A DNA stretch of 44,560 nucleotides, taken from NCBI GenBank assembly GCA_040753555.1, contig JBFMDZ010000004.1:1-44560 (forward strand), in the 5' to 3' direction. Below are positions 1 through 44,560 of the stretch, in pieces (within the stretch, counting starts at the first letter, position 1; every line of letters starts with the position of its first letter). The position numbers and the translations under genes are program-made. Source of the stretch: a bacterium (lineage in GTDB: Bacteria > UBA9089 > UBA9088). Under the pieces are notes generated by a model. It made no database searches. It saw only the letters and a list, made by a program, of their open reading frames with translations, and was not told where the DNA came from.

Positions 1-122
1 ATTTTGTCTTCTGAAATATCTTCTATCATTCTATCTATTATATATATCGGTTTTTAAGAGGGTTAAACTTTAGATTTTTTTTTTGGAAATTCAATTCCTA
101 TTGCAAGGTAGCGGAAAATGGG
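1..122 (-). mobile_element. Left end of an IS1634-like insertion sequence; the transposase start (ATG at 29, MIEDISEDKI...) runs off the left edge of the window
   Basis: The reverse complement of 1-122 matches 2630-2752 almost exactly. The longer copy continues into KTIGSLVILK..VLDKMNIAEIIDNICPADKQQIVS, which resembles the IS1634/DUF4277 N-terminus. The terminus reads CCCATTTTCCGC and interrupts the GyrI-like gene. Confidence 0.6.
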
Positions 123-697
123 AATTTCTCATTTGACACTTTTCTTGGGTCAGAAAGATAAATTTCGTGATGAAATCCATTATAAACAAGATTCTTTTCT
201 TCCATAAGTTTATACATCTTTGCCAGTGATTCAGGCTCAGTGGAATAAGGACCAATATGCAAGATTTGCACACATTTGCCTTCTTTCATCCTCTCAAATT
301 TAATTTCATTTACTAATTCTATTTTTTTCTTCTTTATAACCTCTTTTTTAGCTTTTTCAACGATTTCAGAACTTATGAATTCAGGCTGACGAAGGAGGAG
401 TTTCCACCTCCATTCTTCACGAGGAACCTTTGTGTACAGTTTATCAGAATCTACCCACCATAATCCCTCAAGCTTTGCAACAGTAAAATCCCTTCTCCCT
501 TTTTTCAAAAGCATTTTTACACCATAAGAAAGGGAGTATAAAGCACTGATTTTATCTTGAAACTCATCGCCATCAGGAGAGCCCTTTCCTTCTATTATAA
601 GGAATTTTCCCTCTTCAATCTCCACAATTTCAGGGGTTGTTTTTGCGGTATAATATGCTCTATATTCCTTTGCTAAATCAATCTTTATTTCTTCCAT
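98..697 (-). CDS. GyrI-like small-molecule-binding domain protein, C-terminus replaced by IS-derived sequence
   Basis: Motifs KLEGLWW, WKLLLRQP, QILHIGPYSTE and HHEIYLSDPRK. AGGAGG SD before the ATG at 697. The last residues (PFSATLQ*) come from the IS end. Confidence 0.8.
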   Translation of the reverse strand: MEEIKIDLAKEYRAYYTAKTTPEIVEIEEGKFLIIEGKGSPDGDEFQDKISALYSLSYGVKMLLKKGRRDFTVAKLEGLWWVDSDKLYTKVPREEWRWKLLLRQPEFISSEIVEKAKKEVIKKKKIELVNEIKFERMKEGKCVQILHIGPYSTEPESLAKMYKLMEEKNLVYNGFHHEIYLSDPRKVSNEKFPFSATLQ

Positions 698-701
698 ACT
701 T

Positions 702-1613
702 TTATTCCTCCTTCTCAATAATATTACAAACCCTTCCCTTTATCTGCTTTATTTTAATTAAACCAAAGGGCTTTTTGCAAGATAAATCAAGGGGTGTAAC
801 AAGAAAGCCATTCTTTGTCTCCTCTTTTATCTTTCCAATATATTCTTTGCATTCACCGATAACCCAGGAATGAACGGGTAAGCCTTCATCAACAAATGCC
901 AGACAAATAGAGAATGGCTTTTTGTTTATATCTTCTTCTTTTACAAATATAACAGTTTCACCTATTTCAGGCTTTCTAAATTTATATGTTATTTTATCCT
1001 TTGTAATGCTACAATAATAATATTTACCAAGTGTTCCCATTCCCTCAATCTTTGAGAAATTATCATAGCTTTGAAAGAAAAATGTCTCATTACAGGAGAC
1101 AAAGATGCTTTCAAAAATGCTTGCTGGACAGAAGAAGATGAACAAGACAATAAAAACCCTCTTCAGGGTAAATTTATAGATAACCCTGATTGCAATAATT
1201 AGTAGGGCTATTGCCCAAATAAGCGTAGCAATACAAAAAATAGCTGCAAAGATATAGAATATAGGCTTTCCCCTACATCCAATATAAATAAGGGGAAATA
1301 TAATGAGGGAAAGAAAACAAGGCACACAAGTATATCCCCAAACAGACAAAAGACCCCTTAATCTTCCCTCAAGGCTATATCTTCTGCTTATAAAATGAAT
1401 AATAAATGAATAAAGGAAGAATCCAATTGGAATAGTCACAAGAAATGGGACTTGGGTAATAATTTCTGTCTCCTCTAATGGAAAGGGAAGGATTATCCAT
1501 AGCGTCTCTGTTAGAAGATAGATAATAAATGAGGTAAGTATAGCCCCCTTTTCACTTATTCCCTCAAATGCCTCATCTGGCTTAAAAATTACATTTTTAA
1601 TTTCTCTTACCAT
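702..1613 (-). CDS. Yip1 (YIP1)-family membrane protein with a C-terminal domain resembling a degenerate signal peptidase I (S26) fold
   Basis: N-terminal IFKPDEAFE plus about 5-6 TM helices, with the Yip1-type LLSVWGYTCVP. C-terminal FRKPEIGETVIF and FGLIKIKQIKGRV. Confidence 0.6.
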   Translation of the reverse strand: MVREIKNVIFKPDEAFEGISEKGAILTSFIIYLLTETLWIILPFPLEETEIITQVPFLVTIPIGFFLYSFIIHFISRRYSLEGRLRGLLSVWGYTCVPCFLSLIIFPLIYIGCRGKPIFYIFAAIFCIATLIWAIALLIIAIRVIYKFTLKRVFIVLFIFFCPASIFESIFVSCNETFFFQSYDNFSKIEGMGTLGKYYYCSITKDKITYKFRKPEIGETVIFVKEEDINKKPFSICLAFVDEGLPVHSWVIGECKEYIGKIKEETKNGFLVTPLDLSCKKPFGLIKIKQIKGRVCNIIEKEE

Positions 1614-1630
1614 TTTAATAATTTTTACCT

Positions 1631-1658
1631 TAATTTTGATTTTTGCATTTTGATTTTA
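1631..1658. repeat. Degenerate 7-mer tandem micro-array (TAATTTT GATTTTT GCATTTT GATTTTA)
   Basis: Period-7 pattern read directly at the gene junction. Confidence 0.55.
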
Positions 1659-1886
1659 TAACATTAGACCCATTATTTTTGGCAAATATTCGAAAATATC
1701 GTATAGCTTAAGCATTGAAAAAACCCTAATGCTTACAATCCCAAATATAAATGAGGCAATTGATAATTCAAAAAAAGGCTCTTTCCAGAAGAGGGTGAAA
1801 AACTCATCCTTTACTGATGGCTTTTTAGATTTTTCAATTTTTTCAGAAAGCCTTATCCAATATTCTAAAAAATCCCTATCTTCCAT
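1656..1886 (-). CDS. Small single-TM protein, candidate anti-sigma factor
   Basis: 76 aa, overlaps the 3' end of the ECF sigma gene, and has one hydrophobic segment (FFELSIASFIFGIVSIRVF). Confidence 0.5.
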   Translation of the reverse strand: MEDRDFLEYWIRLSEKIEKSKKPSVKDEFFTLFWKEPFFELSIASFIFGIVSIRVFSMLKLYDIFEYLPKIMGLML

Positions 1887-2400
1887 TTTTTAATTTTTCC
1901 TTTAAAATCTTTCTTCCCATATTGAGCCGAGACATTACAGTGCCAATTGGGCAATCAAGGATTTTTGCTATTTCCTTATAAGAAAATCCCTCTATATCCT
2001 TTAAAACAATACACATTCTATATGGCTCCTTTAGAGTATTTATTGCATCTTTTATTTCGTCAACCTGAAATTTTTCCTCCAAATCACAAGGGACAGGTAT
2101 TTCCAATTCCTCTTTATCCCATAGGGGAAATTTTTTCTTTGTCCTTTCTAAATAATTCTTTGATAGATTTACAACAATCCTATAAAGCCATGTTGAAAAT
2201 GATGATTCAAACCTAAAGTTAGAAATAGAGCGAAGAACCTTTATAAATGCCTCCTGCGATATATCCTTTGCCTCCTCATAATCACCAATTATTCTATAGG
2301 AAACCATCCAAGCCCTCTTCCAATGCCTCTTAACCAATTCCTCAAAGCAATTATTCTCTCCATCAAGATAGCGTTTTATCAAGGAGAAATCATCTTCCAT
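1876..2400 (-). CDS. ECF (sigma-70 group 4) RNA polymerase sigma factor
   Basis: Region 2 AKDISQEAFIKV..FRFESSFSTWLYRIVVN and region 4 SYKEIAKILDCPIGTVMSRL. Confidence 0.95.
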   Translation of the reverse strand: MEDDFSLIKRYLDGENNCFEELVKRHWKRAWMVSYRIIGDYEEAKDISQEAFIKVLRSISNFRFESSFSTWLYRIVVNLSKNYLERTKKKFPLWDKEELEIPVPCDLEEKFQVDEIKDAINTLKEPYRMCIVLKDIEGFSYKEIAKILDCPIGTVMSRLNMGRKILKEKLKNGR

Positions 2401-2406
2401 TTAAAA

Positions 2407-2435
2407 TAAGACACATCTTTTGCTAAAAATATTCG
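2407..2435 (-). promoter_or_regulatory. Candidate ECF-type autoregulatory promoter (CGAATAT-16-GTCTTA), -10 box 6 nt before the sigma ATG
   Basis: Resembles the GGAACTT-16-GTCT RpoE-type consensus. No SD upstream of the ATG at 2400. Confidence 0.4.
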
Positions 2436-2594
2436 ATATTTGCATGCATTTGACTCTTTTCTTCATAATATTGTTTATTTTGTCTTAAGCCATCTATACA
2501 AAATTATACAAACTCATTTTAAGTTTTCTCATCGCTTTTCTTTAATTAGCTGAATACATACAGATTGGTTTTATTTTCAAACTCAAAAACCCAT

Positions 2595-2623
2595 TTGCAA
2601 GATTTAATGTAATGTGCTAAACT
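2595..2623 (+). promoter_or_regulatory. Candidate sigma70 promoter TTGCAA-17-TAAACT with extended -10 TG
   Basis: Hexamers and spacing read directly. The predicted +1 falls at about 2630, the IS terminus. Confidence 0.45.
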
Positions 2624-2629
2624 TTAATT

Positions 2630-2877
2630 CTCATTTTCCGCTCTTATTTACAATAGGAATTGAATTTCCAAAAAAAATCTAAAGTTTAACCCTCTTAAAA
2701 ACCGATATATATAATAGATAGAATGATAGAAGATATTTTAAGAAGACAAAATCAAGTTTTTCTCCAAAACAATTGGCTCTTTAGTCATTCTTAAGATAAG
2801 TTCTTGATAAGATGAATATTGCAGAGATTATTGATAATATTTGTCCAGCAGATAAACAACAAATAGTAAGTCAATGA
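2630..2877 (+). pseudogene. Truncated, frameshifted IS1634-like left end and transposase 5' remnant
   Basis: Inverted copy of 1-122. ATG at 2723 with an extra base (TTAAGAAGAC versus TCAGAAGAC in the other copy) and a second frameshift. Homology appears to stop at the permease start codon. Confidence 0.6.
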
Positions 2878-3875
2878 TTAAGAAATTTTTTGTTTTGATA
2901 TTTGTAGGCTTAATAGCAATTCTTCTAATAACCCTCATTTCTTTGTGTATTGGCTCATATTCCATTTCTTTAAATAAAATTATTCAAGTAATCCTTGACG
3001 GAAAAAGGACAACAGAACATACAATTCTCTTTGATATAAGGCTTCCAAGAGTAATTCTAGGGTTTGCTATAGGTTCGTCATTAGCCTTATCAGGTGCAAT
3101 TCTTCAGGGATTATTTCGTAATCCCCTAGTTGAGCCATATACATTGGGCATATCTGGAGGTTCTGCTTTGGCTGTTTGTTTAAGTATTGTTCTTTCCTTA
3201 AGCCTTCCCCTTCCATTAAGCGGATTTCTTGGAGCTAGCTTTATTATCTTTATTCTTTATTTTTTATCAGCAAGAAACAGAATAGTAAGCCTTCCCTCCC
3301 TTCTGCTTCTTGGTGTAATGATAAGCTTTATATCAGGGGGTCTAATTATGCTTATTATGGCCATATCAAAGCATGAAGACCTGCAAGGGATTATCTTTTG
3401 GATAATGGGCTCATTAGAGGAGCCAAACTGGTCTTTTATTAACCTTGCCTTATTTTCCTCAATAATAGGGCTTTTTATCTCATTTTTCTTTTCGCAATCC
3501 CTTAATGCCTTTTGCCTTGGTGAGGAGAAGGCATTAAATCTGGGTATAGATACAGAGAAGACAAAAAAGGTTCTCTTTCTTATATCATCCCTTCTTGTAG
3601 GATTTTCTGTCTCTGTTTCTGGGATAATTGGGTTTGTTGGTTTGGTTGTTCCTCATATAGCCAGGTTTATATTGGGATGGGATTATAGATTTCTTCTTAT
3701 CTCATCCTGGCTTTTGGGTGGAGGATTTCTTATCCTTTGCGATACAATAGCAAGGACAATCATTGCTCCATACCAGCTACCTGTTGGCGTAATTACAGGC
3801 ATAATTGGAGGTCTTTTATTTAGCTATTTTTTAATAAGAAATGATAAAGGTAGAGGGCATTTTTTGTGGTTATAA
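2874..3875 (+). CDS. FecCD/BtuC-family ABC transporter permease (cobalamin or iron chelate)
   Basis: IRLPRVILG, LQGLFRNPLVEPYTLGISGG, GIIGFVGLVVPH and LPVGVITG. Confidence 0.93.
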   Translation: MIKKFFVLIFVGLIAILLITLISLCIGSYSISLNKIIQVILDGKRTTEHTILFDIRLPRVILGFAIGSSLALSGAILQGLFRNPLVEPYTLGISGGSALAVCLSIVLSLSLPLPLSGFLGASFIIFILYFLSARNRIVSLPSLLLLGVMISFISGGLIMLIMAISKHEDLQGIIFWIMGSLEEPNWSFINLALFSSIIGLFISFFFSQSLNAFCLGEEKALNLGIDTEKTKKVLFLISSLLVGFSVSVSGIIGFVGLVVPHIARFILGWDYRFLLISSWLLGGGFLILCDTIARTIIAPYQLPVGVITGIIGGLLFSYFLIRNDKGRGHFLWL

Positions 3876-4608
3876 TGAATTTTCCCTTTCTGATATAAGC
3901 TTTAATGTAGAAAGAGGTGAGATTTTTGGAATAATTGGGCCAAATGGAAGTGGAAAGACAACCCTTTTAAGGGCTATAAGTAAGGTAATCCCATTAAAGA
4001 AGGGTAGGGTGGTATTTGAAGAAAAAGATATTAGAAAAATGGGATTTAAAGAATTTGCAAAAATGACAGGGGTAGTTTCCCAGATTGAGGAGATTGCCTT
4101 TGATATGAGGGTAGAAGACCTTGTTATGCTAGGAAGGATTCCACATCAAAGGTTTCTCTTTACAACAAAGAAAGATACAGAGGTTATAGAAAAATCAATG
4201 GAAATAACAGGGATAATGGATAAAAGAAAAAAGTATATCAGCAAATTAAGTGGAGGAGAGAGGCAACTTGTCTTTATTAGCAGGGCTTTGGCTTCTTGTC
4301 CAAGGATTCTTCTATTGGATGAGCCTACAACCCATCTTGATATAACCCATCAAATAGAAGTTTTAAACCTTGTAAGAAAATTAAACAAGGAGATGTTCCT
4401 TACAGTAATCATTGTCTTGCATGACCTAAATCTAGCATCTGAATATTGCGATAGGCTCATTTTGCTTTCAGGGGGAAAAATTTATAACATTGGAAGCCCT
4501 GAAGAGGTCTTAACATATCAAGCAATAGAGGATGTATATAAAACAAGGGTAATAGTAAGAGAAAACCCAATGAGCCACAAGCCTTATGTATTTCTGGTGT
4601 CAAAGTAA
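3841..4608 (+). CDS. ABC transporter ATP-binding protein (BtuD/FepC-like)
   Basis: Walker A GPNGSGKT, signature LSGGERQ, Walker B LLLDEPT and VLHDLNLA. Confidence 0.95.
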   Translation: MIKVEGIFCGYNEFSLSDISFNVERGEIFGIIGPNGSGKTTLLRAISKVIPLKKGRVVFEEKDIRKMGFKEFAKMTGVVSQIEEIAFDMRVEDLVMLGRIPHQRFLFTTKKDTEVIEKSMEITGIMDKRKKYISKLSGGERQLVFISRALASCPRILLLDEPTTHLDITHQIEVLNLVRKLNKEMFLTVIIVLHDLNLASEYCDRLILLSGGKIYNIGSPEEVLTYQAIEDVYKTRVIVRENPMSHKPYVFLVSK

Positions 4609-4641
4609 AATAAGGGTCAAACCTTATCCATCAATCTTTCC

Positions 4642-4671
4642 TTGCAAAATGGGATGGAATTAAGATATAAT
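4642..4671 (+). promoter_or_regulatory. Candidate sigma70 promoter TTGCAA-18-TATAAT
   Basis: Lies in the intergenic gap upstream of the histidine kinase gene. Confidence 0.45.
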
Positions 4672-4724
4672 TTTTTTAGATAAATAGAGATAAACCTAAT
4701 CAACCATTTACGAAAATAGTATAA

Positions 4725-6341
4725 ATGAAACTTTCTGATATAGGCTTGTGGTTGGTGGAAGAGGCAAGAAAAAAGCTAAAATGTTCCCTTGCCTCGGTTA
4801 TGGTGCTTGATGAAGAAGAAAAAGAGCTTGTGATTATTGCCTCTATTGGTCTTCCCCAAAATATAGTAAAGAGAACAAGAGAGGGTATTGGAGAGGGAAT
4901 AGCAGGTTATGTTGCAAAAACAGGAGAACCCCTCTTTATTGAGGATATAGAACAGGATGTAAGGTTTTTAAGGAAATCAAAGAAAAGATACTGGACAAAG
5001 TCCCTTATCTCCTGCCCCATTAAGCACAATAATTTTCTATTTGGTGTGTTAAATGTGAATAACAAGGTTGATAAAAGTGATTTCACACAAGATGATTTAA
5101 AAAGAATAGAAGCATTAGCAAATGCCGCATCAATTAAATTCTCCTTTGCAAACCTAGAAGATATAAAGAAAAAGGTAAATGATTTTAAAACCCTTGTTTC
5201 ATTCTCAAGGAATATAATGGCATCTTCCTATATTTCTCAGATTGTAAACTATACACATGATGCTTTATCAAAATTATTAAATCCTGAAATTATCGCAATT
5301 ACCATTATTCCACAAAAAAAGATATATCTAGCTACCTCAAGAAGGATAGAAGAGGCAAAGCTTATGGAATTTCTTTCTCACAAATTCTCTTTGTTTGCCC
5401 CCTCTATACCCAATCTTTTTAACTTTACCTGGGAAATAAAAAGGCTTGATGCAAAACCTTCAAGGAAAAGCTTTAAATCCCTTCTTTCATCCTCAATAAG
5501 CCTTCCTATCATTATCAATGATTATGAATTTGGGCTTTTATCTATAGCCAGGGAATCCCCATTTTTAAAGGAAAATATCAAATTATTTTCTACCATTCTA
5601 AATTACCTATCCATTGTTTTTGGTAAAATTGCACTTACAGAAGACCTTACTGATTCCCTCAAAAAGACAAAGGAAGAGCTTATTCATCAAGAAAGGATGG
5701 CTGCAGTAGGAAAGATTACAGAAAAGATAGCCCATGACTTAAGGAATCCATTAACTATTGTTTTGCTTTCAACGATGTTTGCAAAGAAGGCTGTAAAAGA
5801 TGATAAGGTTCTTGAGACATTAAATAAAGTGGAGAGAGCAGGCTTTATTATGGAAAAGCTGGTTGAGGGTATATCCAGTTTTGCAAAGGAGATAAAGATA
5901 AAGAAGGAGAATGTAAGTATTACAAAGACAATTGAAGACTCTCTCTTTCTTGTTGAGGATAAGCTTTCTAACATAGAGAAAACGATAGATATAGCATACG
6001 ATGAACCAATCCTTGCTGACCCTAAGAAACTTGAAGAGGTATTTACAAATATCATCCAAAATGCCATTCAATCTATGGAGGGAAAAGGGATCTTGGGAAT
6101 AAAGGTAGAAAAAGAGGGAGATTTTGTAAGGATAGATATCTCTGATACAGGCCCTGGAATTGCCCCTGAAATAAAGGACAAGATATTTTCCACATTCTTT
6201 ACCACAAAGCCAAAAGGTTTAGGATTGGGTCTTTCCATTGTAAATGAGATAGTAGAAAAGCATTCGGGAAGGATTGAATTAGAATCAGAGCTTGGCAAAG
6301 GTTCTTGCTTTAAGATATTTCTTCCGATATATAGCAAATAA
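4725..6341 (+). CDS. Cytoplasmic GAF-domain sensor histidine kinase
   Basis: GAF motif GEGIAGYVAKTGEPL..SLISCPI..GVLNV, H-box IAHDLRNPL, N-box NIIQNA, G1 DTGPGI and G2 GLGLGLSIV. Confidence 0.92.
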   Translation: MKLSDIGLWLVEEARKKLKCSLASVMVLDEEEKELVIIASIGLPQNIVKRTREGIGEGIAGYVAKTGEPLFIEDIEQDVRFLRKSKKRYWTKSLISCPIKHNNFLFGVLNVNNKVDKSDFTQDDLKRIEALANAASIKFSFANLEDIKKKVNDFKTLVSFSRNIMASSYISQIVNYTHDALSKLLNPEIIAITIIPQKKIYLATSRRIEEAKLMEFLSHKFSLFAPSIPNLFNFTWEIKRLDAKPSRKSFKSLLSSSISLPIIINDYEFGLLSIARESPFLKENIKLFSTILNYLSIVFGKIALTEDLTDSLKKTKEELIHQERMAAVGKITEKIAHDLRNPLTIVLLSTMFAKKAVKDDKVLETLNKVERAGFIMEKLVEGISSFAKEIKIKKENVSITKTIEDSLFLVEDKLSNIEKTIDIAYDEPILADPKKLEEVFTNIIQNAIQSMEGKGILGIKVEKEGDFVRIDISDTGPGIAPEIKDKIFSTFFTTKPKGLGLGLSIVNEIVEKHSGRIELESELGKGSCFKIFLPIYSK

Positions 6342-6360
6342 ATTTTAATATAAAATATCA

Positions 6361-6876
6361 ATGCTTCAGGTCTATACAGGTGATGGAAAGGGAAAGACTA
6401 CATCTGCTTGTGGACTTGCAATAAGGGCAATAGGGCAGGGTATGAGGGTATGCTATATCCATTTTCATAAAGACCCCGAAAAATATGGCTACGGAGAGAT
6501 AATGGTATTGGAAAAATTGGGTGTGGATATTTATGGCTTCGCAAAAAAGCACCCATACTTTGATAAAGATGTGAAAAATAAGGAGATACGCAATGAATGT
6601 TTAAGTGGTTTAGAATTTGTAAAAAAGCTTTATCAAGAGAATAAATATGATGTGCTTATTTTAGATGAGATAATTGTCTCTTTAAGGGATGGATTTATAA
6701 AAGAGGCAGAATTTTTAGAAATATTGGAGAAAAAGCCAGAAAATTTAGAGCTTGTCCTTACAGGAAGGGACTTTCCAGAAAACCTAATTGAAAATGTAGA
6801 CCTAGTTAGTGAGATAAAAAACATAAAACATCCCTTTGATAAAGGAATAAAAGGAAGAAAAGGGATTGAATTTTAA
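6361..6876 (+). CDS. cobO: Cob(I)yrinic acid a,c-diamide / cob(I)alamin adenosyltransferase (CobO/BtuR)
   Basis: QVYTGDGKGKTT, LILDE, ELVLTGR, DLVSEI and KHPFDKGIKGRKGIEF. Confidence 0.93.
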   Translation: MLQVYTGDGKGKTTSACGLAIRAIGQGMRVCYIHFHKDPEKYGYGEIMVLEKLGVDIYGFAKKHPYFDKDVKNKEIRNECLSGLEFVKKLYQENKYDVLILDEIIVSLRDGFIKEAEFLEILEKKPENLELVLTGRDFPENLIENVDLVSEIKNIKHPFDKGIKGRKGIEF

Positions 6877-6880
6877 AGAA

Positions 6881-6912
6881 GGCACAAAGTGGCAAAGACG
6901 CAGAGGTACAGA
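6881..6912. repeat. Degenerate 8-mer tandem micro-array (GGCACAAA GTGGCAAA GACGCAGA GGTACAGA)
   Basis: Period-8 pattern immediately after the cobO stop codon. Confidence 0.5.
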
Positions 6913-6949
6913 CTTTTAATGGTTTTTTATTTGTATTGTATTTCCTCCA

Positions 6950-6977
6950 AGTTCACATAATGTTTATTATCCGAACA
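6950..6977. other. dif-like (Xer tyrosine recombinase) site AGTTCACATAA-TGTTTA-TTATCCGAACA
   Basis: 11-6-11 layout with an ATAA-N6-TTAT core and palindromic GTTC/GAAC arms. The left arm and spacer resemble E. coli dif (GGTGCGCATAA TGTATA TTATGTTAAAT). Confidence 0.5.
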
Positions 6978-6988
6978 TAAATTATGGC

Positions 6989-7036
6989 TAAAATTTAGAA
7001 CTTTGGAACTTCTAAACTTAAGAACTTTAGAATTAG
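6989..7036. repeat. Degenerate 8-mer array (RRAACTTY type), about 6 units
   Basis: TAAAATTT AGAACTTT GGAACTTC TAAACTTA AGAACTTT AGAATTAG. Confidence 0.7.
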
Positions 7037-7039
7037 AAT

Positions 7040-8032
7040 ATGTATTTTTATATCCAATGGCACATTACCGACAGATGTAATCTTCGCTGTCTACATTGCT
7101 ATCAAGAGCAATTTAGCGCTTCAAATGAATTGCCTTTCTCAAAGTTAAAGTTAATCTCTGATAATCTAATTTCTAGCTCAAAACTTTGGAATAAAGGCTT
7201 AAAAATTGCCCTAACAGGTGGAGAGCCCCTCCTTAAACCAGAATTATGGGCTTTGGTTGATTACCTTAAGTCTTTTAATACAAACTTAAACCTCATTAGC
7301 AATGGTACCCTGGTAAGTAAATATATTTCAGACATTAAGCATAGTGGATTAAAAGAGTTTTATATTTCCTTGGATGGAATTACAAAAGAAAGCAATGATA
7401 GTATTCGTGGCAAGGGTTCATTCAAAAAGGCAATTGAGGGGATTGAAGCACTAAAGTCACAAAGTTTCTCGGTGGTGATTATGTTCACCCTGCTTAAGCG
7501 TAATCTCCCAGAGGCAATGGAATTATTTGGTTTTGCTAAGGAACTTGGGATTGATGGATATATTATTGAGCGATTTTTCCCTTTAGGCCAGGGAAAAAAA
7601 TATCTTAAAGAAGTGGTTTCAGGAAAAGAACTAAACAGCCTCTATCAACATATTTTTAAACAGGTTGGTGAAATATATGTGCCTTCTGAAATGGTCAAAT
7701 ATCGGGCTATTCGTGTAGAATTTGATAATAAAATCCAATTATATGGGGCAGAATGTATTGCTGGTAGGGATGGTCTGGCAATCCTTCCTGATGGCACTGC
7801 CCTACCCTGCCGAAGGTTTAACCTAACTGTTGGTAATCTTTTAGAAAAGCCTTTAACTGAGATCTTTGAAAAATCAGAGGTGTTAAGAAAGATTGTAGAC
7901 AAAAAGAATTTTAAGGGTATATGCAATGAGAAAAAATGCAAGATTCCTGATTGCTATGGCTGTCGGGCAATGACTTTAGCAATTAGCGGTGATTATTTAG
8001 CTCCTGACCCCCATTGCTGGGTTTATATGTAA
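7040..8032 (+). CDS. Radical SAM/SPASM-domain protein
   Basis: CNLRCLHC (CxxxCxxC), LTGGEPLL, ISLDG, and a SPASM cysteine array CIAG..LPC..C..C..CYGCRA..DPHC. Confidence 0.93.
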   Translation: MYFYIQWHITDRCNLRCLHCYQEQFSASNELPFSKLKLISDNLISSSKLWNKGLKIALTGGEPLLKPELWALVDYLKSFNTNLNLISNGTLVSKYISDIKHSGLKEFYISLDGITKESNDSIRGKGSFKKAIEGIEALKSQSFSVVIMFTLLKRNLPEAMELFGFAKELGIDGYIIERFFPLGQGKKYLKEVVSGKELNSLYQHIFKQVGEIYVPSEMVKYRAIRVEFDNKIQLYGAECIAGRDGLAILPDGTALPCRRFNLTVGNLLEKPLTEIFEKSEVLRKIVDKKNFKGICNEKKCKIPDCYGCRAMTLAISGDYLAPDPHCWVYM

Positions 8033-8060
8033 TTTGAATATTTTAATATATAATGAATAG

Positions 8061-8079
8061 TTACAAATATTATTTGTAA
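8061..8079. other. Perfect 9-1-9 palindrome TTACAAATA-T-TATTTGTAA
   Basis: Read directly; function unknown (operator or hairpin). Confidence 0.4.
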
Positions 8080-8191
8080 AAAACAGGTAGGAGATTATAC
8101 TATTGATTTATAAGGCAAAACTTAAAAAACCTGAGTAGTTACAAGAGTAGAAAATTGGCTTTGAAGAGGTTTGGGAAGAAGAATGAAATTC

Positions 8192-8255
8192 AAAACTTCT
8201 AAACTTCAGAAATTAGGAACTTCATAACTTCCAAACTTTGGAAATTAAGAACTTC
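8192..8255. repeat. Degenerate 8-mer array (RRAACTTC type), 8 units, same orientation as 6989-7036
   Basis: AAAACTTC TAAACTTC AGAAATTA GGAACTTC ATAACTTC CAAACTTT GGAAATTA AGAACTTC. Confidence 0.75.
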
Positions 8256-8832
8256 AGGATTTGTAAATGCCCTTTTCTTGGATATACCTTTCTACGCTAT
8301 CTGGAATAAAATATTTTATAGAAAGCCCCTTTTTTATCCTCTCCCTTATAAGGCTTGATGAAACAGCCAATGTTGGAAATTCAATCAATTCTATTTTGCA
8401 TTTTGCATTGAGCATTGAGCATTGAGCAAATCCTTCTCTTGTTACCGCCACAAATCTTATCATTTCAAAAAGCCCTTTTACATCCTTCCACTTACAAAGC
8501 TCGGGGATTGTATCTGTGCCTATGATAAAATAATAATCGTTTTTATCGCCATAAATAGATTTTATCTCCCTAATTGTATCTATTGTATATGAATATCCCC
8601 TTTTTTTAATTTCAAGGTTCACTGGAATAAATGATTTATTATTCTTTAAGGATAACTTTAACATCTTAAATCTATCTTTTGAATTTGCAATTGGTTTTGG
8701 TTTATGTGGAGGAATGCCTGATGGAACAAACAAAACCATTTCAAGTTTAAGTTTTTCTTTAACTATTTCTGCGGCTTGGAGATGGCCAAAATGGACAGGG
8801 TCAAATACACCACCCATTATTCCAATGTTCAT
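8254..8832 (-). CDS. nadD: Nicotinate-nucleotide adenylyltransferase
   Basis: GGVFDPVHFGHL, SYTIDTI, FIIGTD and VSSSLIRERI. Confidence 0.95.
   Translation of the reverse strand: MNIGIMGGVFDPVHFGHLQAAEIVKEKLKLEMVLFVPSGIPPHKPKPIANSKDRFKMLKLSLKNNKSFIPVNLEIKKRGYSYTIDTIREIKSIYGDKNDYYFIIGTDTIPELCKWKDVKGLFEMIRFVAVTREGFAQCSMLNAKCKIELIEFPTLAVSSSLIRERIKKGLSIKYFIPDSVERYIQEKGIYKS
8394..8428. repeat. Five-unit 7-mer array inside nadD (TTTTGCA x2, TTGAGCA x3)
   Basis: Encodes AQCSMLNAKCK in the loop after VTREG. Confidence 0.8.
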
Positions 8833-8836
8833 AATT

Positions 8837-9421
8837 TTATCCCTCTATTCCAGCTTCCTCCAGACTTTTCTTCAACAAATGCTTTAAATTCAATTTATCT
8901 GCCCAACAGAGAAGATATTTCATATCCAATCGCCTCCCTTGCACCTTCAATACCCCTAATACATCACTCCACTGTCTATCCGATACCTCGCCACCCATTT
9001 TATACCATTGCAATTTACTTAAGATAGTATCTTCAGGTGTAGAGATATAGGCAGTTTGTTCGGGATTGCGGATTACTATCTCTTTGTATCGTCGCCTAAG
9101 TTGTTCTTGGGTATAAGGATGACAATCAAAGACAAAAATATCTATCTTAAACATCCATTCTAAGTAGATAAGATTAAATGAGCTTTTCCTTTTAATCGCT
9201 TCTTTTATCATCTCTTCATCAATATAAAATTCATCTTGAAGTGCTTCTTTTAATGGGAGAATATGCTCCATCTTTAAATCAGCCACTATATCAACATCAT
9301 TGGTTGCACGAACCACACCATATATTGCACTTGCCAAAGAGCCACCAATAAAATATGGGATATCCAATTTCTCAAAGAATGAGACAAGTTTTAACGCAAC
9401 AAATGTCGGCTCTAATAGCAT
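8837..9421 (-). CDS. Nucleotidyltransferase-fold toxin-like protein (MenT1/Rv0078A-like)
   Basis: IGGSLAS..YG..RATNDVDIV (GG/GS plus DxD), EDTILSKL and QWSDV. Confidence 0.7.
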   Translation of the reverse strand: MLLEPTFVALKLVSFFEKLDIPYFIGGSLASAIYGVVRATNDVDIVADLKMEHILPLKEALQDEFYIDEEMIKEAIKRKSSFNLIYLEWMFKIDIFVFDCHPYTQEQLRRRYKEIVIRNPEQTAYISTPEDTILSKLQWYKMGGEVSDRQWSDVLGVLKVQGRRLDMKYLLCWADKLNLKHLLKKSLEEAGIEG

Positions 9422-9681
9422 TAATAACCCTCCTTTTCAGGATCCCAGTTATAGGCACGAATGACTATTTCTCGAGGAAGCACTAATGCTGCCAGCCGTT
9501 TTTTAAGCTCATCATCATTTGCTTCAGGATACCGTCTTCTAAGACCAATTAACGCCAATTCTCGACAGGCAGTGGTTATTTGACTAACCATTTCTATTTT
9601 TCGCCAGGCAGGTGCCTTTCGCAATAATTCAATTAATACCTTTTCTGCCTCAGGTTGTGTATCGGGTGAGAGTGTTTTCAT
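9421..9681 (-). CDS. Small helical antitoxin-like protein (MenA1/Rv0078B-like)
   Basis: 86 aa with LRRRYPEANDDELKKRL. The stop codon overlaps the NTase ATG. Confidence 0.6.
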   Translation of the reverse strand: MKTLSPDTQPEAEKVLIELLRKAPAWRKIEMVSQITTACRELALIGLRRRYPEANDDELKKRLAALVLPREIVIRAYNWDPEKEGY

Positions 9682-9705
9682 TTGACTTCATTCTGCCAAA
9701 AAATT

Positions 9706-10935
9706 TTATTTTCTAATCTGACCCTCTCCAAAAATGATAAACTTTGAAGATGTAAGCTCTTTTAGCCCCATTGGACCCCTGGCATGGAGCTTCTGGGTTG
9801 ATGTGCCGATTTCAGCCCCTAAGCCAAATTCAAACCCATCTGTGAACCTGGTTGAAACATTTACATAGACACTAGCAGAATCAATTTCTTTAAGAAATCT
9901 TAAAGTTTTACTATAAGAATTTGTTATAATGGAGTCAGAATGATGCGAGCCATAATGGTTTATATGAAATATTGCCTCATCCAGAGAGGAAACGACTTTT
10001 ATGGATAAAATAAGGCTTAAATATTCGGTTTTCCAATCATCCTCTGTTGTAGGAATAATATTTTGAACAATCTCCCCTACCCTTTCATCTCCCCTTATCT
10101 CACATCCTGCATCCTTCAATCTTTTTATTAAATTTGGTAGAATATCTCTTGCAATATCAGAGTGAACAAGCAATGTTTCCATTGCATTACAAACCCCTGG
10201 TCTTTGGACTTTGGCATTATAGGCAATCTCAGATGCCATATTTAGGTCTGCCTCATTATCAATATAGACATGGCATATCCCCTCTCCATGGCTAATAATA
10301 GGAACCTTTGCTCCTTCTCCAATTTCTTCAATAAGCCTTTTTCCTCCCCGCAATATTATGCAATCTATGTATTCTTTAAGGGATACTAACTCCTTAACGC
10401 CTCCCCTTTCTTCAATAAAACCTATGGCATCCTTTAAATCTCCCAAAGCATCCTTTATAAGATTGACAATAAATTTATTGGAATTTAAAGCCTCAGAGCC
10501 ACCTTTTAATATTACAGAATTAGAAGATTTAAAGCACAGAGAAAAGGCATCGGCTGTAACATTTGGCCTTGCCTCATAGATTATCCCAATTACACCTAAA
10601 GGGTGCCTCATTTTTCCAACCAGCATCCCATTTGGCCTTCTTGTCATATCATAGACCTCAAAAACAGGGTCAGGAAGCAAGGCAACAGCCCTAATTCCAG
10701 AAACCATATCCCCTACCCTTTTTTCATTAAGCAAAAGCCTATCTGTCAAGGCAGAAGATAGGCCTATCCCTTTTGCATAGCTTAAATCCTTCTCATTTTC
10801 TTTAAGCAAATCTTTTTCTTTTTCAGAAATTTTACTTGCTATTTTAAGGAGAATATCGTCTTTTTCCTTTGATGAAAGACTAAGGAGCCTATAAGAACAC
10901 TCCTTTGCCTTCTTTGCAATTTCTCTTGTTTCCAT
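9706..10935 (-). CDS. proA: Gamma-glutamyl phosphate reductase
   Basis: PLGVIGIIYEARPNVT, GVCNAMETLLVH, NVSTRFTDGFEFGLGAEIG and KLHARGPMGL. Confidence 0.97.
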   Translation of the reverse strand: METREIAKKAKECSYRLLSLSSKEKDDILLKIASKISEKEKDLLKENEKDLSYAKGIGLSSALTDRLLLNEKRVGDMVSGIRAVALLPDPVFEVYDMTRRPNGMLVGKMRHPLGVIGIIYEARPNVTADAFSLCFKSSNSVILKGGSEALNSNKFIVNLIKDALGDLKDAIGFIEERGGVKELVSLKEYIDCIILRGGKRLIEEIGEGAKVPIISHGEGICHVYIDNEADLNMASEIAYNAKVQRPGVCNAMETLLVHSDIARDILPNLIKRLKDAGCEIRGDERVGEIVQNIIPTTEDDWKTEYLSLILSIKVVSSLDEAIFHINHYGSHHSDSIITNSYSKTLRFLKEIDSASVYVNVSTRFTDGFEFGLGAEIGTSTQKLHARGPMGLKELTSSKFIIFGEGQIRK

Positions 10936-10942
10936 AAAAGGA

Positions 10943-10971
10943 AGTATAAATTAAAGTGGATTTTTTGTAAA
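10943..10971 (-). promoter_or_regulatory. Candidate proA promoter TTTACA-17-TATACT, 7 nt before the ATG
   Basis: Hexamers and spacing read directly; no SD. Confidence 0.6.
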
Positions 10972-10985
10972 GGATTTTTTATACT
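10957..10985 (+). promoter_or_regulatory. Candidate divergent promoter TGGATT-17-TATACT, 7 nt before the ATG at 10993
   Basis: Mirror arrangement of the proA promoter, overlapping it. Confidence 0.5.
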
Positions 10986-10992
10986 ATTTAAA

Positions 10993-12153
10993 ATGAAAAC
11001 ATTATGTGGTATTTTCATTTTGGGATTGGCTTTAAGGCTTTTGTTTCTTTCTTTCTTTCCAGATTTAAAGGCAGTAGATTCAGGTGGATATGATGAAATA
11101 GGTTTAAACATTGCTCAACATATGAGCTTTCATTCTGGTGGAAAACCAACACCACACAGGGAACCAATCTATCCATTATTTCTATCCATAATTTACCTTA
11201 TATTTGGACATAGCCTTTTAGCGGTAAAAATTGCCCAGGCAATTCTTGGAAGCCTAACCGCTATTATGGTTTATTTTATAGGAAAGAAGGTTTTTGGAAG
11301 AAATTGTGGAATTTTGGCATCTCTTTTCTGTGCTTTATATCCCCATTTTATTACTACAACGGGTTTTATCCTTACAGAGACACTCTTTATATTTCTCCTT
11401 TCTATATCAATCTTGTTTATAATGAAGGGTGTAGAAAAGAGAAAATTTTTAATTTTAGCAGGAATATTCCTTGGGCTTACAACACTCACAAGGAGCATAA
11501 CCATTCTTTCTCCCCTTTTCTTTTTAATCTCTTTTTTATTCATTAAAAAAAGAAAGGAGGCGATCCTAGACTTTTTTCTTCTTTCTTTCTTTATGGGTAT
11601 TACAATAATTCCTTGGACAATCAGAAATTATATAAGGTTTCATACCTTTGTTCCTGTTGCAACAGGTGTAGGACTTAGTTTTTGGCCAGGTACATATCTT
11701 CCCTGGGATGGAGATTGGAGGTATTGGGATCCTAAAGATTTGGAGAAGATAACATCTTCTTGCTCTTCAACTATTGAAGTAGATAAAAAATTATGCAAGG
11801 AAGCATTTAAAAACATAAGAGAAAATCCATTGGGTTATATTAAATTATGGCCAAAAAAGCTATATAGATTATGGTTTTGGATTCCTGGTGGAAAGGAGGT
11901 TTTAAGGCCATATCCAAAGATAAAGGTATTTCTTGCCATAGTTCAATATTTAGTTATTTTTTTTGGATTATTAGGAATTATTATTGGATGGGAAAGATGG
12001 AAAATTTTTCTTCCCCTTCTTACCATTATTATATATATTTCTTTTCTGCATACCCTATTTTTTCTTGCAATTCCAAGGTATAATCTACCCATAATGCCTC
12101 ATCTTTTGGTATTTTCTGCAAGGGCGGTTATTAAGATTTTAAAATTAAAATGA
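10993..12153 (+). CDS. GT-C (ArnT/PMT-like, family 39/83) polytopic glycosyltransferase
   Basis: DSGGYD, REPIYPLFL, ILTETLF, WTIRNY and PRYNLPI, with many TM helices. Confidence 0.85.
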   Translation: MKTLCGIFILGLALRLLFLSFFPDLKAVDSGGYDEIGLNIAQHMSFHSGGKPTPHREPIYPLFLSIIYLIFGHSLLAVKIAQAILGSLTAIMVYFIGKKVFGRNCGILASLFCALYPHFITTTGFILTETLFIFLLSISILFIMKGVEKRKFLILAGIFLGLTTLTRSITILSPLFFLISFLFIKKRKEAILDFFLLSFFMGITIIPWTIRNYIRFHTFVPVATGVGLSFWPGTYLPWDGDWRYWDPKDLEKITSSCSSTIEVDKKLCKEAFKNIRENPLGYIKLWPKKLYRLWFWIPGGKEVLRPYPKIKVFLAIVQYLVIFFGLLGIIIGWERWKIFLPLLTIIIYISFLHTLFFLAIPRYNLPIMPHLLVFSARAVIKILKLK

Positions 12154-12833
12154 AGCTACTATCTGTTATTATGCCTGTTTATAATGAGAAGGATACAATA
12201 GAGGAGATAATAAAAAAAATAGAGGCAATAAATCTTCCTAAAGAAATCATTATCATTGATGATTATTCAAGTGATGGAACAAGGGAGATTATAGAACAAA
12301 GGATAAACCAGAAGAATGTTATTAAGCTTTTTCATTCAGAAAATAGAGGCAAAGGCTCTGCAATAAGAACAGGCTTGGAAAAGGCATCTGGAGATATAAT
12401 TATCATCCAGGATGCTGACTTAGAATATGACCCAGAAGACTACTATAAATTAGTTAAGCCTATTATGGAAGGAAAGGTAGATGTTGTTTATGGCTCTCGT
12501 GTTTTGGGGAAGGGTAAATTTTCTTATCTAAGATATGCCTTGGGAGGTAAATTTCTTTCCTTACTTACAAACATCCTTTATGGCTCACATATTACAGACG
12601 AACCAACCTGTTATAAGGTATTTAAGACAGATGTAATAAAATCCTTAAATTTAAAATGTAAGAAATTTGAATTTTGTCCTGAGGTTACAGCCAAGGTTTT
12701 AAAAAAGGGCTATGAGATTTTAGAGCTTCCAATATCCTATTTTCCCAGAAAAATAGAGGAGGGAAAGAAAATAAATTGGAAGGATGGAGTAGAGGCTATT
12801 TGGACACTTGTAAAATATAGATTTTGGGATTAG
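12150..12833 (+). CDS. GT2 polyprenol-phosphate sugar synthase (DPM1-like)
   Basis: SVIMPVYNE, IDDYSSDGT, NRGKGSA, IQDADLEYDP and ITDEPTCYK. Confidence 0.93.
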   Translation: MKLLSVIMPVYNEKDTIEEIIKKIEAINLPKEIIIIDDYSSDGTREIIEQRINQKNVIKLFHSENRGKGSAIRTGLEKASGDIIIIQDADLEYDPEDYYKLVKPIMEGKVDVVYGSRVLGKGKFSYLRYALGGKFLSLLTNILYGSHITDEPTCYKVFKTDVIKSLNLKCKKFEFCPEVTAKVLKKGYEILELPISYFPRKIEEGKKINWKDGVEAIWTLVKYRFWD

Positions 12834-12843
12834 TAAAATTTTA

Positions 12844-12872
12844 TTGACACGAGAAATTTTGGATGATATATT
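12844..12872 (+). promoter_or_regulatory. Candidate sigma70 promoter TTGACA-17-TATATT with extended TG, 10 nt before the ATG at 12883
   Basis: Perfect -35 hexamer and 17 nt spacer. Confidence 0.55.
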
Positions 12873-12882
12873 TTTTATCTTG

Positions 12883-13284
12883 ATGAAAAAAACAATTAGA
12901 GGATTTATTCAAGGAATGACGAAAGAAAAAGACAAAGATAGCTGTATGGCAGCTGTTTTTCTGTGCCTATTGATAAATCATTATTTAAAAGCTCACATTT
13001 TTTTCATTGTAGCTTTATTTTTCTTAATTGTTGGTATGGTCTATCCTCAAATACTTCGGCCCCTAACTATTTTATGGTTTGGATTATCCCATATTTTAAG
13101 CTTTATTGTCCCTAATATAATACTGACCATTGTTTTTTTTCTATTTGTTACACCATTAGGGTTTTTATCAAATTTTTTTAGGGGTGATATTTTAAAGATA
13201 AAACAATTTAAAAAGAATAATAATTCTATATTTAGAGAAAGAAACTATGTATTTTGTAAGGAGGATTTGGTTCACCCATTTTAA
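12883..13284 (+). CDS. SxtJ-family membrane protein
   Basis: PQILRPL..LWFGLS..L....ILTIVFFLFVTPLG. The start was moved to the ATG at 12883 because the ORF-track TTG is the -35 box. Confidence 0.8.
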   Translation: MKKTIRGFIQGMTKEKDKDSCMAAVFLCLLINHYLKAHIFFIVALFFLIVGMVYPQILRPLTILWFGLSHILSFIVPNIILTIVFFLFVTPLGFLSNFFRGDILKIKQFKKNNNSIFRERNYVFCKEDLVHPF

Positions 13285-13300
13285 GATATAGGAGGTAGAT

Positions 13301-13450
13301 ATGGATTTTTTACGAGATTTTTTTGGATTTCTAATGAAAAGAAAGAAATTTTGGTTATTGCCTACAATAATCATCCTTCTTTTACTAGGCATTCTTATTT
13401 TTATCTCTAGTGGCACTGCAATATCGCCATTTATATATACTCTATTTTAA
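13301..13450 (+). CDS. DUF5989/SxtK-like 49-aa membrane peptide (absent from the ORF track)
   Basis: MDFLRDFFGFLMKRKKFWLLPTIIILLLLGILIFISSGTAISPFIYTLF. GGAGG SD at 13291. The TAA overlaps the next ATG. Confidence 0.85.
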   Translation: MDFLRDFFGFLMKRKKFWLLPTIIILLLLGILIFISSGTAISPFIYTLF

Positions 13451-15321
13451 TGCAAGAAGAGAAAACAAAAAGAAATGCTATTTTAGGTATATCTGCCTAT
13501 TATCATGATAGCGCCGCAGCACTAGTAATAGATGGTGAAATTTTTGCAGCCTCACAAGAAGAGCGATTTAGCCGAAAAAAATACGACCCATCTTTTCCCA
13601 TTCATTCAATTAGATTTGTCTTGAATGAATCAGGCATTGAATTAAAAGACCTATCTTGCGTTGTATTTTATGATAAGCCATACATAAAATTTGAGCGTTT
13701 GCTAGAGACCTATTATGCTTTTTCTCCAAAGGGCTTAAAAAGCTTTTTAATGGCAATCCCTGTTTGGATTAAAGAAAAGCTATTCTTAAAAAATATTATT
13801 TTAAAAGAGCTTTCAAAAATTGGTTCTGGTAAACCAAAATTGTTGTTTTCAGAGCACCATTTTTCACATGCAGCATCTGCATTTTATCCATCCCCTTTTG
13901 AAAAAGCAGCTATCTTAACAATAGATGGTGTAGGAGAATGGGCTACAGCGACCATTGGATATGGTGAGGGAAATAAAATAACAATTTTTAAAGAGCTAGA
14001 TTTTCCCCACTCAATAGGGCTGTTATATTCAGCCTTTACTTATTATTGTGGATTCAGGGTAAATAGTGGCGAATACAAGCTAATGGGGCTTGCACCCTAT
14101 GGAGATAAAAATTCCGAAGAGACAAAGAGATTTAGAAAAATTATTACAGATGAATTGGTTGATATTAAAGAAGATGGTTCAATTTTATTAAATATGAAAT
14201 ACTTTGAGTATGCAACGGGATTGACAATGTGTAAGGATTCTCTTTGGTTTAAACTTTTTGGAATTAAAAGAAGAGAACCAGAATCTGAACTAACCCAACC
14301 CTATATGAATTTGGCATTAGCAGCCCAACAGGTTCTTGAGGAAATCGTCCTTAAACTTGCAAAAACAGCTAAGGCAATTACAAAATGTGAAAATTTAGTA
14401 ATGGCTGGCGGCGTTGCACTAAATTGTGTTGCAAATGGTAAAATTATTCAGGAACATCTATTTGATGACTTGTGGATTCAACCTGCAGCAGGTGATGCTG
14501 GAGGTGCTTTAGGCGCTGCCTTGGGTATTTGGTTTTTATACTATAACAACGAAAGAAAGATTCCTCTTAAAGATCAAATGAAAGGAGCTTTTTTAGGGCC
14601 TGAATATGATGAGAATGATATTAAGTATGTCATCAATAAATATCAATCTTCCTGTACCCATTTTGAAGATTTTGGAAAATTATGCGACGAGGTTTGTAGG
14701 TTAATTTCAGAGAAAAAGGTAGTTGGATGGTTTCAAGGAAGGATGGAGTTTGGACCTCGTGCACTTGGAAACAGAAGTGTCCTGGCAGACCCTCGCTCTC
14801 CTGATATGCAGAAAAGATTGAATTTAAAGATTAAATATAGAGAAGGATTCAGACCCTTTGCTCCCTCTGTGCTTGAAGAAGATGTAAAAGAATATTTTAA
14901 GCTAGAAAAAATATCTCCATATATGCTTCTTGTAGCCCCTGTTAAAGAAGAAAGAAGAAATAAGCTACCAGAAGATTTTGAAAAAAGAGGTTTATATGAA
15001 AGGCTATATTTTTTAAGGTCTGATATTCCCTGTGTAACGCACTTAGATTATTCCGCACGGATTCAGAGTGTATCTAAAAATACAAATCCAAGATTTTGGC
15101 AACTACTTAATACATTTAAACAACAATCAGGCTATGGATTATTGGTTAATACAAGCTTTAATGTTAGAGGAGAACCCGTTGTATGCACACCCGAGGATGC
15201 CTATAGATGCTTTATGCGAACCGAAATGGATGGCCTTGTTATCAATAATTACCTTTTTCTTAAAAATGATCAGCCAATTTTTATAGATAAAGGCTGGAAA
15301 AAGGAGTTTGCATTAGATTAG
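13450..15321 (+). CDS. O-carbamoyltransferase (NodU/CmcH/TobZ family, SxtI-like)
   Basis: AYYHDSAA, EHHFSHAAS, TIDGVGE, GEYKLMGLAPY, AGDAGGA, FGPRALGNRS and NTSFNVRGEP. Confidence 0.95.
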   Translation: MQEEKTKRNAILGISAYYHDSAAALVIDGEIFAASQEERFSRKKYDPSFPIHSIRFVLNESGIELKDLSCVVFYDKPYIKFERLLETYYAFSPKGLKSFLMAIPVWIKEKLFLKNIILKELSKIGSGKPKLLFSEHHFSHAASAFYPSPFEKAAILTIDGVGEWATATIGYGEGNKITIFKELDFPHSIGLLYSAFTYYCGFRVNSGEYKLMGLAPYGDKNSEETKRFRKIITDELVDIKEDGSILLNMKYFEYATGLTMCKDSLWFKLFGIKRREPESELTQPYMNLALAAQQVLEEIVLKLAKTAKAITKCENLVMAGGVALNCVANGKIIQEHLFDDLWIQPAAGDAGGALGAALGIWFLYYNNERKIPLKDQMKGAFLGPEYDENDIKYVINKYQSSCTHFEDFGKLCDEVCRLISEKKVVGWFQGRMEFGPRALGNRSVLADPRSPDMQKRLNLKIKYREGFRPFAPSVLEEDVKEYFKLEKISPYMLLVAPVKEERRNKLPEDFEKRGLYERLYFLRSDIPCVTHLDYSARIQSVSKNTNPRFWQLLNTFKQQSGYGLLVNTSFNVRGEPVVCTPEDAYRCFMRTEMDGLVINNYLFLKNDQPIFIDKGWKKEFALD

Positions 15322-15323
15322 AG

Positions 15324-16511
15324 ATGATAAAAAAAGAAACAATTTATATTCTTTTTATGTTTATATTTTTAATAATACTAACAGAATTTTTATCCCTTTT
15401 TTATCTTAAAACAATGGATATGACAAAGGGCGATATTAGCACAAGGCATTTATATCATCCCTATCGTGGCCATCAATTAAATCCTGAATATTCAAGAAAA
15501 TGGGATACTAATGGTCAAAAAATTCATTCTATTGATGGATTTAGAAATAATCATCCAATTTCAAAGATAAGGAAAGCAAATACATTTAGGATAATTATGA
15601 TGGGGGCATCGGCTTTATATGGTATAGGTGTTCAAAAAGCAGATTTTTATCCAAAATGTAGGGGATTGCTAAACAACGAAACCATAAATTATTTTTTAGA
15701 AAATATACTTAATGAAGAGCTAAAGAAGAAAAATATTAACTTAAAGGTAGAGGTTATCAATGCAGCTGTAACAGGCTATCAGACCTTTCAGCATCTAATT
15801 TATTTTAATGAATGTTTATATGAATATTCTCCAGATATGGTCATTTTCTTTGATGGCCATAATGATTTTTATAATACCAAGAAACTTAATCATTTTCAGG
15901 ATTATAGTTATTCCTCTGTTTATCTTATCCCAGGTTTTAATAACAGGGGATTATTATTTACATTATATACAACAAGCAGGTATTTAAGCAAATTTAGCTA
16001 TTTTTTTAAGGTAGTTGAAAAGGTTGTTGAAAAAATTTGGGAGAGAAAGGAGGTTGTAAAATATTCATCCTCTAAAAGCCCTGTTTTGGTTTCAAAAAAA
16101 GAGGAGGAATTCCCAAATAACTATAAAGATATTGCAAGGGATACATTTTTACGCGCATATCTTCAATTTCAATGTTTATCAAAACTTTATAATTTTGACA
16201 TAATGGTTTTTCTTCAGCCAGAGGTAATTCTTGAGAATGATAACTATTTAAGCAAAGAAGATGCTTTAAGAAAAGAAATTACCTTAAAACAAGGCTTCTC
16301 TTTAAGAATAGAAAATATAAAAATAATTAGACAATTACTACCCGATATTTTTAAGAAATATAGTATAGATTTTTATGATATTTCTACCATTGGGTCAGTT
16401 GAGACTAAAAAACAGCATTTATATATGGACTATTGCCATTTAACACCTATTGGTTCAAAGCGTGTTGCTGAATTGATGGCTCCTATAATTTTGTCAAAAT
16501 TAAAAAAATAG
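15324..16511 (+). CDS. Membrane-anchored SGNH/GDSL hydrolase-like protein
   Basis: N-terminal TM, block I MGASALYG, INAAVTGY, DGHND and DYCH. Confidence 0.75.
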   Translation: MIKKETIYILFMFIFLIILTEFLSLFYLKTMDMTKGDISTRHLYHPYRGHQLNPEYSRKWDTNGQKIHSIDGFRNNHPISKIRKANTFRIIMMGASALYGIGVQKADFYPKCRGLLNNETINYFLENILNEELKKKNINLKVEVINAAVTGYQTFQHLIYFNECLYEYSPDMVIFFDGHNDFYNTKKLNHFQDYSYSSVYLIPGFNNRGLLFTLYTTSRYLSKFSYFFKVVEKVVEKIWERKEVVKYSSSKSPVLVSKKEEEFPNNYKDIARDTFLRAYLQFQCLSKLYNFDIMVFLQPEVILENDNYLSKEDALRKEITLKQGFSLRIENIKIIRQLLPDIFKKYSIDFYDISTIGSVETKKQHLYMDYCHLTPIGSKRVAELMAPIILSKLKK

Positions 16512-16518
16512 AATTTTC

Positions 16519-16548
16519 TTGACAGAAAAGAATTTTGAATGATATTAT
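16519..16548 (+). promoter_or_regulatory. Candidate sigma70 promoter TTGACA-18-TATTAT with extended TG
   Basis: Perfect -35 hexamer; the -10 box lies 13 nt before the ATG at 16562. Confidence 0.5.
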
Positions 16549-16561
16549 TTTTTCTTAAAAA

Positions 16562-17509
16562 ATGAAGTCTATTATTGTTTCGGGAATAGGAAGGTGTGGA
16601 AAAAGTTTTTTGTCTATAGGTTTTGCATCAAACCTTAAGAATTGTGGGTATTTTAAGCCAATTGGTGAAAGGAGGCTTATTGGTGGCAAAATGATTGATG
16701 AAGATATCTCCTTAATGAAGGAAATATGCAAGCTTTCTTTCTCTGATGAAGAAATATGCCCTGGTCTTTTCTTTCCTGAAAAAGATATTTCTCTAGAAAA
16801 AATAAAAGAGGCTTATAATAAAATATCAGAAGGCAAAGATTACATAATTATTGAATCAGATCTTGTAAGGGGAGAAAAAAAGCACTTGGGAGCATTTCAT
16901 ATTGCCAAAGCATTAAATACAAAGATTGTCCTTGTTATTGAGGAAAAGAATGGATGGGAAGATGAAATGGCATTTTTAAAGGAATCAGGAGGCGAGGTTA
17001 TCCTTGGTGTGGTATTAAATAAGGCTTCTCAAACAATTAAGGGTAATGAATTTTTAGGAATTATTCCAAAAAGGGAGGAATTTTTTTCAATCTCTGTATC
17101 TCAAATTCAAGAGGCATTGGATGCAAATGTTTTAGCAGGAGACGATGGCATTTCAAAAATGGTTGAACATATCCTTGTTGGAGCAATGACCCCTCAATAT
17201 GCCCTAGGATATTTTGAAAGAACAGATAAAAAGGCAGTAATTACTGGAGGAGACAGGACAGACCTTATTCTTTCAGCCTTAACAGAAGATACATCCTGCA
17301 TTATTACAACAGGCGATATTATTCCCTCACCCGAGGTTATAAGAAAGGCAGAAATAAGAAAAATTCCTATTCTTTCTGTCTCGTGGGACACATTAACAAC
17401 AGCAGATAAGATTGAAAGAATAATTCCAAGAATAAGCCCTGATAATAAGGCAAAGCTTTCTTTGATAAAAGAGCTTACCGAACCTTTAGCCGATGCAATA
17501 TTTAAGTAA
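16562..17509 (+). CDS. Stand-alone BioD-like/DRTGG protein (phosphotransacetylase N-terminal family)
   Basis: P-loop SGIGRCGKS, GYFKPIG, ILVGAM and AVITGGDRTDL. Confidence 0.85.
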   Translation: MKSIIVSGIGRCGKSFLSIGFASNLKNCGYFKPIGERRLIGGKMIDEDISLMKEICKLSFSDEEICPGLFFPEKDISLEKIKEAYNKISEGKDYIIIESDLVRGEKKHLGAFHIAKALNTKIVLVIEEKNGWEDEMAFLKESGGEVILGVVLNKASQTIKGNEFLGIIPKREEFFSISVSQIQEALDANVLAGDDGISKMVEHILVGAMTPQYALGYFERTDKKAVITGGDRTDLILSALTEDTSCIITTGDIIPSPEVIRKAEIRKIPILSVSWDTLTTADKIERIIPRISPDNKAKLSLIKELTEPLADAIFK

Positions 17510-17528
17510 GGATTTAGCAAGAATTTTA

Positions 17529-17564
17529 CTGGTGCTCTGGTGCTCTGGTGCTCTGGTGCTCTGG
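17529..17564. repeat. Perfect octamer tandem repeat (CTGGTGCT)x4 + CTGG
   Basis: Read directly; it ends 1 nt before the DUF362 ATG at 17566. Confidence 0.9.
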
Positions 17565-17565
17565 A

Positions 17566-18642
17566 ATGCCTAAGGTTGCCATCCTTAAAACATCCCCTCA
17601 AACCATTATTGATGATTATAAAAGGCTCATTCACTTGGCTGAATATGAAAAATGCCTTTCTTGCGAAAGAGACCTTATCCTTAAACTTAACCTTTCCTGG
17701 ACGAAATACTTTCCATCTTGTTCAACAGAACCCTGGCAGCTTGATGGCATCTTAAATTGTCTTATTGAAGATGGTTTTCTTCCATCAAAGCTATTTCCCG
17801 TTGAGAATAAAACCGTTGTTACAAACCCTTTAAAAGGAGCATCTGACAATAAATGGCTTCCCGTTTTAAAGAAATACCACCTTAAATTTATAAGCCTTCC
17901 TGAGGTAGAATGGACGGTTTTTAAGTTTAAAGAAAAGCTTCTTGTAATAGATAAGATATTTCCCGAAGGTATTTCAATTCCAAAGATGTTTATTGGAAAA
18001 GATATTCTACATCTTCCAACAATAAAGACGCATGGACACTCAATTACAACAGGGGCTATAAAAAATGCCTTTGGTGGCTTATTAAAGGAATATAGGCACT
18101 ATGCCCATAAATACATCCACGAGACATTGGTAGACTTACTTATTATGCAAAAAGAGCTTCACACTGGTGTTTTTGCTGTAATGGATGGGTGTGTTGCCGG
18201 AGATGGTGCAGGGCCTAGGACTATGATTCCTAGGATAAAAAATGTCCTATTGGCATCTTCTGATTCTGTTGCAATAGATGCTGTTTCTGCAAAGCTTATG
18301 GGATTTGAACCAATGGAGATTCCATATATTAGAATGGCTAATGATATGGGTCTCGGTGTTGGTAAGATTAAGGATATAGAGTTTATTGGTGATTGTGAGG
18401 CAATCAATGAGAATTGGAATTTTAAGGTAAAGAGAAGCCCTGTTATCTTTGTTGACCAAATGATTAGAAAGGGATTTTTACAAAGGTTTGAAAGAATCCT
18501 TCTTCATTCACCCCTATGGCATTGGGCACCTATTGCCTCAAATTTCTATCACGACATCCTTTGGTATCCAACAATTGGAAGAATAAGGATAAATAAATTT
18601 ATGAAAACAGAATGGGGAAAGCTCTTCAGATCTTATGAATGA
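17566..18642 (+). CDS. DUF362 domain protein (putative Fe-S oxidoreductase)
   Basis: ILKLNLSW, LPTIKTHGH..TGAIKNAFG, MDGCVAGDGAGP and DSVAIDAV. Confidence 0.85.
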   Translation: MPKVAILKTSPQTIIDDYKRLIHLAEYEKCLSCERDLILKLNLSWTKYFPSCSTEPWQLDGILNCLIEDGFLPSKLFPVENKTVVTNPLKGASDNKWLPVLKKYHLKFISLPEVEWTVFKFKEKLLVIDKIFPEGISIPKMFIGKDILHLPTIKTHGHSITTGAIKNAFGGLLKEYRHYAHKYIHETLVDLLIMQKELHTGVFAVMDGCVAGDGAGPRTMIPRIKNVLLASSDSVAIDAVSAKLMGFEPMEIPYIRMANDMGLGVGKIKDIEFIGDCEAINENWNFKVKRSPVIFVDQMIRKGFLQRFERILLHSPLWHWAPIASNFYHDILWYPTIGRIRINKFMKTEWGKLFRSYE

Positions 18643-20756
18643 AAAAGGCTATATTTTTCCTTCTTTTATTTTCATATCCAGCCTTCTCAGACCTTAAAAC
18701 TGCAAAAGGATGCTTTTTAAAATGGGAATTTAAAGAGGCACAATTATATTACGAAGAAGAATTAAAGAAAACAAACAATCCAGAAATATTATTCCCCCTT
18801 TGTATTTGCTATCAAAAGCAAGGAAACCTCTTAAAATTTAGAGATCTAAAAACGAACTATCCAGAATTAAGGGATGGTATTTTCTTTTTCTATAATGGAG
18901 AATACAAAAAGGCATTTAATGTTTTTAGTAAGGATAAAAGCAAATATAGCTATATAGGAATGGGTATGGTAAAAAAGGCAGGTGGTGATTTTAAACAAGC
19001 AGAAAGGCTATTTTTAAAGGCAAAACCTTTTTCCTTATCTTATATAAAGCTAGGAGAACTATATCTCCTTCTGGATAAAGAAAGCTCATTTCTTACAAAC
19101 ATTTCTGAAGGGATAAAGAAGACAAGGGATATAGACTTATTTCTTATGTTTGCAAAGTATCTTAATAGCAAAAGTAATTATGATGAAGCCTTAAATATTT
19201 TGAAAAAGATTACGAAGGACGAGCCAGAAAACATCATAATAAAGGAGGAGATGTTAAAAACCCTTATGTCTTTAGGAACAGAAGAGGAAGGGATATTTTC
19301 TATTATAAATGCTTCTAAAATAGATAGGACATACCTTGAAGGATGCTTTTGTGCATTTACCCAAAGCTATATTAGGGCATTTCGCCAATTTTCGCTTTGT
19401 GATTTCCCTCTTGCCAAGATAAGGGCTTTATGGATGTGCAAGGAGATTGGATGGAGACAAAGGGGTAAAGAGCTTTACAAAGAGATTTCTATTACACTTT
19501 CTGGCGATGGCTTATCCGATGTTCACCTTGCCGAGATTTACGCAAAAATGGGAAGCTATACAGAAGGTTTTGGGCACCTCAAAAATGCCTTAAAAAAAGA
19601 ACCTGATCTTGAAATTGCCCATTTTGCATTAGGAAACCTTTATTATTTAAATAATGATTTTATAAAAGCTTTTTTTTCATACAAAAAAGGCTTTAACCTT
19701 TCAGATAGCAAGAAATACTTTTGGGCTTACCTTGAGGATGCCTTTATCATAAGATACCTTCCATTATTTAGCCTATTTTATATTGCTTTATTTCTTATAA
19801 CCCTAATCCTTTTATTCATCACCCATTTTGTAGGCAAATTTATTGTAAGGGGCTATTTAGGTCTTAAAAGGTATATAGTAAGAAAGAAGTGGCTTATCTG
19901 GCTTTATCTTATTGCAACTGGTATCTTCTTTATCGCCCTTCTCATTGGAGGAGAAAAAATCAGGTTTGTTCCACTCATCGCATTAAAAGAAATATTCCTT
20001 ATCCTTATAATATACCTCTTTATTTCCGTTATTATTCCAATCTTTTTAATTCTTACCGTTGGCACACTTATAAAATGGCCAAAATTAAAGATATATCTTT
20101 TATTCTTTCTCCTTGATAATTCTTTGGATGTAACCATTGTTCTTGGCTTTGCTGCCTTATTTCCAATATTTATTCAATATCCACAGATATATGAAACCTT
20201 TTCTTTCTCATTTATCATTTTAAGAAGGTTTGGTTTATTAACAATCTTATTAGCCATGTTTCTTTTCTATGTTTGGTTCAATAGATTTGTCTTGAAAGGT
20301 TATAAAATGGTAGAATTAAATTATATGGATTCTGCTTTAGAAAGGTTTAAAAATGGCATTTTTTCTATTAAATTTATAAAATGGCTTGAGCCAACATATT
20401 CTGATATGGCATCCTCTTGCATATTAGGGATGGTTTTTATCTTACTAAAAAAGGCAGAGATTGAAAAAATAGAGGAATTATGGAAGCCTTTGTTAGAAAG
20501 CCTCAATGAGTGGTGGCCCTTAAATACAAGGGCAAAATTCCTTTACGATTGGTCAATTATTTTGTCTTTGATTATGCAGGATAGAAAATCTGATGCAAAA
20601 GAAAGACTTAATACTATTGCTTCTATTCCTGAATATAGAAATAAAGGTGGAATTTCTTTTCTTTTTGAGCTTTTAGGAGAGGCTTACAAAGAAAAGAAAA
20701 GAGAGGAAAAATACCTTTCATTTATTATGTCCTATGTTAAAGATAAAGGAAAATGA
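18639..20756 (+). CDS. TPR-repeat protein with a signal peptide and a C-terminal polytopic membrane region
   Basis: N-terminal signal peptide, TPR-like repeats (AHFALGNLYY..DFIKA) and about 6-7 hydrophobic segments after about residue 370. Confidence 0.7.
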   Translation: MKKAIFFLLLFSYPAFSDLKTAKGCFLKWEFKEAQLYYEEELKKTNNPEILFPLCICYQKQGNLLKFRDLKTNYPELRDGIFFFYNGEYKKAFNVFSKDKSKYSYIGMGMVKKAGGDFKQAERLFLKAKPFSLSYIKLGELYLLLDKESSFLTNISEGIKKTRDIDLFLMFAKYLNSKSNYDEALNILKKITKDEPENIIIKEEMLKTLMSLGTEEEGIFSIINASKIDRTYLEGCFCAFTQSYIRAFRQFSLCDFPLAKIRALWMCKEIGWRQRGKELYKEISITLSGDGLSDVHLAEIYAKMGSYTEGFGHLKNALKKEPDLEIAHFALGNLYYLNNDFIKAFFSYKKGFNLSDSKKYFWAYLEDAFIIRYLPLFSLFYIALFLITLILLFITHFVGKFIVRGYLGLKRYIVRKKWLIWLYLIATGIFFIALLIGGEKIRFVPLIALKEIFLILIIYLFISVIIPIFLILTVGTLIKWPKLKIYLLFFLLDNSLDVTIVLGFAALFPIFIQYPQIYETFSFSFIILRRFGLLTILLAMFLFYVWFNRFVLKGYKMVELNYMDSALERFKNGIFSIKFIKWLEPTYSDMASSCILGMVFILLKKAEIEKIEELWKPLLESLNEWWPLNTRAKFLYDWSIILSLIMQDRKSDAKERLNTIASIPEYRNKGGISFLFELLGEAYKEKKREEKYLSFIMSYVKDKGK

Positions 20757-21330
20757 AATAGAAATTGCTGTTTCTTGTTTAAAAAATGGAGGGATAATTG
20801 CCTTTCCAACAGATACAGTCTATGGAATAGGCGTGGATGGAAGGAATAAAGGGGCATATTATAAGATTTATAAGATAAAAAAGAGGGAAGAAGACAAGCC
20901 AATTCCATTTTTAATAGGGGATATTTCATATTTAGAAATGATGACAGGGAATGTTTCAAAGGAGGCTTTTAAAATGGCAGAAAGGTTCTGGCCAGGCCCA
21001 CTTACAATTATCCTTTATTCCTCTCCTGAATTCTTGTGGGTTAGTCCTAAAATTGCCTTAAGGGTTCCTAATCATTCAATCCCCCTTTTGTTGTTAAAAA
21101 GCCTTAAGGGACCAATTGCAGCAACATCGGCAAATATATCAAAGGAAAAAGAGGCAATAAAAGTAGATGAGGTTTGTTCTTGCCTTTCTTCTTGTATTGA
21201 TGTTATCATTGATGGAGGAAATGCAAATTTAGGTATTGCATCAACAATTATTGATATGACAGAAAAACCAAAGATATTAAGGAGAGGGGCAATATATCAG
21301 GAGGTTTTAAGATGGATAGAGAAACAATAA
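20734..21330 (+). CDS. tsaC: L-threonylcarbamoyladenylate synthase (TsaC/Sua5, short form)
   Basis: AFPTDTVYGIG, FWPGPLT, ATSANIS and ASTIID. Confidence 0.93.
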   Translation: MLKIKENEIEIAVSCLKNGGIIAFPTDTVYGIGVDGRNKGAYYKIYKIKKREEDKPIPFLIGDISYLEMMTGNVSKEAFKMAERFWPGPLTIILYSSPEFLWVSPKIALRVPNHSIPLLLLKSLKGPIAATSANISKEKEAIKVDEVCSCLSSCIDVIIDGGNANLGIASTIIDMTEKPKILRRGAIYQEVLRWIEKQ

Positions 21331-21578
21331 AGTATATCGCAGGTCTTTCTAATATTTCCCTTATCCTAGATGAAGAAGAATTACTAACAAAGGAATTGAC
21401 AAAAATCATTGAATACATTTCAAAGATTAGCGAGGTTTTAGAAGATGCGCCTTTTTATTTAGAAGAAAAAGAAAGGCGGATGAGACCAGATGAGGTAAAA
21501 CCAGGTCTTTCATCCATTTCAAGCCTTTCAAAATACATTGAGGATAACCAATTTAAGGTTCCAAAGGTGATAGAGTGA
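21312..21578 (+). CDS. gatC: Asp/Glu-tRNA amidotransferase subunit C
   Basis: IKYIAGLSNI, MRPDEV and a C-terminal FKVPKVIE. Confidence 0.85.
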   Translation: MDRETIKYIAGLSNISLILDEEELLTKELTKIIEYISKISEVLEDAPFYLEEKERRMRPDEVKPGLSSISSLSKYIEDNQFKVPKVIE

Positions 21579-21582
21579 ATTT

Positions 21583-21603
21583 CGGATTACAGATTACGGA
21601 TTT
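21583..21603. repeat. Three-unit 7-mer array (CGGATTA CAGATTA CGGATTT) between convergent gatC and murF
   Basis: Fills most of the 25-nt intergenic gap. Confidence 0.6.
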
Positions 21604-23217
21604 TTATTCTTCATAAGTATCTGGAAGGTCGTTTTCAAATAGAATGCAATCTCCTGGTTTAATTATCTTCTCAAGCTCTTTTTGTGCCATTTCAAGGCTA
21701 TGGACAATGATAATATTTTTCTCTTGAAATCTTTTTTCCATCAATCCATCAAAGATAGGCTTTGTTCTTTTTTCTCCTACAAGGATAACGATATCACAAA
21801 CATCTGCTGCTTTCTTTCCAAATTTTTTATTTTCTTCATACTCCTTTATTCCAAGCTCAATCATCCCAGGTGTTACAAGGATTTTTCGTCCTTTAAACAA
21901 AGAAAGGCAAGATAAAGCCTCATCTACCCCAACCGGATTTGAATTATAGCTATCATCAAGGACAAAGACATTATTTGGATTCCTTATCAATTGTAAGCGA
22001 TGGGGGATAAAGGAAAGCTCTTCTATTGCCTCTTTTATCTTTTTAATCTCTATTCCAAGCTCCTTTGCTACAGCAATCCCTGCTAATATATTTGAAACAT
22101 TATGCCTTCCCAAAAGCCCTGTCTGAAACATTGTTTCTCCAACCCTAAATTTTATCCCGGAGACATCCATCTCAACATCCTCTGCCATAATTATCCCTTC
22201 AGACTCCAGACTCCTGACTCCCGACTCCAGACTCATTCTATACCCCACTTTCTTTATCTTCACCTCATTCATAAGCCCCTTACAAACCTCATCATCATTA
22301 TTAACAATAGCAATTCCAGAAGGGGGTAAAGACAAAATAATCTCAAATTTTGCTTTTTTAATATTTTCAATTGTTTTAAACCTTTCTAAATGCTGAATTC
22401 CAATGCCTGTTAATACACCGATTTTTGGCCTTACCAATTTACAGAGCTTCCTAATATCACCCCTTTTATATGCACCCATCTCAACAACAAATACCTCTTC
22501 ATCTTTAAGCTCATTGTTAATTACCTTGCATACACCCATTAAGGTATTATAGCTTTCTTTTGTAATAAGGGTTTTGTATTTTTTTGAAAGGATATGTCCT
22601 ATGATGTGTTTTACAGATGTTTTTCCATAAGAACCTGTTATTCCTATTACCATTGGCATTAATTTTTTCATCTTATTTCTAGCCTTAATAAGATAGAAAA
22701 GATTAAAACCTTTCTCAATTGGAAATAGAAATATGTTTGTCAATATAAGGTTTATTCCAGCAATTTGAATGAATATTTGAAGGATAAGGAAATATAAAAG
22801 AAAAAGGGATGATGTAAAAAAAGCGATTACTGATAAAGGTATTAGGGGTATTAAAATAGAAAATACAATTAGCCTTTTTGCCCTTGCTGTCCAAACAAAC
22901 GGTTTTTTTTGCTTTTTTCTTTTACACCTTTTAAAAAGCCATATTCCAGAACCTATCCAGAGGATGAGAAATATAATTCTAAGATTAAAAGATTCAAGGA
23001 ATAAGCCAATGAAGAAAATGATTGCTCCTGATACAAATGATTCGCTATCAAAGGCCCTCTTTGGATTCTTAATAAGCCATCTTGCAAACCTTTTATTCCT
23101 ATATCCCTCAAGCTGGAAAATGTGGAGTAATGTATTGGTTTGAAAGACAAAACGTCTTAACCACAAAAAAATGGCAATGAGGATTAAAAGCTTATTTAAA
23201 AAAATCCAAGATTGCAT
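21604..23217 (-). CDS. murF: MurF-like Mur ligase with an N-terminal membrane extension
   Basis: GITGSYGKTSVK, SYNTLMG, VEMGA, GIQHLE, DDSYNSNP and TPGMIELG. Start codon uncertain. Confidence 0.8.
   Translation of the reverse strand: MQSWIFLNKLLILIAIFLWLRRFVFQTNTLLHIFQLEGYRNKRFARWLIKNPKRAFDSESFVSGAIIFFIGLFLESFNLRIIFLILWIGSGIWLFKRCKRKKQKKPFVWTARAKRLIVFSILIPLIPLSVIAFFTSSLFLLYFLILQIFIQIAGINLILTNIFLFPIEKGFNLFYLIKARNKMKKLMPMVIGITGSYGKTSVKHIIGHILSKKYKTLITKESYNTLMGVCKVINNELKDEEVFVVEMGAYKRGDIRKLCKLVRPKIGVLTGIGIQHLERFKTIENIKKAKFEIILSLPPSGIAIVNNDDEVCKGLMNEVKIKKVGYRMSLESGVRSLESEGIIMAEDVEMDVSGIKFRVGETMFQTGLLGRHNVSNILAGIAVAKELGIEIKKIKEAIEELSFIPHRLQLIRNPNNVFVLDDSYNSNPVGVDEALSCLSLFKGRKILVTPGMIELGIKEYEENKKFGKKAADVCDIVILVGEKRTKPIFDGLMEKRFQEKNIIIVHSLEMAQKELEKIIKPGDCILFENDLPDTYEE
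22200..22234. repeat. Five-unit 7-mer array inside murF (CAGACTC-type)
   Basis: CAGACTC CAGACTC CTGACTC CCGACTC CAGACTC, encoding SLESGVRSLES. Confidence 0.85.
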
Positions 23218-23923
23218 TTGAGAAATCAAAAGAATTGTCAAGATAGCAAAAGTGTCCTGCATTTTTTATAACAACCAGCCTTGAGTTTTTTATTCCTTTA
23301 TTCATTATCTTTGCTTGATAAAGGGGGGTTTGATCGTCATTTTCTCCCCAGATAAGGAGGGTTTCTGCAGAAATTTTAGAAAGAATGGGTTTTATGTCTT
23401 CGTTAACTATCTTTACCAATGTATCTCTCATTTTACCCGCCTCTTTGTAATCCTTTGAACCTATTTTTTGATAGACCTTTTCCTTTAATGCTTTAGGCAA
23501 AAGGTATTTTGCTATTTTTGCTAGGAAAACCTTAAGATAATAGGCTGGCTTCCTTTTTGGCTTAATCCCTGAGGGAGAAATAAGAACAAGCCTATTTATT
23601 AGCTCTGGATTATTGGAAGAAAGCCATATTCCTATCTTCCCGCCAAATGAATGACCGATTATGTTTATTCTTTTAATTCCAAAATTCTCAAGGAATTCCT
23701 TGATAAATAATCCGTAATCAGATGTTTGCCAGGCTAATTCTGGAATCTCACTCCTTCCAAAACCAGGCAAGTCAAGGCTATAAACACAAAATTTTGTCTT
23801 TAGAAGGTCAAATATAGGCTTTACCGATTCTCTCCTTCCTCCCCAGCCATGGAGGATTAAAATAGGCTCTCCTTCTCCATCTTTCTCGTAGTATGTCCTT
23901 ATTCCTTTTGCTTCTATAAACAT
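23192..23923 (-). CDS. Alpha/beta hydrolase
   Basis: LHGWG, DLPGFG, nucleophile elbow GHSFG, WGENDD and AGHF. Confidence 0.92.
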   Translation of the reverse strand: MFIEAKGIRTYYEKDGEGEPILILHGWGGRRESVKPIFDLLKTKFCVYSLDLPGFGRSEIPELAWQTSDYGLFIKEFLENFGIKRINIIGHSFGGKIGIWLSSNNPELINRLVLISPSGIKPKRKPAYYLKVFLAKIAKYLLPKALKEKVYQKIGSKDYKEAGKMRDTLVKIVNEDIKPILSKISAETLLIWGENDDQTPLYQAKIMNKGIKNSRLVVIKNAGHFCYLDNSFDFSNAILDFFK

Positions 23924-24993
23924 TGTGAAATGGGCTTAAGAAAAAAAGCCTCCTCAAAAGATTTAGCAGATAAAAATTTCTTTTTTAATCCCTCATAAGG
24001 AGGGAAAGCTCCCCCATAGCCAATAACCCTTCTTGCTTTGGCTACCATTTCAAGTTGCTCTTCCCTCCAGCAAGGAGAAACATAAGTATTCTTTTCTCTC
24101 GGCTCAAGTGGTTCATATCTCATCGGATAGCTTATTACTCCCCAGTCAATGAGGTCTTGTAAGCGATTTAAAAATGTCTCTGGTGTATCCTTCTCAAAGG
24201 GATTATTATACAAACAATAGACCAATATTTGCCTCCCATTAAAACCTGCTTCTTTTAACAGGTCAATTGCACGCTTTAGAGGCTCTCTAATTCCTTGCGT
24301 ATCATAAGCAAGTCTAATAAGGGGAATCTTTAATCTTTTTAGCCTTGAGATAACCTTTAAGTTTATCAGCCGAGCATCTATTCCTTGATTAAAATCTATT
24401 TCTAGATTGGATTCCTCAAGCTCTTGAAAAATGTCTTCCCAATAATAAGAGGCAAGGATATTGTTATCCCAGAGGATGACCTTTTTATGCCCTGGATAGA
24501 CCAAATGCCTTATGGATTTCTTTGGTCTAAATTCAGGCTCTAATACCCTGACTGAACAAAATGGGCAATTTCTTATGCAACCACGAGATGAGAAAACTAT
24601 ACTTGCCTTCCATTCAGGAACAAGGGAATAGTCAGGTAAAATATCTTCTGCCTCCTCACATAACCCTTTATGTATCCTAATTCTATCCCCAAAGGCTTCT
24701 TTTAAATGGTCTCCACACAATGTCGCATAAATACCTCCTACTGTAATCTTTGCTTTTTTATATTTCTCTAAATAGTATCTGATAGTTTGATGGACAGGCT
24801 CATAGGCATAGGTAAAGAGGCTTGTAATATAGATTTTATTGGGATAAAACCCATCATTATCAAACCCCCTTACAAATCTCACTTTGTCTTTTCTTTTTTT
24901 ATGATAAGCAGCAAGCTTAAGAAGTCCCAAAGGAGGGTATTGGGTGTGGTATCTTCTTGATTTTTCAGGTTCAACCAAAAGAATTTTACTCAT
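23914..24993 (-). CDS. Radical SAM protein with an N-terminal cobalamin-binding-like domain
   Basis: YPPLGLLKLA..ITSLFT..GGIYATL, SRGCIRNCPFC, DNN and DFNQGIDAR. Confidence 0.85.
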   Translation of the reverse strand: MSKILLVEPEKSRRYHTQYPPLGLLKLAAYHKKRKDKVRFVRGFDNDGFYPNKIYITSLFTYAYEPVHQTIRYYLEKYKKAKITVGGIYATLCGDHLKEAFGDRIRIHKGLCEEAEDILPDYSLVPEWKASIVFSSRGCIRNCPFCSVRVLEPEFRPKKSIRHLVYPGHKKVILWDNNILASYYWEDIFQELEESNLEIDFNQGIDARLINLKVISRLKRLKIPLIRLAYDTQGIREPLKRAIDLLKEAGFNGRQILVYCLYNNPFEKDTPETFLNRLQDLIDWGVISYPMRYEPLEPREKNTYVSPCWREEQLEMVAKARRVIGYGGAFPPYEGLKKKFLSAKSFEEAFFLKPISQCL

Positions 24994-27900
24994 TTTGATA
25001 ATTCCTTGAGGGAAATCTCTATCTCCTTCAACTCCTCCTTTGTCAATCCCCAGATTTCTGCGGAAAGCTCATCAATTTTAGCCTCTATTTCAGATGCAGG
25101 GTTGCCTTGTGCTGTTTCTTCATGTGCTTTTTCTGAAAGCTTGGCAAGAGAAAGGTGGAGTGTGTTTTTGTGGTCAAATTTGGGGATGTGGATGTTTTGA
25201 AGAACATGAGGGTCTCCAAAGCTTTTTCCTCCCTTCATAGAATAAGCCTGAAGACTAAAATTGACTACTTCTGAATTCATAATTGCACAAATATAATGTG
25301 CTTCCTTTAAAGAATTACAAGCAACTAATGTAACAATGTGCTGTGGCAATATTAGCTTTCCATCTTTAGCAGAAATTACTGCAGAGACTATTTCTGAGGC
25401 AATGTTAGGCCACACCACCTTATAGGGTGCAAAGGTGTAGTCACCAACAGCAAACATTGTGTAGAACGGTGCGCCACCCTTAATCATATCGGTTACTCCC
25501 CTTGCCCTGCGTTTTCTCAATAGCTCTTCAAATCTCTTAAGATACATATAAGTCTTGGGATAGGATGTCTTCATTTTGTCTTCTTCTATTCCCCTGCGTT
25601 TTACTGGGTCTTGTGCCATAATGATATAGGCAGAGGGTTCTGCCTTCCATCGCTTTACATCCCTTCCCCTTAAAAGGGGATAAAGCAAATCCTGTTCAAT
25701 AGCAGCCTGAACGGCCTCAACCTCTCTTTTTGCTCCTTCGGTAATATTTGAGACGATTACAAGCCCATCAGGTCTTTTATCAATAATCTCAACCCAGTAG
25801 ACACCATTGGCACCACCTGAATAACAGCCAGCATGGGCGGTGTAATCTGATTGCCCTAATATCTTCTTCACTGCCCTTAATGCCTTTGGTCTTCCCGTAA
25901 TCCATGGTGAAGTTATATCATCGGCATTTACCGGTTCGGCAACAAACTGTTTTCTTTCGGTCATACCAAGGGCTTCCTCAAGCGTAGCTTCCAGGGAAAT
26001 AGATTTTCTTTTAGCTGTTTTTCGCCAGTAAAGATAAGCCCCCAGAGGGAGAGGATATTTTGTAGGTTTCCCCTTTTGTAAGATAACAATACTTGTCCTA
26101 TTTGATGCTCCTTCAAATGGATTAAGCTCTACCATATCATCAACATGCAATACCTGAATAGGTATATTACCAAGCTGAAATCTTCTGAACCCCTGACCAG
26201 CTCCGGCAGTCTTAAAGACGGATTGGGTAATTAAAAAACCAAGTTTTCCACCTTTCTTAAGATACTTATCTATTGCTACATAGGTCATAATCATAGAAAT
26301 ATCTTTTTTGCCTTTACCAAGTATAGTGTCCATTCCGCCATGAGGGAAAAGACCATATTTAACCCATAATGGCTTGGTTTCAAGTCTATACCCCTCTGGC
26401 AAACTCTCCCAATTCACCCAAGGTGGATTTCCAGCTACATAATCAAACTCATCCACAAATAAAGGAGCAAAGGCATTTTTCATAATCCTTGCCCAGATGC
26501 CATTTATGTCCTCTCTTTTTAAGTTAAGGAGCTTTTCGTATAGTTGGCAAACCACATCTATATCCCTTTCATCCTGTTCTGGATTTAATGGAAGCCTCTG
26601 GCAAAGCCTTTCTATAAATTGGCCTCTATTGAGGTTTAAATTTACTGCCTCCTCAAGAAAATTGGAAAGCTCATCTATGTATTGAGCCTTAATTAGGCTT
26701 TTTGGGATAGCAAAGGGACCAACTGCAGTATTAAACCTAAGGGTTTTCTCAGTAAACATATCCCTTCCCTCTTGGGGTGTCATAATGGAATCACAAAGAT
26801 AAACAGGGATATTTATCTCATCCTTTCTATAAGCAAGCAGGTCTCCTAAAGCCAATAAATAATTTGTCCTTGCTGAGATGACCGCTAAGGGGTTTAGGTC
26901 AAAGCCAACAACATTAGATAAGATTTTTTCAAGAACCATATTTTCAGGGATTGGCTTTTCTAAGGCATACTCCCGCATCTTCTTTATAGCAATGACAAGA
27001 AATGTTCCCGAGCCACAAGCAGGGTCAAGAACCCGTTTATCAGGGGAGGTCTCTTTGCCCATAAGGATGTATAATAACCTTTCCGCAAGCCAATCAGGCG
27101 TGTAATATTCGCCCAGATTATGCCTCAATTCCCTTGGAATGAGTTGTTGGTAGAGTTTTTTAAGGAGGTCTCTTGTGGTATCTGGGTCAACATCAAGGGT
27201 TACTAAGGAATAGTTGGCAAGGTTAGAGATTAGGGTTTTAAGGGATTGATATATCTCATCATTCCAGGCATCAAGATACCAGCCGAAAAAATCCCCCTCC
27301 AAGAAATTGCTAATACCAAGCTCCTTAAATATTCCCCCTCCTTCCATCTTCTTTAAATACCCTAAAAGCTCATTATTTCCTAAGGTTGTTGCTTGTTTAA
27401 GGTCAGTGCCAAGACGAGGCATAGCATAGTATTGGACAACCTGAACAGCCAAGAGCTTTATAAGGATGGCATAATATGTATGGAGGCAGAAGAAGAAGGG
27501 AAATGCCCTAATATTTTGAGAAGAGATACCAAATCTTCTTGCATACTGCTCTATCTTTATCTTTCCAGCCTCCTCATAATCACAAACTTCACTAAACTGT
27601 AATGACCATTGCTCAAACAGTGCCTTTGGCTTGGGATGCTCAGTAGAGATTAGAGAAGACAAAAATGAGCCTACAACCTTCCTTGAGACATTTGTGTTCT
27701 CGCCAAAATCCCTTACCAGATTTTCTGGAATAAGAGCTAATTCTGTGGATAAGGAGAAGATTAGCTTTAAAAAATGCTCTGTGGAATACTCATTTACCCT
27801 TATGGGGTTATCAATATGCCATAACCCCTCCTTTTTCCTGATAAAGATAAAATAATCGCCATCAAGGACAACCCCTGCAAGCCTTTCAGGCTTATGATGC

Positions 27901-28214
27901 TCCCTTCTAATAAGCCCATCTATGTAGCCCTCTAATTGGGAGATTGCATTTTGATTTACTGGATAATCGTTATTTTGCCTCAATTTTCCAGGCTCTTTAT
28001 ATTCAACCACCAATCTATTATAGACCGCATCTGCCCTGCCATTGATGAGAGTATATTCTTCCCTTAAATTAAGGCTTAAATTTATCCTTCTTCCAAAATC
28101 CTCTATTAGTTGGGTAATCTTGGTTCTAAATTCAGCCTCATTATTTGAGGATTGAGCGGCTCTTTGAATCTCTTTTGCAAAAGATGGGGCAGAGGATTTT
28201 ATCTCCTTTTCCAT
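24990..28214 (-). CDS. Fused Type IIG restriction endonuclease / N6-adenine methyltransferase (Eco57I/BpuSI-like)
   Basis: N-terminal PD-(D/E)xK-like GRADAVYNRLVVEYK, GEYYTPDWLA, motif I VLDPACGSGTF, motif IV GNPPW and a C-terminal TRD-like region. The ATG overlaps the herA TGA. Confidence 0.88.
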   Translation of the reverse strand: MEKEIKSSAPSFAKEIQRAAQSSNNEAEFRTKITQLIEDFGRRINLSLNLREEYTLINGRADAVYNRLVVEYKEPGKLRQNNDYPVNQNAISQLEGYIDGLIRREHHKPERLAGVVLDGDYFIFIRKKEGLWHIDNPIRVNEYSTEHFLKLIFSLSTELALIPENLVRDFGENTNVSRKVVGSFLSSLISTEHPKPKALFEQWSLQFSEVCDYEEAGKIKIEQYARRFGISSQNIRAFPFFFCLHTYYAILIKLLAVQVVQYYAMPRLGTDLKQATTLGNNELLGYLKKMEGGGIFKELGISNFLEGDFFGWYLDAWNDEIYQSLKTLISNLANYSLVTLDVDPDTTRDLLKKLYQQLIPRELRHNLGEYYTPDWLAERLLYILMGKETSPDKRVLDPACGSGTFLVIAIKKMREYALEKPIPENMVLEKILSNVVGFDLNPLAVISARTNYLLALGDLLAYRKDEINIPVYLCDSIMTPQEGRDMFTEKTLRFNTAVGPFAIPKSLIKAQYIDELSNFLEEAVNLNLNRGQFIERLCQRLPLNPEQDERDIDVVCQLYEKLLNLKREDINGIWARIMKNAFAPLFVDEFDYVAGNPPWVNWESLPEGYRLETKPLWVKYGLFPHGGMDTILGKGKKDISMIMTYVAIDKYLKKGGKLGFLITQSVFKTAGAGQGFRRFQLGNIPIQVLHVDDMVELNPFEGASNRTSIVILQKGKPTKYPLPLGAYLYWRKTAKRKSISLEATLEEALGMTERKQFVAEPVNADDITSPWITGRPKALRAVKKILGQSDYTAHAGCYSGGANGVYWVEIIDKRPDGLVIVSNITEGAKREVEAVQAAIEQDLLYPLLRGRDVKRWKAEPSAYIIMAQDPVKRRGIEEDKMKTSYPKTYMYLKRFEELLRKRRARGVTDMIKGGAPFYTMFAVGDYTFAPYKVVWPNIASEIVSAVISAKDGKLILPQHIVTLVACNSLKEAHYICAIMNSEVVNFSLQAYSMKGGKSFGDPHVLQNIHIPKFDHKNTLHLSLAKLSEKAHEETAQGNPASEIEAKIDELSAEIWGLTKEELKEIEISLKELSK

Positions 28215-29872
28215 CAAAACTCCTGTTGTCTAAATGCTGGCTTTGGAAAAACAATCTTAACTGGCTGGCGATAAACAGCATGGCTTAACAACAATTCTCC
28301 CTTTGATAGCCTTGTAACATTGGATTTTATCTCTGTATCTAAAAATCTGTAATCGGGTTGAAAGACCTCCGATGAGCCACTACGACCTACAACCTTTGTA
28401 GCACAATTACCCGTTACCCTTTCATGGACAGCACTCATAAACTGCTGAGCAGAGATAAGGATTATACCAAGTGAACGTCCACGCTCAGCAATCTCAAGAA
28501 CTAACTCGGTAAGAGGAGAAGGACGAGGACCAGAAGGGGCGTATTTGTTTAACTCATCCACAAAAAAGATTACCTTTTCAGGGACAGGCTTTCTCCTATC
28601 CTCAGGTGGTTCTGCCTTTAAGGAATAAACAGATTTTAGCAAATCACCAAAAACAAGCATCTGCTCATGCTCATAGAGCTTAGTAATATCTACCACATAG
28701 ACATTGCCACCCTTGATTTTTAGCATCTCCTCCCCAAGGGATTTTTCCCGAGACGCCCTTGCATCAACAAATATTCCAGATTGTCCAGTCCTCACCATTC
28801 GCCTTATATGTCTTCTAAAAACACCAATAGAAACCCCTTTAATACCCCGCCATTCTTTAACCGCGGCTCTGGTTTGAGGGTCAAACAAGGGAGGGCCATT
28901 AAGAAGGTTTTCCCAGCTATGAACATCCCTAAAGCCTGGTTCATTATTTCTAATCCCCTCTTTAATCTCGCTTACAATTGATTCTAATGTAGCATAAGCA
29001 TCGGGTATATGGGCAAATAGTAAATCAAGTTTGTCTGAGGTTGAAGGAAGGTCATAGGCATAAGTCTCGTAAAAATTTGGTTCTAAAAAGCTATTTGGTA
29101 AACCAGTTTTTCCTCTTGGAAGCCAGTAGTGAACCTTATCAGAGGGAAAAGGCTCTGGAGTCAAACCAAATGCCTCCCACATCTCCATTTCAGAAACACT
29201 AAATGTTCCCTCCCTCCTTTGGTCTATCTGTAATAAATCCCCATGCTTGACATTAAGAAGAATTACAGCAATCCTATCCTTTTCATCCTCGGGTGTTTTT
29301 TGTAGGATTGATTGGATAAGAAACATCGCATAGGATGTCTTTGTAGCCAAGCCACTTATTCCTGATATATTTACATGGGCAGATTCTGGGCCAAGAATGT
29401 ATCTTCTGTCAACATAAGCAATGGCAGACGCACCATTGCTCATCTTAATAAGCCCAGCAGGAATTCGGTCTTTCGGCTTCATTGTATCTATTCCAAGGGC
29501 AACCTGGATGCCTTCCTCATCTGCAAACCTCACAATCTTCTCGCTTGAAACAGGCATATAGATGTCTTTATCATTGCTCAATACATTTGCATAAGCCACA
29601 TTTGTTCCTTGACGAGGGGTATTAGGGTCTTCGGTTAATTCTCCAAAATTGCTAGAGATGAAATTGGCAAGATGGGCTGGCGAGTCTGTTTTATGCTCCA
29701 AGATTGTTACCAACCCAAATGTCTTGCTCTTTCCCTCATGGCTTGTTTGTTCAACCTCTACTATATCAAAGGGGTTGACTATAACCTTTGGGGCAAGCCA
29801 AAAGATAAATTTATCAGATGTATTTGGCTCTTTCTCTGTGGCAGATGTTTTACCAATCTCTTGATTACTCAT
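28214..29872 (-). CDS. herA: HerA-family ATPase/translocase
   Basis: N-terminal HAS-barrel-like region, variant Walker A ISGISGLATKTS, Walker B FFVDELNKY and ERGRSLGIILISAQQ. GGAGG SD and ATGA overlap with nurA. Confidence 0.88.
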   Translation of the reverse strand: MSNQEIGKTSATEKEPNTSDKFIFWLAPKVIVNPFDIVEVEQTSHEGKSKTFGLVTILEHKTDSPAHLANFISSNFGELTEDPNTPRQGTNVAYANVLSNDKDIYMPVSSEKIVRFADEEGIQVALGIDTMKPKDRIPAGLIKMSNGASAIAYVDRRYILGPESAHVNISGISGLATKTSYAMFLIQSILQKTPEDEKDRIAVILLNVKHGDLLQIDQRREGTFSVSEMEMWEAFGLTPEPFPSDKVHYWLPRGKTGLPNSFLEPNFYETYAYDLPSTSDKLDLLFAHIPDAYATLESIVSEIKEGIRNNEPGFRDVHSWENLLNGPPLFDPQTRAAVKEWRGIKGVSIGVFRRHIRRMVRTGQSGIFVDARASREKSLGEEMLKIKGGNVYVVDITKLYEHEQMLVFGDLLKSVYSLKAEPPEDRRKPVPEKVIFFVDELNKYAPSGPRPSPLTELVLEIAERGRSLGIILISAQQFMSAVHERVTGNCATKVVGRSGSSEVFQPDYRFLDTEIKSNVTRLSKGELLLSHAVYRQPVKIVFPKPAFRQQEF

Positions 29873-31017
29873 CTTGCACCTCCTTGTTTTGGTCTTGGCC
29901 ATTTAATACAGCCCAATAAGACCTCTTTTGAGTAAAATCTATTCTTTATAACCTGTTCTGCGATATGAATGGGATAAAGGCAACAGTGCCATCTTCTATC
30001 AAGGCCATAAGGGCTCACATTCCTTTCTGCAACAAGGCAGGAAGATATAAGGTCAGCAAGCTCTGAAGGAACCGGCGATTTGTCAGGACGAGGTAATTCT
30101 ACCTTTACTACACCCATTAATGGGTAATCTAACTCTCTTTGTTCTCTTAATCTCACATACCAGAATGCTACCTGGCCATCATCCGCACTAAAAGCAACAG
30201 TTCTATGAGCATGGGGAAGACCAGCAAGAATACTTGTGATGTCCTTTCTTTGAGATGTTCTTTGCCCAAATTGGAACATTGGGTCTTTACGAAAAGATTT
30301 GGCAACTCCTATAAGCCAAGGACTATCTCCCCACGAATTCCAAATATCCTCCTCAACAAACTTAACTGCTCCATCTAATATCAGCCAAGTATTCTCATTG
30401 CGAAAAGAATCTGTGGATTTTATGAGTTCTATCTCTAACTTATGCATCTCAGATCGAGCCTTTGCCCCTGCCTTATCCCTGGGGTCTTTCTTGTCTTGAG
30501 CCAACCTATCAGGAAGTGTAAAATCAACAACCTCAAGCCATTCGGGCTTATCAAGTCTTCGTATCTGTTCCCACAAGGTATCTGAGATGCCTTGATTTTG
30601 TTTTGGTAATAGTAAAGCGATTCGTTGTTTTTGGGTTAATACCGAAAGTTGGCCATCCCCTTCCCTTTTAACAACCGCTGAACCAATTTGTGCCAATTCT
30701 ATAGGGAACGACCTTATCCCTTCTATCCCTGTGCCAAGAAAATATGTACGAATACTTCCGTCAATGAAAAAACGGAAGAGATGATTTTGTGTTCTTGAAA
30801 TAGGTGGGGTTTTTCTGTAAATATCTTGGGGGTCAGGCTCTGGGCTTTCCGCAAAAGCCGTTATAACCTCATTATCCTTATTTATAATAATATCCTCAAT
30901 CTCCTCTTGGTCGGGATGTTGCAAATCCTCAATTGCACCTCCTGTTGCTGGAAGAATCTTTATTTCTTCTCCAAGCATGTTTAATAAGGGTTCAATTGAG
31001 CTTAAAGGATTAGGCAT
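29869..31017 (-). CDS. nurA: NurA-like (RNase H fold) nuclease
   Basis: FFIDGS, ILDGA, GVAKS and YPIHIAE, and its position directly upstream of herA. Confidence 0.75.
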   Translation of the reverse strand: MPNPLSSIEPLLNMLGEEIKILPATGGAIEDLQHPDQEEIEDIIINKDNEVITAFAESPEPDPQDIYRKTPPISRTQNHLFRFFIDGSIRTYFLGTGIEGIRSFPIELAQIGSAVVKREGDGQLSVLTQKQRIALLLPKQNQGISDTLWEQIRRLDKPEWLEVVDFTLPDRLAQDKKDPRDKAGAKARSEMHKLEIELIKSTDSFRNENTWLILDGAVKFVEEDIWNSWGDSPWLIGVAKSFRKDPMFQFGQRTSQRKDITSILAGLPHAHRTVAFSADDGQVAFWYVRLREQRELDYPLMGVVKVELPRPDKSPVPSELADLISSCLVAERNVSPYGLDRRWHCCLYPIHIAEQVIKNRFYSKEVLLGCIKWPRPKQGGAR

Positions 31018-31020
31018 TTT

Positions 31021-31509
31021 TTATTTTGCCAATTTTTTAGCAAGCTCTCCTACCCTCATTCCAAGCTTTTTTGCATCATCCAGGTCTTTTTGGCTAGGGC
31101 TTCCAGAACAGGCAACGCCATAATGGCCACCGGAAGATATAGGGTCTCCAACCACAATCATTCCATAGATTAAGAATGCATGGATAATCGCCAGCATTGT
31201 TGTCTCCTTTCCGCCACTTGGATGGCCAGATGTGGTAAATGCCGCACCTATTTTTCCCTCCATCCCACCGGCCCTTCTTAAGGAAACAAACCTTTCAAAC
31301 ATATCCTTCAGTTCCGCGGTCATATTCCCAAAGTATGTTGGAGAGCCAGCAATTATCCCATCTGCCTCTTTAAAATCTCCATCAACAACATCGGATACCC
31401 TTTTTATAATGCAGGAGCAACCCGAGCTTTCTACCCCTTCCTTAACAGCCTTTGCAAGACGCTCTGTATTTCCCCCATAAGATGAATAGGCAACCAATAT
31501 CTTTATCAT
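31021..31509 (-). CDS. Flavodoxin/WrbA-like NAD(P)H-dependent FMN oxidoreductase
   Basis: YSSYGGNTERLA, GSPTYFG and AFTTSGHPSGGKE. Confidence 0.9.
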   Translation of the reverse strand: MIKILVAYSSYGGNTERLAKAVKEGVESSGCSCIIKRVSDVVDGDFKEADGIIAGSPTYFGNMTAELKDMFERFVSLRRAGGMEGKIGAAFTTSGHPSGGKETTMLAIIHAFLIYGMIVVGDPISSGGHYGVACSGSPSQKDLDDAKKLGMRVGELAKKLAK

Positions 31510-31512
31510 AAT

Positions 31513-31929
31513 TCACCTCCTTTCCTGTATTTCTGATAGAAATCTTAACCAAACCACTGGAATCTTATTAGCTAAATCACTTATTTGTGCTTCTTCAAGC
31601 ATAAAGCCATATGCATAAATGAAAAAGTGTCTAAAGGTTAAGCATTCATAAAGCTTAATGGATAAGCCTTCTGATATAATCCCCTTTGACACTGGTGTAT
31701 TTAATATATCTTTATGCCATGCATCGGATTTATGGATTTTAATATTCTTTTCCTGTAAAATCTGTTTTAAGATATTTTCTATTCCATTATAAATATTGTG
31801 AAGGAAGGTAGCTATAGCAGATAGCTCAATAACTAATTTCTCTTTTCTTGCCATAGTATCAGAAAGATTGCCCAATGCTATTTCTACATTCTCTTTTTCT
31901 GCAAGGATTCGTTTGGATATATTATCCAT
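31513..31929 (-). CDS. HEPN-domain (HepT/DUF86-like) protein with a degenerate RX4H motif
   Basis: LHNIYNGIENIL, WHKDIL and FRHFFIYAY. Its start overlaps the MNT stop. Confidence 0.85.
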   Translation of the reverse strand: MDNISKRILAEKENVEIALGNLSDTMARKEKLVIELSAIATFLHNIYNGIENILKQILQEKNIKIHKSDAWHKDILNTPVSKGIISEGLSIKLYECLTFRHFFIYAYGFMLEEAQISDLANKIPVVWLRFLSEIQERR

Positions 31930-32191
31930 AAATCTTTATTCCAGTCTCTTCTACAAGCTCATTAAATAGGGACTTTTTAGATAAATCTAACAGGTCAACA
32001 GGCTTTGATAAGGACTGAAATAGTTCAACGTAAAATTTAAAAAATAGCCTTGGCTCAATCCCCTTTACAGCAATATCTATATCATCAAATTCTTTATCCT
32101 CTTTTATAGAAGACCCAAATAGAATAATAGAGGAAACATTATACTTCTTAGCACATTTCAAGATTATATTCCTATCTTTTTCTGTTATCAT
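31922..32191 (-). CDS. Minimal nucleotidyltransferase (MNT/MntA-like antitoxin)
   Basis: ILFGSS....DDIDIAV and PVDLLDL. Start set to the ATG at 32191. Confidence 0.88.
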   Translation of the reverse strand: MITEKDRNIILKCAKKYNVSSIILFGSSIKEDKEFDDIDIAVKGIEPRLFFKFYVELFQSLSKPVDLLDLSKKSLFNELVEETGIKIYG

Positions 32192-32200
32192 TAAAGACAA

Positions 32201-32230
32201 AGTATAAGGCAACAAAGATAAAAATAGCAA
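32201..32230 (-). promoter_or_regulatory. Candidate promoter TTGCTA-18-TATACT, 9 nt before the MNT ATG
   Basis: Hexamers read directly. Confidence 0.45.
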
Positions 32231-32272
32231 CCAGAAAAATATTTATACTGTTATTTTAAATTTTTTGATTTT

Positions 32273-32554
32273 TTATCTCTTCTCCTCCTCCATCTTTATG
32301 GCAGATACCTTTTCTGGGCAGACATCTGCACAAATCCCACAACCTTTACAATAATCAAGGTTTATCCCTGTCATTTTTTCATCCTTAACAATTATTGAGG
32401 AATCTGGACAATATATCCAGCAATTAAGGCAGGATATACATTTGGAAGCATCCCAGATAGGCCTTTTTGACCTCCACGAGCCTGTTTTATACCTCTCTGC
32501 TGTTGCTGGCTCTAAAATTAACCCTCCACTTGGTAGCTCATACCATTTTTCCAT
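32273..32554 (-). CDS. porD: 2x[4Fe-4S] pyruvate/2-oxoacid:ferredoxin oxidoreductase delta subunit
   Basis: KTGSWRSKRP, CISCLNCWIYCP and CKGCGICADVCP. Confidence 0.85.
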   Translation of the reverse strand: MEKWYELPSGGLILEPATAERYKTGSWRSKRPIWDASKCISCLNCWIYCPDSSIIVKDEKMTGINLDYCKGCGICADVCPEKVSAIKMEEEKR

Positions 32555-32555
32555 T

Positions 32556-33794
32556 TTATATCACCTCTATACTTTGGTTTCTTTCCTTTCCTACAGAGAC
32601 AAGGGAAATTGGAATACTTAAAGCATCTTTTAGCATTTCAATATAATCCCTTGCCTCTTTTGGAAGATTGTCATATTTCTTTATATTTCTTATATCCATT
32701 TCCCATCCAGGGAATTCTTCATATATTGGAAGAATGTCATCCCAGCTGACAATTGATTGTGGAATTTCATCGTAAATTTTATCCTTTATTTTATATTTTG
32801 TGCAAACCATTATTTTAGAAAGGCAATCCAAAACATCAAGCTTTGTTATGGCAATGCTGGTTATCCCATTTATTTTACAGGAATATTTAATTGCTGGTAA
32901 ATCAAGCCATCCACACCTTCTTGGTCTTCCTGTTGTCGCACCATATTCCCTTCCCTTTTCTCTTAAGGATTCACCCAGATCTCCCTTTATTTCTGTGGGA
33001 AATGGACCCTCTCCAACCCTTGTAGAATATGCCTTCATCACACCAATGACATTTTCTATATACCTTGGAGGAATCCCTGTTCCGGTTCCTATCCCTCCAA
33101 TTGTAGGGTTTGTTGATGTTACATACGGGTATGTTCCAAAATCAATGTCCAAAAGGGTTCCTTGTGCTCCCTCAAACAATATGGATTTTCTTTTCAAGAT
33201 GGCATTCTCTAAAAGAACCCTTGTATCACAGACAAAATCTTTTATTTTATCAAAGAATAAAAGGTATTCATCTATAATTTTATCTGTCTCAAAGCCCTTT
33301 AAAGACTTTTGAGTAAGGTTTTCTATAACCTTTTCTTTAAATACATTTCTATCAAGCATATCAGCTATAACAATTCCGCATCTTGCTACTTTGTCTGTAT
33401 AGCAAGGACCAATCCCCCTCTTTGTTGTTCCTATCTTTTGTGTTTTCTCCCTTATTTCATCTATTGCAATATGGTATGGCATAATGAGATGGCACCTATA
33501 GCTTATATGAAGATTTAAGTCAATCCCCTTCTCTTTTAAAAACCCTATCTCATCTAATAATATTGCTGGATTTACAGCAACACCATTCCCAATAACGCAA
33601 TGCTTATCTTTATAAAGGCATCCAGATGGAATAAGATGGAAGATAAATTCTTCGCTGGAAACAGAAACAGTATGGCCTGCATTGTTTCCACCCTGAAATC
33701 TGACAATATAGTCATAATCTTTTGATAAATAATCAATTATCTTTCCCTTTCCCTCATCTCCCCATTGAAGCCCAATAATAGCTAAATTTTGCAT
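32556..33794 (-). CDS. purA: Adenylosuccinate synthetase
   Basis: QWGDEGKGK, QGGNNAGHT, GTTKRGIGP, EGAQG and GATTGRPRRCGWLD. Confidence 0.97.
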   Translation of the reverse strand: MQNLAIIGLQWGDEGKGKIIDYLSKDYDYIVRFQGGNNAGHTVSVSSEEFIFHLIPSGCLYKDKHCVIGNGVAVNPAILLDEIGFLKEKGIDLNLHISYRCHLIMPYHIAIDEIREKTQKIGTTKRGIGPCYTDKVARCGIVIADMLDRNVFKEKVIENLTQKSLKGFETDKIIDEYLLFFDKIKDFVCDTRVLLENAILKRKSILFEGAQGTLLDIDFGTYPYVTSTNPTIGGIGTGTGIPPRYIENVIGVMKAYSTRVGEGPFPTEIKGDLGESLREKGREYGATTGRPRRCGWLDLPAIKYSCKINGITSIAITKLDVLDCLSKIMVCTKYKIKDKIYDEIPQSIVSWDDILPIYEEFPGWEMDIRNIKKYDNLPKEARDYIEMLKDALSIPISLVSVGKERNQSIEVI

Positions 33795-34660
33795 CTTATT
33801 TTTTGTGCCAATCTTTCTCCAATTTCAATTGGATTATCGCCTTCCTCCCCTTCCATAATCATTTTATCTAAAAATATACATCCTTTAAGGATAATTTTGC
33901 TATTCTTTATTTTTGCCAACGCACCAATTCCAGACTTACAGCCTAGCCCAAAAAAAGACATAAATGACCTTTCTGCTTTAATGCAGACATCAGATTCCTT
34001 ATCATTAAGGAATGTTGTTAAAGCCTCAAGCCTCTTATCATCTTCTCTTATTTGTATTCCAAGTGAACCTTGACCTGGTGCAGGAAGCAGGATGTCTTCT
34101 GGAATTATTTCTGAAATTAAATGGGAAAGGGAAAGCCTAATTAAGGCAGCTTCAGAAACAATAATTGCATTAAGCTTTCCATCCTCTACCATTTTAAGTC
34201 GGGTAGTAATATTTCCCCTTATATCAACTATATTCAGGTCTTGCCTTGCTACTTGAATAGCCAATTTCCTCCTTATACTTCCTGTTCCAATCCTTGCTCC
34301 CTTTGGAAGAGAAAACAATTTCATTTTATCCCTTGAAACAAGCACATCATAAGGAGATATCCTCTTTGTAACAGCAGAAATCATCAATCCTTGACTCCTC
34401 GCTCTCTGACTCTCTGACTTTCTGACTTCTATCGGTATATCCTTCATAGAATGCACAGCCATATCAATATTCCCTTTTAATAATTCCTCCTCAATTTCCT
34501 TAACAAATATGCCTTTTTCTTCAAATTCCTGTAGGGGTTTTAAAAACCTATCAGCAGATGTCTTAATTTTTTTAATAGAAACATCGTCATTTATTCTCTC
34601 TGCTACTTCTTGTGCCTGAATAAAGGCAAGCTTGCTCCCTCTTGTTCCTAAGATAATCAT
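33782..34660 (-). CDS. hemC: Hydroxymethylbilane synthase (porphobilinogen deaminase)
   Basis: GTRGSKLA, AVHSMKD, IRGNITTRL, PAPGQG and AERSF...GC. Confidence 0.92.
   Translation of the reverse strand: MIILGTRGSKLAFIQAQEVAERINDDVSIKKIKTSADRFLKPLQEFEEKGIFVKEIEEELLKGNIDMAVHSMKDIPIEVRKSESQRARSQGLMISAVTKRISPYDVLVSRDKMKLFSLPKGARIGTGSIRRKLAIQVARQDLNIVDIRGNITTRLKMVEDGKLNAIIVSEAALIRLSLSHLISEIIPEDILLPAPGQGSLGIQIREDDKRLEALTTFLNDKESDVCIKAERSFMSFFGLGCKSGIGALAKIKNSKIILKGCIFLDKMIMEGEEGDNPIEIGERLAQKIRCKI
34390..34429. repeat. Five-unit 8-mer array inside hemC (CTGACTYT-type)
   Basis: Encodes VRKSESQRARSQ immediately after HSMKDIPIE. Confidence 0.75.
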
Positions 34661-36477
34661 TCTACAGTAACACTCTTTGCCAGGTTTCTTGGCTTATCAA
34701 CATTTCTTCCAAGTGAGACTGCAATATAATATGCAAATAGCTGTAAGGGAACAACAGCAAGAATAGGGGATAGCATTTCCAATGTTTTTGGGATATAGAT
34801 AACATCAGATGTTATGGCTTCTATATCAGAATCACCATCTGTTGCGATGGCAATAATTTTCCCCTTTCTTGTTTTTATCTCCTCTAAATTGCTATAAACC
34901 TTCTGATGGACAGAATCCTTAAGGCAGATAGCCATTGTTGGAAAATTCTCATCTATTAAGGCAATAGGTCCATGCTTCATTTCACCTGCTGGATAGCCCT
35001 CGGCATGGATATACGATATTTCCTTAAGCTTAAGCGCTCCCTCCAATGCTATTGGGTAGTTATATTTCCTTCCAAGATACAAAAAATCCTTATAATCTTT
35101 ATACCTTTCTGCAATCTCCTTTATTTTATTGCTTTGCTTAAGGATTTCAAAAACCTTCCCTGGAAGCTCCTTTATCTCGGATGCAATCCTTTTTCCCATA
35201 ACTAGGGATAAATCCCTCTGCCTTCCAAGAAGAAGGGAAAGCAGAGAGATAATGGTTAATTGTGAGACAAATGCCTTTGTTGATGCAACGCCTATCTCAG
35301 GGCCTGCATGGTTATAAATACCACAATCCGTCTCCCTTGCAATGCTAGAACCAACAACATTTACTATTCCAATTGTCAACACCCCTTTTCTCTTTGCCTC
35401 TCTTAAGGCTTCTAATGTATCTGCTGTTTCTCCAGATTGGCTTATGACAAGAAGGGCTGTCTTTTCCCTTTCTAATATAGGCTTTCTATACCTGAATTCT
35501 GAGGCATATTCAACCTCTGTAGGGATTCCAGCATATTCCTCAAGGATGTATTCACCAACCAATCCTGCATAATATGCTGTTCCACAGGCTGTAACAATAA
35601 GCCTCTCAATTTGGGAAAGCTTATTCTGCACATCCTCAAGACCACCAAGCTTGGAAATACCCTCCTCATCAATTAACCTTCCCCTGATGGAATTATGGAT
35701 AACCTTTGGTTGGTCAAAGATTTCCTTTAGCATAAAATGGGCAAATCCCTCTTTCTCTGCCTGCTCTATTTCCCATTCGAGGATTGCGGTTCTATCTTTA
35801 AGAGAAATTTCTGCCTTTGAAAAGAATTCGTCCTTTTTAACAACAACAATCTCTCCCTCCTCAAGATAGATAACTTGCTTTGTGTACCTTAAGATTGCAG
35901 CTGGATCTGAAGCAACAATATTTTCATTCTTTCCCAGCCCAATAATTAAAGGGCTTCCATAGCGAGCTGATACAATCTTATTTGGCTCTTTGCTTGAAAT
36001 AACAGCTATGCCATAAGTTCCGATTACAGAAGATAAAGCAATTTCTACAGCATCCTCTAAATTTCCTTTATAATTTTCCTCAATGAGGTGAGCAAGAACC
36101 TCAGAATCTGTCTCTGATTTGAAAATATGACCATTTTTTATAAGATTCTCTTTTAATTTCTTATAATTCTCTATTATCCCATTATGGACAACAAAGATTT
36201 CATTCTTGCAATCAGGATGGGGATGTGCATTTGTAGAGGTTGGCATTCCATGTGTTGCCCACCTTGTATGTGCAATTCCTATCTTGCCTGGTATTTCTTT
36301 TTTATTTATTATCTCTTCAAGGTCGGCTACCTTCCCTTCCCTTTTTACAAGAAAAGGATTATCATTTAAAATTACTAACCCAGCCGAATCATAGCCCCTA
36401 TACTCAAGATGCCTTAATCCGTCAAGGAGAATGTCCTTTGCCTCCCTCTCTCCGATATAGCCTATAATCCCACACAT
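34657..36477 (-). CDS. glmS: Glutamine-fructose-6-phosphate aminotransferase
   Basis: MCGIIG, HTRWATHG, SQSGETADT, EIGVASTK and PRNLAKSVTVE. Confidence 0.98.
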   Translation of the reverse strand: MCGIIGYIGEREAKDILLDGLRHLEYRGYDSAGLVILNDNPFLVKREGKVADLEEIINKKEIPGKIGIAHTRWATHGMPTSTNAHPHPDCKNEIFVVHNGIIENYKKLKENLIKNGHIFKSETDSEVLAHLIEENYKGNLEDAVEIALSSVIGTYGIAVISSKEPNKIVSARYGSPLIIGLGKNENIVASDPAAILRYTKQVIYLEEGEIVVVKKDEFFSKAEISLKDRTAILEWEIEQAEKEGFAHFMLKEIFDQPKVIHNSIRGRLIDEEGISKLGGLEDVQNKLSQIERLIVTACGTAYYAGLVGEYILEEYAGIPTEVEYASEFRYRKPILEREKTALLVISQSGETADTLEALREAKRKGVLTIGIVNVVGSSIARETDCGIYNHAGPEIGVASTKAFVSQLTIISLLSLLLGRQRDLSLVMGKRIASEIKELPGKVFEILKQSNKIKEIAERYKDYKDFLYLGRKYNYPIALEGALKLKEISYIHAEGYPAGEMKHGPIALIDENFPTMAICLKDSVHQKVYSNLEEIKTRKGKIIAIATDGDSDIEAITSDVIYIPKTLEMLSPILAVVPLQLFAYYIAVSLGRNVDKPRNLAKSVTVE

Positions 36478-36516
36478 GACTCTCTGACTCCTAGACTCTT
36501 TAGACCCCCAGACTCT
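36477..36516. repeat. GACTC-core 8-9-mer array filling the pgk-glmS junction
   Basis: TGACTCTC TGACTCCT AGACTCTT TAGACCCC CAGACTCT. Confidence 0.7.
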
Positions 36517-36517
36517 T

Positions 36518-37708
36518 TTATTTGTTTGTTAAAGCAGAGAGGCCTGGCATCTTTGCTCCTCCTAGAAATTCAAGGCAGGCACCACCACCTGTTGAAATAT
36601 GGGTCATCTTATCTGCTAGCCCAAGCTTTACAACAGCGGCTACTGAGTCTCCACCTCCAACAATGGTTGTTGCATTACTTTCTCCCAAAACCTTAGCCAT
36701 TTCTAATGTTCCCTTTGAAAACCTCTCTATTTCAAAGACACCCATTGGTCCATTCCAAAATATGCACTTTGCCTTCCTTAGAACCTTTGAGAATTTCTCT
36801 ATGGTTTGTGGCCCAATATCAACAGCCCTTTGATTCCCCGGAATGCTTCCCCTTCCAACAATAGTTATATCAGCTCCCTCTGAAACAAATGTAGCAACAA
36901 CATGGTCAGAGGGAAGATAAATGGGTTTTTCCAAAGCAATGCTTTGAAGGAGGATTTCCTTTGCCATATTGATATGTTCCTTTTCCACAATGGATTTCCC
37001 AACAGGGATGCCCAAAGCTGCAAAGAATGTATATGCCATTCCTCCACCTATTAAAAGCTCATCAACCCTTGAAAGAAGGTTTTTTATTAAGTCTATCTTT
37101 GTAGAAACCTTTGCTCCGCCAAGGATTGCAATTAAAGGTTTTTCCTTTGATTCCAAGACCTTTGTCATATATTCAACCTCTTTTTCAAGGAGAAAGCCAG
37201 CGGCTGCCTTTTGAACAACCCTACAGATAGCACAGACAGAGGCATGCTCTCTATGGATAACAGAGAAGGCATCATTGATATAAAGGTCTCCCAGACTCCC
37301 TAATTCCTTTGCAAAAAGAAGGTCGTTCTCATCTTCTTCTGTGTGAAACCTAACATTCTCAAGGAGAACCACCTCGCCCCCTTTAAGCTCCCTGCAGACC
37401 TTCTTTGTCTCTTCTCCAATACAATCAGAGGTTTTTTTGACAGCCCTCCCAAGTAGTTCGCTTAATCTCTTTCCTGCGGCTGTAAGCCTTAAAGATTCTT
37501 CTATTCTTCCATCAGGCCTTCCAAAGTGTGAAATCAGGATACATGACCCTCCATTTTCCAAGATATAATTTATTGTTGGAAGGGAAACCACAATCCTTGT
37601 GTCATCAATAATTTCACCCCTTTCATCAACAGGAAGGTTAAAATCAACCCTTACCAATACCCTTTTTCCCACTACATCAAGGTCTTTAAGTGTAAGTTTG
37701 TTTAACAT
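36518..37708 (-). CDS. pgk: Phosphoglycerate kinase
   Basis: RVDFNLP, SHFGRP, LENVRF, GGAKVSTK and ISTGGGA. Confidence 0.98.
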   Translation of the reverse strand: MLNKLTLKDLDVVGKRVLVRVDFNLPVDERGEIIDDTRIVVSLPTINYILENGGSCILISHFGRPDGRIEESLRLTAAGKRLSELLGRAVKKTSDCIGEETKKVCRELKGGEVVLLENVRFHTEEDENDLLFAKELGSLGDLYINDAFSVIHREHASVCAICRVVQKAAAGFLLEKEVEYMTKVLESKEKPLIAILGGAKVSTKIDLIKNLLSRVDELLIGGGMAYTFFAALGIPVGKSIVEKEHINMAKEILLQSIALEKPIYLPSDHVVATFVSEGADITIVGRGSIPGNQRAVDIGPQTIEKFSKVLRKAKCIFWNGPMGVFEIERFSKGTLEMAKVLGESNATTIVGGGDSVAAVVKLGLADKMTHISTGGGACLEFLGGAKMPGLSALTNK

Positions 37709-37750
37709 TTTATCCTACCTCCTTTTAATGTTTATTAGCCTTTAACTTAT

Positions 37751-38737
37751 TTATTTTATATATTCCAAAAGGTCAATTATCCTCATACTATATCCTGTTT
37801 CATTGTCATACCAGCCAAAGACCTTAACCAGGTCATCCTTTGCAAATGTAAGCTCACTATCAAATATGCAGGATGATGAGTCTCCATTAAAGTCTGATGA
37901 AACAAGGGGAGAATCGCAATATTTAAGGTATTTTGAAAGCCTTCCCTTTTCTGATGCATCTTTAAATGCCCTATTCACCTCATCCTTTGTTGTTTTCTTT
38001 TCTGTAATAGCAACAAGGTCAACAAGGGAGACATTTGGGCTTGGAGCCCTTACAGCAATACCATCAAGCTTTCCAGAAAGCTCTGGAATAACCTTTCCTA
38101 TTGCCTTTGCCGCACCTGTTGTTGTTGGAATCATAGATAAAGCTGCTGCCCTCGCCCTCCTTAAGTCTTTGTGTGGAAGGTCTAGGATTCTTTGGTCATT
38201 TGTATAGGAATGTATTGTTGTCATAAACCCCTTTTCTATTCCAAAATTATCAAGAATAACCTTTGCAAGGGGTGCTAGGCAGTTTGTTGTGCAGGATGCA
38301 TTTGAAATAACATTGTGTTTATCTTTATCGTATTTATCCTCATTTATGCCCATAACAATTGTTATGTCCTCGTCTTTGGCAGGTGCAGAAACAATAACCT
38401 TCTTTGCTCCTGCTGCTATATGTAAGGCACAATCAGCCCTGTTTGTAAATCTTCCCGTTGATTCAATAATAACATCAACCCCTAAATCCTTCCAGGGAAG
38501 CTCTTTTGGATCTTTGCAAGATAAAACTTTTATCTTCTTTTCGCCTATTACCAGAGAATCACCCTCTACCGCAACAGGGTATTTAAACCTTCCGTGGATA
38601 GAGTCATACTCTAATAGGTGGCACAGGGTTTTTGTGTCTGTAATGTCATTTATGGCAACCCATTCTATGTCTCTATCTATCCCCAGCCTTAAAACAACTC
38701 TTCCAATCCTTCCAAATCCATTAATTGCAACCTTCAT
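37751..38737 (-). CDS. gap: Type I glyceraldehyde-3-phosphate dehydrogenase
   Basis: INGFGRIGR, SNASCTTNCLAP and WYDNETGY; AGGAGG SD. Confidence 0.98.
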   Translation of the reverse strand: MKVAINGFGRIGRVVLRLGIDRDIEWVAINDITDTKTLCHLLEYDSIHGRFKYPVAVEGDSLVIGEKKIKVLSCKDPKELPWKDLGVDVIIESTGRFTNRADCALHIAAGAKKVIVSAPAKDEDITIVMGINEDKYDKDKHNVISNASCTTNCLAPLAKVILDNFGIEKGFMTTIHSYTNDQRILDLPHKDLRRARAAALSMIPTTTGAAKAIGKVIPELSGKLDGIAVRAPSPNVSLVDLVAITEKKTTKDEVNRAFKDASEKGRLSKYLKYCDSPLVSSDFNGDSSSCIFDSELTFAKDDLVKVFGWYDNETGYSMRIIDLLEYIK

Positions 38738-38763
38738 AATTTTACCTCCTAATACAATCTTCC

Positions 38764-38793
38764 ATTATATACAAAATGCCCATTTATTTACAA
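38764..38793 (-). promoter_or_regulatory. Candidate gap promoter TTGTAA-18-TATAAT
   Basis: Hexamers read directly upstream of the gap SD. Confidence 0.5.
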
Positions 38794-40326
38794 CTTTATT
38801 TTTACACCACAAGATGCAAGAAATTTTTTCCCTGGATAATCCTCCATTTCTTTGTATTCGCTGTTAAAAAGATTTTCTATATCAAGGAATATCTCAAATT
38901 CATCGGATATTTTCTTCTTTCCTTTTATGTTGAAAACAAAATAGGGGCTTATTTCTCCTGAATCTGTCTTTTGAGAGCCTTTAAAGGAAATATAAGGGCT
39001 TATCAAAAGACCTTTGTCTTTGTATCTTAAGATAAAATCTCCTTCAAATTGAGGCATATAATTTATATCCTTTGATAAACCCATTATAAAGCCAGAAAAT
39101 TCTGTATCTATCTTCTTTGTCAATGAGTAATTAACATTTGTTTTAATTCCATAGCTAAATAAAGAACCAGAATTTCTTAGGCTTAAGAGGCCATCTGCTT
39201 TTTTATACCATTCTATAGCATTGTTTTTATTTTCAAGAAATAGGGAATTTTTGACATAAAGGCTTTTTCTTTTTAAGCTTATACCTCCTGAGAGCATAAA
39301 TACCCTTTCTGGCTCAAGGCTTGTTGATATTGTAGAATATGGAGTTTGAAAATAAAGCTTGGAAAAGCTTGGGCTATTTAAGAAATTTTTAAGTGAAAGA
39401 TTAAATATCATATCTTTTATCTTTGATTTAAGGGAGATATCAAGCTCTGGCTGAAACATTGCCTTTTTATTCTTGAAAATAGAGAACCCAGCATCAGAGA
39501 GAATTAAAACACCCCTTTTTTTAAATTCCTTTTTTGTTGGGTAAAATGAGAAAAATATCTTAAGAAATCTTCTTTCTACAAGGTCTCCCTCATTTTCTGC
39601 AATTATATTTAGCCTACTTTTCTTGGCAAAATCAAAGGAAAGTTTTGTTCCTATTCCCCTATTTTTTATAAAATCCTTTTTCTCATCCCAAATATTCCCT
39701 GAAAATACAAGGTTGTTGTAAAAAGGTGTTTCATATCCTAACTCAAGCCCTGCCCTTTTTCTTTTCTCCTGCCTATTTTCAAAGGGAAGAAAAACCTCCT
39801 CATTAAAAAAAGAAAATGGAATAACAATCCTTGCTTCATTAAAAGCCATTCCTAAAAAAAGATTTATATTGTCTTTACTTTGCGAATGAAAATCATTTTT
39901 ATTTTGCCATTTAAACCCTCCCCTTCTTTCCCTTTCTACCTCAAGAGAGCCTGCAAATTTCCCTTTCTCCTTTGCAAAAAGGATAGAGCTTGAAAAAAAG
40001 TTATAATTTCCAATAGATATTTTTATCCAGGGAAGGGCTTCTTCTTTTAAGAATTGGGGAGATGTCTCTTTTATTTTAAACCCCTCTTTTTTTTCTATAT
40101 TAAGCTCTATATTTTCCTTTTCTTTTTCTATTACTTTTGGTTTTGGAGCATCCATTAAAGGAAAGGAAAGTTCTACATCAGCTGGCTCTTCCTTCCATTC
40201 AAGAAAGGATTTATCAGAACCTGTAATAATAAGCTCTGATTGTGGAATGGTGGTTGTTCCCTCCTCTGCGTAAAGGACGGAATAGCAGAAGAGCAGAAGA
40301 GCGGAAGGAAGGAATTTTTTTAACAT
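38788..40326 (-). CDS. Outer-membrane beta-barrel protein, TonB-dependent-receptor-like C-terminus
   Basis: Signal peptide, amphipathic strands and a C-terminal IENLFNSEY..PGKKFLASCGVKIKL. Confidence 0.65.
   Translation of the reverse strand: MLKKFLPSALLLFCYSVLYAEEGTTTIPQSELIITGSDKSFLEWKEEPADVELSFPLMDAPKPKVIEKEKENIELNIEKKEGFKIKETSPQFLKEEALPWIKISIGNYNFFSSSILFAKEKGKFAGSLEVERERRGGFKWQNKNDFHSQSKDNINLFLGMAFNEARIVIPFSFFNEEVFLPFENRQEKRKRAGLELGYETPFYNNLVFSGNIWDEKKDFIKNRGIGTKLSFDFAKKSRLNIIAENEGDLVERRFLKIFFSFYPTKKEFKKRGVLILSDAGFSIFKNKKAMFQPELDISLKSKIKDMIFNLSLKNFLNSPSFSKLYFQTPYSTISTSLEPERVFMLSGGISLKRKSLYVKNSLFLENKNNAIEWYKKADGLLSLRNSGSLFSYGIKTNVNYSLTKKIDTEFSGFIMGLSKDINYMPQFEGDFILRYKDKGLLISPYISFKGSQKTDSGEISPYFVFNIKGKKKISDEFEIFLDIENLFNSEYKEMEDYPGKKFLASCGVKIKL
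40275..40314. repeat. Five-unit 8-mer array (GAGCAGAA-type) inside the OMP signal peptide
   Basis: GGACGGAA TAGCAGAA GAGCAGAA GAGCGGAA GGAAGGAA, encoding FLPSALLLFCYSV. Confidence 0.65.
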
Positions 40327-40327
40327 T

Positions 40328-41365
40328 TTAAATTTCCAAAGCTATGAGGTCTCCTACCTCTTGTGTTGAAAGACCCATTTTGCCTGCAGACATATCTTTT
40401 ATTTTACCAGATGCTAGAACAGAAGAAACAGCACTCTCAATCTTTTTTGCTGCCTCAATTTCATTTAGGTTTTCAAGAAGCAAGCTCACAGCCAGAATAG
40501 CTGCAATTGGGTTTGCAATGTTGCTGTTCGCATATTTTGGTGCAGAGCCATGTATTGGCTCAAACATAGAGACACCACTTGGATTTATATTTCCACCCGC
40601 TGCAACACCCATTCCACCTTGAATTATAGCACCCAAATCTGTTAGTATATCCCCAAATAGATTGCAGGTTACAACAGTGTCAAAGCTTTCTGGATTCTTT
40701 ATTATCCACATACACATAGTATCTACATAAGCATGGTCTTGCTCTACATCTTTAAATTCGCTACCTATTTCTTTAAATATTCTCTGCCATAATCCATGAC
40801 CAAAGACAAGAACATTTGATTTATCAACAAGGGTAAGTTTTTTTCTCCTTTTTCTTGCAAGGTTATATGCATATCTTAAACACCTTTCAATCCCCTTTCT
40901 TGTGTAGACCATATTTTCAATTGCGAGCTCATCCCTTAAAACTCCACCAATTCCAGCATAAACACACTCTGTATTTTCCCTAACAACAACAAAATCAATA
41001 TCCTTTGGGCCCTTATCCTTAATTGGTGTAATCACGCCTTGATATAGCTTTATTGGCCTTAAATTTATGTATTGGTCAAGAGAAAATCTTATCTTAAGAA
41101 GAAGCCCCTTCTCTAATATCCCAGGAGGAACATCTGGATGTCCAATAGCACCAAGAAATATAGCAGAAAGACCTTTTAGCTCATCAATAATTCCACCTGG
41201 AAGAACCTCATTTTTGGAAAGGTAATATTCACCGCCAAATGGGTATTCAATAAGCTCATAATTGATATTGCAAGAAGAAGCAACACAAGAAAGAACCTTT
41301 AATGCTTCCCTGGTAACCTCAGGGCCTATACCATCACCAGCGATTACTCCTATTCTGTAAGCCAT
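40328..41365 (-). CDS. leuB: 3-isopropylmalate dehydrogenase
   Basis: [36 protein letters not shown] and FEPIHGSAP. Start codon uncertain. Confidence 0.9.
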
Positions 41366-41532
41366 CCCCTGTGGCATTTTGTGCAAAGCTTAAGCTTAAG
41401 GCTTGTTCCATTAACTATCCTTCTTGTAGAATGAAGGTTTGGCATCTGCCTTTTTTTTGTCTTTCTATTTGAATGGGAGACGCTATGTCCCACCAAGGGC
41501 TTTTTTCCACAAAGATCACATACTTTACTCAT
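41350..41532 (-). CDS. rpmB: 50S ribosomal protein L28 (zinc-ribbon type)
   Basis: [34 protein letters not shown]. Confidence 0.95.
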
Positions 41533-41542
41533 TTTTTAAAAA

Positions 41543-41571
41543 AGTATAATTAAAAGAAGGTCTTTTGTAAA
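41543..41571 (-). promoter_or_regulatory. Candidate rpmB promoter TTTACA-17-TATACT, 10 nt before the ATG
   Basis: Same hexamers and spacer length as the proA promoter. Confidence 0.6.
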
Positions 41572-43745
41572 GAATTTTTTGTAGTATGTGCGCCGGATAC
41601 AAGAAAAATTAAAACAACAATGTTCATTCCAGCAATAAATAGGGATGTTTTGTAAATGCCTATTATGGGAATAAAAAATATGGGTATTGATATGGAGCCT
41701 AAACAAGAGCCGAGCAATATCATTCCATAACTTAACCCGGCTGTCCTTCCAATATCTGTCCTTCCTTTTAAGTATATCTTGTTTGCTAAGGTAAATCTAA
41801 TACCTCCGACAAATCCTGCAATAATTGGTAGAAATGGAAAGACATCTCCTTTGGAAAGATAAAAAAACAAAGGAATTAAAAGGGGATAAAGACAAATAGC
41901 AATTTGTGTTAAGATAAAGGCAGGAAAATCCTTTTTAATTTTGTGCATAATTCCTATTATCCAAAAAGAGCCTAGTGATAAACCAATCATAAATGAGGTA
42001 ATTATAATGCCTAGTTTATAAAACATATAGCCATAGATTATTTGAAAGGAGAGCAAAACCAGGGTTTGAAAGGCAATCTCTGTTACTCCTGTTGTTATAA
42101 TTGCCCCCAATATAGCCTTTTTATATGAAAGGAAACAGAAGAGAAATATAAGAAAATAAAAACAAATAGCAATCTTTATAATCCTTTTTTCCTGCACCCA
42201 TCCCATAATCTTCGTTGATAAAGAATTACCAAAGCGACCTAACCAGAAAACTAGGTTTAAATAGTAAGAAATGGGTCTTTCATCATAATTCATTCTGGCA
42301 TTTGTTTTATTTAAGACGCTTTCTATTTTTGCAATCCTCTCTTTAGACATTCTTTCAAATAGATAATATTCCCTAATGTATTTTATATCCAAATTCCTCA
42401 TTTCTATTCTTTCCATCCAGAGCTTGTAATCATAGGTCAATACCCCCTTCTTATTGCAGGCTAAAAAATATATTGTATCTCCTGGTATTATTTTTACATC
42501 ACAGAATACCTTTTTTAAACTAGCATAAATAGATGATAAAAAATCTCTTAATTGATGAGATATATAATTTTCTGAAGAAGAAAGACCAAACGAAATTATT
42601 CCATTTTTCCCTAAAACCCTTTTTACCTCCCTAAAAAATTCAATACTATAATACCTATTTAATTGGGCTGTATATGGGCTTCCAACAGAGACAATAACAC
42701 AATCGTATTTTTTATCTGTTGTTTTAATAAAAAACCTTCCATCCATATTTTTGATATTTACCCTTCTATCCTTTAAATGGTTATTTGGAAGATAATCTTT
42801 TGCTATCTTTATAATCAATGGGTCTAGCTCTACATAATCTACATTTTTTACAGGGTGTTTAAGTATTTCTGTAATTACTCCACAGCCACCCCCTATTAAA
42901 AGTATGCTTTCTGGCTTTGGATGGGAGAGAAGATTGAAATTGCAAGCCTCCTCAGAGCTTGCTCTATCTGGAATTGTATAGAGATAAATGCCATTATAGA
43001 AAAATGAATATTGATTTTGCCTCTGGACAAGGGAGATATTTCCATAGATAGAATTTTGAGATGTAAGAAGCTTATATCCTTTAAATTGCCTTTTAACAGA
43101 ATATTCATTTAAGCAATTCCATCCATTGGATAAAAACATTCCCACAAAAAATAGGCTTAAAAATATAGAAATAAACCTTTTTGCCAAGAAAAAAGCCATT
43201 AGAATATTTAATAAAGCAAATATACCCATAATCTCAAAGGAATTAAAAATTTTAATAAGAAAGAAGCTTGAAAGAGACCCTCCTATTGCACAACCTATTG
43301 CCTCTAAGGCATAAGCCATTCCAATAGAAAATGCAGAAATGGATTTTGTTTCTATCATTCTGCAACCCAAAGAAAACATAAAGCCAAAAATGCTACAAAG
43401 GGGAATAAGGATAATAAAGGTTGATGCTCCCATAATGTGAATAGAAATAATCTCACCCGCAACTATATTAAAAATTTCCTTTATTGACCTTATAAAAAAG
43501 ATATTAATGGGAAGTAAAATGCTTAAAGCAATTTGACAAGATGAGAAAAAAGAGGCATTGTTTTTAATTTTGTCTGCAAACCTTCCAAAAAGAGAGCTTC
43601 CAATTGCTCCTCCCAAAAGCCAACAACCAAAAATAAAGCCTATAGAAAACTCATTCCCATAGAAAACACCTAAAAATTCTCTTATAATGACAATTTGAGA
43701 GCCTATAGCAGTAAAGCCAAGGAGAAAGATAGAAATTGCTATCAT
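41550..43745 (-). CDS. Fused MFS-like membrane / spermidine-synthase-like protein
   Basis: N-terminal TMs (QIVIIRE..GNEFSIG, YALEAIG), central LLIGGG..VELDP..DGR and C-terminal TMs. Confidence 0.85.
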   Translation of the reverse strand: MIAISIFLLGFTAIGSQIVIIREFLGVFYGNEFSIGFIFGCWLLGGAIGSSLFGRFADKIKNNASFFSSCQIALSILLPINIFFIRSIKEIFNIVAGEIISIHIMGASTFIILIPLCSIFGFMFSLGCRMIETKSISAFSIGMAYALEAIGCAIGGSLSSFFLIKIFNSFEIMGIFALLNILMAFFLAKRFISIFLSLFFVGMFLSNGWNCLNEYSVKRQFKGYKLLTSQNSIYGNISLVQRQNQYSFFYNGIYLYTIPDRASSEEACNFNLLSHPKPESILLIGGGCGVITEILKHPVKNVDYVELDPLIIKIAKDYLPNNHLKDRRVNIKNMDGRFFIKTTDKKYDCVIVSVGSPYTAQLNRYYSIEFFREVKRVLGKNGIISFGLSSSENYISHQLRDFLSSIYASLKKVFCDVKIIPGDTIYFLACNKKGVLTYDYKLWMERIEMRNLDIKYIREYYLFERMSKERIAKIESVLNKTNARMNYDERPISYYLNLVFWLGRFGNSLSTKIMGWVQEKRIIKIAICFYFLIFLFCFLSYKKAILGAIITTGVTEIAFQTLVLLSFQIIYGYMFYKLGIIITSFMIGLSLGSFWIIGIMHKIKKDFPAFILTQIAICLYPLLIPLFFYLSKGDVFPFLPIIAGFVGGIRFTLANKIYLKGRTDIGRTAGLSYGMILLGSCLGSISIPIFFIPIIGIYKTSLFIAGMNIVVLIFLVSGAHTTKNSLQKTFF

Positions 43746-43865
43746 TGTTTAAAGGGAAGAATTACCACTAACCTTTATAGACAAAATAAAAGTTTAATAT
43801 CCACTCACCTTGAAATAAGTGAGAAGTATAAGGTGAATGAATTATAAAGCACCTAAACACATACA

Positions 43866-43894
43866 ATTATACACTACACATATTATCTTGTCAA
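43866..43894 (-). promoter_or_regulatory. Perfect consensus sigma70 promoter TTGACA-17-TATAAT
   Basis: The reverse complement reads TTGACA AGATAATATGTGTAGTG TATAAT and heads the long minus-strand gene run. Confidence 0.75.
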
Positions 43895-43918
43895 GAAAAA
43901 ATCTCGTATGCGTATGTA

Positions 43919-44438
43919 TGTACTCATGGGGAACATGGTATCCACCCCCTAGGTAAATTATTTTATCTTGGAGATAAAAGCATAGGAATTAGAAAGGATA
44001 AAAATGGGAGAATTTAATAACAAAAAATCCCGATGATGATGATATATTACGAAATGATAAGGGGAATGTCAATGAAAAAAATAATGAAAAATAAGTTTGA
44101 TTTAAGACTTAAGATGGTAAAGATGGCGGAAGAAATGGGAATAAGGCAGGGAGCAAGGGTTTTTGAGACAACAAGGAAGATTATAAGGAAATGGCTTTAT
44201 CGCTATAAAAGAGAAAGAAAAGGAAGAAAAAATAAAAGATATGAAGGGATTTAAGAGAGATTAAGAATATGATGAAGCCTTTTAAAGAAACTTCAGATAG
44301 ACACAAAAGACCTTTGTGATATAGAGAAGTATTGGCTTCAAATGATGAGACTTAAGCTACCTAGATATCAATATACAGCCAGGGATATGAAAACAGGGGC
44401 TTGTTTCTATGCCTATGCTCATAATAATAATTCTTTTA
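43919..44438 (+). pseudogene. Internally deleted, frameshifted IS481-like transposase remnant
   Basis: HTH segment KFDLRLKMV..GARVFETTRKIIRKWLYRY (44033-44254) and, in another frame, the integrase-core segment LQIDTKDL..LPRYQYTARDMKTG from 44291. A TGT-starting putative IRL lies near 43919 (boundary uncertain). Confidence 0.6.
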
Positions 44439-44501
44439 GTAACTATTCAGTATATCGTATTTTATATGTTTGGCTGTTTTAAAATTCATCCATTCTATAA
44501 T

Positions 44502-44560
44502 AAATCCCAAATCCCAAGTTCAAATGTCAAAAAAATGTCCAATTTCCAATGTCCAATATC
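44502..44560. repeat. Degenerate 7-mer array (AAATCCC/CAATGTC/CAATTTC-type) running off the window edge
   Basis: Period-7 pattern read directly. Confidence 0.7.

Follow-up and report, generated by a model that had tools for sequence, protein, structure and literature searches.

A radical SAM protein encoded behind NurA-like, HerA and type IIG restriction genes belongs to a family of DNA-conflict operons and phages and may act on DNA

The stretch of DNA analyzed here (44,560 nucleotides, referred to as the window) encodes a radical SAM protein, P0001, directly behind a type IIG restriction endonuclease-methyltransferase, and this arrangement raises the question of which substrate such an enzyme acts on. 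An initial annotation had read P0001 as a cobalamin-binding-like enzyme with a shortened, class B-like N-terminal domain and the restriction gene as its only coupled upstream partner, and had proposed a possible role in DNA hypermodification. To our knowledge, spore photoproduct lyase and gp53 of phage M6 are the only radical SAM enzymes known to act on DNA. No paper describing the family of P0001 was found in the literature searched, and within the searchable literature no description was found of type IIG, HerA-NurA and radical SAM genes as one conserved cassette.

The open reading frame and the motifs YPPLGLLKLA (residues 19-28) and GGIYATL (residues 86-92), quoted in the initial annotation, are present. 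In addition, P0001 harbors the cluster motif GCIRNCPFC with CX3CX2C spacing, whose cysteines C139, C143 and C146 are invariant in a 20-sequence alignment and in one of 83 homologues with identities down to ~30%. The AF2 model is confident (pLDDT 96.9, pTM 0.92) and shows a short, four-stranded Rossmann-like N-terminal domain (residues ~3-105) that precedes a radical SAM barrel; the chain stops ~60 residues beyond the barrel. Foldseek searches of the PDB yielded MtaB, AprD4, MiaB, CysS and TokK as structural neighbors (E 4e-10 to 1e-6, TM ~0.6); the top seven structure matches are all radical SAM enzymes, the two-domain ones matching best. The generic Pfam model Radical_SAM (PF04055) gives 23.5 bits against a cut-off of 29.5 in this divergent family, where one relative reaches 29.7 bits and several stay just under the cut-off (28-29.4 bits). 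Motif and predicted fold mark P0001 as a real, active-looking radical SAM enzyme, its activity being predicted.

P0001 matches the profile phrog_9298, a phage "radical SAM domain protein" (E 3.1e-72), with residues 15-342 aligned to positions 9-303 of 305. Other domain matches are generic, either COG1032-like or B12-binding-like. NCBIfam holds no family for P0001 (BchE at E 0.0099 only), PADLOC-DB v2, viperins included, none at E<=0.01, and a sequence search of the PDB gave chance matches only. A fold search of BFVD returned phage proteins of the generic "Fe-S oxidoreductase / radical SAM" type, which carry no functional information. According to Pfam and the 83-sequence alignment, P0001 has neither a SPASM/twitch auxiliary-cluster domain nor conserved extra cysteines. 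The family is basic, with a median pI of 9.1 and 83% of members above 8, which is weak evidence for a role on DNA.

Class B methylases such as TokK (7kdy) and CysS (9n1d) share with P0001 the N-terminal Rossmann-like domain and the CX3CX2C barrel (E 2e-7 to 1e-6, TM ~0.6), but the N-domain of P0001 is far shorter (~105 aa, four strands) and their C-terminal domain is missing. Moreover, the non-cobalamin enzymes MiaB and MtaB (7mjz, 9a6d) and AprD4 (6fd2) match equally well or better; they are the best structural neighbors (E 4e-10 to 5e-8) and share the two-domain layout of P0001. The substrate of MiaB and MtaB is a nucleic acid (tRNA), that of AprD4 an aminoglycoside. The methylthiotransferases differ from P0001 in three N-terminal auxiliary-cluster cysteines, of which the N-domain of P0001 has C93 only, a residue not invariant among the 83 sequences, and in a TRAM domain, for which P0001 gives no Pfam match. 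The B12-binding model PF02310 scores P0001 at 17.1 bits against a cut-off of 32.1, and one homologue (L015) passes with 36.7 bits. Given this sub-threshold match and a fold equally near to non-cobalamin enzymes, the class B assignment is not supported. The genes for B12 uptake, CobO and HemC named in the same context do exist, but they lie 9-20 kb from the radical SAM gene in other transcription units and have no visible relevance to it. The CobO and BtuCD-like genes indicate that the host may handle corrinoids, nothing more; cobalamin dependence, class B methylation and a role of the window's B12 genes are unsupported.

The radical SAM gene is the last of a four-gene cassette with the order NurA-like, HerA, type IIG restriction-modification (RM) and radical SAM (Table 1). 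The IIG stop codon TGA overlaps the radical SAM start codon (ATGA, 24990-24993; AAGGAA upstream), which bears out the coupling of the two genes claimed initially. The IIG gene is not the only coupled partner, as further overlaps chain upstream through HerA (TGATG, 28212-28216) to NurA (ATGA, 29869-29872, preceded by AAGGAGG). The four cassette genes are translationally coupled. The NurA-HerA link had been missed in the initial annotation. GC content is 0.40-0.44 in the flavodoxin-like, NurA, HerA and IIG genes, 0.369 in the radical SAM gene and 0.352 in the whole window.

Table 1. Genes of the cassette, its flanks and the B12-related set in the window
Feature	Position	Strand	Remarks
FecCD permease	2874-3875		B12-related gene
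ABC ATPase	3841-4608		B12-related gene
CobO	6361-6876		B12-related gene
Alpha/beta hydrolase P0003	23192..23923	-	Overlaps the radical SAM stop
Radical SAM protein P0001	23914..24993	-	359 aa; ATG start; phrog_9298-type family
Type IIG restriction endonuclease-methyltransferase P0002	24990..28217	-	Probable start at ATG 28214
HerA-type ATPase P0005	28214..29902	-	Probable start at ATG 29872, behind AAGGAGG, overlapping the NurA stop
NurA-like protein P0006	29869..31017	-	382 aa; always paired with a HerA gene in related cassettes
Flavodoxin-like protein (FMN_red/Flavodoxin_1)	31021..31509	-	Pfam match; GC 0.444, island-like
HemC	33782-34660		Named initially with the B12 set

P0002 matches PADLOC entry PDLC03630 over its full length (residues 7-1074, E=0) and contains the Pfam domains N6_Mtase, Eco57I and TaqI_C, together with motif I (DPACGSGTFL), motif IV (NPPW) and an N-terminal D63...E72-x-K74. 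In ten cassette copies of the IIG protein, DPxCGSGTFL, NPPW, D63 and E72 are invariant and K74 is not conserved. On these grounds, P0002 follows the layout of type IIG (MmeI/Eco57I-like) enzymes, in which a single polypeptide combines an N-terminal nuclease, a gamma-class N6-adenine methyltransferase and a C-terminal TRD. P0005 matches HerA of D. radiodurans (7f6d; E 2.6e-39) and, weakly, the PADLOC model mad8/HerA; its relatives align from residue 14. P0006 gives a single, weak sequence match, to NurA of 7f6d (E 0.07). Its position beside HerA is kept in 20 loci, and its homologue in Marinitoga camini virus 1 is annotated as a Rad50/Mre11-associated exonuclease. A gap of 3 bp separates the end of the flavodoxin-like gene from the NurA start, and its product is a possible local electron donor to the radical SAM cluster. 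The gene lies outside the conserved cassette; neither it nor the HepT and MNT genes are conserved in the other cassette loci examined. On the other side, the alpha/beta-hydrolase gene overlaps the end of the radical SAM gene by 10 bp; it has no homologue across 250 loci, and it is probably a host gene beside the cassette and not a conserved member of it.

The complete NurA-HerA-IIG-radical SAM order was found on at least nine independent contigs from several phyla (L172, L173, L174, L176, L178, L180, L184, L053 and L058, the last with HerA, IIG and radical SAM genes each split into pieces). Another locus, L008, shows HerA-IIG-radical SAM up to the contig end, and L007, L048, L170, L181, L213 and L221 harbor partial copies. 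In the complete cassettes, the four proteins are all 52-81% identical. Across full and partial copies, identities range from 52 to 82% for the radical SAM protein, 51 to 73% for IIG, 64 to 85% for HerA and 59 to 81% for NurA. The gene is patchily distributed: it occurs as a single copy in the source genome, a match is present in six of 60 searched relatives, and none was obtained in the two same-genus genomes searched or in same-family and same-order genomes. The cassette moves horizontally between phyla as a unit. Among loci with a radical SAM protein at least 59% identical to P0001 and enough context, 13 of 18 show the IIG pairing. Unrelated genes frequently lie between IIG and radical SAM in cassette relatives (an unknown 467-aa protein, DUF3800, HNH), and the two could form adjacent modules instead of one machine. 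A common origin of the 467-aa gene and a 503-aa gene of ParB_N-type loci was rejected for want of similarity; neither gene has a PDB or PADLOC match.

The HerA-NurA link extends further than the IIG pairing. It is present without IIG in L188, L196, L190, L243, L019, L204 and Marinitoga camini virus 1, and in six more loci (L069, L070, L071, L082, L238, L244) NurA-HerA is kept upstream of the radical SAM gene with one gene between, which is a GHKL ATPase in L069, L070 and L082. This association spans radical SAM identities from 31 to 100% and is the deeper one for the P0001 branch. HerA-NurA being a DNA-end-processing pair (7f6d), the radical SAM protein might repair or process DNA together with this end-resection pair, outside defense, with spore photoproduct lyase, as cited in PMC8989533, as the precedent of a DNA-repairing radical SAM enzyme. 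Such a function is improbable in view of the patchy, mobile gene, the absence of the cassette from close relatives and the lack of HerA-NurA near most family members. Furthermore, the family co-occurs with IIG RM, GHKL, DndB/DpdB, PbeA/PbeC, Schlafen/AlbA_2, HNH, DUF3800 and toxin-antitoxin genes.

Beyond the P0001 branch, the family comprises ~1,370 clusters at 50% identity (E<=1e-30) from bacteria, archaea, plasmids and phage contigs. Of 121 cellular loci for which 6 kb or more of context was available, 102 have a labeled DNA-conflict partner within five genes, the kinds being GHKL ATPase, ParB/DndB/DpdB-like, HerA-NurA, SNF2 and PbeA-PbeC. A Pfam tally of 124 operon partners from ~67 loci gave, as the leading families, HATPase_c_3 (17), DndB (12), Helicase_C/SNF2/ResIII (6-8), SMC_N/AAA_23 (4), N6_Mtase/Eco57I (3) and Mrr_cat (2), and Guanylate_cyc is carried by two of the partners. 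DNA-targeting conflict operons and phages hold almost the whole family. An ordinary metabolic enzyme for a cofactor, lipid or secondary metabolite, class B small-molecule methylases included, that happens to lie beside an RM gene would be compatible with the generic domain matches and with the cobalamin salvage genes elsewhere in the window. Homologues mostly in metabolic or lipid contexts, which the initial annotation had named as speaking against its own proposal, were not what the survey returned: no pathway genes of this kind lie beside the radical SAM gene in ~190 loci with context. Together with a cassette conserved across phyla and a gene that is single-copy in the genome and missing from near relatives, this leaves the metabolic reading close to refuted and very improbable.

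Approximately 20 loci show a PbeA-PbeC-AlbA_2-radical SAM-DpdB/DndB-like cassette, with PbeA, an HKD-SF2 helicase (E 4e-225), and PbeC, a DndD-like ABC ATPase (E 5e-130), as neighbors of P0001 relatives; no methylase or DndC-sized gene is found among its members. Here, the radical SAM gene sits where DndCDEA-PbeABCD has its modification module (PMC6459918, PMC10853773). The Dnd-Pbe and Dpd systems and these cassettes have a common logic, in which an NTPase that handles DNA is combined with a modifying enzyme and with a nuclease or helicase. They differ in that DndA/C/E, DpdA and preQ0 genes are missing from the latter and a radical SAM protein is the putative modifying enzyme. In the source window, where neither PADLOC nor Pfam detected PbeA or PbeC, the partners are NurA-HerA and the IIG enzyme instead of Pbe or Dpd proteins.

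The proposed occurrence of relatives in phages and near DNA methyltransferases was borne out. Viral relatives score E values of 1e-40 to 3e-100 against phrog_9298. Family members are encoded on 511 viral stretches, and their neighbors comprise DNA methyltransferases, ParB-like proteins, PAPS reductase and replication genes. These copies are mostly stand-alone among replication and DNA-methylase genes, and 11 of 68 have a cellular-type partner; they could be prophage-borne defense genes not serving self-protection. Rare fusions were also found. P0145, an intact 777-aa open reading frame on a 175-kb contig, combines a C5 DNA methylase (PF00145, E 5e-57) with a radical SAM domain (E 3e-113), and P0261 consists of a radical SAM domain followed by a C-terminal C5-methylase segment; each is known from a single contig. 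Other long C5 methylases retrieved with P0145 turned out to be tandem methylases and not additional fusions, and the combination is therefore rare. The suggested methylase link stands for the IIG pairing of the P0001 clade and for the fusion, but a methylase is not a family-wide partner. In P0133, the radical SAM domain is joined to a homologue of the ParB/DGQHR-like neighbor cluster (E 4e-89); this C-terminal extension has no PDB match.

Proteins or peptides are the substrates of many radical SAM enzymes, and P0001 might accordingly be a maturase that modifies or activates a partner protein instead of nucleic acid. Tight translational coupling and the ParB-like neighbor fusion would also suit an enzyme-substrate pair. 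Nevertheless, the partners are too diverse and unrelated to serve as a single protein substrate, phage copies usually lack all of them, and the missing SPASM/twitch domain and extra cysteines likewise speak against a maturase, which appears doubtful.

Prokaryotic viperins (pVips), which occur stand-alone or paired with kinases, are radical SAM defense enzymes that act on nucleotides (NTPs) and yield a toxic or chain-terminating product. By analogy, P0001 could be the effector or back-up arm of the cassette, producing a toxic or chain-terminating nucleotide or damaging nucleic acid, with the partner ATPases and nucleases sensing the invader. Many different sensor-like partners, a pattern typical of shared effectors, and the Guanylate_cyc domains among them fit an effector, as does a one-line trace in a 2026 preprint, where PAACC cyclase, HSP90-type ATPase and Radical SAM appear together among putative effector contexts (10.64898/2026.10.19.760177). 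On the other hand, P0001 lacks any PADLOC or viperin sequence match, and its domain layout and fold differ from those of viperins owing to its N-terminal Rossmann-like domain. Nucleases (NurA, IIG REase, PLD, HNH, Mrr) are already available in the cassettes as effectors, stand-alone copies in replication/methylase modules of hundreds of phage contigs fit toxicity poorly, and the C5 DNA methylase fusion points to DNA as the shared substrate. Taken as a whole, the effector function is rather unlikely.

Since relatives of P0001 are found almost only in DNA-defense operons and phages, P0001 most likely acts on DNA, as judged from context, fusions and analogy; the context of the family loci lends good support to the role on DNA suggested in the initial annotation. 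A radical SAM enzyme acting on DNA has been described for phage M6, whose gp53, a thymidine hypermodification isomerase, is described as the first one shown to be involved in putting a DNA modification in place (PMC8989533). Like many members of the P0001 family, gp53 is a phage-encoded radical SAM protein, but it resembles spore photoproduct lyase and lacks an N-terminal Rossmann domain, and its pathway (5-hmdU, aGPT-Pplase and PLP-enzyme) is absent from the source window.

The best explanation, which on the same grounds is given a little less than an even chance, is DNA modification, with the radical SAM protein installing or processing a DNA mark. A DNA-handling partner would deliver the DNA or give access to it: the IIG enzyme and/or HerA in the window, and a GHKL ATPase, a ParB/DndB/DpdB-like NTPase or a DndD-like ABC ATPase elsewhere. 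The 5'-deoxyadenosyl radical would then be used to install the mark or to process it further. In cells, the mark would identify DNA as self to the nuclease and translocase encoded alongside, and in phages, the stand-alone copy would protect the phage DNA. Hypermodification of IIG-methylated sites, as suggested initially, would be one of several conceivable chemistries. With its own sites already methylated by the IIG enzyme, the cassette has no obvious need of another protective mark.

A more far-reaching proposal, which is speculative and rather unlikely in its full form, sees the family as an oxygen-independent radical SAM route to DNA base or backbone modification. The enzymes may act on bases already methylated by the adjacent or fused methylase (5mC/6mA), as an anaerobic counterpart of TET/JBP-type oxidation, with phages using the modification to evade restriction and at least five cellular architectures (HerA-NurA, IIG RM, GHKL, ParB/DndB and Pbe) using it as a self-mark. 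Members occur in culturable, non-pathogenic hosts, among them plasmids of Rhizobium leguminosarum WSM1325 and Novosphingobium aromaticivorans DSM 12444 as well as Bacteroides phages, and the question is therefore directly testable. If the family marks DNA, this would be a new epigenetic chemistry, and several orphan "restriction-only" cassettes, among them solitary Pbe systems and HerA-NurA dyads, would gain the modification arm that they lack.

The radical SAM enzyme P0001 was proposed in the initial annotation as a possible DNA hypermodification enzyme coupled to a type IIG restriction-modification gene. The gene junctions, read straight off the minus strand of the window, define a four-gene cassette rather than a gene pair. 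Genes for a NurA-like protein (P0006), HerA (P0005), the IIG enzyme (P0002), and P0001 follow each other with overlapping stops and starts, and the radical SAM gene is translationally coupled within this mobile cassette as its last member. P0002 is a full-length match to the type IIG REase-MTase model PDLC03630 (E=0). Its motif I and NPPW are invariant across 10 cassette copies, as are D63 and E72 of a putative nuclease motif. At the position of K74, the majority consensus of these copies has E, and this IIG subfamily may have an unusual catalytic arrangement. P0005 matches HerA (PDB 7f6d, E 2.6e-39), and P0006 is weakly NurA-like (E 0.07), yet a constant companion of HerA. GC content is 0.40-0.44 from a flavodoxin-like gene upstream through IIG, 0.369 in the radical SAM gene, and 0.352 in the whole window. 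The radical SAM gene is present in a single copy in the source genome and has a match in 6 of 60 relatives searched; none was found in two genomes of the same genus, one of the same family, and three of the same order.

The flavodoxin-like gene, with an island-like GC of 0.444 (the highest of the region), occurs in no other cassette copy; its product could supply electrons to the radical SAM cluster. Downstream, an alpha/beta hydrolase gene overlaps the radical SAM end by 10 bp and a Mur-ligase-like gene by 71 bp, and neither gene has a counterpart in any related locus. In the Mur-ligase-like protein, a strongly hydrophobic membrane-like region replaces the first ~190 residues. The toxin-antitoxin pair and purA upstream of the cassette recur at a locus with ParB_N, a 503-aa protein, and the radical SAM protein (L003), where an MNT/HepT pair also lies upstream and purA adjoins (PurA 48.8% identical); this may reflect a shared island hot spot or coincidence.

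Coordinates of features in the window and, where a locus is named, in related loci
Feature	Coordinates	Strand	Remarks
Second, unrelated radical SAM protein	7040-8032	+	SPASM domain; near CobO and FecCD/ABC transporter genes
Mur-ligase-like protein	21604-23262	-	has middle and C domains; scores below MurF subfamily cut-off
Radical SAM gene (P0001)	23914-24993	-	ORF with ATG start, 359 aa
IIG stop/radical SAM start	24990-24993	-	ATGA overlap
Type IIG gene (P0002)	24990-28217	-	
Putative nuclease motif of P0002	27996-28031	-	D63...E72-Y-K74, residues 63-74
HerA stop/probable IIG ATG	28212-28216	-	TGATG overlap, CAGGAG ahead
HerA gene (P0005)	28214-29902	-	
NurA-like stop/probable HerA ATG	29869-29872	-	ATGA overlap, AAGGAGG ahead
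NurA-like gene (P0006)	29869-31017	-	
Flavodoxin/FMN_red-like gene	31021-31509	-	ends 3 bp ahead of NurA start
HepT-like/MNT (Polbeta nucleotidyltransferase) toxin-antitoxin pair	31513-32230	-	just upstream of cassette, then purA
~465-aa protein between IIG and radical SAM	L172:6801-8201		
~465-aa protein between IIG and radical SAM	L173:7616-9004		
~465-aa protein between IIG and radical SAM	L002:6619-8001		

P0001 is an intact and highly conserved enzyme. Invariant in 83 aligned sequences are the cysteines of the canonical cluster motif GCIRNCPFC (C139, C143, C146) together with G86, G87, P120, G138, V148, E152, D176, N177, N178, D200, F201, N202, Q203, D206, and D231. Methylthiotransferase and SPASM/twitch types were excluded since a second conserved cysteine set is absent from this alignment. 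Proteins of the family are basic (median pI 9.1). Both strings quoted for a class B-like N-terminal domain were found (YPPLGLLKLA at 19-28, GGIYATL at 86-92). A very confident AlphaFold2 model from 83 homologues (pLDDT 96.9, pTM 0.92) predicts a short Rossmann-like domain of four strands (residues ~3-105) followed by a barrel. The best Foldseek matches in the PDB were all two-domain radical SAM enzymes, namely MtaB (9a6d; E 4e-10, TM 0.63), AprD4 (6fd2), MiaB (7mjz), CysS (9n1d), and TokK (7kdy), and the two-domain anatomy is therefore real. CysS and TokK are cobalamin enzymes, MiaB and MtaB auxiliary-cluster enzymes, and the B12-like domain of AprD4 is cofactor-free; the fold is therefore silent on the cofactor of the N-terminal domain, if any. 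With these mixed neighbors and a Pfam B12-binding score (17.1 bits) that lies, like that of Radical_SAM (23.5 bits), below its own gathering score, the class B/cobalamin label is unsupported. The relevance ascribed to the B12-uptake, CobO, and HemC genes is unsupported too. NCBIfam, PADLOC, and PDB sequence searches gave nothing useful for P0001.

Genomes and metagenomes were scanned, and crude longest-ORF calls from 250 loci were then searched by BLAST with the four cassette proteins. The order NurA-HerA-IIG-(0 to 3 extra genes)-radical SAM was recovered in L172, L173, L174, L176, L178, L180, L184, L053, and L058, the last with HerA, IIG, and radical SAM genes each split into pieces. L008 carries HerA-IIG-radical SAM up to a contig end that cuts the locus, and partial cassettes come from contigs that are short or broken (L007, L048, L170, L181, L213, L221). 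Judged from these copies, the cassette travels as one unit; named hosts include Omnitrophota, Nitrospirota, Thermodesulfovibrionales, and Dehalococcoidales, and identities to the window proteins are 52-82% (radical SAM), 51-73% (IIG), 64-85% (HerA), and 59-81% (NurA). IIG and radical SAM genes are directly joined in the window; in several relatives, an unrelated 467-aa protein, a DUF3800, or an HNH protein is encoded between them. The ~465-aa protein at this position has no match in Pfam, PADLOC, or PDB. An IIG gene is present in 13 of the 18 loci with sufficient context and a radical SAM protein at least 59% identical, which bears out the proposed methylase link; the others carry ParB_N plus an uncharacterized 503-aa protein, or an SNF2/ParB-like set (L010).

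The methylase is not the sole partner, as had been assumed: the NurA-like and HerA genes are coupled too, and HerA-NurA accompanies the radical SAM gene without IIG. Direct triads of this kind occur in L188, L196, L190, and L243, convergent arrangements in L019, L204, and the temperate Marinitoga camini virus 1 (radical SAM 50% identical to P0001), and upstream NurA-HerA genes in L069, L070, L071, L082, L238, and L244, with one further gene interposed, which encodes a GHKL ATPase in L069, L070, and L082. The radical SAM proteins of these IIG-free loci are just 31-54% identical to P0001, and HerA-NurA is the deeper association. A repair role together with HerA-NurA is considered improbable.

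When 1.84 billion representative proteins were searched with a profile, the wider family came to 1,367 clusters (E<=1e-30), or 3,670 with the cut-off at E<=1e-10; it is almost wholly confined to DNA-conflict operons and phages. At least one listed partner was found within five genes in 102 of the 121 cellular loci having at least 6 kb, which bears out the DNA link; the groups counted were GHKL ATPase, ParB/DGQHR-like, DndB/DpdB-like, HerA, NurA, IIG, SNF2, PbeA, PbeC, and AlbA_2, their labels being BLAST clusters of neighbors seeded by few annotated representatives. When 124 operon partners (about 67 genomic loci) were tallied by Pfam family, the counts were HATPase_c_3 (17), DndB (12), Helicase_C (8), SNF2-rel_dom and ResIII (6 each), SMC_N/AAA_23 (4), N6_Mtase/Eco57I (3), and Mrr_cat (2), with single cases of a Pycsar-type TIR, SocA/Panacea, and a D12 methylase. 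A viperin-like or other effector function is an unlikely alternative. No biosynthetic pathway was found among the 124 partners, contrary to what metabolic or lipid contexts would entail, and a role in ordinary metabolism is scarcely credible. On a Rhizobium leguminosarum plasmid, RefSeq lists two hypothetical proteins, a DEAD/DEAH helicase, a ParB N-terminal domain protein, a DGQHR protein, the radical SAM protein, and an ATP-binding protein.

A five-gene cassette, PbeA-PbeC-AlbA_2(Schlafen-like)-radical SAM-DpdB/DndB-like, is shared by ~20 archaeal and bacterial loci (e.g. L034, L046, L049, L050, L200, L202, and L207; Bathyarchaeia, methanogens, bacteria), with PADLOC matches to PbeA (E 4e-225), PbeC (5e-130), and DpdB (1e-26). 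Its conserved members include no Dnd genes (DndC among them) and no methylase. The characterized PbeABCD system needs the phosphorothioate mark from DndCDEA, and more than half of the PbeAC pairs are 'solitary', for which pairing with other modifications was proposed (PMC6459918; PMC10853773). In comparison with DndCDEA-PbeABCD, the radical SAM and DpdB-like genes occupy the place of the modification module.

The proposed phage link is borne out as well. P0001 matches phrog_9298 (E 3e-72), relatives (mostly ~290-310 aa, ~30% identical) are encoded in 511 of 566 IMG/VR candidate stretches, and INPHARED contributes 17 records, among them phages of Bacteroides, Clostridium, and Methanomassiliicoccales. 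Only 11 of 68 viral loci contain a cellular partner type; usually, the gene stands alone in a replication/modification module, for example flanked by RusA and the terminase in phiCT453B. Among 140 de-duplicated genes at most two positions away, DNA methyltransferases are the most frequent PHROGs (phrog_498, five times; 67, three; 757, 363, and 3008, two each), a raw observation rather than a demonstrated enrichment, followed by ParB-like proteins, PAPS reductase, helicases, primases, and polymerases.

Rare physical fusions to a DNA methylase and to a ParB-like partner occur in the family. P0145, an intact 777-aa ORF on a 175-kb Thermodesulfovibrionales contig, joins a C5 cytosine DNA methylase at residues 25-345 (PF00145, E 5e-57) to a radical SAM protein of this family at residues 405-763 (E 3e-113), and in P0261 the radical SAM part (229-621) precedes C-terminal C5 methylase motifs. 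In P0133, the radical SAM part is joined to a domain with homology to the ParB/DGQHR-like neighbor cluster (E 4e-89). As the methylase fusions were seen once each and the other long hits beside P0145 are tandem methylases, the fusions are suggestive, not statistical. Action on proteins as a maturase is improbable. Several members (P0174, P0179, and the plasmid hit H38, LC711081.1) contain inteins (LAGLIDADG, Intein_splicing), which usually reside in replication, repair, and nucleotide-metabolism genes. A sub-group of 670-820 aa (P0189, P0197, P0198, P0210, P0248; L073, L084, L086, L098) shares a ~370-aa C-terminal extension without a family match; in L073 and L084, the genes for these homologs follow genes for 1151 and 629 aa.

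No library name beyond 'radical SAM domain protein' exists for the family, and full-text literature searches yielded no account of it; the closest mention, a single line of a 2026 preprint, lists a PAACC + HSP90 + Radical SAM neighborhood (10.64898/2026.10.19.760177). The main difficulty for a marking function in the window is that the sites of the IIG enzyme are already protected by that enzyme itself. The radical SAM enzyme may therefore act for the NurA-HerA arm, or it may process the base once methylated. Just as likely, the cassette consists of two adjoining modules.

Tentatively, it seems quite possible that DNA is the substrate of the enzyme. The partners are varied (IIG enzyme, HerA, GHKL, ParB/DndB/DpdB-like proteins, DndD-like ABC ATPases), but all are DNA-handling NTPases or base-flipping enzymes and could deliver it to DNA or expose the target, in the way that DpdB serves DpdA and DndD serves DndC. 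Multi-gene systems with a modification-restriction-like logic are familiar (Dnd, Pbe, Dpd, BREX, DISARM); to our knowledge, a radical SAM enzyme was not previously known as their recurrent shared component. Its product would mark self versus non-self in cells and shield the DNA of phages.
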